Source of the DNA: Diplonema japonicum
Lineage: Eukaryota > Protista > Euglenozoa: Diplonemea
Assembly (NCBI GenBank): GCA_964019335.1
Contig: OZ025735.1
Coordinates: 345,586 to 409,585 of the forward strand
Direction of reading: 5' to 3'
Length of the DNA: 64,000 nt
A program made the translations under genes and the position numbers. Below, piece after piece: positions 1 through 64,000 of this stretch (within the stretch, counting starts at the first letter, position 1; every line of letters starts with the position of its first letter). The notes below the pieces were generated by a model that worked only from the letters and a program-made list of their open reading frames with translations, did no database searches and was not told the origin of the DNA.

Positions 1-546
1 AGAAAATAGCACTTTGTCTGCATTTCTTTGCCCCCCCCCCCCCCCAAGAAAGAAGAAGAAGAAAAAAGCGATACTAACTTTTTTTTTTTTTTTTTTTTTT
101 TTGGCAGCGCATGATGCAGTAGTTTTATTAGGTGAAATATTACTCGTGCGCGACAGCGATGGGTGTTCTCCCGCCCGAGCATCGGAGATTTAAGAAACGA
201 AGGGAAAAATAATCTTTTTTTTTCCCCCCATTCTCTTTGCCACTATAAAAAGAAAAAAAGAAAAAAAAAAAAGAATATTCCGGTTTCCCCCTCCCCCCCT
301 CTTCCCCCGTTCTGTTTCGTTTATAGCTGCGTGCAGTTTTATTTTCTTCTTTTTCTTCAGATCCTCTCCCTTCTGGTTGGGTGGTCGTGCATTGTACTTT
401 TTTGTTTTCTTTTTTTTTTTTCCCCCCTCTTTTTCCGTGAACGTTTTTTTTTTCTTCTTTCTTTTTCTTTTTTTTATATTTAATCCCCCCCCCCCCGGCA
501 TTTCCCTCCTTTTCCTTTTTTTTTTCCCCCTTTTTAGGCCCTTGCA

Positions 547-1323
547 ATGCCTCCGAAAAAGCGGGGCCGCGTGGATACGGCCGAGGAGGAGAATTTCGTG
601 CTGCCAATTGTAGTGGGAAGCGTGGCGAGGGAACTGAAACCGGGTCAGAAGAAAACCGATCCGAGAAATCTTTTTGAATGGGTAGTTTATCTACGAGGCA
701 TCGGGCACGCGCCTCTCGGTCACGTTGTAAGCAAAGTAAAGATATTTCTCCATCCAGAGATGAAAGAACCCGTGAGGACGATAACAGAGGAACCGTTTGA
801 GACCTACGATCAGGGTTGGGGCACCTTCGAGCTGACGTTTAAGGTGTTTTTTCGAGAAAAGATCTTCGGCGAGGAGCTCAGCGTCAACATCATCAACCAC
901 AACCTCGTCCTTGTCCCTGTTCCTGTTGCCAAACACAATGTCCCGGGAAACGGTGGGAACTCATTAAAATACACCGGCCGCATTGCAACGTCAGGGTCCC
1001 GTCCTGTTGCTGTGGAGAGGGTCGATGAGATAGTTGTTTCGTCGCCCCCCCGATCCCTTCCCTCCCCCCCGCCCCGCCTCGTCATTCCTTTGGGACCCCC
1101 CCATTGGAAAATCTGGCCTGACATCGAGAAACACCGTCCGGAGTGGATGATCCGTGAGTCGCATCAGTTGGAGCGCCTGCAAGAAATCTCAGAGGGCTTG
1201 AACGGGGAAATCGACCGATTAAAGGAAAAACACCATGAACTGATGTGGCAGAAGGCTGCTGCGCTGCAGCGGTTGTCATACATCAAGAGCAACCTCAAAA
1301 ACAGGAAGAAGAAAAAAAGCTGA
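547..1323 (+). CDS. YEATS-domain protein (Yaf9/GAS41-like) with C-terminal coiled coil
   Basis: Motifs IVVGSVA, EWVVYLRG, KVKIFLHP, EEPFETYDQGWGTFEL match the YEATS domain; intronless 258 aa. Confidence 0.88.
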   Translation: MPPKKRGRVDTAEEENFVLPIVVGSVARELKPGQKKTDPRNLFEWVVYLRGIGHAPLGHVVSKVKIFLHPEMKEPVRTITEEPFETYDQGWGTFELTFKVFFREKIFGEELSVNIINHNLVLVPVPVAKHNVPGNGGNSLKYTGRIATSGSRPVAVERVDEIVVSSPPRSLPSPPPRLVIPLGPPHWKIWPDIEKHRPEWMIRESHQLERLQEISEGLNGEIDRLKEKHHELMWQKAAALQRLSYIKSNLKNRKKKKS

Positions 1324-1361
1324 AGACAAAAAAAAAAAGTTTTTTCCTTCTCCCCTCTCCT

Positions 1362-1407
<46 letters not shown>

Positions 1408-1437
1408 TTCAACCACACAAGACACACGGGAGGGGGG

Positions 1438-1939
1438 ATGCGGTTCACATGCAGCATAGACGAAGCTGTCGAAGGGGTTATTTCCCGTGATAAAAACTTC
1501 TCTTTATACGAAATGTGTGGTAGAGGCGAACTCGGGGAGGGGTGGGGGTGGGACGACGTGGAGAGGGAAATATGTAAAAAAGATAAACTGCCCGGGACAG
1601 AGGCAGAATACCTGGAGGCGATCGAAACCGGCCACGTACAAGTAACAGCCGCGTTACACCCTTACCACCAATCTGAAAGGCCAACTCCACGGCTTCAAGA
1701 AATCCTCAGCTGGGCAACCTGCGTATCAGTAACACCAGACCACACAACACTGGTAAACAGCTGCGGCAAGGCAGGTATTCCATTAACCACCCATGAGAAG
1801 TACCTTTCATCGGAGTGCACTGTTCTGTCGTTGGACACAATGCTCCCTGATAAGCTAACAGAACTGGACACGCTGACCGCCGTTTTGAATGGCGAAGAGG
1901 AGCTTTTATTCGCTGTCTCGGGATTGGTGCGAGCGTCTT

Positions 1940-1941
<2 letters not shown>
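1438..1941 (+). CDS. hypothetical protein, 167 aa
   Basis: Coding-like composition between two homopolymer spacers; no recognised motif. Confidence 0.7.
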
Positions 1942-1990
<49 letters not shown>

Positions 1991-2007
1991 CCTTCTTCCC
2001 CCTCTCC

Positions 2008-2043
<36 letters not shown>

Positions 2044-2068
2044 GGGGTGAAAGGAAAAAAAAAAAAAA

Positions 2069-3436
2069 ATGTTGAACGCATTTAAAACGCTTGATGCGTA
2101 CCCAAAGACCCTGGATGACTTCAAGGACAAGTGGGTGCCTGGTGCGTGCATTTCGATGACAAGCATGCTTGTCATCACGGTTATCATAATCGGGGAAATC
2201 AGTATGTACAGCACAGTGACGCAGAAGCACAATCTTTACGTCGATGACGAGGTCACGGGGACCATAGATGTGCACTTGGACATTACCTTCCCAAAGGTGC
2301 CTTGCGTAGTGCTCAACATCGATGCAGTGGACTCCTTCGGCGACACGATGCTCGATGTGAAACGGAAATCATTAAAAAAAATACGTTTAAACCAGGACGG
2401 GTCGGTGCACAAGGAGGAAGACGACAAACATGTCGCTGATGACGAGCACCTTAAAAAGTTGAAAGCCGACGGTTACTGTGGATCGTGCTACGGAGCTGAA
2501 TCCAAACCTGGCGACTGTTGCAACACCTGCGACTCCGTCAAGCTAGCGTACGAGAAAAAAGGATGGTCATTCTCTCTCTTTGACAGTATTGAACAATGCG
2601 CCGGCGAACGACTTGCAAAGCAGCTCGCGGTAACCAGCCACGAGGGTTGCAACCTTAAAGGCAACCTTCGAGTCAACAAGGTTCAAGGCGCGTTGCATTT
2701 ATCTCCCGGAAGATCTTTCTTGAACCACGGATTACGTTTGGGCGAAATTTTCGAAGAGCAATCTTTCGACATCTCACACATTATCAACAAACTGGGTTTC
2801 GGTGAAGAGTTCCCTGGGTTGGTATGGTTTTTTTTTTTTTTGTTACAAATATTTATCTTTCAAAAAAATGATTTTTATAACTATATGCAACTTTGTGCCG
2901 AGCAAAAAAAACTTTCGCAGCTTTTTAAAAAAAACTTTTTTTTTTGCGAACAACAAAGACATATAGTCATAAAGAAATTATTTATTTATTTTTTTTTTTT
3001 TCAAATCCCTATTAGATCAACCCCCTCGACAAACGTGATCACCAAAACCCCACGCAGGGTAACGGTCTGTACCAGTTCCACATCAAGGTCGTCCCAACTA
3101 GGTTTGAGAACCTCAAAGGGCTCATTCTCAATACCAATCAGTACAGCGTTACTGAACATTTCACCACCAAGACTTCAGGCGTTGGTCCCGGTGTTTACTT
3201 TCAGTATGATTTGTCGCCTGTCCGAGTGCACATTGTTGAGTCTCTTCAGCATCGATCCCTCCTCCACTTCTTCACCTCACTTTGCGCTGCAGTTGGGGGT
3301 GTCTTCACTGTGGCTGGGCTTCTTGATTCTCTGGTATTTCTTTTGAAAAAAAGAAAATTTAAAAAAGAAAAAATTTTTTTTTTTATCACAGCTTTATCAC
3401 AGTCACCGTAAGTTGTTAAGAGGAAAGAATGAATAG
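2069..3436 (+). CDS. ERGIC3: ER-Golgi intermediate compartment protein (ERGIC3/Erv46); exons 2069-2821, 3016-3333, 3392-3436
   Basis: LDAYPK, YCGSCYGA...CCNTC, EGCNLKG.L.VNKV.G; splicing restores GEEFPGL|INPLD and GGVFTVAGLLDSL|LYHSHRK; introns 2822-3015 and 3334-3391 are GT-AG. Confidence 0.92.
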
Positions 3437-3594
3437 TTGGGGGAGGGGGGGAGGGGGAGGGGGATCTTTTTTTTTTTGTGTTATTAATGGGGGGGTGTCG
3501 GAGTGGGTTGCTTTTACAACTTTTCTCCCCAGATTTTCTTCCTTGTTCGTGGTGAATTTTCTTTTTTGGAACACGTGTGTGGAACGCAAAAAAA

Positions 3595-3602
<8 letters not shown>

Positions 3603-3630
<28 letters not shown>
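3603..3630. repeat. (AG)n microsatellite
   Basis: About 14 AG units directly visible. Confidence 0.9.
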
Positions 3631-3635
<5 letters not shown>

Positions 3636-3815
3636 AGAAAGAGAAAGACTTCGGATGTCTAAAGCTTGCTCATTGTCGGAGGTTGTGTATCCTCCTACCT
3701 CCCCCTCACTATTCTTTTCTTTCGATTCTGTTTTCCATCGGTCCGGTCCTCAGTGTGTTCCTTTTTTTTCCCCCCCCTTCCCGCTACAATTTCTGGGAAA
3801 GGAAAATAATATAAA

Positions 3816-4459
3816 ATGAGCAAATGGGGCAATTCTGAAAGAGAGCACTGGACAGACATGGTGGTCACTTCGGTATGGACTCCCCCCCCCACTTTTTTTT
3901 CATTCCAAAAATTGTCAAATCACAGATAGCTGCCATGTACACCAAGAACGCTGCAGGGGTGTTTACTACCTCCGCAGGTATCTTGTTGAAGCTCACAGAT
4001 AACATACTGGACAACCCCACGGAAGAGAAGTACAGAGAGGTATTTTTTTTTTTTTTTTCCCCTCCTTTTCGACACCGCGCACAGATACGGCTAAGGAACA
4101 ACACGATCAAGGAGAAACTACTAAAATGTGAACCAGTCCTCCAAGCCCTCGAGGGAATGGGGTGGAACAGGCGAGTTGTTGAAATGGAAGAAAAAATGTT
4201 TTGGGACAGGCCTGCTAAAGACCTCGAGCGTCTCCGTTTGGGCAAAACAGAAGTGGTCAAATACCTGACATTAATTAAGGAACGGTCCGAGGCAGACCCG
4301 AAGGAGAAAGAACGAAAGGAGAGGGAAGAGGTCATGAAAAAGGTAGAACACGATAAGGTTGCACGTGCTGAATCGCGAAAGGGACAGAACACCCCCAGTG
4401 GCAGGGTATCTACGTCGTCGGCCGCCGCAATCACATCTAAGCCCCATTCTACTATGTAA
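3816..4459 (+). CDS. PUB-domain protein (p97/VCP cofactor-like); exons 3816-3872, 3926-4039, 4085-4459
   Basis: Splicing gives LLKLTDNILDNPTEEKYRE|IRLRNNTIKEKL, the PUB signature; introns 3873-3925 and 4040-4084. Confidence 0.8.
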
Positions 4460-4652
4460 GAGAATGGTGTAGGGTTTTTTTTTTTTTTTTTCTGTGCAAA
4501 CACCCTTGCCCCTGATATTTAATCTTACCTTTTATTAGAGGGGTGTTCCTCAAAAAAAAAAAAAAAAAAAGTGGAGGTTTTTTTTTTTGTTGAATTTTTT
4601 ATTACTGAGTTTTCTTCTTTTTTTTCGAAGGGAAAATAAAAAGGGGGGGGGG

Positions 4653-4807
4653 AGTGGTTTTTTATTTTCTTGACACTTTGAAATTTCTTCGCCACGAGGG
4701 GGAGCAAAAAAAAAAAAGAAAAAAAAAAGGAGCAGCCTTTAATGCTGACTTCTTTCTCCCAGCTTTTTTTTTTTTTTTTTCGTGTACTCCTTGTACTTTA
4801 TTGGGGG

Positions 4808-4845
<38 letters not shown>

Positions 4846-4869
4846 ACATATTACTTCGCCGTGAAGTAA
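4653..4869. repeat. decayed copy of the element at 34744-35337
   Basis: 4653-4701 aligns with 34744-34789, and 4850-4869 (ATTACTTCGCCGTGAAGTAA) resembles the 35231-35273 motifs. Confidence 0.55.
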
Positions 4870-5286
4870 AGTTAAATTTCAAAAAAGAAGAAGAAGAAAA
4901 AAAAAAAACAGTGAAACTTTGTTCGTGATATTAATCTTTTTTTATTTGCTGAGGAACAAAGTAAAACAACCTATTACAACCAGCGAGTGATTCGCTTTTG
5001 GATACGTTCGGGGAGCCGAATTGAATCTTCCTTCGCACGGGCCAGCACCGCCGTCACGCAATTTCGAGTTAGCAGTGGATTCATTGAACAAAAAATCGCT
5101 GAACAAAAAACCGCTGTCCTCCGGGGGGGGGGGGGGGGACGAGCGCGGAATTTTACCTAAAAGAAATAGCTCATTACGCTGCCATCAACTAGTTTTACAA
5201 AAAAAAAACACAGGAAGGGGGTCCCGTCTCCCCTCCCCCTTACAAAAAAAAAAGAGTTGAACAAACTCGGAAAAAAAAAGAAAAAA

Positions 5287-8200
5287 ATGATGGACACACT
5301 GACGACGAAAGACACAGACGCGATGCAGATGCTATCCCAGAAGGACATAACCTTTGTTGTGTCACCTCCGGAGATCGTCTTCAAGAACTACGAGCCGTTC
5401 AAACTGTATGAGACGCCCTTGGTGTTTAAGAACCAGACGAGGACGACGAAATCAGTGAAGGTTATGTCGATAGAGAGCAGGTTCTTCAAACTGTCCGAGC
5501 CACGGACCACCGGGAAAACACTGAAGGTTGCCGCAGGACTGTCTGTCGCGTACACAGTGTCGTTCCGGCCTGAAGAAGACACCGACTACGAGTGCGACCT
5601 GATCGTCATCACCGAAAGCGAACGATTTGTCGTTCAAGTCCGCGCTTTCGCATCCCGAGGCAAACTGGACCTCCCCGCAGCCTACACGTTCAAAGACGCT
5701 GCAGTTAAATACAACACCGAAAAGGTACTCTACATACGGAACATCGGTATAAAACCAACCCGATGGTCCATGTCCGTCCCTTCCCCATGGAGCATCTCAC
5801 CAGCAACAGGACACCTCGAACCCGGTTCAGGGCTTCAAACCTCGCTCTGTTACAAACCACCGCAATGCCGAAAATACACCGGGCACATGGTTGTCTCCTA
5901 CTCCAACGGCGACACGAGCACTGTTGAATTATCAGGCGACGCTCGTGATGTGAACATCAAGCTCAGCACGTCTGCTCTGATGCTTGAACCAACCTTCATC
6001 TCTTTAGAACGACAGGGCATCGTCACCCTGCACAACAACAGCGACATCACAGTGTCGTTTCAATGGAAAGCACACGCAACGCTCGAAGAGGAGGAAGACG
6101 AAAAAACCCGGCTTTCCGAACTTCTGCAACGGCGGGAAGCGAACGAAAAGGAGCTCATCGTGCAAAGCATGACCAGGTCAAACAGTATGCCTGCGTCCAT
6201 GACAAACAGCTCGCGGGAGATGCGGTCCCTGACACGGCGGTCGAAAGCCCGGTGGAGGGAGCTGGACAAGGGAAGCCTCCTTTTCGAACACGACTACTTC
6301 ACCATCGAGCCCTTAGCTGGCGAGCTCCCTGCGAGGTCCCGACGCGACATAGTGATCACGTACAACCCTCAGCTGGCCGCCTTATGTGAGGTTGGTGCCT
6401 TTCTTGACGTAGTCGGACGCAACGACAGGCTCCCCCTTTCTCTCAAGGGACAGGGTATCGGTCCAAAATGTCAATTCTCATACGACGCTTTGGACCTAGG
6501 GGATGTGTTCATCAACTCCATCCACCACTACGAGGTCATGCTGCAGAATAAGGGATCCATCGATGCGAAGTTCTCCTTGAACCAGTCCGCAACATTGTTT
6601 TCGTCAAAGTTCAAGTTCAAGCCCGCGCACGGGACAGTGCCCCCCGGAGAGGCCCAGACCATCCAGATTGTGTTCTGCTCAGACATTATCGGTATTCTGA
6701 ACGAGACCTTCCACTTCCACATCCAAGGATCGAGAACCGACCTTGCGATACACTTCAAAGGTAGGGTGATCGGCCCGACCTTCCACTTCGACACTGATGA
6801 AATCGATTTCGGAAATGTCAGCTTCAACTTCATGCACCGCCGTTCGTTTCATTTGGTGAACACGTCCGAGATTCCAATGAGATTCCGGTTAAGAGTCCCA
6901 GAAGACCAAGGCAGGGAGAAGGAATTCGAGTGTATTCCCAACGCTGGGTTGGTCCTGCCTCACGGGAAGCAAAAAGTCACATTAGACTTTCTCTCAAACA
7001 CTGTTCAAGAGTACAATGCCCACCTTGTAGTGGACATCGATGAGGTCGGTGAAAACTTGCACAGCGTCCCTCTGAAAGCAAGCTGCATCGTTCCAAGCGT
7101 TACAGTCGTGCAAGAAACGCTTGACTTCGGTAAAGGCGGGATGTGCTTTGTAGGCCACCCGTATGACATGGAGCTTGAGATCAAGAACGACACACCGCTG
7201 TCTTCTAAGTACGACATCGGGCTTCCACCTGAAGACGACCCTATTCGCAGAAAGGTTGACATCACAGTCGATGTGAAAAAAGGCATTGTCCCTGCTATGT
7301 CTGTTCATTCTGTGAAGCTCACACTGACCGCGAAGCTGGTGGGCTCCGTTCACCTTCCGATTTATATCAGAGTGCTTGGAAGCGATAAGAGAATACCGGT
7401 GTCGTTATCTGCGAAGATTACTGGGCCTGTTGTGACGATCGACCAGACTACTGTTGAGTTCGGTCGGGTGAATGTATTGACGGAGCATCAGAGAAGGGTG
7501 GAGCTTGTCAATGAAAGCCCTATCCCGGCTGTGTTCTCGTGCAGGTTGCTCAATAAGAGTGCGGCGTTCGCTTTGAAGAATTCAGAGACAACTATCCCAC
7601 CGCGTAGTACGTATTCCCTCCCTGTCTATGCTTTCCTTGACGATACGAGCCGCTTTGTTGATGAGCTTGTCATCACCGTTGCAAACTCTAAAGACATACA
7701 GGTCGCGCTTGTCGCTACTGGTACAGGTACCACCCTTGTCCCCTCCATCCCGCTTGAACAGGATGTTGATTTTGGGAACGTCTTCACGACAACCAACAAA
7801 CGGAAAGCGTTCACCATGCACAACAAAGGCAAGCGGCCCCTTCAAATCACGTGGAACAACGACCGTGCCAAGCCCAAGGAAGGCGAGCCGCCGTTCACAT
7901 TTACTATCTCCCCTGAACGCGCGACCATCTTGGGAAAGGGCGAGCAAGAGTTCGTCTTCGAGGGCTTCAACGACAAACCGGGCAGGGCAACGGAACGCTT
8001 CATGTGCAAACTAGCCAAAACCCACAAGCTTGTATTCCGCCCCACAGTCGTGGGCATGTTTGTGGTGCCTCTTCTGGAGCCCAGCGAGAAGGCGTTGAAC
8101 TACTCGTATATCTGGGATGTCGCTAATCAAGAAATCTCTGCGATGTACCAAACGAAGCCACTGACATTGAGGAACGTGTCACCGATGACGCTCGCTTTCT

Positions 8201-11200
8201 CGCTGCGAACAGGGGCGCCGTTTACCATTGACAAGACAGAGTATACCTTGAAGCAAGGTGAGTCGTGCACCGTACACGTAGACCTCTTCGCGGGGTATAG
8301 GAACGACAAGGTATCGCATAAATTGAAGACGAAGCTGACGATTGCGTACAAAGACCACCCGCAGCGCGAGACCATCGATCTTGTGGGCGACATCGTGTTC
8401 CCCAACCTGACGCTCGAATGCAATGGAGCATCACTGAACAACACTGCAGGTGAACCGAGCAAAAGCCTGGAGTTCGGATGCATTCTCCACGAGACCGAGA
8501 AGCGAATGGACGTTGTGGTCACGAACTGCAGCAAGGTCAACGCTCGCTACGAGTGGGTCTTCGAACAGGTGGGCGTCGAGAGGTCGTCGGCACGGGGCGA
8601 CAGAGAGGGCGTTGTTGTTTCACAGCCAGGACCATCCATGATAGGCTGCAGCGCCTTTGACATCCTCCCCATCAGAGGCTTCCTCAAACCCGGAGAATCC
8701 GAGAAGGTGGAGTTCATCTACCACTCACAGACGGCAAAGAAAGCCAAGGCCACCGCTGTCCTCGTTGTAGAAGGCGGCCCAGAGTATCCTGTATCCCTCA
8801 ACGGCGAGTCAAGCACCATGCACTTCCGCTTCGACAAGTCCATGCTTGACTTCGGGAACATCTCCTACGAGCGGTACGAGGAGCGCGAGCTTTATCTTTA
8901 CAACATTGGGAAGGTCATGTTCTCGTACACCATCGACCTGACACAGATGCGGCAGGCAGGGTGTCTCGAAGTAACCCCCTCCTCAGGACCTGTCAAAGGC
9001 GGTGAGAAGGTGAGACTTGTAGTGCGGCTGTACCCCAGGATGCCAGATAAGATCGACGACTTCTTCCAAATACACGTGGCGCACTTCGAGCCGCACAGCA
9101 TCTACGTCAAAGCAATGGGCTTGTACCCCTCTGTGGCCGTGACAGGAAACTCAGTCACCAAGATACAGCCGCCTGCGAAGGAGGAGCTGATTGCAGAGGC
9201 AAAGAAGAGCCTTGCTGCAGACGGAAGGAGGTACTTCCTTAGGGGCGGATCTGGGCTGGGGATGACCATGAGCAAGAAGGGGATGGAAGACATGCACAAG
9301 CAACAGGCAGAACTTGATGAAGAGGTGGAACGAATCTACTTTTCGCGCTTCCTCCAGAAGCAGCTAGCCGCAAAGAAGGAGCCTGCTGTCAAGTGGGTGA
9401 ACCCTGGTGACCCATCTATGGAAGCTTCCAAAGAGAAGGAAGCCGGGCCTTACACCTCAAAGCTGTACGACGGAAAGCCGGTGATTGCATGCTACGCACT
9501 TGACTTTGGCACCGTAGTTAAGGGCGACTTGAAAAGAAAAACCATAAAGCTCACAAACACAAGCAGCGGACCGGTCAGTATCTTCATCGACAAGAAGATT
9601 TTCCAGCAGAGCGGCATCACCGTGGCGCCTGACAAAATCACCAAATTGTCGGGTCACCCGTCGTACGGGGAACAGGTGCTTGAAGTGCACCTTGTCACGA
9701 AGGGCGACAAGGCGAAGGATGTGACCTTCGGGAACTATAACCTAACAGTTCCCATCGAAGTGCGAGGCGGTGGCTACATCACATTGGAGGTTACCGCCTT
9801 TATCATGGTGCCGCAGCTCACAGTGTCGCATGTACCTCAAGACACTGCTCTGGACTTCCGCACGCAGGCAACCCTCCCCGATGGTTCTATTCGCGAGCGA
9901 GGGACAACAGTAGGTGAGACCCGTGTCATCAGCTTACAGCTAAAGAATCCACTGCCTCTGCCCTGTGAGTGGAGCATCAGATCTGAGGTCAAAAAGTCGC
10001 AGCCAAAGAATCAGTTCCTTTGCAAGCCGGAGCGTGGTGTACTTGCACCCAAACAGAGGTGCAACCTGGAGGTGATGTTCGTGCCCTTCGAGGAAGGCCT
10101 CACCAATGGCGTCCTTAATATTAAGATAGCGCAGAACCCTCGCTCCATACAGATCCCGTGCATCGGCATCGGCGAGGAGATAAAGGTACAGGTTGACCCT
10201 CCTGTGCTTCACATGCCCTCCGTGATGCCTTTTGTGGCCACCGAGTCGGTGTTCGTTCTTCGCAACCAGTCGAAGCGTCCTGTTGAGGTGTACGCATTGG
10301 CCTTTGACGATGTGTATCTCATTGAAGAAGAGATTCTGCGTGCTGTGAAGATATACGACAGCGACGGCGTGGGTCTGATGCAGCCAAGGGAGGTGGGCGG
10401 CGCGCTTGACGATAGTCTCCTAGAAAAGTACTTCCTTACTCTTGAGAGCAAGGACCAAGAGCTGAGCAAGGCCATCGAGGCGATCGACGCGAATGACGTG
10501 CAATCGGTAACTGAAGCAGCACCTGCACCCGCACAGCCTCTGGCGTCGTCAGCCACAGCTGGTGCGACTCCCGATGCTCTGCTGGGACCTGTTATTGTTG
10601 TGTTTGGTGCACCTTTGAGTGGAAAGACAACAACAACCAGCAAGCTTGCTGAGGAGTACCATTGCGACATTGTTTCTTTAGATGAGACATTCAATGCTGT
10701 AACGAAGGACGACACTCCGAACAGTGCGTACATTAAGAACATCCTCGACCCCTGGCCAAATGAAGACCCTGTTCCGGTGAAAGAGAGCATCCTGTCTGAG
10801 GTACTGGCGTCGCGTTTCAGCAACTGTTCGAACGGTGCTGTGATCGACGGGCTAGGTTGCAAGCTCACCAACGAGACCGAGCTCACAGCTAGAGCTGTCA
10901 TCGCTGCGGCTGAGAAGCGCGCCATATACTTCGTCTTCCTTGACATCGACGAACAGTGCATCGACCTCAGGCTGGCCTGCATCGCGGAGACAGAAGCACT
11001 CACCAAGCAGTCGGAGTCCAGAATGCCTGAGATCTCTGAAGACGATTATGACGCAATGGACTCGGGGTCGCGCCGTGAGTACGAACGCAACCTGAAGAAG
11101 AGCCGAAAATACAAAAAAGAAGCCCAGTTGGCAACCAAACGCCGCATTGAGCTGAGCAAGGAACGCGACGCCGTGGAAAGCAAGCCGTCTATCATAGAAG

Positions 11201-14200
11201 TTTTGAACAAGGAAGAAGAGGCGAGGCTCGCGGCAGAGCAGGAAGAAGCGGCGAATGCGAAGGGAAAGAAGCCTGCTGCAAAGAAAGGTGCTCCAGTGCA
11301 GGAGGTGGAACCGCCTGTAGTCGAGGACAAAACACCGTTGGGGCGGTTCAAAAAGCAGTACCCATCTGTCATGAGGGAAGTATTGGCTCATAGCAGCGTG
11401 CACACAGTAACGTTTCTGAATGACAACGAGACGACTGTGCAGGAGATGATCAACGGCCTGATCTCCAGCGACAGACTGCCCGCACCCAACGTGCTGTCCC
11501 AAACGTCTGCTGAAGACGACATGTCCATGGTACCCCCGCCAGTGACGTACCTAAGGGTTGAGAAGCCGAAGCAGAAAGAAGTCAAGACCTGCCCGTGGTT
11601 CCAAATCCTCAGCCCCCCTGTGGTCGAAAAAGTACAAGAAGCCGTGCCTGCACAGAAGGGTAAAGGCAAAGGTGCAGAAGCGGAACAGGAGGTTGTGCAG
11701 AAGCCCATGCCGACCCGATGGGTGCTTCAGGAAGGCGAGTCCGTGAAACTGTCGTTGAGGTTTTGTGCTGGTGCGATGCTGGAGGATGGTTTTGAAGAGC
11801 TCATTGAATTTGGTGTCGTGGGCTCGAAGCAGGTCATCCCTCTGAGATGCCAAGCCACAAGTGTCTATCCTGATATCGTGCGCGACCCGCGACTCACCTT
11901 TTCTTCTCGTCGATCCATCAAGAAGGGTGCGTTTGACTTTGGTCCTCTTCTTGTGAAGGAGAAAATCGAGTCGGGCGACAAGACAGGCAAGAACGTGAAG
12001 AAGATGTCGATCCACAAAGAGCCCGACGGGAACATCGAGACACTGAAGATACAGAACAACTCACCGTTCGAGTCACAAGTGACATGGACCTTCGACCCTC
12101 CTGACATGAGAACCTTCGTAGTCTTCCCTTCGACGATGAAACTCGAACCGGGCGACTGCCAGAAGATCAAAGTGACGGCTTCACCGGAGGCAGCGGGAAC
12201 GCATGACTGCATGCTGGTCGGTTTGGTGAAGGATAACCCGGTGCCTGTTACATTTAACCTGACATGCGTGGGATGTTTGCCTGAGGTTGACTTGTCCGGT
12301 TGTGAAGACACACCGGAGGGCAAGGTCATTGACTTTGGAAAGCTCCTCCTAGAGAGCTCACAGAGTGAAGACCTCACCATCACCAACTCTACACCCGTGC
12401 CCCTGAAGTGGGAGCTTATTGACTCGACAGACGTGACCAAGAAACTTCGTCCTGAGTTCACCATTGAAGTCATGCACAAGGAGAAGGACAAGGCTCCGAA
12501 GCATGAGGACCCTTTAATTTCTCGAGGCCGTCTCGATCCCAAGGGTGGCAAAGACAAGGAAACTATTCGCATGACTTTTAGCGCACCCAAGGCAGACGTC
12601 ATCAAGTGTGACCTCACGCTGCTCATCAAAGATGACGTGGAGGGCATCGTTATCCAGTCCATCCCGCTAAAACTACTTGCGGAGGCTTATGACCTGTACT
12701 TGGAAGCAACCGAGGAACTCGTGCTTGGCAAGAACGGACTTGTTAAAGTAGGCATGCAGCATAAGGGGCAGCTAAAGCTGTGCAACAGGGGAAAGTACCC
12801 GTTCTCTTACGAAATATTCATGAAAAAGAAATACCAGCCGCTCTTCCACCTGGAGCCGTCATCCGGGGTGCTGCGGCCGAAGGAACCACCACTTATCGTG
12901 GATGTGATATTCGAGTCGAAAAACGAAGTGTTCTTCCGTGACACAAGTAGGGCAGAGTTCGAAGTCGGGATCTACCAAGACTCAGAGCCTGGCCAGGGCG
13001 CCGTAGTGGGGACGAAGCCTGTCTACGTGGAGGTCGAGGCTCGCACGCTGAAGTTCCAGGTTGTCCCCTCTCACGGGCTGAACTTCGGTCCTTGCCTGTG
13101 CAATGATAAAAAGAAGATGCCGTTGGATATCCTAAACAACGGGCCCTTCGACCTGAAGTTCCGTCTTTACGACATGTCTCAGGGGGTACCCGACCAGTCG
13201 GCCACACCTGACCCTGCTGATAAGAAGGGAAAGAAGCCTGCCAAGGGTGGTGCACCATCGGGTTCTGACCTTGAAATCGGTGCTTTCAAGGTCACACCAT
13301 TCGAAGGTGTTGTGTCTCCCGGTGACTCACGCGAAGTGCTGGTCCTCTTGGATCCGAAGGGTGCTGCTTCTCAGGTATTCATGGAGAAGCTTGGTGTATT
13401 CATTGAGGACTGCAACCCCGATGAATCTCCTGAACCGCTAGCGTTGGAAGGTGAGAGCTGCGTGCCTGGTATCACGGCGGACTTAGGCTCTGCAGAGAGC
13501 GAGATGATCTTCGAAGAACAGCAAATCGTAACAAAGCTGGACTTGTCGAGGAAGTTGCGCTCTGTGTTCGCAAAGGAGGATCGCGTCTTCTCCTTCGGGT
13601 CCATCATCACGCACCAGGCAGTACAGGAATCGTTCCGCATCAGTAACCCTTTCACTGTACCCTGCACTGTTACCACAGCTGTGAGGAAACGAGGTGAATC
13701 AGAGGGTGCGGTTGCAGCCATGTCTGCCTTCGAGGTTGCGTGGGTCGCTTTACCTGGGCAGGTGGAGACCGATGACGCGCAGTCGATCAGCATCCCGCCG
13801 CACGAGTACCGCTACGCAAAGGTGAGCTTCACTCCAACAGAACTGAGAAGCTACTTTGCACTATTCGAGGCTGCTGTCAAGGACGGCACTGACCCGAAGA
13901 CGAAAGAGCTGCTCTTTGAAATACGAGGCGACGGTTCACTCCCACAAGTGCAGGTCGAGCTGCAGCCGCCACCCCCTCCGCGTGTATCTGCGGAACCAAC
14001 ACAAACAGACGCCAAGGGGAAGCCAGGGAAGCCCGCATCAACGCCACAACCCACAAAGTACCCGCCCAACACATTGGTGTTCTACCGCACGATTGTGGGG
14101 AAGAGGACCAACAGGTACGTCACGATCACGAATGTTGGAGATCTTCTTGCCGAGTTCAAGTTCTCGATGCCGAGAAACAGCGAGCCATTCGCTTTCCCTG

Positions 14201-17200
14201 CGAGGAACAGCGCGTACGAGCTGCAACCAGGTGCCTCTGACAGCTACCCTGTGTACTTTGAGCCAAAGCAGAGCGGGAACTTCGAAACAAAGATCACCAT
14301 GTCACTGAAGGACAACTCATTTGAGGACACGACCATCACGCTGCTTGGGGAGGCCTTTGAAGAGGAGGTCGTATTCGAGGGCTTGGACGAGGGGTGCGAC
14401 AACTTCATGACGCTCGCGGACTGCGGTGTAAACGCCCCGACGCAGAAGACGTTCACTCTAGAAAGCCACTGCAAAGATGTGCTGAGGTACCAGTGGGTGC
14501 GCGAAGGAAATCCTGGGGAGGATAAGTTCACCGTGTTGCCATCGGCAGGACACATCATGCCGGGCAAGACAAAAGAGATCACCGTAAGCTTCCTCAGCTC
14601 CGAACCCGAAGACCTTCAGAAGGTGAAACTCACGATGAAGACATGGAAGGTTTCACTTGCAAAACAAACAGCAACCGTATGGGATTCGAGCCTGACTTCA
14701 GTAAGATGGGAACAGGACATCACACCCCCCAGCACTCCCAAGGAGGTGCTTGAGGAGGAGAAAATACCAGAAAAGGTTCAGGAGAAGGGAAAACCAGGCA
14801 AGGGGAAGAAAGATGCCGGTAAGGCAACACCGGAACCGGAAGAAGTCAGGGAGCCAACTCCCGAGTCTATTCTGTCAGCTGAGCAGACCTCGCTGCTTCA
14901 AAAGGAGAAGGAGCTTGAGAGGAAGCGAAGACCTTTGAAGAAGGTGACCGAGCCCACCGCGGAACCTGCCTTTACCTACATTGACGATGAAAAGACGCCG
15001 AAGGTGAAAAACCTGTTCATCAAAGCGGTGTGCGACTACGCCACGTGGGAGCTGCAAGCTGATGCTGAGGGCCACTCGCTGATAGAGACAGGTGTGCGCT
15101 TCGCTACCACGAAACTGTTCCAGACCAGGACGATCCCCATCGTGTTGAAGAACACCGGGAAGATCTCTTTGGAATGCATCTGGAAGATGCTCAACAAGAG
15201 CGGCGAGATCGTGAACACGGAGGAGTCGAGCACCTTCGCCATCGAACCCGACTACTGCAAGATCCCTCCTGGGAGCAGCTCCTCTTTCAGGCTGGCATAC
15301 GCCCCGCTCGACACCGACCCCCATTCGGCGATCCTGCGGGGGTGCATTCCTAACGTGAAGAATGAAGGGGACAAGCAGGCACCACAGCCGAAGATTGCAC
15401 TGAGCGGAGTGGCTGAGTGTCCATTGGTGCACTTCGACCTAACCGAGAGCGACTACCTAATAGCAGGGAGGAGGAACCCTGAGCTTAGCACTCCGCATGC
15501 AAGGTTTATCGACAAGACTGCAAAGGTTATTGAGTTTGCCTGCTCTGGTGTTAAAGTGCGGACCACGAGGCGATTCTTCATCCTAAACCCTACCAACATG
15601 TCGTATGAGTACGAGTGGACGGATGTCCCTGATGGGAGCAAGCAATTCATCTGCCAGACGCCTAAAGGCGTCGTGCACAGCGGGAAGAAAGCCGAGATGG
15701 TGTTTGAGTTCACCGCCGACAAGCTGGACTTGAAAGAGGCCTTCTGGGACCTACGCATTGGCGGCAGGGCAGGCGAGAACTTCTTCAAACCCATCACCGT
15801 GCCCTTCTTGATGGTTGGCAGGACGACTGAACCAAACATCCTCCTCAGCCCTACAAGGGTCAACTACAACCAGGTCCTATTGGGGGCGAAGTCCAAAAAG
15901 ACCTTGCAGCTCTCCAACAGCGAACCCATTCCGTTCGCCTTTAACTTCGTAGTGGGGAGAGGTGTTGTGTCTGTCAGCCCCATGAGCGGTTCCATCCCTG
16001 CACATTCCTCTTTACCCGTCGAGGTATGCTTCTCACCGTCGTCGGAGGAGGCGTACAATTGCAACATCGTGTGCAACGTGAAGAAGAAGACGAACCCACT
16101 GACATGCAACATCAAGGGTGAAGGCTACTCCATCCATGAGTCGCTCGTCATCAAGAACAGTGACGGTTCTACACAGCTGCTCACCGCGGGTGCTGTGAAT
16201 ACGGTTGATTTTGGCAGAGTGCACATTAACTCTAACGTCAACAGGCAGCTCATCATCTCGAACTCCGGAAAGCTCCACTTCGACTACAAGTGGTCCCGCC
16301 CGCCTTCTTCCGCCGTCAACTTGTCCAATGAGATCGACACGGTGGCACGGAACGGGAAGTCGGTGTGCGAACTCACCTTCAACCCCACAAGAGTGTGCAA
16401 CATCGAGAACTACCGCATGGTCTGCAAGATCACGAACGGTGCATCGTACACCTTGCAGATGCAGGGTACAGGCGTGCAGCCCAACGTGCATTTCAGCGTC
16501 ACAAAGATTGACTTCGCGGCGCAATTCATCCACATCCCCGGGAAGCATGCTCAGCCCAAGAAACACGTTCTGCAGATCACGAATCAGGACAAAACAGACA
16601 TCTCGTATGAATGCAACACGGAGCCGCCGGCCTGGCTTGAAGTGGACGCCACGCCTAGTGTTCTAGCGAAGAACGGTTCGAAAGAGGGTGGTGTGTACAC
16701 CGACAGACGTGAGGTCGTCTTCACGTTCAAGCCCCTTGAAGCAGGCAAGGTCGATGCTGTGATCCCCTTCGAGATCAACGGCATGTTCACAGTCAACGTG
16801 CACGTCTTCGGCGAGGGTACCATCCCCAAGGTGGAGCTTGCCGCTGGCCAACCCAACACCATCAGCTTCGGTTCCGTGCGTGCGGGCGACGTGAAGCTCA
16901 TCCCTGTCAAGGTGCAATGCAAGTCGAAGATACCAACGCCCTTCAGCTTCAAGGACTGCTTCCCCCCAGAGCTCGACAAGAACCTCATCACCATCTCTCC
17001 CTCTGACATGATCATCTTGAAACCGAGGGAGATACGTACCGTGGAGTTCCGGTTCAAACCCCCGCTTGGGATGCGCCTTGCGCCCTTCAACTACAACATA
17101 GAAGCCGAGGTATAGAACTAAGATTTAAAAAAGAGAAAAAGAAATGATTTTAACAAATATACAGATTGCAAGTCAGAAACGACACTTCCTTACGCTGATG

Positions 17201-19283
17201 GGCAGCAGCATAGGAATGGAGGTGCACTTGGACCAGAAAACACTGTCTTTTGGAACTGTGGTTCAAGGCACGAAGCAGTCGAGGAAAGCGCTTATCATGA
17301 ACACAGGCGATGTGCCTGTTACGTACCAGTGGCCAGAACTTGACGGGAGCGGGTACAGCGTGTCGCAAAACACGGGGTTCATGCTGCCCCACTCAGAGCA
17401 GTCGTGTGAGATTACGTTCGCACCATCGGCCCCCATGCCGGAGTCGCACAGGGAGCTCAGCTTGAAGATAATCGACGCGACGGTGACACCGAACCTTGTG
17501 AAGGTGATACCCATCTCGCTGGTGGGAGTGTGCAGCAAGCGGCCTGCTGTGGCGGAGGAGCAGACCTTCAAGTGCCCAGTGAGGGACACCACAAAGAACA
17601 TCATCAAGATAACAAACAACACAGCGGAAGAATGGGTTCTGTCGCCTGCATTAGACACGAAGAGCTGGGTGGTACCTGAGAAGGTGACTGTCTTGGCGAA
17701 TTCCTCTCACGACATGGAGGTGATGTACGCACCACTGGTGATGACAAAGACGAGCCAGAAGGGCGACAAGGAGTACGACAAGGGAACGCTGTTCCTGCCG
17801 ATCCCCACAGGGGACCCGAAGCAAATGATGCACAGTTTGATAGGCGAGGCAGCACCTCCCAGCGCAGAGGATGAAATTGAAGAGAGCGTGACAGCCAAGA
17901 CATCGCACACCTTGCTTCTCTTGGTACGAAACTGGCTTCCGACATCACAGCGATTCACCGTAGTCAGGGATTTCATGATCATCCCACCGAGCGGATCGCC
18001 CATTCCCATCGACTGCTCCATCAATGTCAATGGAGCGAACACCATCGACGTGCCTCCGCACTCACAGCGTAACTACAAGCTGGCGTTGATATCCTACAAG
18101 GAGTGTAAGATCAAGGGCACCGTCAGGTTTGTCAGCGATGCGACCAAGGAGTACCTTTACTTCAACGTCTCGTTCAACATAAAAGCACCGAAGGACCTCA
18201 GAACCATCAGCATCAAGACGCCTGCTAGACAGGTCATGACGGAAGATATCTACATAGAGAATCCTCTTGACAAGCTGGTCGTTCTTGAGGTTTCAAGTAC
18301 CGGTGCACCAGGGGAGCTCACGCACCCTGACAAGCTCAGCGTGGAGCCACGGTCTGCAGGGAGGCTTGGGCTGGAGTACCTTCCGTTGGTTCCTGGGCAG
18401 GAAAAACAGGCCAAGTTGTTGTTGAAGTATGACCAACAAAAACAAAAAAAAAAAAACAAAAAAAAAAAAAATAGATCCCCAGACTTAGGGGAGTTCCCTT
18501 ACACGTTGAACCTCACACCGCTGCCGTCTGTGCCTGAGAAAAGCTTGAGGTTCACAGCTCCTTTGGGGCAAGCACAGCAGCTTACTGTTAGGTTGCGAAG
18601 CTTGGCAAAGTATGAGAATTTTCTTTTTTTAAAAAAAATCCCCCTCAGGACGCCTTGCGATTTTACGTGTAAATTTGCTGATCCTAAATCTCCATTCACG
18701 AAATCTCAGCCTGTTATGGTGGTGAAGGCCGCAGCATCTACGAAGCCAGACGGGGAAGAGTTTTCTTTCGATGTGACATTCGAGCCGTGCAAATTCGGAG
18801 AAGCGCGGGATGTTCTGGAGGTTTCTTCTCCTGTAGGCGGGACCTACTTCCTCACTCTCCTAGGGAACTGTGCCATGCCGCAGAGGCAAGGGCCTTATGA
18901 GTGCAGGAGTGGGCAGGCCAAGGTCATCCCGTTCAAGAACGTCTTCCCAGACACCGCAGTTTTCGCCTTCGCCACAGATCTACCCTCCTTTACGCTGTCC
19001 AAAGCCTCTGAGAGCATTCCTTCTAAGAAAGATGTCGGTGTTCAGGTCACCTACAAAGCCAGCCCGGACGACCCCCCCGTTGCCAAGGCGAAGGTATCTC
19101 AGAAAAAAAAGTTTTAAAAGAAAAATATCATTTCAGCTTACCGTTACTTGCCAAACAGAAGCTTCTGGTGCCCCTATCAGTTGGGTTTATTACCTTAGGT
19201 ATGTTCGGGTTAAAAGAATGGGGAGGGCGAGAAAAAACGATTTTTTTTTCTTTTTTTTCTTCTACAGTGGTGTTGGTGCATGA
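5287..19283 (+). CDS. HYDIN: Hydin, flagellar central-pair protein, ~4580 aa; exons 5287-17109, 17165-18426, 18475-18609, 18649-19093, 19137-19198, 19268-19283
   Basis: Many ASH/PapD-like repeats (lDFG...l.N), central adenylate-kinase-like P-loop GAPLSGKT, N-terminal IVFKNYEPFKLYETPLVFKN, C-terminal WVYYL|SG; five GT-AG introns give a 13743-nt continuous frame. Confidence 0.95.
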
Positions 19284-19611
19284 GTTAGTCAGTCCGTATT
19301 TCTTTTTTTAATTTGAATAAATTGCCCCGTTTCCCCCCGCTTCGGGAGAGAAAATCTATTTTCTCCCCCCCCCCCTCTGTTTATTAATAGTATTGTTATT
19401 GTCCCCCCCCCCCCCCTCGTTCTTTTACATTAGAAAACCAAAAAAGGACGGGGAGGGTGAGGAGGTGTGGAGGGGGGAGAGAGAGAGAGAGACGGTGGGG
19501 TGTGTGTAACATAATTAATTTCTTTTAAAAAAAACCCCCCACCCCCCCCCCCACACACACGCATCTCCTCCCCCCTTTTTTTTTTCTTTTTGAAAAAAAA
19601 AATACCAAAAA

Positions 19612-20761
19612 ATGGCAACCAAGAAACCATTGAACGTGCAGAGCGCGAAAGTAAAGCTAAACGAGCTGTTTATACACTGGCTGACACTACCAGAGGCTCA
19701 GGATCTGGTTGGAAAGCTAGACAAAATAGGAGTAGAAGGTGGCGAAATACTATTAGACCTAGATGGAACGGGCGGCAATGGATTAGGCACAAGCCCGGTT
19801 ATTGCATTAGAAAGGGTCGGGTTGGGTGAGAGCGTGGGACATGGCAATCTGAGTTTTACATCACCACCTAGGAGTCCAAGAGCAAGCCCGAGTCATAACT
19901 CGGTGAGACATTCAAATTCACTTGCCTCGCCATTGGTGGACGAGCTTGATGCTGCTCATAGGCAAGGTGCCATGAGCCCCCATGGGTCACCACGTGCCAC
20001 ACGGCTGGCAAGCCCTGAAAATCTTGCAGTGGCACCAACGTCCCCTTTGCGCGGGCCGAAGATCAATTTAGGCTCACCCGCGCAATCTTTGACTGTTGCG
20101 GAGTCGCCTTTCGCGTCGGCATCACTGAACTCTTCCACCTCATCCCTTCCTAGCGATGCGCATGGCAACCCTGCTAGGTTGGCAACCGCCTTTGCTCAAA
20201 TGCAAGACCAGCAAAATCTTCCTCCGTTGAACCTACCACCATCTGGAAAGACGACGTCCCCATCGCTACAGCCGCTTGAACACCCTGCCATCAAAAAGAA
20301 GCTGACAGGTGAGCCCCGAGTACAGATCCCAACATTCTACTTCCCGAAAGGAAAACCGCAGCCAGCCGACGAGTCCGACAAGGAGATCCAACTGTTGCGG
20401 AAAATGTTTGAATCTAAGAAAGTGGCCTCGAAGACAAACCCAAGGCCGCGGAGGGATAAGGCAACGGCCAAGTATGACAAGCTGCTCAAGGTGAAGGATT
20501 TCGCGGACATCACGAAAAAAGTCTGCCAGCTGCCGCGGTGGATGAACGATCTCCTGTTCAAAAGGGTGATGTGCTACGACCCCGGGCTGGCGAATTACAA
20601 CAAGGAAAAGGAGCGGGAGTGCGCGATCCACCCTGCCAACAGTACGGTGACCTACCAAAAGTTCATGGAATTCTACGAGAGGGAGATGGCAGGGAAATCA
20701 AGGGAACGGAGGCTGTTCGACGCCATCAAATGGGATAAGAAACGCGACATAATCGAGGTAC

Positions 20762-20796
<35 letters not shown>

Positions 20797-21722
20797 AACA
20801 GAAATCCGATCTTCGACCGTTGGTTGAGGAAGTTCTTCTCGTCCACCCGGGGCTGGAGTTTTTAAAGTCCACCCCCGACTTTCAAGAACGGTACGCGGAC
20901 ACGGTACAGGTTCGAATAATTTTCAGCAGCACCAATTCGGAAGATTCCACCATTTCATGGGCGGACTTCCTGTCAAGCTCCCTGCACGACGTCCTCCACA
21001 TTCTTGACGAGGAAACAGATATCAATGTTAGCCAAAAAACCGAATTCTTCAGCTACGAGCACTTCTACGTGCTGTACTGCAAATTCTGGGAGCTGGACAC
21101 GGACCACGATTTCTACATATCGAGGGACGACCTTGCGAAGTACGGGCTCTACTCCCTCACAAATAACATTGTAGACAGAGTGTTCAGCGGCAAGGGCCGA
21201 CCGTTGAGGTCAGATATTGTCGGTCTCATGAATTATGAAGATTTCGTTTGGTTTTGCTTATGTGAAGAGGACAAGACAACGAGCAGATCTCTCGATTATT
21301 GGTTCCGATGCACCGATCTAGACGACGACGGTGTGATTTCTGGATACGAAATCGGGCATTTCTTCCAAGAGCAAAAGCAGCGGATGGAGTCCAGCTACCA
21401 AGAGACAATTGCTTACGACGATATTCTCTGTCAGATGATGGACATGATAGCCCCTGCCAGAAGAGACGGATTGCGGCGTTCTGACATCAAGTCATGCAGG
21501 CTGTCGGGGAACTTCTTTAACGCTCTCTTCAACCTAACCAAGTTCATTGCGTTTGAGCAGAGGGATCCCTTCATGGCGCATGCTGAGAAACAGCTTCCTG
21601 AGAAAACGTATGGGAAGGGGTGAGGAGGGGAAAAAAAAAAAAAAAAAAAAAAAAAAGTGATTGGGACCGATTTGCCAAGATAGAGTATGACAGAATGTCA
21701 CATGAAGCCGGTGAACAGGTTT

Positions 21723-21768
<46 letters not shown>

Positions 21769-21815
21769 AGGAAGATGTGTCTGAGGATTTCGGGATGAGT
21801 TATAACGGGGGGTAG
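19612..21815 (+). CDS. PPP2R3: PP2A regulatory subunit B'' (PR72 family, EF-hand); exons 19612-20757, 20802-21607, 21658-21718, 21771-21815
   Basis: VKLNELFIHWL, IPTFYFPKG, HPGLEFLKSTPDFQERY, FSYEHFYVLYCKFWELDTDHD, T|DWDRFA.IEY. Confidence 0.93.
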
Positions 21816-22867
21816 ATGAGGGAACGAAATATATATTAAAAAAAAAAAAGAACAAGTGTTGCTATTGTTGTTTTTTTTTTTCTCTTTTTTTCTCCCCCCC
21901 TTTTTTTTCGTACGGTTTGTTCTTTTGATTCAAATTCCTCAAAAAAAGGAGGGAAAAAAGAGGGGGAGAGAATTATTCGTAGTCGCAAAATCTCCAATCT
22001 CCTTAGTCTCATCTTTTTCATCTAATAGATACGGTGGAGGGGGGGGGGGGTATAAGATAGCAAAACAACAACCGAGAAAGCAAAAGATCTATGAGGTATG
22101 GAGTGTCTCACTCTCTCACCCCCTCTTTTTTTTAGATTCCCCCCCCCCCCCCCCCCTCCCCTTTCACACTTATACGTTCCTTTTTTTCTATCGGTGTTGT
22201 CTTTCCCCGCCCCTTTCTCCACCCTCTTTTTTTTTTTTATAGAAATAGTAAACATTGATCTTCCCAATCCCCATTTTTCATTCCCGTTTTTCTTTTTTTT
22301 TTTGAGTACTGTAAAAAGAAAAGAGAAAATAAAGAGAGAGCATGACCTTTTTTTTTTAAAAATTATTCGAATGCAACTTTTTTAAGCAGAACAAAAAAAA
22401 ATAAGAAAATGAAGATAACCAGGGCACACAATTAATTAAGATAGGAGAGGGGGGGGGGGGGGGGGGGGGGATGAAATTCACCTTATATTTGTTAGTTTCC
22501 TCTTCATTTCATAAACAAGCCGCAGGACATACTGTTTTTTTTCTTCTTCTTTCTTTTTTCTTTTTTTCTTTTTTATACGAAAAAGTTCACTTTTCTCGCA
22601 TATCGAATGGTTGGAAAAAAAAAAAGCTTCAAAAAAAAAAAAAAAAAAAAAACGAAAAAGAAAAAGAAAATAGTACCCCCCCCCTTTCCCCCCCAACAAC
22701 AAGATCTTTTTTTTTTTTAACTTCGCCCACACTTTTCCTTTTTTTTTTCTCCCCCCTTTTTTTTTATGACACCGAAAACCATTTTTTAATAATTCGGCAA
22801 AAAAAAGAATAACAATAATAAGTGGGGGGGGGGGGGAAGAAGGAAAAAAAAGGAAAAAAAAAGGAAA

Positions 22868-24846
22868 TGACCTTCCAAAAAGAAGGATCACTCGTGGCAT
22901 GGCTGGAAGATATAGTAAGAACCACGGCGGGGCCGTATGGCAAGGCAGCGGCGATAGAGTCAAGCATTGTGAGTTTAACAAAAGTAAGCGGAGAAGCAAT
23001 GCGACAGATTGTCGAATGGCTGAAGGTACCCAACGTTGGGGAGAACACAATCGCAAGGAGGCTGGTAAACAGCCAGCACCCGTTCACAAAACTGTGGGCT
23101 CAAACCGTGAAAGGCACAAGAGATGCAGGGTGGCTTCTCCTGTGGGTCTCGCTTTACATCATAAAATGGGGCGGCCGCATGGAAAAAAATACTCTTCTTT
23201 GGACACCACCCATCATCGACCTATCCTCCACACTGTGCAAAGAGTGGTGCAAAAAATTTCTATTTTCACCTGAGAACACAGTTAAAATCAACGTGCAGAA
23301 CGTAAAACAGCTTCTGTCAATAGCAATGAACACAGTGTCTCCAAACACAATTCTAGACATGTCAAAGCAAAGCATTGCCGTCTTTTCCTCAAAAATCGTT
23401 CGGGGTTTTCTCGCCGCTCTTAACGAGCAAACCAACACCCTCGACCCTTGTTGCATCCGATGCCTCAAGGTCAAAAACCAAAACCCCGACCTCTCCTGCT
23501 CCGAGGTACTGGACGGTGTTCTAATCGACTGGCCTCTTCCCGCGGAGTTCCTAATGTACGCACCAGGGGGGAAGATCATCGATCAAAACGGAAAGGTTGC
23601 ATTATACGACCTGTGCTTAGAACCCGACGTGGGTGAAACCCCGGGCGCGGAGGTGAAAATTCAAAGCGTGTCGCAAAAGGATGCGTTTCGGAACCTCAAG
23701 AAGCTTCTTGTAGCGATGAGAGGCAATGGTGTCACGGTGCTGGCTTCGCAGAAAACAATACACCGGTCTGCTAGAATCTGGCTGTGCAAACATGGGATCT
23801 TACCGTTGGAAAGACTGTCGAATCGTCACATCGACGCGGTTCGGCTGGCGACGGGAGCAGCGTTGATCACAAGCGGCAGTGTCGCAGCATTGCAGCAAAG
23901 CACCATGGGGAGGGTCACATCCATAACGGAGACAACGTTGAACGGGAAGAAGTTCATCAAGATCACGGGGCCCAGCCAACATGTTTCCACCGTTGTGTTG
24001 AAACACCCGCACACCAATGTTCTAGAGGAAGCGGAGCGTATTGTCACACGAGCGATATCATCCCTCGTGGGGTACATGCGCAGTTCTGTTGCGTCTCCTG
24101 GTGCCGGGGTCACCGAACTCCTCCTCGCCAGACATTTGGAAATCCGTTCAAAGTACATTGAACACGCAACGAGCGGCGTTGTGGCGAAGCTTTCCAAACC
24201 CATGAGAGAGACCGTGCAGGCCGTTGCAAAAACGCTTTCAAACGGGCTTCGTGAATGGGTCTCGATCGTCACATGCGTTGCCTCGAAAGATCTTCGCGAC
24301 ATCGAGCTTCGCAATGCGATTGACAAACAAGATGAAATAGACAACATAGCCTCTGATATGGGAATTGACCCTTTCATCGCAAAACGGTTTAATATAAACC
24401 CGTTGAAGCTTGGGAAGCAACGAACAGTCAGCCGGGAAAACGGGCAAACCATGAGGGAGGTTTCCGCGACTCTGTTGAGCAGAAGTGACCGCACGACGCA
24501 CATGGTGACGGGCGTTACACGGTTGCATGGATGCCGACCTCCGCCCGGTTCTGTGTTCCGTTGCCTCACCACTGTTGTTCCCGGAGCTGAACGGGGTGCT
24601 GCTGTTCGACACGAAGCAGCTCCCTCTTTGTGCAAAACGTACGTTTCGCACCGTTCTGAATGTCCGGAAACGATGACGGACGTCTGCAGCAGAGGGGATG
24701 GGGGCGAGCTTCTTCCAGGCGATCTCAGCGACGGGATGTTCCCTGTCTTCGACAGTACTGACGCGAAGTACCAAGCCATCTGCAGCGGTTTGGACATCAG
24801 CGTCATGCTGCTTCGCACGAACGACATTGTAATCGATACGACTTAA
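22868..24846 (+). CDS. MKKS: chaperonin-like BBS protein MKKS/BBS6
   Basis: Divergent CCT fold: IVRTTAGPYG, GTRDAG, VLASQKTIH...LERLS (MKKS-like QKVIH), PGAGVTE. Confidence 0.78.
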
Positions 24847-24916
24847 GAGCGAGGGGGTGTTGGGCTCTTTTTTTTCTTCTCTTCTTGCTGAACCTTCCCT
24901 CGCTAGGAAAACAAAT

Positions 24917-25927
24917 ATGGAGGCTCACACAGCGTTAACAGAGTTTCTCATAAACGGGAAAACACACTTTGTATACCAGAAGCTCGACCGGGAAAAAGTG
25001 GAGATCCTTCTCATCAACGACGACCTGAGCTGCTACAGAGGGGTTGCGGCGGTGGCCACCATAAAACCAGAAGGGTTTAGAAAGGGCGCTTACATCGAGA
25101 TTTTGAAGAACGCTTTGAAGGTGCAGGACAGCTCGGGGGAGAGCTTCAGCTACGAGATCAAAGAAGGCAAGCGCGACACGCTCAAGTTCAGCGTGCTGTT
25201 CAAGGTCCAGGACGGGCACATCTTCGTCAAGGGCGCAGAGTTCATCCTAAAACTCGTCACGGATAAATCAGCAGCGATAACAGAATTTTTGAGAAAACTC
25301 GCCATATTATCAGGTGGGGCCTCGGCAGCCATGTCGGAGGTCAAAACGTTGAAGCACGACAGGGAGCGGTTCAGAGCGCTGACAGACGAAGCCGCGCAAC
25401 AGCGGTTAAAAAGCGAAGAATCGATGTTGACAGGAATGGTGTGGGTGCTGAATGAGAAGAAAAGCAAGCTGAAGGAATTCGCCGACGATATCGAAGCCGT
25501 TGAGCGGGACAAGAAGCTGTTAGAATCGATTGTGGAAAACAAAGACAAAAAGATGGAGAAAATGGAGGCAGAGGTATCACAGCTCAAAGCCGAGCTCAGC
25601 AAGACGAGAATAAAGCTTAACGTAGCGCTGATGGCGGATCCTGTGAGCGTGAACAAAACCGCAGCCGGTACCAAACGAACGTACGATGAGTCGGCAGACT
25701 CATATCCAGACTTCACCACCATCGCAGCCGTTGCATCGCCTGATGTGAAAAAACAGCTTTTTGCGTCCCCAGTCCGGCAGGTGGGCAGGCAGACTTCTGA
25801 CGTGTCCCGGACCTCCGTCGGCTCCCGCGTGCACTCCACCAAGAAGCCCCGTCGGTCTGATGGTTCGAATGACGAGACCCGCAACGACGGCCTTATTACA
25901 GTACACGATTTGCTGGATTCTGATTGA
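24917..25927 (+). CDS. XRCC4: DNA repair protein XRCC4
   Basis: Globular head followed by coiled coil with KSEESMLTGMVWVLNEKKSKLKE, the XRCC4 ligase IV-binding VLNEKK motif; ATG follows a pyrimidine tract and TAG acceptor. Confidence 0.8.
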   Translation: MEAHTALTEFLINGKTHFVYQKLDREKVEILLINDDLSCYRGVAAVATIKPEGFRKGAYIEILKNALKVQDSSGESFSYEIKEGKRDTLKFSVLFKVQDGHIFVKGAEFILKLVTDKSAAITEFLRKLAILSGGASAAMSEVKTLKHDRERFRALTDEAAQQRLKSEESMLTGMVWVLNEKKSKLKEFADDIEAVERDKKLLESIVENKDKKMEKMEAEVSQLKAELSKTRIKLNVALMADPVSVNKTAAGTKRTYDESADSYPDFTTIAAVASPDVKKQLFASPVRQVGRQTSDVSRTSVGSRVHSTKKPRRSDGSNDETRNDGLITVHDLLDSD

Positions 25928-26165
25928 AAAAAAAAAAAAAAGAAAAAAGGCTTTATCCCCCCTCTTTCATGCACATTACACACTTCCCCTCTCGGTTAGA
26001 CTTTTTTTTTTTTTTATTGAATACCCAATCTCTTCGTTTTATCTTAAGGAGAAAGGGGAAAACAAAACCAAGAAAAAAAAAAAAAAAGCCGGAGGGAGTG
26101 TAGTCTTTCCCCTCCTCCCTCTTTCTTCATCGCCAGAAAGAAAATATAATACAGGAGGGAAGGGG

Positions 26166-26193
<28 letters not shown>

Positions 26194-26197
<4 letters not shown>

Positions 26198-27657
26198 AAG
26201 TACATAAACCGCGAACCGGTCGGGGCTACTCGAGTAAGAAAAACAACAAAAAACCGTCAGTATGCTTGTTGTTCATAATGCCGAATGAGGTGGTGACCGC
26301 GTGTGTGGAGTTTCTCTCGGATAAAGAAGTGCTTGGGGTCGAACTGGCGTGCAAGAAAATGAAACAATTCGTGGAGGTCTACCGCATATGGGAAACAATG
26401 TTCAAACAGAAGAAATGGCGCGCCCCTGTATCACCGCCGGACAGCTGGAAGCAGTACTACCACACCGTCATGAAACAGAGGGAAGTCGCGATAAAGGAGA
26501 AGATCAACAACGTCTCCTGCACGCTGTGCTGGAGGGTCGACTTCCCAATCGCAAAAGAACCGTTCAAAAAACGATCCAGAGAATTCGAATTCTCACATGA
26601 CGCTCTGGGAAGCCCTATAAAATGGCAGATTGAATCTGAATTGAAACAAACAGTCTCTTACGAACAAGCTGCAATACGGATCTGGACGACAAACAGCTGG
26701 ACACCCGAAACTACAGATCACTATTACGGGTCGCATTGCACTGTGTCCGTTCGAGACTGCCACGACAAGGAGGACCTGCTTCAGGAAACGACGATTGACA
26801 TCGACAACAGCAAAGACTTACGGTTCGACGCCGTTCTTCTACCGGAAAACCGGGAGCTTCTGTTGAAGGTGAACCTCACCCTTGCCCTTGAAGTCGCTGT
26901 TCCATTGGAACCCTTCTACACACTAATATCACATGAACCCTCCGACTCCGTTCGTATCGGCTACTGCAGAGCAATATTCGAAATCGCAAGATGCAAACGA
27001 AAGCACGGAAGTACGTTTATCCAACAGTGCGACAGCAACGTGGGTATCCTAGTCAATCTGGCAGCTAGCAACGATACATCAAATAAATTGAAGGTTTGGA
27101 AGAAGAAAAAAAAAAAAAAAAAAAAATTGTAGGCTGAGGTTTTCCAAGCGTTGTTCAACTTATTGTCGCCTTCGAGTGTGTTCATTCCCGATGAGCTGGC
27201 GGGGGGGTTGATGAACACGTGTATTGATGTTATAACAGAGGCAGCGCTTCCTGCTGTTGAGGAGCGTGAGGCGTTGCATTTAAGCGTGGTGCTGGCGCAG
27301 AATGCGTTGGGGAGTGCGTTTAACCTTTTGGTGCACCCTGTGTCGAAAAAGCTCCTCACCGCTCCCGTTCTCCGCCAAATGGAGAAGCTTCTCTCCTGTC
27401 CCGCGTACAAACTTTGTAACTTTAGCGTTATCACGGTGGTCCTTACTGCCGTGCACTGGGGTACCCTGCCTGCTTCGCACGCTGACGATGTCGTGGCTCA
27501 TTACATGGCAGCGAACAACCCCCTCGATCCTGACTGCACGGGGGTGGCTTGGGACGAGTCTGATATTGCAGCGTACTTCCTTCCCTTGCTGCGGTCCAAA
27601 AACCTGACTTGCGTTGTATTTGCCACGTGGTGCATTACGGCATTTTATCATGATTGA
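26194..27657 (+). CDS. F-box protein with C-terminal ARM-like helices; intron 27094-27132
   Basis: MPNEVVTACVEFLSDKEVLGVELACKKM...W is F-box-like; splicing joins NKLK|AEVFQALFNLL. Confidence 0.78.
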
Positions 27658-28899
27658 GGGAGGGGGGGGGGGGGGGATTTCTTTTTCTTTTTTTCTTCCC
27701 ATATGAGCTCGTCCGGATTTTAAAAAAAAAAAAAAAAAAAAGAAAGAAAGAAAATGTCAATATTTCTTTTTTTTGAACTTTTTATGTTGACCATTCCAAA
27801 GGGCGCAACGGAGAAGCAGATGTAGTACTGCAAAAAGACACCGGTGGAAAAAAAAAAAAAGGAAAAAAAAAAAAAAGGCGTTTGTTTTACCATTGGGGGG
27901 GGTTTTTTTTTTATTTGTCCCCCCCGTTTTATGTTTCCCGTCAGAAGACAAAATGGGGGGTGGAGTGGGGGAGGAAACAAAGATGGGGGAGTTTTTTTTT
28001 TTACCCCCCTTTTTTTTTCGGTACTGTATTTTATTTCAGAAAATGAATAAGAACAAAAGCAAAAAAAAAGAAAGAAAAAAAAAAAAAGAAAAAAAGCGAA
28101 ACAAACAAACAAAATGAAAAGAAACACAAGCATTTACACAACATGGGTGAGGTACTTTTTCTTTTTTTTTTGTTCCCCCCCTCAAATTCTTCTTTTTTTG
28201 AGATGATGAGAACAAGGAGGGCGTCTTACAAAGACCTCCTTTAACTCACTTTCTCTTTTTCTTTTTCTTTTCTGTATCACTTCATCTTTATATCTTTATG
28301 GAGAAGAGTGAAAAAGAATGTGGAGGAACGAAGAAAATAGCTATGTATTCACAACAAAATAATGAATTTTCTGTCACTCGAGTGAAATAAAAAAAGTTTT
28401 TTTTTTTTTTCCCCCAGAGAGTGACAGAATATCCATTAGTTGGTTTTCGTCGCTCCTCAGATTTTACTTCATGCAGATATCCCTGGGAAAGAGGTCACAT
28501 TTTGGCTCCAAATAAGGCCTCCCCCACCCCACCCAATCACCAATGAAGTAAAATTGAGAGGAGTGTAATTTTTTTTTTTATGCTCCCACCCATTTTTTTT
28601 TGTACGATATTTTTTATTTTTATACCACCAACTCCCCCTCCCCCATCCGGCAAGCCCCTCCACTTTTCCGACAGACCTTTTGTATCCTACCGTATTTGTG
28701 TTATACCGCCCTAACCTTATCACCCCTTGACTTGGTTTCTCCTTCTCCCCCCCCCCCCCCCCTTTCCTCTCTGCGGCCCTTCACCGCCCCCCTCTGATTT
28801 CTATCTTGTGATTAGAGAGGCGAAAAATGCATTCCCCCCCCCCCCCCCCCTCCATGTTGTTGCAACTAAATAAAAAGGCAAAAAAAAGAAAAGGAATTG

Positions 28900-29546
28900 A
28901 TGGAAGTTCCCAGCTGGGCTGTAACGGCATTGGTTGGCTCTTGTTTCCTGTACAGGTATATGAAAGAGCAGAGGAAGCGAAAGGGTGTGGTTGCAAAGGA
29001 TATTACTGAGAAGGCAAAGAAGCGGGCGAGAGAGGCGGCGAAGCTGGTGAAACAATCAAAAGAAGAGGAAGAAGAAGAAAAAGAAGAAGAAGAAGAGGAG
29101 GAAGAAGAAGATTCAGAGGATTCCTTCGAAGAAATGAAAATGGTTCTTGTAGTGAGGAAAGACCTGAAGATGGGGACGGGGAAGATGTGCGCACAATGCT
29201 GCCATGCCACTTTGGGTGTTGTGGAGCGTATTTACACAACCACCAATAATGACACATGGATGTCATGGTATGTCACGTTCAAAGGAAGAGGAAAAAAAAG
29301 AAGAAAAAAATCAACAGGTACCGGACCTGGTCCCGTCGAGGGTGCACCAAAATCGCTGTGAAGGCGAACTCCGAGAAGGACCTAGTGGACGTTCAATCTA
29401 AGGCCCGTGCGTTGAACGTCCCCACCTATCTTGTCCGAGATGCTGGCCGAACTCAAATTGAGGCTGGCAGTAAAACTGTTATATCCGTGGGCCCCGCCCC
29501 CATCAGCAAGGTCGATGAGCTGTGCTCCCACTTTAAGCTGTTGTGA
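28900..29546 (+). CDS. PTH2: peptidyl-tRNA hydrolase 2 (Bit1); intron 29268-29317
   Basis: N-terminal TM segment, KMVLVVRKDLKMGTGKMCAQCCHA, KIAVK, DAGRTQIEAGSKTV..VGP. Confidence 0.95.
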
Positions 29547-29932
29547 TATATATATTTTTTTTTGTTTCTCTATTTTTTACCCCTTTTTTCCTTTTTTTTT
29601 TTTTTTTTCGTTAGTTAGCGCGCAACAAAAAAGAAAAAAAAAAAAAAACGCTGCCGAACACGATTTTTTTTTTTCAAATGACTAGTGTGCAATATGAAGG
29701 GGGAAAGAAGTGTTTTTATGTGACTTTGCTGGCTCCATGTTCTTTTTTTTTTTTTGCTCCTTTTTTTTTAAGTGGGGGGGATCGTTGCGTACATACATCC
29801 CTCTCTCCCCCCCCCCCCCCCCCCCGTCCATAGTGAATCTTTTTCGAAGAAAATTGAAAGGCTCTTTTTACAAAGGAAAATGAGAGATACACAGTTACTT
29901 CACACCCACCCAAACCCAACCCAACCCACCAT

Positions 29933-30874
29933 ATGCAGACCTTGGCACAAGAGCTACGGGACGTCAACATTGAAGTAACTGACAGCGATGAAGAGGCTGT
30001 GATGAAGGTGTACTGCGACCTTCAAAAAGGGAAAGGGTACTTGGGGAAGTTCGGAATGCTTCAGAAACTGGACATAGTGAGGGAAAAGAAAACGGCAGTG
30101 AAGCGGACAGGGAAGGCGAGGCCAAAACCAATAATGAAGAAGCATCTCGAAGAAGTAAATGAGCGCCTTTACTACGACAGGACAATAAGGGACAAGCACA
30201 ACCTAGCCGCTGTGTGCTCCAGACGCATCAGGCACATGTTCACAGGAAGCGTCTCACTGCTCATGGTCACCTGTACGCTGTGTGTCGCAGTACTTGGGTC
30301 AGAAGACCATCACGCAGAAGGCCTCGTCTTGCGGTACAAGTCCTGCCTCAGGGGGATGGAGTACATGCTAGTAAAACAACTTGGCATCTGTGCCCATGGT
30401 GCAGATGGTCCCGTTCTTCTTCGTGCAGCTCTATCCTCCACCGAATTCATCGACAAGGTAGTGAGGCGAAAGGAACTTCGGTTTTTACTGTCGCTCGTAA
30501 TGCGGAACCGAGCGGTCTTGCGGGAGGCCCACGCTAGGGCACTGATAACCTCGCGTCTCTTTCTGTTCCTCACGTCGAAGAGCATTTACCTCGCACGGTG
30601 TGCAGCACGGCTTCTTGTAACATGCCTCACGGACCACCCCTCGCTCCTCTCCTCTGTACCCGTCCTTCTCATTTCTACAGTTTATGGCGCCCTTGCCTTC
30701 CCTAAGACCGCCCCCATCGTTCACCAACTAGCCTCCATTCTCGTCAAGCACCCGAGTGGCCGTGTCCTCCTCGAGCACTCCCGCGTGGCCACTGCCCGCC
30801 CCTCGACCTCCGCTAACTTAATTCTTAACAAACCACTGGCTGCTCCGGCTTCCGCTGGTGGCAATGATTTTTAA
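29933..30874 (+). CDS. hypothetical alpha-helical (ARM-like) protein
   Basis: 313-aa ORF, Leu-rich helical pattern, coding composition. Confidence 0.7.
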   Translation: MQTLAQELRDVNIEVTDSDEEAVMKVYCDLQKGKGYLGKFGMLQKLDIVREKKTAVKRTGKARPKPIMKKHLEEVNERLYYDRTIRDKHNLAAVCSRRIRHMFTGSVSLLMVTCTLCVAVLGSEDHHAEGLVLRYKSCLRGMEYMLVKQLGICAHGADGPVLLRAALSSTEFIDKVVRRKELRFLLSLVMRNRAVLREAHARALITSRLFLFLTSKSIYLARCAARLLVTCLTDHPSLLSSVPVLLISTVYGALAFPKTAPIVHQLASILVKHPSGRVLLEHSRVATARPSTSANLILNKPLAAPASAGGNDF

Positions 30875-30925
30875 CACCTCACTGCTTGTGCTGCGTGCCA
30901 TCTTCAAAAAAGGGCCTTTGGAGAC

Positions 30926-31747
30926 ATGGCGCGGAGAAGGTACACTCTGACCTCCCTGCAGATGTCGGCCATGCGGCATGAAACACTGCTGAGGAATCTG
31001 GGTGTCTTCCAGGAGGCGAGGGAGAGGTTGACAGTCCTGGATGAGTATCACGGCCGGCTGAGGGTGCTGAATGACAGCGGCTTGGGGCTGGTGGTGGTCC
31101 GGAGGAGGCTGCGAAAAACGAACCTCCCCATCATTCCGATGAACGTTCTGTTGGTGCACATACAAATCTTGGAAGACGAACAGCGGCTGAACGTGAAAAG
31201 CACAGCTTACAGCGAGAAGGCAACCCTGGTGGTGGCGTGGCAGCAGGAGATACGGTGCGGCATACACAACCAGCAGTGTGATACGTGGAGTGTGCTGAGT
31301 GCTGAATTGTCGCAGGTGTGGTCCATGTTATACCACGAGGAGGATATGCGTGTAGGCATCGAAACAGCTGAGATCACGGAACGAAAGGTCATACAATCCA
31401 TCTGCAGGCGCATCCAACTCCGACCGTCTGCAAAGCTTGCAGCCGCTGGGCTTGGTACCCGTGCCGATCTGCTCCTCTTCACACGGTACTTCCACTTTCT
31501 ACTCACACGGCACCGCGATATCAAAAGCTGGGAGCAGCATCGTGCGTCGGAACGCAGGAAACAGTTTTACTCAGAGGACACGCGCAGGCGGCTTGTTCTG
31601 AACAAGGAAGCCTGTCGCAGGGTGATCCTTTTGAACTGCTGCAAACACGAAGTCGCTGGCATCTTAGTTGCTGAAGAGATGAAAGTGCGCAAAAAAAGGG
31701 GGTCCATTCATCGTCGGAGGTTGAGCGCGAAATCGTGCAAAGTGTAG
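30926..31747 (+). CDS. hypothetical coiled-coil protein
   Basis: 273-aa ORF with repeated E..R..I/L pattern. Confidence 0.65.
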   Translation: MARRRYTLTSLQMSAMRHETLLRNLGVFQEARERLTVLDEYHGRLRVLNDSGLGLVVVRRRLRKTNLPIIPMNVLLVHIQILEDEQRLNVKSTAYSEKATLVVAWQQEIRCGIHNQQCDTWSVLSAELSQVWSMLYHEEDMRVGIETAEITERKVIQSICRRIQLRPSAKLAAAGLGTRADLLLFTRYFHFLLTRHRDIKSWEQHRASERRKQFYSEDTRRRLVLNKEACRRVILLNCCKHEVAGILVAEEMKVRKKRGSIHRRRLSAKSCKV

Positions 31748-31867
31748 ACGCCCTTTGCTTCCGCAGAGGAGTTCCGTCTGCTCTAGTTTCAATTTTCTGT
31801 TCTTCTTTGTACACCGCCACTATTACCCTCCTCACAGGTATGGTCACGTTGGTCCATTGAGCGCACG

Positions 31868-34572
31868 ATGGACAGCGACGGGGCCGTATCGACAGACTAT
31901 GATGTGACCGAGGACTCCATCGGCAGCGACACAAATTCCATCACAGCCAGCCGCCCGTCATCATCGATAACAGCATCTTCCGTAGTGGACGAGACGCTGA
32001 ACAGAAAGAAAAGCAGAGGCCACCGCCGTGCACACGCAAGGGAGGCTGACCAGTACCTCTCTCAATGGAAGCTGCGTGAGGCGCTCAGTGAAGCGATGGA
32101 AGCCGTGCTGCTGAACAAGCCTGGCGACCCGTACAGGTTCCTCAGCGAGAGGTTCTCCGACATTTCGGAAGGTGAGACACGCAAGCAACAGCAGTTGCAG
32201 TCGCCCGAGTCGTTGGACGAGATCGTGCCTGACTGGCTGCTCAGCACAGAGCCCCCTCAAGCTCAAGTTAAGAAGTTAGGGAGGAAAAGGTCCGCACCTC
32301 CAGAGGACCTTGCGTCGGTACTGTCAAGAAGCAGCAGCAGGTGCTCGCTCCTCTCACGAAGCTCTCGCACAAAAAGGCTTCAGCCGACAGAAGTGCCCAG
32401 CTTGCCTAGTACCGACGAATCGCTGTCAAAGCTCGTGTCGACAGCCTTGGCACTGTCCTCGTCCATCGTGAACAGCGCAGACCTCATCAACGTGATAGCG
32501 GTATGTTTCCCCCCACATTATCCACTTTTTTGCAGAATGAGCTCCAGACACTGCTCGCTGCCGACCGCTGTGCTATGTTCATACGCAACGAAAACTCGTT
32601 TCTGGTTTCGCCTGACCAGGACAAGACGATCCGGCAGGGCGAAGGCCTCACCGGGAAGTGCGCCGAGAAGAAGGCGCTCCTCATAGGGAACGCGAGGAGC
32701 AAACTGTACTCCGAACAAGCTGACGCGGTATGGCTTGTTCCCCGCCCCCTTTTTTTTAGACCCACTCAACAGGGAACGGACAGCTCCGCAATCCTGTGCG
32801 CACCTATCATCTGTGATGACGAGGTGTTGGCAGTGGTGCAGTTGCACAAGGCGAAGGGGAAGTTTAGCGAGACTGAAGTGCTTGTGTGCACCACGGTCCT
32901 TGCATTTGCAGGTGTATCGCTAAGAACTGCAGAGCTGTATCATTCGCAGAGGTCGCTTGCAATGAAGTGCACGTTCCAGATGGACATCGTGAGCAGGCTG
33001 GGTGGGATGGACATGAAGAGCTGGAAGGAAGTAGTGGGGGGCGTGTCGAAGGCGGCCTGTGAGATACTCAGCGCAGAGCAGTGTGTCCTCTTTACAAGTG
33101 ACCCAGCCTCCGGTGAGCTTGTTGCGCTGCTTGAAAGCGGCACCGAAGAGCGTATCAGTGAACTAGACGGCATCCCGGGCAAGGTGTTCCAGTCCGGCGA
33201 GCCTATTAATCTCCCAAACGCTCGCTCCGACCCTTCCTTTGACCCAGGCCTCGACCACAAGACCGGCATCGCTACGACGTCCCTCCTTGCCATGCCCGTT
33301 CACCACAGGGACGAGGTGGTTGCCGTGGCGCAGGTTTGCAACAAAGCCGACGGCTGTTTCACAAAGGAAGATGAAGAGCTCCTTCAGTTTTTCTCTCATT
33401 TCGCCGGCGCTGCGCTGTACAACAGCAAGCTGTACGACGCCCTTGTGCAGGCGAGGACACACACGCTCAACATCCTCGACAAGCACAGCACTTCAAACCC
33501 GGCACCCGAAGCGCAAGTGGAAAAACACTTGGTAAAGCTGGACGCAAGGGACGTTGCGTTGCTGTCGTCACTGGAGTTCAACGTGCACAGCTACTGGCAC
33601 ACAACAGCGGAGCACGACAAGCTAGTGGGGTTCGCCTTGTCCATCATGCAGTATGCTTAACACGCAACCATTTCACTTCACGTGACAGGAAGCTGCAGGT
33701 ACTGACTTATCTCCAAGCTACGCAGAGGCAGGTGGTAGGATTTCTGTTGGCGGTGCAGCGGAGGTACGCGAAGTTGCCGTGCCACTGCTTCGCATGGGCC
33801 GTCGACGCTCTGCAGGTATACTGCCAACACAACACAACACAACACAAACCCACAGTACCTGTACGTAATACTGAATGAGATGGGCGCTGACAAGATGCTG
33901 GAGTGCAAGGACGTGGTGTCAGTGGTCATGTCTGTCCTGCTGTGTGACATAGGGCACATGGGGCTGAACAATGCGTACCATGGCAGAATGGGAAGCCCAC
34001 TGGGGTGGCTGGGTGAATCAGTGGGGTGCGGGAGTGCATTAGAACTGCACCACTGCCAAGTAGGTATAGAGGTATTGGAGGAAACCGGGATCTTAAAGGG
34101 GCTTGAGAGGGAAGGCGTGGCTTTCATGGTAAAGAACATCATCAGCAACATCATGAGCAGTGACATGGCGCAGCACCAGGGTGTGTTGGAAAGGTTCAAA
34201 GCTGTAGTGGCGTCGGGGTACAACAAGGAGAATTTAGGGCACAGGCTCACACTGTGCAACATGCTGATGAAGGTGGTTGACCTACGGTGCAACACAAGGC
34301 CCTTCACGGTGGCGAGGCTATGTGCGAGGTCACAGAAGTCTGAGCTGGAGTACCAAGGTGACCTTGAAAGGTCATGTGGCTTCACTCCCATCCCTGCCTA
34401 TGACAGGCACCACAAGAAGTACACCCTTGCCTCGTATCAGCTAGCTGAGATTGATCACGTGGGTAGGCCGCTCTTTGAGGCATTCGCCCGATCCCTCCCC
34501 TCCGCTCAGCCCCTTCTCACGGCTCTGGAAGCAAATCGGCGTTCCTGGCAGGCGATTTCTCCCGGGCAGTAG
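31868..34572 (+). CDS. Dpy-30/RIIa-like + GAF-GAF + degenerate class I cyclic nucleotide phosphodiesterase; exons 31868-32500, 32536-32727, 32773-33650, 33689-33815, 33856-34572
   Basis: QYL...L...L..A...VL.NKP.DPY.FL; LLAADRCAMF; DPSFDPGLDHKTG..T.SLLAMP...NK...FTKEDE; PDE remnants DIGHMGLNN, LELHH, SDMAQH, YQGDLE; four introns give an 848-aa frame. Confidence 0.85.
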
Positions 34573-34611
34573 CATATTGCCCTCCCTATCCACTCAGGAA
34601 AAAAAAAATAG

Positions 34612-34745
34612 CTATTTACTGCCAACAAGTAATGACTTTACCGTTACCTCGAGGTTCCGCATTTTACCGTCGAGGGCCCGCAGGGCCCGAGATGGTAAAA
34701 TGCGGAACCTCGAGGTCGGTAAAGCATTACTTGGCGGTAGGTAAG
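34612..34745. repeat. long imperfect inverted repeat (hairpin)
   Basis: Perfect 23-bp core 34646-34668 / 34694-34716 (ACCTCGAGGTTCCGCATTTTACC), with pairing extending both ways through bulges. Confidence 0.92.
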
Positions 34746-34748
34746 TGG

Positions 34749-35337
34749 TTTTATTTCACGACACTCAGAAATTACTTCACCACGAGGGGCACAACGGGGA
34801 CAAGAGAGGGGTTACAAAGGTTACAATACAAGTTGTTTTCCCTCCTTTTGTTGACTAAGAGCTGCCGCTGTCGCTGGCATTGCCACTGTTACCATCTCTA
34901 ATCAGGCCTTCCCATACCTGGCGCGGCCGCTGGCTCCTTTTTTTCTGCTGCTTCGGTATTTTGAAGTCATTTGGGGAGCTTGGGTAAGCTGACTAAGTTA
35001 CCCTTACCCACAGAAGAGTTACCCCCAGAAACTGGGAACAAGGCCTAGCCAAAAGTGGGCAAATTGGGAGGAAAAAGTAGTCCAACTTGGAACTGAGCCG
35101 AGGCAAAAGTTGGCCAATTGAGCTGAACCTGGGGGGAAATAGCAAACTGAGAGGAAAAGGTAGCCCCACTGGGAACCGAACCGAGGCAAAAATTGGCCTA
35201 CCGAGGCATATTATTTAACGGAAACCCCCTATTACTTCACGGAAAACAGGCCATTATTTCACCGTGAAGTAATGAGATTTAGCGTGAAGTAATGGGCCCC
35301 CCAGTGCGTGAAGTAATTTCTGAAGAGTGAAATAAAA
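34749..35337. mobile_element. putative non-autonomous TIR element (MITE-like), ~590 bp
   Basis: Inverted termini TTTTATTTCAC-n-TCAGAAATTACTTCAC (34749-34780 vs 35308-35337), subterminal GTGAAGTAAT repeats, internal 58-nt direct repeat 35059-35116/35142-35199. Confidence 0.6.
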
Positions 35338-36899
35338 AAAAAAAAAAAGCGGTGATGTAATAGCTGTCTCTCTTTTAGCCATCTGTGCGGAAGCATCAAC
35401 CTGGACACAAAAAAAAAAGAAGAAGAATTGAAACACACACTACAAGGATGTCTCATGCCGGTGTTTGCTGGTATTCTTTTTCTTTTTTCTCTCTTTTTTT
35501 TTCTCCCATAGTGCTTGTTTTTTTTCTTCTTCTTCTTTTTCTTTTTTCCCCCCTTCTTTTTCTTGTTTCTTCTCCAGCTATGTGGCGAGGACCTGTTTGT
35601 GAAATCTTTGAAAAAGAAAAATTGGCTCCCTCAAGTCCTTTCCCTTCCCATTGTATAATTAAAGTGAGTGAAGTCGGCCTGACTGTATCCCCTCGATATG
35701 CAGGTTTCTCTTCAACAGGATTGCATTTTGCATTTTTTTTGTTCCCCTTTTTGGTCTGACGCCGTCGGCCCTTTGTTCTTTTTTCTCTTTTGCCCGACTC
35801 TTTGTTGCTTTTCCTAACTTTCTTGTGGAAATTTTATGAGTGACAGCAAAAAAGGAAGGTGACACAAAGAGTTCTTTTTTTTTTTTTTTAAAGAAAGAAA
35901 TTAAAAAGCCTGACGGCGAAAGAAATTGGTCATGAGGTTACTGTTTTTTTTTGGGGGGGGAAAGAAAAAAATATTTTTATTCCAACACAAACTATGACAC
36001 CGTGGCATAATTCAACTCGAGTTCCCAGGTTTAAAGAGGAAGAAAAAAAAAGAAGGAAAAAAAAAAACATGAACAGTTAAGTAAGTCATATCGGTAAGTA
36101 AGTAGTTTTATCACCCCTGTCGTCATTTCGAGTCGCTTGCAGCTTAGTTTTTTCTCTTTTCTTTTTTAAGGGGTACTTACATGTTCGCCACCCATCATTT
36201 CACCGATGGTGATTATTGTACTGACAAATAAAAAGAAAATCTCACAAATTTCCATCGTAAAAGTGAAGGGAAGCGACTAAAGAGCTGAAATTTATCTGCG
36301 ATTTTCTTTTTCTTTTTTTGGACCAAGGATGCCGTCGTGACTTGTGTCACCTTGATGTTAAAAGATCGACTTTCCCTCCCCCCCCTTTTTTTTTAAAAGG
36401 TAAACAAACGTACTCCCCTCCCCCTTCACCTTCTATTCTTTTTGATTGCTTTTATTAAGGTATCTTTCACCGTTACTGCACAGGTTTGGCAACCTGGGCT
36501 CTCAAGTGGAACCGTACAGGAGGTGTGTGTTAACGAAACGGGGCTTGTGGTTGCCTGGGTGCCAAGGTTGTAGAGCGTGTTGGAGCCACGACATGGAAAC
36601 GGCTTCTTATCTCTTTATTATCTTTTTCGCCATTTAGTTGCGACAGACATTTTACACCCCCTGCCCACCCCCCACTGTTTTATTTTTGTTTTTCTCAGCT
36701 TTTCCATTTTTTTTTATTCTGGTTTTCTTTTATGATTTTTTTTTTCTCATTCGTTTTTGTTTCTTGTTTCTTTTCTTTTTTTCTTTTTCCGATTTCAGAA
36801 TTCGACTCGGGAGGATCAACCTTAAAGGGCCAGAAAAGAAAAAGAAAAGAAGAAAATAAAAATAAAAAGACCATGCCCATCTAATCAACATTATATGCA

Positions 36900-39800
36900 A
36901 TGGAGTACATTGACCAGCTGAAGACAGAGGAGGAAGTGTGGAAATGTGTCTTGGAAGAGCTGATGGAACGACGGCTCTTAGCTGAGGAGGAGCTCGAAGG
37001 TCGGAAGAAAATAAAAGAGTCGGAGGTAAGGGGGTGCATGATGAAGGAACCCGCGATGAACGAGAGTTTCGGGAGGGCGTACAATAGCACGAGCCACGTT
37101 GTGGTGGTGACTGCTCCTCCGGTGCAGATGTATATCATCTCTTCATTGATGTCTAGAACTGACACCCAGCTTGTGTCGATCTGCCCCATTACAGGAAGCC
37201 TTAGTTACACAGGTGCCCATGGGGTGGACGTTTTTCCTTGTGAGGAGGCCGCGCTCGAGTACCTCACCAAGACTCTCAACCTCAACATCGCTCAGCAGAC
37301 ACGTGGCGTTGCAATAGCCGGCATTGCTAATGGGCATCTTGCGCTGATCACGTCCTCCCAGCTGACCGCAACGCTCCCCTGCGGAGCCTCCATCTTCACA
37401 GTAACCTCCGCCAGGTGGTTTTCCCCCATTTTGCATCTCAACCGCAAAAAGGGCTCGCAAAAGGAGGAGGAGCTCCTATCCTCTTTCCCGTTGGCCCATG
37501 CGCACTTCTACTCCGAGGACACAAACCTCACCTCCTCCTATCCCGCAGGGTCCGTCCCATGCCCTGAGTTCCATTGGAACGAAGAACTTAGCAAGGAATT
37601 CAAACACATCGGCCTCGAGGGTTGGTGTGTGTCCCTTCTCCAAGGCTACGCCGTGTCGAAGCAGCTCCCTGCTGACGATGGTAAAAGGGAATACGTATGC
37701 TTAATCGCAAAGAAGAGCAGGCAGCACCCTGGGTCGAGGTACATCGCCAGGGGGCTGAACAGCGAGTCGGCACCTGCGAACGAGGTCGAGTGCCAGATGC
37801 TGATGTGGAGGGAGGTGGACGGGATGGTGGAGCGACAAAAGGCACCGAAGCGAACCGCAGCAGACGAGAAGCGTGACAGAGAGCTCTTCGACATGCTCGT
37901 CTCTGGCGACGACAGCTCCAGCTGCAGGAGCGAGTCCTCAAGCGCATCAAGCTGTGCGTCTGAGTGCAACGGCCCGTCCTTGGGCTCAAGCCATTCCGAG
38001 TCTAGTCGACGCAAAGGAGCACCCGCACACGCCCTTTGGGCATCTTACCTCTGGCGCCGTGGGACCATCCCGCTTCACTGGTCCTCCGAGCTCAACGGCA
38101 AGGCCCACATAGGCAAGGCTGCCATCGTGCTGCAGTCCGACCCCCACAAAGGCACTGCCACATACTTCGCATCTCTCGTGAACCACCTCAAACAATGGAA
38201 GGGCTACACAGGGAAGCAAGGCGTAACCTGCATTTCCCTGCTCCACACAGACCCCGACCACTCGGAGATAGAGCTCGGGGACGCCTACTCAGAGGCTGTT
38301 AAGATGGAGGAGACGCAGAAACTAGGCATCGAGATGTGTTTGTTTGATTGGCACAAGGTGAACAAGACACTAGGTCTGGACAAGGCACCAGACGTGGCAT
38401 GGGAGTGCTTGGAGAACACTCTGAGGAGGCATGGGTTTGCAGCGGGGAAGATACGGAACGGGGAGACGTCGAACGAGGTGGAGTTCATGGAAGAGCAGCA
38501 GGGCGTGGTGCGGGTGAACTGTGCAGACTCGCTGGACAGGACCAACGGGTGCACATACTTGGTGGCGCTGCAGATGGCGACGGAAATGCGGCTATGGCTT
38601 AAGGGGGGCAAGAGGGGAGAGTTCGAGTGCTTGAAGGGCATTGCAGGTGCGCGCAGCCGTGTAGGGGAAGGGTGTGTTGATGTGCTGTGCAACCTTTTTA
38701 TCCAGTGTGGTGATGTTCTGTCCCAGCTGTATACTGGCACGGTGGCGGCCTACAGCGACTCCATCCGCCAGTTCACGTCCAGAACCAGCAAGGCGCAGCA
38801 CAGCAACACCATGCTCTCGGTGCTCAGGAGGTATCAGAACGTGGTCTATGACCCGTGGCGGGCAGACTCCTTCACGGCTTTTCTCCGCAGCCGTGACGGC
38901 TCGAAGAAGTTGCACTGCCTCACCGACCGTCCCAGCGACGTGATCAGAGCGTCGCCCCCCCTCCCCGTCGATTTGCTGCACGACACCGAACGGCAGCTGT
39001 ACAGCCTGCCGCCTGATGTAGCGTTGCTCACAGTAGTTGTCGCCCTGCACCCGAACTCACAGCCGACGGACATCGCGATCTGTATCAGGAGTCTGAACGG
39101 CAAGGTGCCTGGTGCTATGGACGTGTATGTCGGGCGCCACACCGACTCCCTGGAGCCTGTCATTGTGAACGCGAGCGTACCGATTTGCAACGACGGTACT
39201 TGGTTGGTGTACGAGCTGCCGAAGGGGAACCCGTACCCTGTGGGAAGCAGGCTGGTACAAATCTCCCTGCGGGACATGGAGGGCACGGGCATGGTGGTCG
39301 GACAGCTGCGGGTACTCGGGACATCAAGCAGGATAGGCACACTACCCGACCCACTCCATGAAAACACGAACATGGCGAAACACCCTAGCGCCTTCGTCTC
39401 ACAGATCACACCCTACACAGAGAACAGCAACTGTATGCTGGAAGGGGGCGGCGGGGGTCCCGGGTGGGATATCCCGCAAGGTGTGAAGGGTCGGATGCTC
39501 GTTGTCCTGGCTGACCTATGCAGCGTCTCACACATCGAGGTGGAGTGTGATGCAAAATGCGAGTTTTCAGTGAGCTCAGGAACGACTGAGGACAACCTTG
39601 TACCGTTCGACTTGGGGAAGGGGAGCATTGCACCCTTCGACTTGATCGGCATAGGCGGGGAAGTCATGAGGGTGCTGTGCTTGAAGTTCAAAGGACTCAG
39701 CAATGAAGCACTGACCGTGAAGAAGGTCAACGTTATTGGAAAAAAGGCGTGTGTGTGCCCTGTGCCCAGCCGAGGGACAATTCCCTGTGGAACACCCTCT

Positions 39801-40187
39801 TCTTATAGCTCATGCAAAGCGAGTGTTACCCGAGCCGATAGACACGTGGAAGTGAAGTTATCGGAGAAAACTATCGTCTCTGCGGTAAGGGTCAAACCGG
39901 ACCTTAGTGGTGGTGACCCAACAACCCAAGCTCGTGAGGTGCGGGTCACTTTGCTGCTTAACACAACGGCTCTCCGTGCTGATGTTATCACTATTCCAAA
40001 GTGTTTGAAAGGAACACCTCTCGACTTCCCAATACCTCCTATGAAGTGTTCGATGGTATGATAGAAAAGGAGGAGGAAAGAAAGAAAAAGAGTTTTTTTT
40101 TTTTTTAAGGTACATTTCGATGTGTTAGCGACTTATGGAGGCCCCTGTGGGAATATTGGAAAATGCCAGGCATTGAAATCCAAATAA
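36900..40187 (+). CDS. SAC9: SAC9-like phosphoinositide phosphatase; intron 40056-40109 (start could be 37056)
   Basis: TSHVVVVT...YIISSLMSRTDTQLVSICPITGSL, HPGSRYIARGLN, WRRGTIPLHW, catalytic RVNCADSLDRTN (SAC9-type CADSLDR variant of CX5R). Confidence 0.85.
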
Positions 40188-40416
40188 AATAAATTTAAAA
40201 AAAAAAAAAAAGTAGGGAGGGAGGGGTTTGTTTTTTTTTTTTTCCTCCTTTTTCGCTTAGTATTTCGTATCAATTTCTTTTTTAAAGTTTTATCTGCTTC
40301 GAAAAAAAAAAAAAAAAGAGGGGGAGATATGATCGAGAACTTTTTAAAAAAGAAGCCGAGGGGGGGGGGGGGGGGGGGGGGGGAATCTGTATTTTCTCCG
40401 CTTTTTTTTCTTAAAA

Positions 40417-40731
40417 AAACACAGCATGCAGGGCACGGAAGAAGCGACGCCCCTTCCCAGCGGACGAGAGAAAAAGAGTGAAGTCCCTCATCGCCATTGG
40501 AGGAAAGGCAGCTATTGGTTTCTCCAGGAGGCCTATTTTCGCCACCCGCTCCACGCACGACAAGCTAATGGAGTTGAAAGCCGACTACAAGCGGGACCGC
40601 ATCACACGACTCCGCAAGACGCTCACGGCCTCAATCGGGATGAAAGCAATGCTCCAGAAGGGAGTATTAACAGATAGACCCCCCCTCCCATAGGGCGGCC
40701 CTCTAGCGGGGGGCTTGTCCTGTACTTTGAG
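40417..40731 (+). mobile_element. 5'-truncated copy of the non-LTR retrotransposon at 60254-61771
   Basis: About 315 nt near-identical to 61455-61771 (one substitution and one G indel seen), same 3' end TGTACTTTGAG. Confidence 0.92.
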
Positions 40732-41387
40732 TTTCTTTTTCCTCTTAATCTTCGACCCTATCTTTTTTTTGTTCCCCCCCCATTTTTTTTTCTACTGTAT
40801 CCAAAACAACTGCTGTTCAGTTTCTTGTAAGAACTGGAAAAAAAAAAGAAAAGAAATAAAATAGGCAGCATGTTAATCTACCCCCCCCCCCTGATTTATA
40901 TCATGCGCAAAAAAACTCTTAATTTTTGTTTCACTTTCTTTTTCTTATTGCCCCCCCCCGAGTGCAGTGAATAGGGGGGCCCTACCAGTAAACACATTTG
41001 AATCAAAGAAAAGATGTGGAGAAAAAAAAAAAGAATGAAAAAAAAAAAAGCATTTTTTTTTATTTTCTACGATTTACATAATTTTCTAAGTTGCCAAAGT
41101 AGCCCCCCCTAATAAAAAAAAGAGACACGAATTAACGTAAACCCGCGTCAGTAAAAGGGAAAAGACTCTAAGTTGATTATTTATACAGAAAGGGGGGGGA
41201 GGGAGAGGGGAGTTACCATTGAGAGGGAAAAAAAAATCAACTTGTAGAACATGTCCCCCCCCCCCCCCCCCCCCCCCCCTCCCTCCCCTTTTTTTACCTC
41301 AAATCATTTCCCTTTAAAAAAAAAGAAAAAAAAAGAAGGGCACAAAAAAAAAACCCCCCCCTTTCCTCTAACACTTTCAAATATTAT

Positions 41388-42504
41388 ATGAGCAATGGTT
41401 CTGAAGAATGCACATGGGTGCCTTCGGGGGAGAAATGGAGCTGGCAAGGAGGTGCAGCGAGCGCAGAGGTAGTCACAGCGGTGGAGGAACCCAAGGTTTT
41501 GTGCCTTGGGGACGGCATTTTCAGCTCGCTGGTGCATAATGGGAGGTTTTCCGACCTCCTGCAGAGCCTAGGTCTTGTCACTGCCACTGTGAGCAGTATA
41601 ACTGAGGCCCTTGGCCTTGCTGAGACAGCAGATATGGACGACTGGTGCGCGCCTTCGGTGCACACCATAGTCCTTTGTTTGGGTGCATTCGATGTGAAGA
41701 GGAAGACTGCAGAGCAGGTATTTTATTATACCCCCCCTTTTTTTTAAACAAAAAAAAAAAAGGTCCGCGACGGGATTCTGCAAATCGCTGAAACAATCGC
41801 AAAATCAAGCAACGAAAGGGTTGAGAGGGACGACGACGCCCTCCCCCAACAAGTATGGGAGAACAACAACAATAGCAACAAAAAAAAAAAAAAAAAAAAA
41901 AGATCATCATATACGGAGTCCCTCCGACTGACGCCTCCTTTTCAGCAGAAGAGGCAGTGCAGACAACTGCAAAGGTGAACAGCATGCTATCTTTTGAGAC
42001 GCTGGAGAAGTACCCGTACTTGGCAAGCCTAAAAATGCAGAGAATGCTATCCTTGGACTGCGGTCTATACAACCAGCTGAACGTGAAAGAGGAGCTACAC
42101 CATAGGGAGGTGTCGTTGAACTCTAGGTACGTTTTTTTTTTTTTTTTTTTATCCCACAAAAATACAGGGGTATTGGGGTGTTGGTCCAGAAGCTCATTGA
42201 TGATGTTCTGCCAAAATGGCCTGGTGGGAACCCTCCGGTTGGTATCTTTGAAGGAATGAAGCAGCTAGGGCTCAAGGGCGAGCAGAAGTATTTCCCGTTC
42301 ACGGTGACCTCTGCAGCAATGCAAAGGAAGTTCGCTGACCAGAAGTCCTCGCAAGCGAACGCCATTCCTTCCTCGAAATCCTGGGCCACCATAGCTGCCA
42401 CACAGCGCTCGCACAACGCTGCTAGCAAATTGGACTCTGTGACTAACTTTTCCCGTTTAAGAGGCATGCGTACTGTTCTCCGGGCTCATGCCACCCCAGT
42501 CTGA
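41388..42504 (+). CDS. SGNH/GDSL-fold protein, catalytic motifs degenerate; exons 41388-41717, 41763-41852, 41903-42126, 42168-42504
   Basis: VLCLGDGIF (block I), IVLCLGAFDV (block III), IIIYGVPP, AKVNSML; three GT-AG introns give a 326-aa frame. Confidence 0.7.
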
Positions 42505-42520
42505 AAGATGACGACGAACT

Positions 42521-42560
<40 letters not shown>

Positions 42561-43456
42561 TGCAACCACAACCCCTCCCCCCTTGTCACATAATTTCCTC
42601 TTTTTTTTTTTCTTCTTCCTTTTAGTTCCTGGTTCTGTTTTCTTTTTTTTTTTTCTTGTGTTTTTATATTTTTTTTTTTTTTACGCTCATTATCTCTAAA
42701 ACTTTTTTAGCACCCCCCCCTCCCCTGTGCTTTCGGAGGGCACAGAAAATTTGCTGTTTTTCAAAATAATGGCTGCAATATCATCTGCTTTTTTTTTCTT
42801 GGAAAAAAAAAGTGCCCAAAAACTACTTAGGGTGTAAAGGGTGACTACAACAGTCCCCCCCGAGGATCTTTTACAAAATTCCCTCCTGTAGCCCCCTTAG
42901 AGGAAGTCCAGGATTGACCAGGCAGGTTTTAGAGATATGGGGCGATATTTTTTTTAGAATAGTCAAAGTGGTTTTTTTACTAAGGCTTCCCTTCTCCCTC
43001 TCATGGAGCAGAGAAATAGAAGAGAAGGTGATGTCGTGCTTTTTTGCAGAGAGAAAACGGAAAAATAAATTTAAAAAAAAAAATAAAGCAAAAAACAAAA
43101 AAGAAATGCGTGAGAAGACCCTTAAAGAAAAAAGGAGGAAGAACGAAAAATTATTTTTCTTGGTGAGGGGGGGGGTCGTTCCTAACACTTCTCCCTCCAT
43201 CATTACGTTAAAAAAAAGAAATTCTCTTTTCTTCTATCTGGTTTAAAAATCAAAGAAAAAAACGAAACAAAAAAAAAAAAAAACAAAAAAAGAAAAAGAT
43301 ATTGTTCTTATTCCTTGTCTTTCCCCTTCCCCTTCCGTTTATTATGATGACACCCTTCCCCCCCCCCCCCCCCCCCCCTCCCCCCATTTTTCTTTTTCGC
43401 AAAAAAAAAACTTTTTTTTTAAAAAAAGGATTTTTTTTTCTTTTCTATCTTCCATA

Positions 43457-44524
43457 ATGGAACCGGACGGAAGAGAGGTGATGTTTTTGCGAAACGCGGT
43501 GACGCAGCTTACAAAGCAATTGGAGGAGCAAACTATTCTTATGGACGACATGGCAGCGGAGCTGCGAGAAAGAGGGAGGAATGAAGCCAGAATAGTACGG
43601 TCAGGGGTCATAGCAGAGGGCAAGATGGAGGCCTACACAAAGCGTCTTGAGCACCAAGTCATGGAACTAGAAATGACGCTCGACAGTGAAATAAAAGCAC
43701 GACACCACCTAGAAGAACAGCTCAAGATCGCGGCTCATCCCACTGATAGCACAGAAACCTGGGAAAACACAACAGCTACAATTACTTATCTGCAGAAATC
43801 GTTGCTTGTCTCAGAATCGAAATACATGAGGGACACCGCAGCACACCTCGCCGAGATAAACCTCGCAAAAAAGCATTTCGTGAAGGTGTCGCAGTTTCTG
43901 TCGACCCTTATGCTTGACATCCGCGATCTTACGAAGGCCGCGGCGTCGGATTCACCAGACACCGATCCGAACCTTTTCCTTTCAACCCCTTTAGAAGTGT
44001 GGGAAGACTTATGTCACTCCCTGCGTATATCTGATGAAAATCCATCTCCGACCGATGATTCCTCCTTGTGCGGGACATATTTGGACAGACTTGCCGGTGT
44101 TGCTGAAAATTGCCTTGGTAACGATGGCACCGTTGATGTGGAGAAGTTAAAAACGGAATCAGACGGTATAATGAAGGATCTTAGAACCCGGCACGGGTTG
44201 GACTTCTCCAACTTTGAAAAAATAGCCCAGCGTCTCCAGAAATCGCTGTCGTGTCTCTCCACTGAGGTCCACTCTTGCTGCTCTATTTATGGGACGCAAC
44301 GACGTGCGCTGCACACCATCAAGCAGGACCTGAACTCGAAGAAGGTTTTGATCGCCGATTTGGAACGGGAGCTCGCCAGGGTGACGTCGGAGATGAGCGG
44401 TTGTGTAAACAGCGCGGCTGCCTTGAACGAGGCAAACGCCGAACTCGAAGCGGCGAAGGAAGAGAACAGGATGATTAAGCTGTTCATGAGTCGGATGAAG
44501 ATGTCCGAGTTTGCGGTTTCGTGA
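43457..44524 (+). CDS. hypothetical coiled-coil protein
   Basis: 355-aa intronless ORF with heptad-rich ends. Confidence 0.75.
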   Translation: MEPDGREVMFLRNAVTQLTKQLEEQTILMDDMAAELRERGRNEARIVRSGVIAEGKMEAYTKRLEHQVMELEMTLDSEIKARHHLEEQLKIAAHPTDSTETWENTTATITYLQKSLLVSESKYMRDTAAHLAEINLAKKHFVKVSQFLSTLMLDIRDLTKAAASDSPDTDPNLFLSTPLEVWEDLCHSLRISDENPSPTDDSSLCGTYLDRLAGVAENCLGNDGTVDVEKLKTESDGIMKDLRTRHGLDFSNFEKIAQRLQKSLSCLSTEVHSCCSIYGTQRRALHTIKQDLNSKKVLIADLERELARVTSEMSGCVNSAAALNEANAELEAAKEENRMIKLFMSRMKMSEFAVS

Positions 44525-44705
44525 AACGGAAAGAGGAAAAGAAGAAGGAGAAAAAAAAAAATAATAAAATGAACATAAAAATTTTGTTGTACCCTGCATA
44601 GAACCCTTTTAAAAAAAGATTTTTTTTTTTGAAATTTTCCAGAAAAAAAAAAAAAGAAAAAAAAAACATTGTAAAGCGGGGGAGAAGGGGGGGGAAAAAA
44701 AAAGG

Positions 44706-45579
44706 ATGCCAGGGGGGGACAGTTTTTCAGGCATTGTCCCCTCTCCCCCTTCTACACGGAGAACTTTCAACGGCACCCATTCACCCCGTCTCCCGCCGTC
44801 TCTCTTCGGGTGTTCCCCCCGTGTCGTGTGCGATACGAAGGAAGCACATCCTGACCCTGCGCATCTCCCGCTGTTCTCGTCCTTTCAGGAGGCATGTGTC
44901 GTTAGGTCACCGTTGCCCCCATTCCAGCAAATGAACACGTTTAACTCATCTATGAAGCCTTCTGACATGAAGAAGCAACGCGTGGCGTTCATGCCCGCTA
45001 CAAGGGAGACAGATCTGGTGAAGAAAGAGGACCTTTTGAAGGTAAACGGGCGGGGAAAAAAAAAAAAGAAAAGAAAAAAAAAAAAAAAAAAAACACAGCC
45101 CGGACCAGGCACGTATACTTTAGACAGTTCATTTAGCATCGCAGTCGCGAAATGCACAGAAATGTGTGAAATATACAGCCCTATGAGGTATTGATATCTT
45201 CTTCGTGATTTTTTCCCCTCATAGAGCGAAGCACATCACATCGAATAAGGGGACGATGTCGGTGACCCCTCGAATGCGTCCTAACATGTCGTTAGGAAAG
45301 GGTCCTGGATGTTATGCGGCACCGTTATCCACGCTGAGGGTGTCTGTGCAGGGCAAAGGCAACACGAACGCTGTTTTCGGGGGGTCGAGTAAAATTGACA
45401 GAGCAGAGTGGACAAAGGCGTCAGCAGGGTCCACCACCGCAGCGGTGCCGCATGTCTACGACAGGCAGGTAGACACATGGAACAAGTCCAGCTTCAACAA
45501 AATACTGAATATTGCGAGCCGATCAACGATCAAGCAGGGCCACATGCCGGTAGTACCGCAGCCTTTAAGGCTTTTGTAA
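44706..45579 (+). CDS. SHIPPO/PGP-repeat (ODF3-like) protein; introns 45042-45098, 45188-45224
   Basis: PGPGTY and GPGCY repeats after splicing. Confidence 0.7.
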
Positions 45580-45696
45580 AAGAAAAAAAAAAAAAGAAAA
45601 AAAAAAAAACCCCCCGATATCATACGTTTACACGTAAAACAAATTGCTGCAATGGGCCTGTTCTTTTTCTTTTTCTTCTTTTTTTTTATCGGTCAG

Positions 45697-45730
<34 letters not shown>

Positions 45731-45742
45731 CAATCTCAGGAG

Positions 45743-46171
45743 ATGTCCCTGCATGTCCTCACAGCATGGGAGATCCTTCGTAGGCAGATCGCCTCTGATG
45801 GCACGGTGACAGAGGCAACCATGCAGGACCTCAACGGGCTGTTTCAGAAATTACTGCCGTCGGCTTTGGAGATAATCGATCGGGGATGGGTGCACAGGGT
45901 GTGCAGCCCGTGCGGGAGGACCCTCCACGTCGTGAAGGGCCGCTCTGAGTCGCAATACGTGTGCATCGGTGATTACTGCCCTTGCAGGTTCTACCTCAAC
46001 ACAGTCGTCCCTGGCGATGCGATGCTTTGCAAGCATCTTCTTGCGGTGCATCTCCGCGACGTGCTGCAACCACCTTTACAAGTGAAACAAGTCAGCGATG
46101 CCGAGTACGCCAACTACCTCCTCTCGAAGACTGAAACCATCCAGTCCCCTGTGAAGCGGCGCATTACCTAA
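45743..46171 (+). CDS. ZSWIM7: SWIM zinc-finger protein ZSWIM7/SWS1 (Shu complex)
   Basis: ALEIIDRG.V..V.SPCGR....V.G, YCPC..Y...V......CKHLLAV. Confidence 0.88.
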   Translation: MSLHVLTAWEILRRQIASDGTVTEATMQDLNGLFQKLLPSALEIIDRGWVHRVCSPCGRTLHVVKGRSESQYVCIGDYCPCRFYLNTVVPGDAMLCKHLLAVHLRDVLQPPLQVKQVSDAEYANYLLSKTETIQSPVKRRIT

Positions 46172-46194
46172 CTATGCGGGAGGGGGGAAAGTTT

Positions 46195-46228
<34 letters not shown>

Positions 46229-46306
46229 CATCTTTCTTTATCCCATTGTGTCCTTGTTTATTATTTTTCTCTCTTTCTTTTTTTTGAAAATCACTCCAGG
46301 GTAGAG

Positions 46307-48792
46307 ATGGAGGACCGCAGGAGTGCACACCTCGCGGCCTTCTCGGCCTTCGACACAGATGGGAGCGGGCAGATCTCGACGGTGGACATCCACACTGCTT
46401 TGGGCATGTGCGACGATCTCGCTGAAGTGGAGCTAACGGAAGAGGACACCAGGTGGGGGATGAGGCGGCATGGTGTGGCGATGGGGGGCATGATGTCCTT
46501 CATGCAGTTCACTGGAGTTGCGGAGGCACTGTACAAGAGGAAGGTTGAGCCAAAGGTCGTAGAGAAAAACCGAATCGCAAGAATAAGAGAAGAGCGTGAC
46601 CAGGTTCAGGTCCAGGCCCCTGTGCCTAGGATGTCCCACGCAGACGACCTTGTGGCAAAGGCCTTCTACGCCTTCGACCCCCGGAACACAGGTGAGGTAA
46701 ATGGGGCAGAGCTTTCACGGATGCTGCAGGCGTCCAAGATACAGAATGTCAGGGTTGCATCGATCCAGACGGCGCTGGCACACATGGGGAAGAGTAGGAC
46801 AGAGGTGTTTAGTTTGATGGAGTTCCGTGCGCTGCATGGCATTGTGCTGGCTGATATGAGCGCAGAGAAGCAGACCCGTGTCGTGCCGCCCATGGAGACC
46901 GTGAAGCCTGCCTCGATCCCATCCAAGACGCTGTCCCTCCCAGCCCCCACGTCTGCACTTGTCTTCCTCTCGACACAGCAGAACCTCCCCCTTGACCTTC
47001 CCCCGCCTGTCGACGGTTCGCAGATCCTCACAACCCCCCTGGGCTCTGTCCCAAGCTCGACACACACGAAGATTCCCCTTGCACAGGACAACCCGCCAAG
47101 CACGTTGCCCTCCTATCCCAAGATGCCTAAGGTATGGTTGAACAAGATTTTCCACACAACACAACATGACAGCCCACGCAGCAGCCGGTAGGCAACCTGC
47201 CGTCTTTGAAACGCGTGCCAACACCGCAGTTCGCAAGCACGAATGGGATGGGGGAGGTCTCCGCAATGCCGCAGCCGACGCAGACCAGCAGGGTCGAGCA
47301 GCTAGCTGTGCCGCCCGTCTCGCCGGCACAGCTAGCTGTGCCGCCCGTCTCGCCAGCGACGGAGATCGCCCCCCCACAGTACGACCACATCGTGAATACA
47401 CCGGACCCGCCGACTGCAAGGCACGTACCACCTCAATATCTGAACGAGGTTCAGGCAGCGGCCCATCAACAACAGTCGGTGAACAGTATGCCGTCTTACT
47501 ACCCTGTGCAGCCGCATGCTACACCCAACCTGCCGAAGGAGCATAGATCTGATGTCGACGATCTGTCCCTGCGGGAGGTACGGGTCATCGGTGACGAGAC
47601 AAGACTGCGTGCGTCGATCGAAGCGCACCCTCACATCAAGGGCTGGAATGAAGACTACGCAAGGCACGTAGGAGCAAGGGGTATCGTGCTGCGCGACATG
47701 CCGAAGAAGAACGCGATGGGCGTGCGGTTCAACGACGGCAAGGTGGCATGGTACCCTTCGAACTGCGTTATAGAATACGACGCGTCTCAGCCTGACCCGA
47801 CGCCACCGTCGATCAAGGTCCCGGAGCCCATGCGGAGCGTGGGACCGAGGGACATCACCCTCGACAGGTTGTTCGGGGGTGTTATAAGCCCTAGCTCAAT
47901 GATGAGCTGGGTATCGGACGATGGCCCACCACGGCCGCAACAACCCGTTCACCAGCATCACCTAGAGCATGCTGCCATCCACTGCCCTGTTGTCGCAGTC
48001 GACGAAGAAGGCGACGACGTTCCGTTCACAGGGGAGAAGAACAAATCCCCTGAAAAGGTGGACCTCATGTCATACGGGGAGTTCCATGCTCCGAACACAA
48101 TCACTGACACGTCCCTCCCAGAAGGGTCCTACGCCACCAGATACTGCCCGCCTCCTAGGGGGAACTACAAGCCGCCTACAGTACCCAAGTACGACATAAC
48201 AGAATTGGACGCGATCTACCCATTAGGAAAGAAGAAGGTTGATGTGAAAGACAGTGAAATAAAACTGGTGTACAGTTTGTTTGACGTGGACAAGACGGGG
48301 GAGGTTAAGAGGAGTGAGTTGCATACGATGCTGAGGTCGTTGGGGTACACAGTCCCGAAGGCGGAGATAAACACACTGTTCTCGAGCTGTGGGAAGTCTG
48401 CGAAGGGTGGAATGGTGTTCAATGAGTTCTCAATGCATGCCCACGACGTCGCGAAGAAGCACAAAAGGAACAAAAAGATCGTTGACGTCACGCAGATAAG
48501 GTCTGGTCTTGATAGGGACTTCCCCCTTCCCTCCGGTACCGAAGATCTCAGGACCCTCTTCTTCATGTTTGACGATTCGGAAGAAGGCGTCCTCACACGG
48601 AATCAACTCACCATCTGCCTCAACACCCTTGGTCTTGAGGACACCCACGAGGTCGATGTGTTCCTCGAGGTCGACAGGATATTCTCTAACCCTAACGTGC
48701 GTAGGGACGACACTACGATTAACTTAGAAGGCTTCATCAGACTGGTCAGACAGCTGCAGGCAAACAAATTTGCAGCGAAGAAGCTTGGTTGA
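46307..48792 (+). CDS. EF-hand protein with central Pro-rich linker and Mind-bomb-type SH3-like repeat; intron 47132-47172
   Basis: EF-hands FDTDGSGQI, FDPRNTGEV, FDVDKTGEV, FDDSEEGVL; VRVIGDE...GWNEDYARHVGARGIV...WYPSNCV. Confidence 0.8.
47299..47358 (+). repeat. 30-nt coding tandem duplication (QLAVPPVSPA x2)
   Basis: CAGCTAGCTGTGCCGCCCGTCTCGCC repeated with 30-nt period. Confidence 0.9.
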
Positions 48793-49083
48793 GCTGAGGG
48801 GCAAAACTCTTTTTTTTTTTTTACCTTCTCCTGTACAAGAAAAAAAAAAATGTTGTAAATTCTTTTTGTGTTTTTATTAAATTATTGTGTTTGGCAGTCT
48901 TTTTTACGGGGAAGGGGCTGGATGTCCTGATGGAATAGAATTTCAGCCCACAACCTTAACGAGAGCCCATACGGAATTTTTGCGCTTTTCTTTTTTTGAG
49001 AAATCCAGTATTTTCACAGGAAAAGGCCCGGAGAGGGAAAGGGGGAGGAGAGGAGGAAGAGAAAAAAGAAAAAAGAAAAGAAA

Positions 49084-50873
49084 ATGTCAACAATATCCCG
49101 CCGGTACAGCGCGCTGAAGTACGCGAAGTACAACCTTTACGACCCAAAGCGGTTTGACAACGAGCTCCCTCAGCATTGGCTGCTGTCGAAGCCGCCTGTG
49201 AATGTCGACGGGAACAAGTTTGTGGAAATAAATCTGAACAGCGATGACACGTTGCTGCTGTTGCGACAGAGCAGGCTTTTCAACGTACGGCAAGAGGCTT
49301 TGCAAGAAGCCAAGGCCATGCAGCTGAAACTCCTCGAGGACATGGAGAAGAATGACGAGATTCAAAAAGTCCCGCAAAAATGGGAAGGATACCTCAACGA
49401 CCTCAAGCGCGGGTCGCAGTCCCAAGCGGAGAAGGAATACCTGCAGCTCTCACGGTGGAAGGTCAGGACAGAGGAACGAAAACCGGAACGAGACGTTCTC
49501 CCGTATGACTACCTATGGGTTGCCCACGCCATGAAGAGCAAGGTTTGCACAATTGAAAGCCATGCGAAACAATATTTCCCCCTTCATTCTGTGATCCAAG
49601 GGATCAAAATACTTGCCGACAAACTGCTCGGAATCAAGGAGCCGCCCAAGGACGAGGACTGGTACGTAAGTCTCTGCCCATGGTTCACTTATGAGGAGGT
49701 TGTGAAGGGTTATCCCCGGACTCTAACACCCGTACAGGCATGGCAGATGTTCCGTCATGCGGGGCACAAGCTCGCCCTCACCCTCAAAGAAGAGAACCCG
49801 AACTCTCTCATTACATCGGCAGATCTCTACGGGCAGCTCTTCGAGAGGTTCGCTTCGAACCCCACCTTCATGGGCACCTACACCAACCACTGGTCGCGTG
49901 TCGAACTGCTCCCCTCTGCGTCTCAACAACCCCTCCCTCCTAAGTACGCAAGCCTCCTTGCAAAGTCTTATCGCAACATGCCTGCATTCCGAGTCCAGCA
50001 GGCATGGTGGTACGCCCAGCCGGATAAGCTGAAGGATGAAGTGCTTGAAGAGGGTATCTACTTCTATCCAGTCCCGTCCGTGAGGCATACTTTAAAGTGC
50101 GGTGTGCCTGCGTTGAAGGGGATCATGGCGGAGCTGGCAGCGTCTATGTTGTGGCATCACTTGGCGGACGATGGTGACATCGATATGTATGTTGAAGAAA
50201 AAAAAGAAAAAAAGAAGAAATAATAATTTTAACATGAACAGAAACGACGAGTTGTTTGAACAGCTGTCGATGGCGGTTGAAGAGGTGGAAGAGTCGGAAG
50301 ATGCGATGGAGAAGATCATGATGGAGCTGAGGGGTGCCGAGTCCCCGCTGCTAGCAGCGCCGGACTTGACGCGCATGTCGCCAGTGTTCCCGAACCAGTT
50401 CTACGATGAGACGTACAGGCCGATTATGAGGTACGAAATAGACCACGCAGCATCAGAGGGCTTGGAGCTTCCACCGTGGTACACAAGAAGGAGGAGGGAA
50501 CTGGCGATGGGTCCCAACGCAGCAGCAGTACCTGACTTGGGTGTCAGCGCTACTGGTGAGCTCTTCGACTTCGATGAGGAGCTCGCTGCAGAGGAAGAAC
50601 TTCGCTCTGCAGAGGAACGCAAGGCCGCAGAAGAGCAGGCACGCCTCGCAGCCGAAGCAGAGGCCGCAGCCAACGTCGAACTGGACGCAATGGAAAACCC
50701 CGACCTCACCCTCGGCGAACGACTCCGCATGGCCCAGCTTGAAAACGCCATCACCACCAAGAACGACAAAGCTATGCAGAACGTCCTCCTCGACCAGGCC
50801 AGTTCAGAGAGAGATGTATGTACAACACAAAAAAAAAAGGGGGGGAGGGAGAAATAATTCACCACAGAATTAA
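49084..50873 (+). CDS. degenerate M3 metallopeptidase-like protein, probably mitochondrial; intron 50187-50241 and probable terminal intron 50816-50867
   Basis: QYFPLHSVIQGI..LADKLLGI, QMFRHAGH at the FHE.GH position, QLFERF...Y..HW; Arg/Ser-rich N-terminus. Confidence 0.65.
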
Positions 50874-51124
50874 GAACCTGGATTGAGAAAAAAAAAAAAG
50901 GCAGGTTAGTGTACAAAAGAGGGGGGAGGGAAGAAAAAAAAAACGAGAGAAAAAGAAAGGATCAACCAAGTGTTTTTTCCCCCCCACCCCCTTTTCCCTT
51001 CTCCCTTGTCCCTCTTTCTTTTCTATTCGGGTAAAGGTCATCTGAACTAATTTTCGTATTGTACATGTAGCGACCCATTCCAAGGGCGGTGACAACAATA
51101 AAATAATTTAAAAAAAAGAAAATA

Positions 51125-53197
51125 ATGTACGATTTGTCGCGGAAGAGGCGTGTGAAGGTGAACCAGTTCAACCCATTCCACCCTGCGGAGGGCGGGCCGC
51201 CGAAATTCGTGACGGTAGGGGGGTGGCAGAAAAAGATACGAAAACAGCTTCCAGTGTTAAAGGGAAAGGAAGGGAGCGCCATGGAGGGGTTTAGGAAAAT
51301 AGGGCTGTCATGCGAAGGGGAGATACCAGAGGGAACACAACGAAGCCTGTACACACAATGGACTGATGCATACAATTGGGAAGCAGGCGGTTTCAACAGC
51401 ACAGGCCTGTGGGCCGAAGTGGTTGTCGCGCAAGCGTTCAACGCCACGGCCCACCTTCCATCACCGTGCCCTTTACGAACGGCTGTTTGCTGCTTCTTGC
51501 TGACGAAAATATGCAACTCGTTCGGAACTCTCCGCCCTATTCTTAACATCATAATTAACGAGATTTTCAACGCCCTCTATGTGGAGCACAGCGTGGACCT
51601 GGCAAAGCCTTTTCGCGGAGGTGCTGCTGGCAACGGATCGGCTCAAACAACTCCATCTCTCGAACATCTCCCTTCGCCGCAACCTTCCTTCATGAGCTTC
51701 ACCCCATACACAACCCAATTAAATACCTGCAAGAATGACAGTAAACAACTCCGCAAAGCACTGGAAGATGTAGACCGTCCACACCAAGACGTCACAGCGA
51801 TTCTCGCGCTGCAGGATGAGATCGTCGACCTGCGGAGAATGCTGGTATCCTGTTATTTCAAAGCGTGGAAGAAGGAGACGACACAACAAAGCTCGAACAT
51901 AGTCGGCGTCATGCAAGCAGCGAAAAACCGCAATGTCCTTGGAAAGTGCTTTCGACGGTGGAGACGTACAGTGAGGTACAACAAGACCATCGAGGAGACC
52001 AAGCGGATGAAACGCCTTGGGATCAAACAGGTCGTCAATGACTCCAGCGAGTCTGAACCGGACTCGCCCACAAGCAAAGACGACCTCCCACAGGTGTGCA
52101 TCGTGAACGTGTCTGGTGCACTTGACGGCAGCAAATGGATTGGCGCCACCGGCGAGCTTTCCAAAACATCCAGTAATAAAGCTATTGTGAAATTCCCCAC
52201 TGGTGACATCGTGTGCTTCCCGATAACTTGCGTAGAGTACATCCTCAAGGAGAACCTTCAGACGAGTGACCTGCTCATGGAAGCCACCGACGACTTCTAC
52301 TCCGCCATCGAGCCCGGGTTCCTGCTGACGTGGATCAACAACGAGCTGCAAACCATCGAAACCTCCACAAAGATCAATCAAAGATCTATCGCCACCTTCT
52401 CGGAACTTCGTTCATGTGAAGCCTTCACCGCTGTCACTCTGTTCATGACCGATGGGGCAGACGAGATCGAATCTGTGCCCATGTGGTCGCCAATGGAGCG
52501 GGCAGGGAGGTTGAAAGATATCCTTCCTGATGGGTTTGCTTGCTGGGTCGACCCGTCATTCCTCACCTCTGCTAATGAGGCGTTCTTGATACTATTCATT
52601 CTTGCTTTGTTCGGTCATTGGGTCGCGGTGACCGGCGAGAAATGCACACCCGTTCTGATCAAACTGCTCGAGTTTAAACCCAGTCCGAGCGAGCTTGTTG
52701 ACAGAGTGAGCCGTCTTGTGTGGGGTCATGTCAAAGACACTCCCGAGCACTGTATTAAGTACCAAAGAAAAACGAACATAGACGAGTTCAGAATGGCGTT
52801 GCTAACATCTTGTGTGAGGGACAAGATCAAGCCTCTTCAGAATGATGTTTTCAGTCTTTTTGCGAGCGTAACTGGCAGCATTGATTCGGATATGCACATC
52901 AGCATGTTCTGCATTCACCTTGAGCGCATTGGTGTTGTCCCGAAGCTTCTCTGCCGTGAAGATGCGCACCTCGCCTTCTACTACTCGCAAGGACCGGCCA
53001 CCTCCGATGGTGCTGTGGAGGACGACAACACCCTGGATGCATACGAGTATTTTGATGCGCTTTGCAACCTCCTTCTCTGGGCGCGGCCAACCGCCCTGCA
53101 ACCCACCTCCCCAAGATCCCCTGTTGGAAACACTGCCTTAGCGCAAGACATCTATCTGTTCCTCTCCACTGTCTTTTTCAAGGCCAGCGTACAATAG
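51125..53197 (+). CDS. hypothetical protein with possible calponin-homology-like segment
   Basis: 690-aa intronless ORF; LLTWINNEL...[13 protein letters not shown] resembles a CH domain. Confidence 0.7.
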
Positions 53198-53376
53198 ACC
53201 AACAAGAGAAAAAAAGAAAACTTTACAGTTTGCTTTGTTTTTTTTTTTTGTTTTCCAGTAGTGTATTTCTTTGTTTTTTTTTTTCTCCTTCATTTCCTGC
53301 AAAGAAGAAAGAAAAAGAAAGGGGGAGGAAAGGGGAAGGGGTAGGGAAGAAGAAGAAAAAAAAAAGAAGAAAAGCG

Positions 53377-53903
53377 ATGTCCGAGCTGAAGGAGAAGATT
53401 AAAAAGATCCCGCTGCTGAAGACGAGCGCGGGACCGAGGGACGGGGAGCAGTGGGTGCAGAGGCTGAAGGAAGAGTATGAGAGCTTGATAACTTATGTGG
53501 AGGCAAACAAAGAAGCAGACGCGCACTGGTTCAATTTGGAGAGCAATGCAGCAGGAACCCGGTGGTTCGGCACGGTGTGGTACTACCATGAGCAAGTATG
53601 CGGTTAGCCATGTCAAATATTTAAAAAAAAAAAAAGGTGAAATACGAATTTGACCTCGAGTTCGACATACCAGTTACATACCCTCAGAACCCCCCGGAGC
53701 TTGCCCTGCCGCAGCTGGACGGAAAAACCTTGAAGATGTACCGAGGGGGGAAGATCTGCCTCACGGTGCACTTCCACCCGCTGTGGACGAGAAATGTTCC
53801 GAAATTCGGGATCGCGCACGCGATGGCGCTCGGGATGGGCCCGTGGCTGGCCGCTGAGGTCCCGCACATGGTGAGAGAAGGGTACTTGAAACCCCCCGCA
53901 TGA
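53377..53903 (+). CDS. UFC1: UFM1-conjugating enzyme 1; intron 53596-53636
   Basis: [67 protein letters not shown]. Confidence 0.97.
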
Positions 53904-53962
53904 TTTCTTTCTTTCTCTATTTTCTTTTCACCATTCCTTTGCCTTTCAACCCTTCCAGTCCA

Positions 53963-54634
53963 ATGGACGATGACTCGCCTGCGGGGTGCCGCGTGTCGTT
54001 GGAGAGCACTCGGGAACAGCATTACAACGAAGAAAGGGACGAGTCCCCAAAGCGAGGCACCGAGGGGTACCTACCAGAAACTGCGTGGAGGGAACGAGCT
54101 GAGTTGATTAAAGGCGTGCGTGCCGCTGGAGATGCCTTTAGCAGACCCTGCATGGCAGCACCGCAGGCCAACCATATCCCGGATGGTCTAAATATTTACG
54201 ATCCGGCTGCAGTGCAGAAATATGTGGAGAGGGCGTTAGGTCCTTTGAAGCCAATAGTGATGGAGCACCGGGAGGGAGAAGAGCTTGAAATTGAAAAGGA
54301 AAATCTGATAAAGGAAACCCGGGAAGCGAAGGCAACGCAACAACGCCTCCGCGGGCAGCTTGAGGCAGTGCGCGCCACCCTTAGAGATCTTACCATCGAG
54401 AAGAGAACGTCCGACAAACGGTTCCAGCACATGCTGCAACAGGCAGAGCTCGCCAAGGACGAAGTCGCAAGGGATGCACACGACGCCGTTGCCTATGAAC
54501 TGGAAATCCGCGAAAAACTCGAACATTTCCGGCACCGAAACGCAGAGCTGCGAGACCTCGCGCTCGAGAAACGGCAGCGAAAAAAAGAACGGGAAAAACA
54601 CCGCCTCATGAAACGGAGGAACGTCGTGAACTGA
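53963..54634 (+). CDS. hypothetical coiled-coil protein
   Basis: ATG after pyrimidine tract and CAG; charged heptad C-terminal half. Confidence 0.7.
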   Translation: MDDDSPAGCRVSLESTREQHYNEERDESPKRGTEGYLPETAWRERAELIKGVRAAGDAFSRPCMAAPQANHIPDGLNIYDPAAVQKYVERALGPLKPIVMEHREGEELEIEKENLIKETREAKATQQRLRGQLEAVRATLRDLTIEKRTSDKRFQHMLQQAELAKDEVARDAHDAVAYELEIREKLEHFRHRNAELRDLALEKRQRKKEREKHRLMKRRNVVN

Positions 54635-54636
54635 AA

Positions 54637-54676
<40 letters not shown>

Positions 54677-54783
54677 GTTGTTTCTTTTTCACATAATGTA
54701 CAGTTTTTTTTTTTTTTTTTTTCACCCGCTTTTCCCCTCGTTTTTTTTTTTTTTTTTTTTTTCCAGCCTCCCTCCCAGAAAAA

Positions 54784-55626
54784 ATGAAATTCCTTCTGAA
54801 ACGAGAAGCGTTCTTCCGCGGCCGCATCGAGGCAGAGGCCCGGGTAGTGATGAATTCAGCGGCGGCAGAGCAACTACTCTTCGCCGCAAGACGCTGCGAA
54901 CAAAGAGTGGCCGAGATGGGCCGGCACATGAACGGCATGCAAGACAAGGTTATCGACGTAAAGGAACGACACCGCAACATGCTGCAAAACCACAAAAACG
55001 AAGCGAGCAACCTACAAAAGACCGAAGAAGCCTGCAGAGAGGTGCACTACCCCATGCACACACTATTCCTGGAATGGGTCAAGGGGTGGGTCGAGCTAAA
55101 CGAACGGTCTAAGAAGAGCATCGATAACGCCAAGAGATTAGAAACCCGACGCAGATCGGGCATGGTCGCACCATTAAAGGCGTATCAATCCACAGCAAGG
55201 CTCGTCATGCTGGAGGAGATGAAGGAAAGACGCGGGTTGATGAAAACAGAGATCTTCGAAGTCCAAGAATTGTACTTGAGGATCCAAAAATGGGTACTTC
55301 AAATACAGGCATGTGAGAGCGCCCGCTCACAATGTTTAAGCGAAGCATATTCCCTCCACACCACCGAATTAGAGCATGGTGAGAACGCTGCCCGCCATGC
55401 CGTCTCAAGGTCTGAAGTGTATGCCAGAAATTTCTTCAACCGCCAGATTGTTGCCCTCCCTGTCCTTTCTACTGTTCTTCCTACTCGGCCTCAACCTAAA
55501 CAGAAGCTTGCCCCCCGCCCTGTTCGCCGCCTGCACTCTATCCCAACATGGGTAGTCACCAAACATCGTTCTGCGATGGAAGACAGCCAATTCTTCTTCC
55601 CGATCTTAACAGTAGATGGGAAGTGA
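54784..55626 (+). CDS. hypothetical coiled-coil protein
   Basis: 280-aa ORF downstream of T-tract and CAG. Confidence 0.7.
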   Translation: MKFLLKREAFFRGRIEAEARVVMNSAAAEQLLFAARRCEQRVAEMGRHMNGMQDKVIDVKERHRNMLQNHKNEASNLQKTEEACREVHYPMHTLFLEWVKGWVELNERSKKSIDNAKRLETRRRSGMVAPLKAYQSTARLVMLEEMKERRGLMKTEIFEVQELYLRIQKWVLQIQACESARSQCLSEAYSLHTTELEHGENAARHAVSRSEVYARNFFNRQIVALPVLSTVLPTRPQPKQKLAPRPVRRLHSIPTWVVTKHRSAMEDSQFFFPILTVDGK

Positions 55627-55879
55627 CAGTGCAAAAAGAAAAAAAAAAGAGGGGAAGGGAAGGGGGTGTGTGGACAGTTTACACTGTTTTCACCCTCCCC
55701 CACTCCCTTTTTTTTTTTTGTCCTCCCTTGCCTTGCCCAGTAAATTTAAAAAAAAAAAAAAGTAGAGTTAACATAATTTTTCTTTCCTTTTTTTTTTTTA
55801 AAGTATTTCCATTTCTCCTCCCGGTTTTCTGCTCTTTTTACCGCGTTTTTTTTTTTTTTTTTTTTTCCAGCTTTTCCAG

Positions 55880-56710
55880 ATGTCCGCCTCGGGGACGGAA
55901 TCCGAAGCATCAGAACATGATGAACAAATAGATGAGCCGACGGAGAAGGTTGTGAAGCGCGTAGCAGTGGTGGTACCTGAAAAGGAGACGATAATGCTAC
56001 CGACCGTGCGTGTGAGGATAAGGCGGCCGCTGGTGAGGGGGGCTCATAATAAAGTATTTGAAAACGTTCTGAGCACAAAACCAAGCGCACCCGCAGCATC
56101 CTTCGGCTCACGCCACAGCGTGCGCCAAAGCGAGGACACACCAGGACCCGGGAGCTACAACACCGACCTAGTTCAATCATTTAAATCCCCAAGGTTCATA
56201 AAACCACCAAAAAGGCTAACCCGAATGAGCTCAGTCCCAGGCCCAGGGGCATACTGCTTAGATAATGTTGGTGTGAAACATGGTGTTTCTCTGTCCCCTA
56301 AGTTACCTATAAAAATTGCTCAAGATGACACCCCTGCACCGACAGCTTATAGCCTCCCAACCACATTCACACCTGCGTGCCCGGGAACGAGGTTCGCACC
56401 CCGTAATGACGGTGGGAAGAAAGTCGTGCGAATCAATAAACAGCCGCCTTTGGAAACCCCTGGTCCAGGGGCTTACAATCTCGTTGCACCGAAGCGCAGC
56501 AAGGCCGGATTTTCCTTGGGAAGGAAGTGGAAGGACGCCAAAGCAAACCAGCTGCCTGGACCCGGGTCGTACAACAGTGATGCATATTGCCTTGGAAGGG
56601 AAAAGGATAACCGTGGGTTTACGATCAAGGGGCGCTTGCCTCTTTTGGAGCCTAGGTATGGGCAAGGCCCTCCTCCAAAGTATGACGTTCGGCCGCCAGT
56701 AGTTATGTAA
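55880..56710 (+). CDS. SHIPPO-repeat (ODF3-like) protein
   Basis: TPGPGSY, VPGPGAY, TPAPTAY, TPGPGAY, LPGPGSY repeats. Confidence 0.88.
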   Translation: MSASGTESEASEHDEQIDEPTEKVVKRVAVVVPEKETIMLPTVRVRIRRPLVRGAHNKVFENVLSTKPSAPAASFGSRHSVRQSEDTPGPGSYNTDLVQSFKSPRFIKPPKRLTRMSSVPGPGAYCLDNVGVKHGVSLSPKLPIKIAQDDTPAPTAYSLPTTFTPACPGTRFAPRNDGGKKVVRINKQPPLETPGPGAYNLVAPKRSKAGFSLGRKWKDAKANQLPGPGSYNSDAYCLGREKDNRGFTIKGRLPLLEPRYGQGPPPKYDVRPPVVM

Positions 56711-56836
56711 CAGTACTTCCGTACTTGTGATTAGTTTTTTTTTTTTTTTTTCTTCTTCTTCTTTTGGTAGCTGCAATGCACACAGAAAGGGAAGGAAGAA
56801 GGAAGAAAAAGAGAGAAGAAAAAAAAAGAAATTAAA

Positions 56837-56971
56837 ATGTTCATTTTCCAGACCCCGAACACACCTAGGTCGCAAGTAGTTAGAGCAGCTACGCCGCCTC
56901 CTGCACCCCGCAAGAAGAAGGTTAGAAGGTCTGGTGATCAGGTTTGCCCTCCTGTTAGGCTAGAGTTCTAA
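56837..56971 (+). CDS. 44-aa microprotein with SIAMESE/SMR-like TP, PPAPRK and C-terminal RLxF motifs
   Basis: MFIFQTPNTPRSQVVRAATPPPAPRKKKVRRSGDQVCPPVRLEF; preceded by pyrimidine tract and TAG (56770) plus an A-rich leader, followed by an A-run like other genes. Confidence 0.6.
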   Translation: MFIFQTPNTPRSQVVRAATPPPAPRKKKVRRSGDQVCPPVRLEF

Positions 56972-57660
56972 TCGAAGAGAGGGGAAGAGAAATAAAAAAA
57001 AAAAAAAAAAAAAAGACCACACTAATTGTAAATGAATGTTATCTAAAAGGGAATCGAGCGGCAAATCTTTTGTTCGAGAAGGATAAAAAAAAAAAAAAAA
57101 AGTAAATATCCCGACTTTGCACAAAACAACGAAACTGCCAGGCCCTTTCTTTTTTTTTTTCTGTCCTTTTCTTTTTCTTTTTCTTTTTCTTTTTCCTTCT
57201 GCATTGTAAATGTACTTGTACCATCCCGCCCTTTTTCTTCTATCCTATCCTATCCTACATGACGAGAAAAGAAAAATAATAAAATATGTCACTCTACTTA
57301 ACTTAACCTTTCTTTGGTGTCCCTTCTTTTTTTTTTCTTTCTTTGTGTGCAAAAAAAAAAAAAAAAAAAAAAGAATGGACAACGTAAAATGGGAAATAAA
57401 AAGAATAACTGTCTCATAGATAGCACCCCCCCCTCCCCCTTTTTTAGGCGATCCTGTCACATACTGCAGGCTCCCTTCAAAAAAAAAAAAAGAAAACATC
57501 TTTTTAGTATTTTATCTTTTTTTTTCTCTTTCTCATGACTGACTATGTCGTTCAAAAAAAAAAGAGGGGGACATTGGAAAAGAAAATTTCTAGCCCCCCC
57601 CCTGTATTTATTTAATTTCCATACCAAAACAAAAACAAAAAAAATAAACAGGCCAACGGG

Positions 57661-59392
57661 ATGCCTGAAAATGAACAGGAAGCACCTCTAGAAATAGAAG
57701 CTGGGGGCATAGATGATGATTGGGTCCCTGAGGGAAGCATAGGCGATTTCGGGACAGAAGCGGAAGATGAAGAAGAAGAGAGCTTGGAAACAGCGATGAA
57801 GAACGTCAAGCTGCAGAAGACCCGTGACGCACCCCCAGAGGTAAGGCCCACGATAACGAAGCAGCCGGAGGTGATCGACGACTTCATAAGGAATTTCTTA
57901 GTGAACAGCGGTCTGACAGAGACTCTGAATGCCTTCGAGCTGGAGTGGTATGAACACAAAGCCAAGGCAGAAGCGGAAGGCAAACCCGATTTAACATTTC
58001 TTGTCCCCGACACATATCTCAGCAACGCTACACTTCACGAGCAGGTCACCCAGCTCACCTCCGAGGTTGCTCAGTGCAAGCAGTCCTTCGAGGACATGAA
58101 GACCAAGCACGAATCTGCCCGCAACCAGCGAGACTTCCACAAGCTCTCACATAATAGAGTCGTACAGGAGAAGCTCCGACTTCAAAAGGACATTAAACGT
58201 CTTCAAGCTCACAACCAGCAGATGGAACCCATGCTCATCGAGCTGCGTTTGAAGAACGAGTCCGTGATGAAGGAGCGTATGCTGATACGCCTCGAGCGCG
58301 ACAAGCTGCAAACAAAGGTGAAGAACCTGGAGGAAATGGTCTCAAAGCTCGAAGGGGTGCAGAAAGGCGTTGCGCAAACCCCGACCACAGAGAAGAAAAA
58401 AAAAGCGGTTGGAGCGCAATGGCCGCCGGACGACAGGGAGCGTGCTGTCCGGGGACAGGTCATGGCACCGACGAACCTGTCCAGCATGACGTGCAGAACT
58501 ACGTTCAAAGGCCATTCCATGACGGTGACAGGCGTCAGCATGCACCCGAAGAAGCCTTTTGTAGTAACTTCTTCGGATGACACAACATGGAAGATGTGGT
58601 CGGTTCCGGGCGGGGAGCTGGTGATGAGCGGCGACGAGCACAAGGACTGGGTCAGCGGGGTAGCGTTCCACCCAAAATGCACCCACCTTGCAACTAGCTC
58701 CGGAGACGGGACTGTGAAGGTGTGGGACTTCGCGAAGGCAGGGTCAAGCCACACCTTCACAGACCACACACAAGAGGTCTGGGACGTCGCATGGCACGAC
58801 CACGGCGACTTCCTTGCTTCATGTTCTGTGGACCACACAACAAGGATATGGGACGTGACGGTAGGGAAGGCTAAGCAAACCCTACGCGGGCACGTCGACT
58901 CCGTCAACAGTGTGATGTTCCAGCCGTCCACGAACATGCTGGTAACAGCCTCTGGGGACAAGACGGTGTCCTTATGGGACCCAAGGACGGGGTTCTGTGT
59001 GCATACATTCTACGGGCACGGGAATGCTGTGAACCAAGCTGTGTTCGCAACAAAGGGTGAGCTGCTTTCCTCAGTGGATGCTGATGGGATGGTGGTATGT
59101 AGCATGACACATTACTCACACAACACAGTACATTTGGGACATGCGGACGATCAGCGAGGTGGCGAAGGAGTCCTGCGGCCCGCACCCCGCGAACACCTGC
59201 GTTTTCGATCGAAGCGACGGACATGTGCTCATCGGCAGCGACGACTCCATCATCTACTCCTACAACATCCTCGAGAGGAAGATCTCCACCTTGCGGGGCC
59301 ATGACGATGCCGTGCAGTCCCTCGCCTTCGCTCACGACAACACCTACTTCATCTCTGCCAGTTCGGACGGCACCGCCCGTTACTGGATGTGA
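57661..59392 (+). CDS. SPAG16: PF20/SPAG16 central-pair WD40 protein; intron 59095-59128
   Basis: PEVIDDFIRNFL, RDFHKLSHNRVVQEK, seven WD40 repeats; splice restores DADGMV|YIWDMR. Confidence 0.95.
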
Positions 59393-60253
59393 TGCCGATT
59401 CTTCTTCGTCACCTTCCCCCTTTCCTTTTACCCCACCCTTTTTTTTTGTGAATAGCAGATGTCAAGGTCTCGACGAGAAGTGGGAAAAAGGTTTCTTCTT
59501 TTTTTTTAAGAAAAAAAACAAGAGAAATCGGGAATAGCATAGTTATTTTCTTTTCTGTCCCCACCACCCCCCCTTTTTTTTACTTCTCATTTTTTATTAC
59601 ATATACGTGTGTACCATTAACACGTAGGTTGCTCTGTCACAGACAGCATCACCTGAGCAGCGATGTCGGCGTGTCTTCTACTTCCACGTCCAGGCTGACT
59701 ACTTTAGGGGCAGCAGGCTGACCGGGCTGCGTGGCAGCAAAGATGGTCTAGGGTCCGGTGTTGAGGGACACGCTTGCTATCTCCTTTTGGATAGGCTGTG
59801 GTGCCACATGCAACAAGTGGACACTGGTGACGTCCTTGGTTTTTTTTTTTTAAGCGCAGCTCGGCCGGTGAGCGCAAAAACGCATACCTTAAAAGAATAG
59901 TTTTTTTTTTAGGTGGTGGGGATAACATGGAAATATAAGAAGTACATCAGATGTGTTGTTCGCTGTTGACCTCCTCGTCGGTCATCACCGGTAGCGCCCG
60001 AGTGGAAGAACATAATGCAGATGCTCAGGGTGACGAACAGGCAGCAAACTGCACGAGCGCAGAATCTTGGTTACCCGGGACGCACCGGCTGGGGTTGAGC
60101 TGTACACCGCACGCATTAAGGACACGACGCGGAACGCAGAAGAAGCTACAACTCGGCCGCGGCGCGCCCCTTGTAATCAAGTAGACAGTTCTTGTGCAGG
60201 GCGCCGCCAACACCGGCCTCCTTTAACTCATATATTTTTTTTTTTTTTTTTTT

Positions 60254-61771
60254 CTCTACAGCGGACCGTTCTCCCCCCCATGTGACGAGACGCTCAAGAA
60301 ATTGTCGACAAGGGTAACATGCAACCTATGGGGCCCTCACCACCGTGGACGCTCTCCTACCGCAGTGAACACAGTCCTCTTGAAGGGGCACACTAACGAT
60401 CCCCTCTCCTATGTGATATACCACTCCCTGAAGGTGGTGTCCGGAGCGCTCGACGACGAACGACTACGACAGAGATGCATGCGGATCGCTGCGGGGTACG
60501 GCACGGGGTCCACCCCGATGGGACCAGTAGGCAACCTGGTCTGTCGGTGGCTCCCCTATATAGGATGGAGCTGGGCGCAATTGTAAGACTGTGGGAACAA
60601 ACCCTGGGCCGAACGCGGACACGTCTTTAGGGACGCGGTGAGGAAAGCCGGAGCAGGTCGCTGGCGAACGAGAGGAACACAGTGAGAGGGATGGAGGCGG
60701 GAGCGGATCCCAAAACCAACCAACTATGGAAAACAGCCAAAGACCCGCTCATGTCCTACTGCCTGAGACGGGTTATCACCGGAGGGGTCCCCTACCTTAG
60801 CCCGCATGCAGGAACGAATCAAAGAAGCGTCCCCCTGGCACCAGAAGGTGACGGCACCGAAGAAGTCGAAGAGAGCATAAGCCAAGTCCCAACAACGACA
60901 GTATCACGCACACAAGGGTTCAGGTGCGACCTGTGTGAATCACCGTACCCGGACACGGTAACCCTACTCCGCCACCAACTCTACGAGTGCGCCTGCGCAC
61001 AGGAAGAGCTAGCACAGGACGGCTTGGAACCACTGCGCAACAGGACAGGATGGCCCCTATGTCTGGAATTGCACGCGATTCTGCCGAGAGGACATGACTT
61101 TGCGTACCTAGAGAAGCTGCAACGATACTTAGCCGTGGTGGTTGAGAAACGAGACGTAGAGCTCATGCAGAAGGAGGATGTCAACACACAGCCGCTACCG
61201 TGGATTCGAAATGTGGTAGGTAAGAAATGCCCCGTTCCGATAGCTGGCGAGCTCGAAGGAGTGAGCGGGGTCCTGTCCCAGTACCTGAACCCGCTGCTAC
61301 AATGGTTGTCACAACTGCGCTGGGTGGAGAAGGACACCACCTCGGAGGTGTCGGCGGTGGAACTGGCCATTGACTTCGAATGGACGACCGGAAAGTCTTT
61401 GGGAGGCCTGCTGGAAGATAGGGCGCGCAGAATCAAAGCTCTCATCGTAAAGATAAACACAGCATGCAGGGCACGGAAGAAGCGACGCCCCTTCCCAGCG
61501 GACGAGAGAAAAAGAGTGAAGTCCCTCATCGCCATTGGAGGAAAGGCAGCTATTGGTTTCTCCAGGAGGCCTATTTTCGCCACCCGCTCCACGCACGACA
61601 AGCTAATGGAGTTGAAAGCCGACTACAAGCGGGACCGCATCACACGACTCCGCAAGACGCTCACGGCCTCAATCGGAATGAAAGCAATGCTCCAGAAGGG
61701 GAGTATTAACAGATAGACCCCCCCCTCCCATAGGGCGGCCCTCTAGCGGGGGGCTTGTCCTGTACTTTGAG
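60254..61771 (+). mobile_element. 5'-truncated, disrupted non-LTR (LINE) retrotransposon
   Basis: Frame from LYSG...LWG...LLKGH..DP (post-RT region) with a stop at 60584 and a frameshift before 60682; CCHC knuckle CDLC-x-H-x4-C; VSAVELAIDFE; second copy at 40417. Confidence 0.8.
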
Positions 61772-61833
61772 TTTTTTTTTGGTGACCACCTCTTTCTTCA
61801 TGTGATCGCTCTCCGTTCGCCATCCCTCTTTCT

Positions 61834-62097
61834 ATGGAAGTTGCCTCCAGTGATGGAACTGCTTTTGACATAGCCTGAAGAACAGGAGAGCTGGAGGATG
61901 TACGCCACGTGTGCAAGATCTTAGATCGTAGTGCTGAGAATAAACACTCCCTCGCGATGTCGAATCCGAAAATGGACCAGGTTTTACTCAAGATATGCTT
62001 GACCGTCATCATGGGGTTCCCAAAGCTTGAGATGGATTCTTGAGCTGTGGCTGACTGGTGCAGGTTCGCCCCACAGTACCAAATGGGTTGTGTTTGA
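61834..62097 (+). pseudogene. possible ankyrin-like pseudogene fragment
   Basis: MEVASSDGTAFDIA*RTGELEDVRHV... continues through in-frame TGA codons. Confidence 0.3.
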
Positions 62098-62151
62098 AAC
62101 CTCGTTCAATTAAAAAAAAAAAAGGAAGGGGGGAGGGGAGGACAGGGAAAG

Positions 62152-62453
62152 ATGGCGAAAAAGAAAAGCGCGAAACCAATTCCACATGGGCACACAGCGC
62201 AAGTAACTAGCGGGCTTAGCGAGAAGGGGGGGGATATATGCTACCAGCAACCTGGTGGGAAGTATGCTTTTTATTTTTTCTCCCCCCCCCTCCAATTTCA
62301 AACAGGTGCATCTCGCACTGGCACGACTGCAACCACAAAACCTGTTTTACAAGGGGTTATTGCACCCCAAAGCACATGCCCGACATTTACACTTATAGCT
62401 ACGGAGCAGGGGGGTGCAGCGACTACAACGCCGCTTCGAGCACATGGTTTTAA
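62152..62453 (+). CDS. candidate small spliced gene (85 aa, Cys/His-rich); intron 62262-62305
   Basis: GTATGC...AACAG 44-nt intron typical of this genome joins two frames; alternative start 62238 gives 38 aa. Confidence 0.4.
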
Positions 62454-62527
62454 GTACTGCTGCTACATCTCTGAATCATCCGAAACGCACCTCTTTAAGG
62501 AAGGGGGAAAGAAAATAAAAGAAAGAA

Positions 62528-63979
62528 ATGCTCCGACGGGCCTCGTGCGTGACCGCACAGCGCCGGACTGGCTTCCAACCTAACGCCCACAACGGGATTC
62601 ATGGAAGTGGACTGAACCCCGCAAACACTATGAACAAGTACTGGGTTAAACTGCGAAACAAAGAACACAAGTTAGAAACAAACGCGATGGCAGAATCCTT
62701 CGGATACCATGAGTTCCTGGAGAAGAAGAAAAAAGAACTGGAAAGAGAGGGTCTATGGGGTGTGTACCTAGCACAGAGGGTCATCAACTCTGTCGAGGAA
62801 GAGGACGCAGATCACCGAAACGTGTGTCTGAGCAGATTCCTCGCAGAGATCTGCAACGTGAACCAAATGCAGGAGATCCTCGACGCGAGGGTGATGGAGG
62901 ACAAGGGGGTGGTTGAGGCATTCGAACGGTACATCAAAACACCGAATAAAGGCTTCAGCATCTCGCTGGTTCTTGCAAGAATTGCGGCCTTCTACGCGGG
63001 GGACGCAACATGCCTCGGTATACGGTACACCTTGCTGATGCGGGCGTGTACCGCAAACGACGACCGTGACAAAACCGCAGCTCTACGAACCTCCCTTGCA
63101 AAGGTCGACATTGAAGCAAAAAGGTACAAGGCAGCTTTGGAGGAAGCGGAAGCTGCTCTCGAACACATTACCGCAGAACACCCAGTCTACCCAACAGCTA
63201 TGTTGGTGAAGGCAACAGCTTACCTAGGTTTAGCTGATCTAGTTGGCTGCAGGACGGTGGTTCGAGAACTGGGTGAACTAGGCGATGAAAGCTTCAAAAA
63301 GGAGCTAGTGAAAAAACTGGAGACAATGGAGAACAAGGAAACCATATACACGTGGGACGGGCAGTTTAAAGAAGGCACAGAGGTGTACATGGTACTGGCC
63401 GATGTACTGCAGCAGTTTATAAGCGATGCGAAGTTTAACAGGTACAGCGTGCAGGCGTACCTCCCGTGGATCCTTGAGGGAGTCGAAGAACTCGCGGATG
63501 AGAAGAATATTACTGTTCATATTATTGGTGATATTGAGATACCTTCGGGTCTACTTTCTGGTGTTCGAGGGCATGCTGTGTGGCCGTGTTCCTTCCCTGC
63601 TGATGTGCCGTCTATGGGAGTCTTTGCAAACATCAGTCGTATCCCGTGTACACCTGATACTGCCTGCACGCCATCTACTTTCGCAAATATCATCAAAAGT
63701 CGTATCCTCCTCCCCACCGCGAATCCTGTTGCCTATGACGATCAGTACAATATTATCGAAGCGCGAAGCACTATGTTCAACACCTTTGACCCTCCTCGAA
63801 GGGCTGACGATGTCTCGCGGGTATATTAATATTATGGGGGATTAAGAAAAAAAAAAAAAAAAAAAAAAAAAAAACAGGAAATAAAGGAAAAACGAAAAAT
63901 CCGTAAATTCGAACGGCAGATGCTCATCACGAAAAGGCTCAAAGATTTGCCTTTTTTCGCAAAAGCATCCGAAAAATGA
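62528..63979 (+). CDS. probable mitochondrial TPR-like protein; intron 63821-63877
   Basis: MLRR presequence; LAKV.I...RY..ALEEAEAAL helical repeat; last exon EIKEKRKIRK...ASEK*. Confidence 0.75.
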
Positions 63980-64000
63980 GGTGGAAGGAGAGGAGGGGGT

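What the first reader, a model, noticed from the sequence alone, without database searches (positions are those of the whole stretch)
20758..21770. Cis-introns with poly(A) instead of polypyrimidine 3' splice sites
Seen: many introns are little more than a donor, an A-run and AG: 21608-21657 (A26-G), 21719-21770 (A41-CAG), 41853-41902 (A22-G), 41718-41762, 53596-53636 (A13-G), 63821-63877 (A28-CAG), 18427-18474, 20758-20801. No pyrimidine tract or branch consensus is evident, yet splicing restores conserved motifs. Several gene-start acceptors (24906, 53958, 55870, 56770) do have pyrimidine tracts. Inference: U2AF65-independent intron definition by donor, length and first AG, with A-tracts shielding cis acceptors from SL trans-splicing. 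Some introns are T-rich, so the rule is not absolute.
Basis: partly seen in the sequence, partly recalled or inferred. Interest (0 to 1): 0.8.

Follow-up and report, generated by a model that had tools for sequence, protein, structure and literature searches.

The report
A-rich short introns of a diplonemid
In this marine flagellate (a diplonemid), short introns are really spliced even though about a third end in a run of A instead of the usual C/T tract, a quirk already published for Diplonema japonicum; the splice point is likely set by the intron start, a minimum length and the first AG after a G-poor stretch, and a role in shielding introns from leader trans-splicing is untested.

Summary
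All eight named introns exist (GT-AG, 41-57 nt) and each has independent support: spliced contigs (2), identical transcript-derived proteins (3), gap-free homolog alignment (2 more) or Pfam continuity (1). The window is a diplonemid with all modelled genes on one strand. One spliced intron has a 95% pyrimidine tract. A is enriched over intergenic AG sites (0.55 vs 0.31), but long pyrimidine runs are not depleted (10 of 30 vs 74 of 268). The shared signals are a GTAT donor, a G-poor 3' part and no AG within 12 nt of the acceptor (0 vs 15 expected). The first AG at 38 nt or more is the acceptor in 26 of 26 (threshold fitted afterwards). Poly(A) in place of the pyrimidine tract is already published for D. 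japonicum, with U2AF1/2 present (PMC12621601). U2AF65 independence and shielding from SL trans-splicing are untested, and no SL site was mapped here. Verdict: real and known; the cis-versus-SL acceptor comparison is still open.

The parts
19612..21815 (+). Gene for PP2A regulatory subunit B'' (685 aa, 4 exons); holds the three introns of the finding's span
   Evidence: PDB hit 4i5j E 3e-75; 80% global identity to P0001; inside the diplonemid clade
20758..20801 (+). Cis intron, 44 nt, GTACGC-A30-TCCAACAG
   Evidence: 44 nt missing from contigs of X7 and X2; no gap at the junction against 10 of 10 homologs
21608..21657 (+). Cis intron, 50 nt, GTATGG, purine stretch, A26-G (AAG acceptor, no pyrimidine in -23..-4)
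   Evidence: No gap at the junction against 9 of 10 homologs, the tenth ends earlier; not tested with RNA contigs
21719..21770 (+). Cis intron, 52 nt, GTTTGTTT-A41-CAG
   Evidence: No gap at the junction against 9 of 10 homologs; not tested with RNA contigs
17110..17164 (+). Hydin-like gene intron 1, 55 nt, mixed A/T, YTRAY at -12
   Evidence: Joint in X2 and X7 (table 5)
18427..18474 (+). Hydin-like gene intron 2, 48 nt, A13-C-A14-TAG
   Evidence: 48 nt missing from contigs of X7 and X1
18610..18648 (+). Hydin-like gene intron 3, 39 nt, T, A and C runs (60% pyrimidine)
   Evidence: Joint in X1, X2, X7
19094..19136 (+). Hydin-like gene intron 4, 43 nt, mixed A/T
   Evidence: Joint in X1, X2, X7
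19199..19267 (+). Hydin-like gene intron 5, 69 nt, classical pyrimidine tract (95%): counter-example
   Evidence: Joint in X1, X2, X7; composition
41718..41762 (+). Cis intron, 45 nt, C7-T8 then A12-G
   Evidence: Spliced model identical to P0121
41853..41902 (+). Cis intron, 50 nt, A22-G
   Evidence: Spliced model identical to P0121
42127..42167 (+). Cis intron, 41 nt, T-run in its 5' part: T-rich counter-example in the same gene
   Evidence: Spliced model identical to P0121
53596..53636 (+). UFC1 intron, 41 nt, A13-G
   Evidence: Pfam PF08694 positions 2-69 then 71-154
63821..63877 (+). Cis intron, 57 nt, A28-CAG
   Evidence: Spliced model identical to P0122
29268..29317 (+). PTH2 intron, 50 nt, A/G-rich; skips AAG at 33 and 36, uses CAG at 50
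   Evidence: Pfam PF01981 on both exons
27094..27132 (+). Predicted intron, 39 nt, A21-TTGTAG
   Evidence: Reading frame only
45042..45098 (+). Predicted intron, 57 nt, A20-CACAG
   Evidence: Reading frame only
32501..33855 (+). Four predicted introns of a GAF-phosphodiesterase gene (32501-32535, 32728-32772, 33651-33688, 33816-33855), pyrimidine- or CA-rich
   Evidence: Reading frame; domains
24847..24916 (+). 70-nt spacer with candidate SL acceptor AG at 24906 (75% pyrimidine)
   Evidence: Sequence only; SL addition not shown
53904..53962 (+). 59-nt spacer whose only AG (53958) follows a pyrimidine tract: best-constrained candidate SL acceptor
   Evidence: SL addition not shown
55846..55870 (+). 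T21-CCAG, candidate SL acceptor
   Evidence: SL addition not shown
1942..2040 (+). T49, C-rich stretch, A31, then G: the first AG after the pyrimidine tract upstream of the ERGIC3 ATG has 31 A directly before it (candidate SL acceptor with an A tract)
   Evidence: SL addition not shown

Best explanation
These are real short GT-AG introns of a diplonemid, likely removed by its ordinary U2-type spliceosome, whose 3' end is likely chosen as the first AG beyond a minimum distance from a strong GTAT donor and after a G-poor, A/T-rich stretch, so that the stretch can be A, T, C or CA repeats. Shown: the junctions, the donor consensus, the AG-free zone of 13 nt or more, G depletion, and the A bias. 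Inferred: U1 binds the donor and the intron is recognised across its 34-69 nt; any of the many adenosines serves as branch point; the acceptor is found by scanning; pyrimidine binding by U2AF65 matters little here, so the filler drifts by homopolymer slippage, which is rife in all non-coding DNA of the window. On this reading the nearby donor and short length, not the A run, are what mainly keep the SL leader off these acceptors.
For: Junctions. Donor GTA in 28 of 30, T at +4 in 27, G at +5 in 21; acceptor CAG 21, AAG 5, TAG 4; A at -4 in 24. Internal AG within 12 nt of the acceptor 0 vs 15.2 expected, G in -23..-4 25 vs 57 expected (0 of 5000 shuffles each); first AG at 38 nt or more used in 26 of 26. 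Of 12 AGs skipped at 31-37 nt, 11 are AAG or GAG. At most 2 G in -23..-4: 27 of 29 real introns vs 2 of 21 exonic GTATG decoys. A-, T- and mixed introns sit in one spliced transcript. Runs of 10 or more in the window: A 70, T 55, C 12, G 7. A fraction is 0.49 in the 5' part of introns, 0.56 in the 3' part and 0.52 in the 20 nt before ATGs. No branch consensus in trypanosomes, any A upstream of the tract is used (PMC9639853 passages). Donor proximity and intron length affect cis versus SL use in Schistosoma (PMC5832876 passages).
Against: The 38-nt threshold was fitted afterwards (20 of 29 at 30 nt, 25 of 29 at 34 nt); the 194-nt intron 2822-3015 skips five AGs and was left out of that test. 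14 of 30 introns rest on reading frame alone. Pure drift does not explain why A rather than T is favoured on the sense strand of introns (0.55 vs 0.31 at matched intergenic AGs, p 5e-5). The decoy comparison is coding versus non-coding DNA, so the G difference need not be a signal. No branch point, U2AF or SF1 data exist for this organism here.
Confidence: 0.55

Rival explanations
1. Two acceptor codes: SL trans-splicing needs a pyrimidine tract, and selection has pushed cis introns to A so that the SL particle does not capture them and cut the mRNA short.
For: 6 of 6 spacers of 180 nt or less have a blind-picked AG with 70% or more pyrimidine vs 7 of 30 introns (Fisher p 0.0009). SL-exon2 products arise at the pyrimidine-tract introns of trypanosomatids (PMC11613528). 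Purine insertions harm trans-splicing in T. brucei (PMC9639853). Richer tracts favour SL use in Schistosoma (PMC5832876).
Against: Pyrimidine runs are not depleted in introns (10 of 30 vs 74 of 268). 19199-19267 is cis-spliced with a 95% tract. The blind rule gives the same pyrimidine level downstream of stops (n 10). The candidate acceptor at 2040 has A31 directly upstream. Euglena uses the same C-rich tract for introns and outrons (PMC11170887), and other diplonemids keep C-rich tracts (PMC12621601). No link between tract type and position in the gene (rho -0.07).
Confidence: 0.2
2. The A tract is a positive signal read by a factor with changed specificity (an A-preferring U2AF65 paralogue or a poly(A)-binding protein), as the published paper's 'adaptable spliceosome' would allow.
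For: A is the commonest base at every position from -30 to -4. U2AF1/2 are present in D. japonicum. A supplement table lists a gained diplonemid orthogroup annotated U2AF large subunit A (PMC10161547).
Against: 11 of 30 introns lack the A bias; A-richness is not confined to the tract position; no binding data.
Confidence: 0.15
3. The A runs are sequencing or assembly artefacts, or the introns are mis-called.
For: Homopolymers of 30-41 nt are error-prone and short-read contigs break at them, so exact run lengths are uncertain.
Against: DNA-type run X3 holds the unspliced form and matches the window with no listed letter differences; spliced contigs lack exactly 48 and 44 nt; transcript-derived proteins are identical to the spliced models.
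Confidence: 0.02

Closest known systems
[quoted passage not shown] 2025, PMC12621601; parts 1-4 of 8 of the text read)
   Same: GT-AG ends, (G)/GTATG donor, mostly CAG acceptor, short introns (median 41 nt there, 46.5 here), A the commonest base in the tract, rare YTRAY (13.9% there, 5 of 30 here).
   Different: The species of the window was not determined. The paper gives no AG-exclusion or minimum-length analysis in the parts read, and 'spliced leader' occurs 0 times in its main text, so cis and SL acceptors were not compared.
Paradiplonema (Diplonema) papillatum gene organisation (Valach et al. 2023, PMC10161547; passages)
   Same: Same-strand gene clusters, SL on essentially all mRNAs, canonical GT-AG introns.
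   Different: Much longer introns there (median below 1 kb, up to 72 kb); 'pyrimidine' does not occur in its main text.
Euglena gracilis conventional introns and outrons (PMC11170887; passages)
   Same: Cis- and SL trans-splicing coexist; CAG acceptor.
   Different: Both acceptor types share a C-rich tract, with no A bias.
Trypanosomatid cis introns PAP1, DBP2B, RBP20 (PMC11613528; passages)
   Same: Strong conserved donor, no branch consensus.
   Different: Pyrimidine tracts always present, and SL addition to exon 2 is seen; only three genes have introns.

Membership tests
Canonical U2-type (GT-AG) spliceosomal introns | GT-AG ends removed precisely from transcripts | tested here: met
Canonical U2-type (GT-AG) spliceosomal introns | Conserved donor consensus | tested here: met
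   G|GTATG consensus; pairing with this organism's U1 not examined
Canonical U2-type (GT-AG) spliceosomal introns | Polypyrimidine tract before the AG (usual, not universal) | tested here: not met
   At least 60% pyrimidine in only 11 of 30; mean 0.41, below matched intergenic AGs at 0.54
Canonical U2-type (GT-AG) spliceosomal introns | Branch point and lariat; U1, U2, U2AF, SF1 in the genome | not testable with these tools
   No genome held; reported present in six diplonemids (PMC12621601)
D. japonicum-type poly(A)-tract introns | A is the most abundant base in the tract | tested here: met
   A commonest at each position -30..-4
D. japonicum-type poly(A)-tract introns | GTATG donor, CAG acceptor, length near 40-50 nt | tested here: met
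   GTATG in 17 of 30
D. japonicum-type poly(A)-tract introns | Host is a diplonemid | tested here: met
   Window PP2A B'' lies in a 13-row clade (100/100) with rows labelled Sspe and Hpha
D. japonicum-type poly(A)-tract introns | Host is D. japonicum itself | not tested
   Identical EukProt proteins exist but their listed names give no species
Non-canonical euglenozoan introns (Euglena, Hemistasiidae) | Non GT-AG ends | tested here: not met
   30 of 30 GT-AG; my search assumed GT-AG, so other types could be missed
SL trans-splice acceptors (for 24906, 53958, 55870, 56770) | SL sequence joined to the AG in transcripts | not tested

The most novel reading that the evidence does not exclude
This Diplonema has split its 3' splice signal into two codes: pyrimidine tract plus AG for SL trans-splicing, and a tract-free code (donor ruler of about 33-38 nt, G-poor A-rich filler, first AG) for cis-splicing, evolved so that short introns in polycistronic transcripts are not captured by the SL particle. 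It would be a natural system in which one spliceosome sorts cis from trans acceptors by tract identity.
Probability: 0.2. Interest if true: 0.65.

Novelty: already known. Interest (0 to 1): 0.3.

Why it matters
The A-for-pyrimidine swap is in print, so the observation itself adds little. What the window adds is a testable rule for how such introns find their 3' end (minimum length, AG-free and G-poor zone, first AG). It also gives a ready comparison for an open question, how a spliceosome that does both cis- and SL trans-splicing tells the two acceptors apart: A-tract and T-tract introns sit side by side in the same genes, so existing RNA-seq with SL-containing reads could decide it.

Tried and rejected
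No whole genome is held, so U2, U2AF65 and SF1 could not be inspected and all statistics rest on 30 introns of one window. No run was on record as RNA; X1, X2 and X7 behave as spliced RNA and X3 as DNA. Only 17000-21000 was laid, and contigs give no 5' ends, so no SL site was mapped. An automatic gene parser found most introns but also joined neighbouring genes and shifted some boundaries; I curated by hand. I left out 49666-49737 (in frame, no stop), 62262-62305 and 57604-57651 (uncertain) and the parser's long intergenic 'introns' before counting 30. Picking SL acceptors by longest AG-free zone gave 15 of 25 pyrimidine-rich sites, but the control downstream of stops scored the same, so I do not count it as proof. 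A metagenome scan with the second hydin-like exon found no related locus, so no cross-species intron comparison was made. Tract type does not track position in the gene. Paper searches found no cis-versus-SL acceptor comparison for a diplonemid. The supplements of PMC12621601 could not be read, and my supplement searches of PMC10161547 returned only spreadsheet rows, not its intron-splicing PDF section; either could bear on that gap. Two searches of earlier scan notes on introns returned nothing.

Full report
What the window is. All 25 gene models I used lie on the + strand; the parser searched that strand only, but the longest minus-strand frames (338 aa at most) overlap plus-strand genes. 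The PP2A B'' gene that holds the finding's span has its best hits among transcript-derived EukProt proteins (88% over exon 2). In a 24-row tree it falls in a 13-row clade (100/100) with rows labelled Sspe and Hpha, which I read as Sulcionema and Hemistasia (P0013 and all but 23 of the 120 hits were left out). Two other genes have 100% identical EukProt proteins. The organism is a diplonemid; the species was not determined. Same-strand clusters with SL trans-splicing of essentially all mRNAs are described for P. papillatum (PMC10161547, passages). SL trans-splicing in this organism is inferred from that, not shown.

Check of the observation. All eight introns are at the stated coordinates. Contigs of four runs were laid on 17000-21000. 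Four introns appear as joints (17110-17164 in two runs; 18610-18648, 19094-19136, 19199-19267 in three). For 18427-18474 and 20758-20801 the contigs of two runs each lack exactly 48 and 44 nt. X3 keeps the introns. The three PP2A junctions align without gaps to 10, 9 and 9 of 10 homologs. The spliced models of the genes at 41388 and 62528 are identical to P0121 and P0122, confirming four more introns. UFC1, PTH2, ERGIC3 intron 1 and PUB intron 2 are supported by Pfam continuity. So 16 introns have outside support and 14 rest on reading frame.

How general is the A tract? In 30 introns (34-194 nt, median 46.5), positions -23..-4 are at least 60% A in 11 and at least 60% pyrimidine in 11. A is the commonest base at every position from -30 to -4 and exceeds matched intergenic AG sites (0.55 vs 0.31, n 30 vs 275, p 5e-5; pyrimidines 0.41 vs 0.54, p 0.02). 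Long A runs are enriched (10 of 30 vs 36 of 268), long pyrimidine runs are not depleted (10 of 30 vs 74 of 268). A is also high in the 5' part of introns (0.49) and before start codons (0.52). It is a bias across the intron body, not a replacement rule.

What the introns share. Donor G|GTATG; acceptor CAG 21, AAG 5, TAG 4; A at -4 in 24 of 30; YTRAY in 5 of 30. In the 29 introns under 100 nt, no AG lies within 12 nt upstream of the acceptor (15.2 expected from shuffling each interior), and G is depleted in the last 20 nt (25 vs 57). Every internal AG lies within 37 nt of the donor, and 11 of the 12 skipped at 31-37 nt are AAG or GAG. The first AG at 38 nt or more is the acceptor in 26 of 26, with the caveat that I chose 38 after seeing the data. 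Donor plus first AG is not enough: 21 exonic GTATG sites are unused in my models, one of them (20472) inside the RNA-covered stretch, and they differ from real introns in G and A+T content. That compositional bias can itself define introns, as in plants, is recalled, not tested.

Mechanism. The most likely reading is intron definition across a short span: U1 on a strong donor, a minimum length, a G-poor A/T-rich body that offers branch adenosines, and scanning to the first AG. Trypanosomes branch at any A upstream of the tract with no consensus (PMC9639853, passages). With little demand for pyrimidines the filler can drift by slippage; runs of 10 or more A or T occur 125 times in the window. 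All of this is inferred from sequence; no branch point or factor was examined.

The shielding idea. It has a real basis: SL is added to exon 2 at trypanosomatid cis introns (PMC11613528), and tract richness and donor distance affect cis versus SL use in Schistosoma (PMC5832876). In the window, the six spacers of 180 nt or less all have a pyrimidine-rich candidate AG, against 7 of 30 introns; 53958 is the only AG in its 59-nt spacer. But no SL site was mapped. The blind picking rule scores the same downstream of stop codons. A 95% pyrimidine intron is cis-spliced in the same transcript as A-rich ones. The candidate acceptor at 2040 has A31 directly upstream. Euglena and other diplonemids manage with pyrimidine tracts at cis acceptors. 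I give shielding 0.2.

Prior knowledge. Thakur et al. [quoted passage not shown] That covers the headline. I found no cis-versus-SL comparison for diplonemids in seven searches; supplements I could not see may hold one.

Verdict. Interest 0.3.

Noticed in passing
window, 15 intron-bearing genes: 10 of 30 introns lie in the last tenth of their coding sequence (binomial p 0.0005, but four are in one gene). The 4580-aa hydin-like gene has an 11.8-kb first exon and all five introns in its last 2.2 kb.
   Followed up: partly
window 53904-53962 and 24847-24916: Spacers of only 59 and 70 nt between a stop codon and the next ATG leave almost no room for a 3' UTR, poly(A) site and SL acceptor; the upstream 3' UTR may overlap the tract, or the genes may share a transcript.
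   Followed up: no
window 57604-57651: A GTATT...A-rich...CAG stretch ends 10 nt before the ATG of the WD40 (PF20-like) gene: probably a 5' UTR cis intron that could be mistaken for an A-rich SL acceptor.
   Followed up: partly
window 40417-40662 and 61455-61700; 40679-40740 and 61719-61780: A 246-nt repeat at 100% identity plus a 62-nt part at 98%, ending in a T-rich tail; the second copy ends a 360-aa frame (60631-61713) with no Pfam match. Possibly the 3' end of a mobile element.
   Followed up: partly
window 34620-34745: A short inverted repeat around a GC-rich centre, in a gene-free stretch, seen by eye.
   Followed up: no
window 41388-42504 and 62528-63979: Two expressed genes whose only database hits are their own identical transcript proteins; no significant Pfam family.
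   Followed up: partly
window 17000-21000, runs X1 and X2: Two runs differ from the window at about 1-3% of laid letters yet splice at the same places; they could show how fast the A tracts change if matching DNA exists.
   Followed up: no
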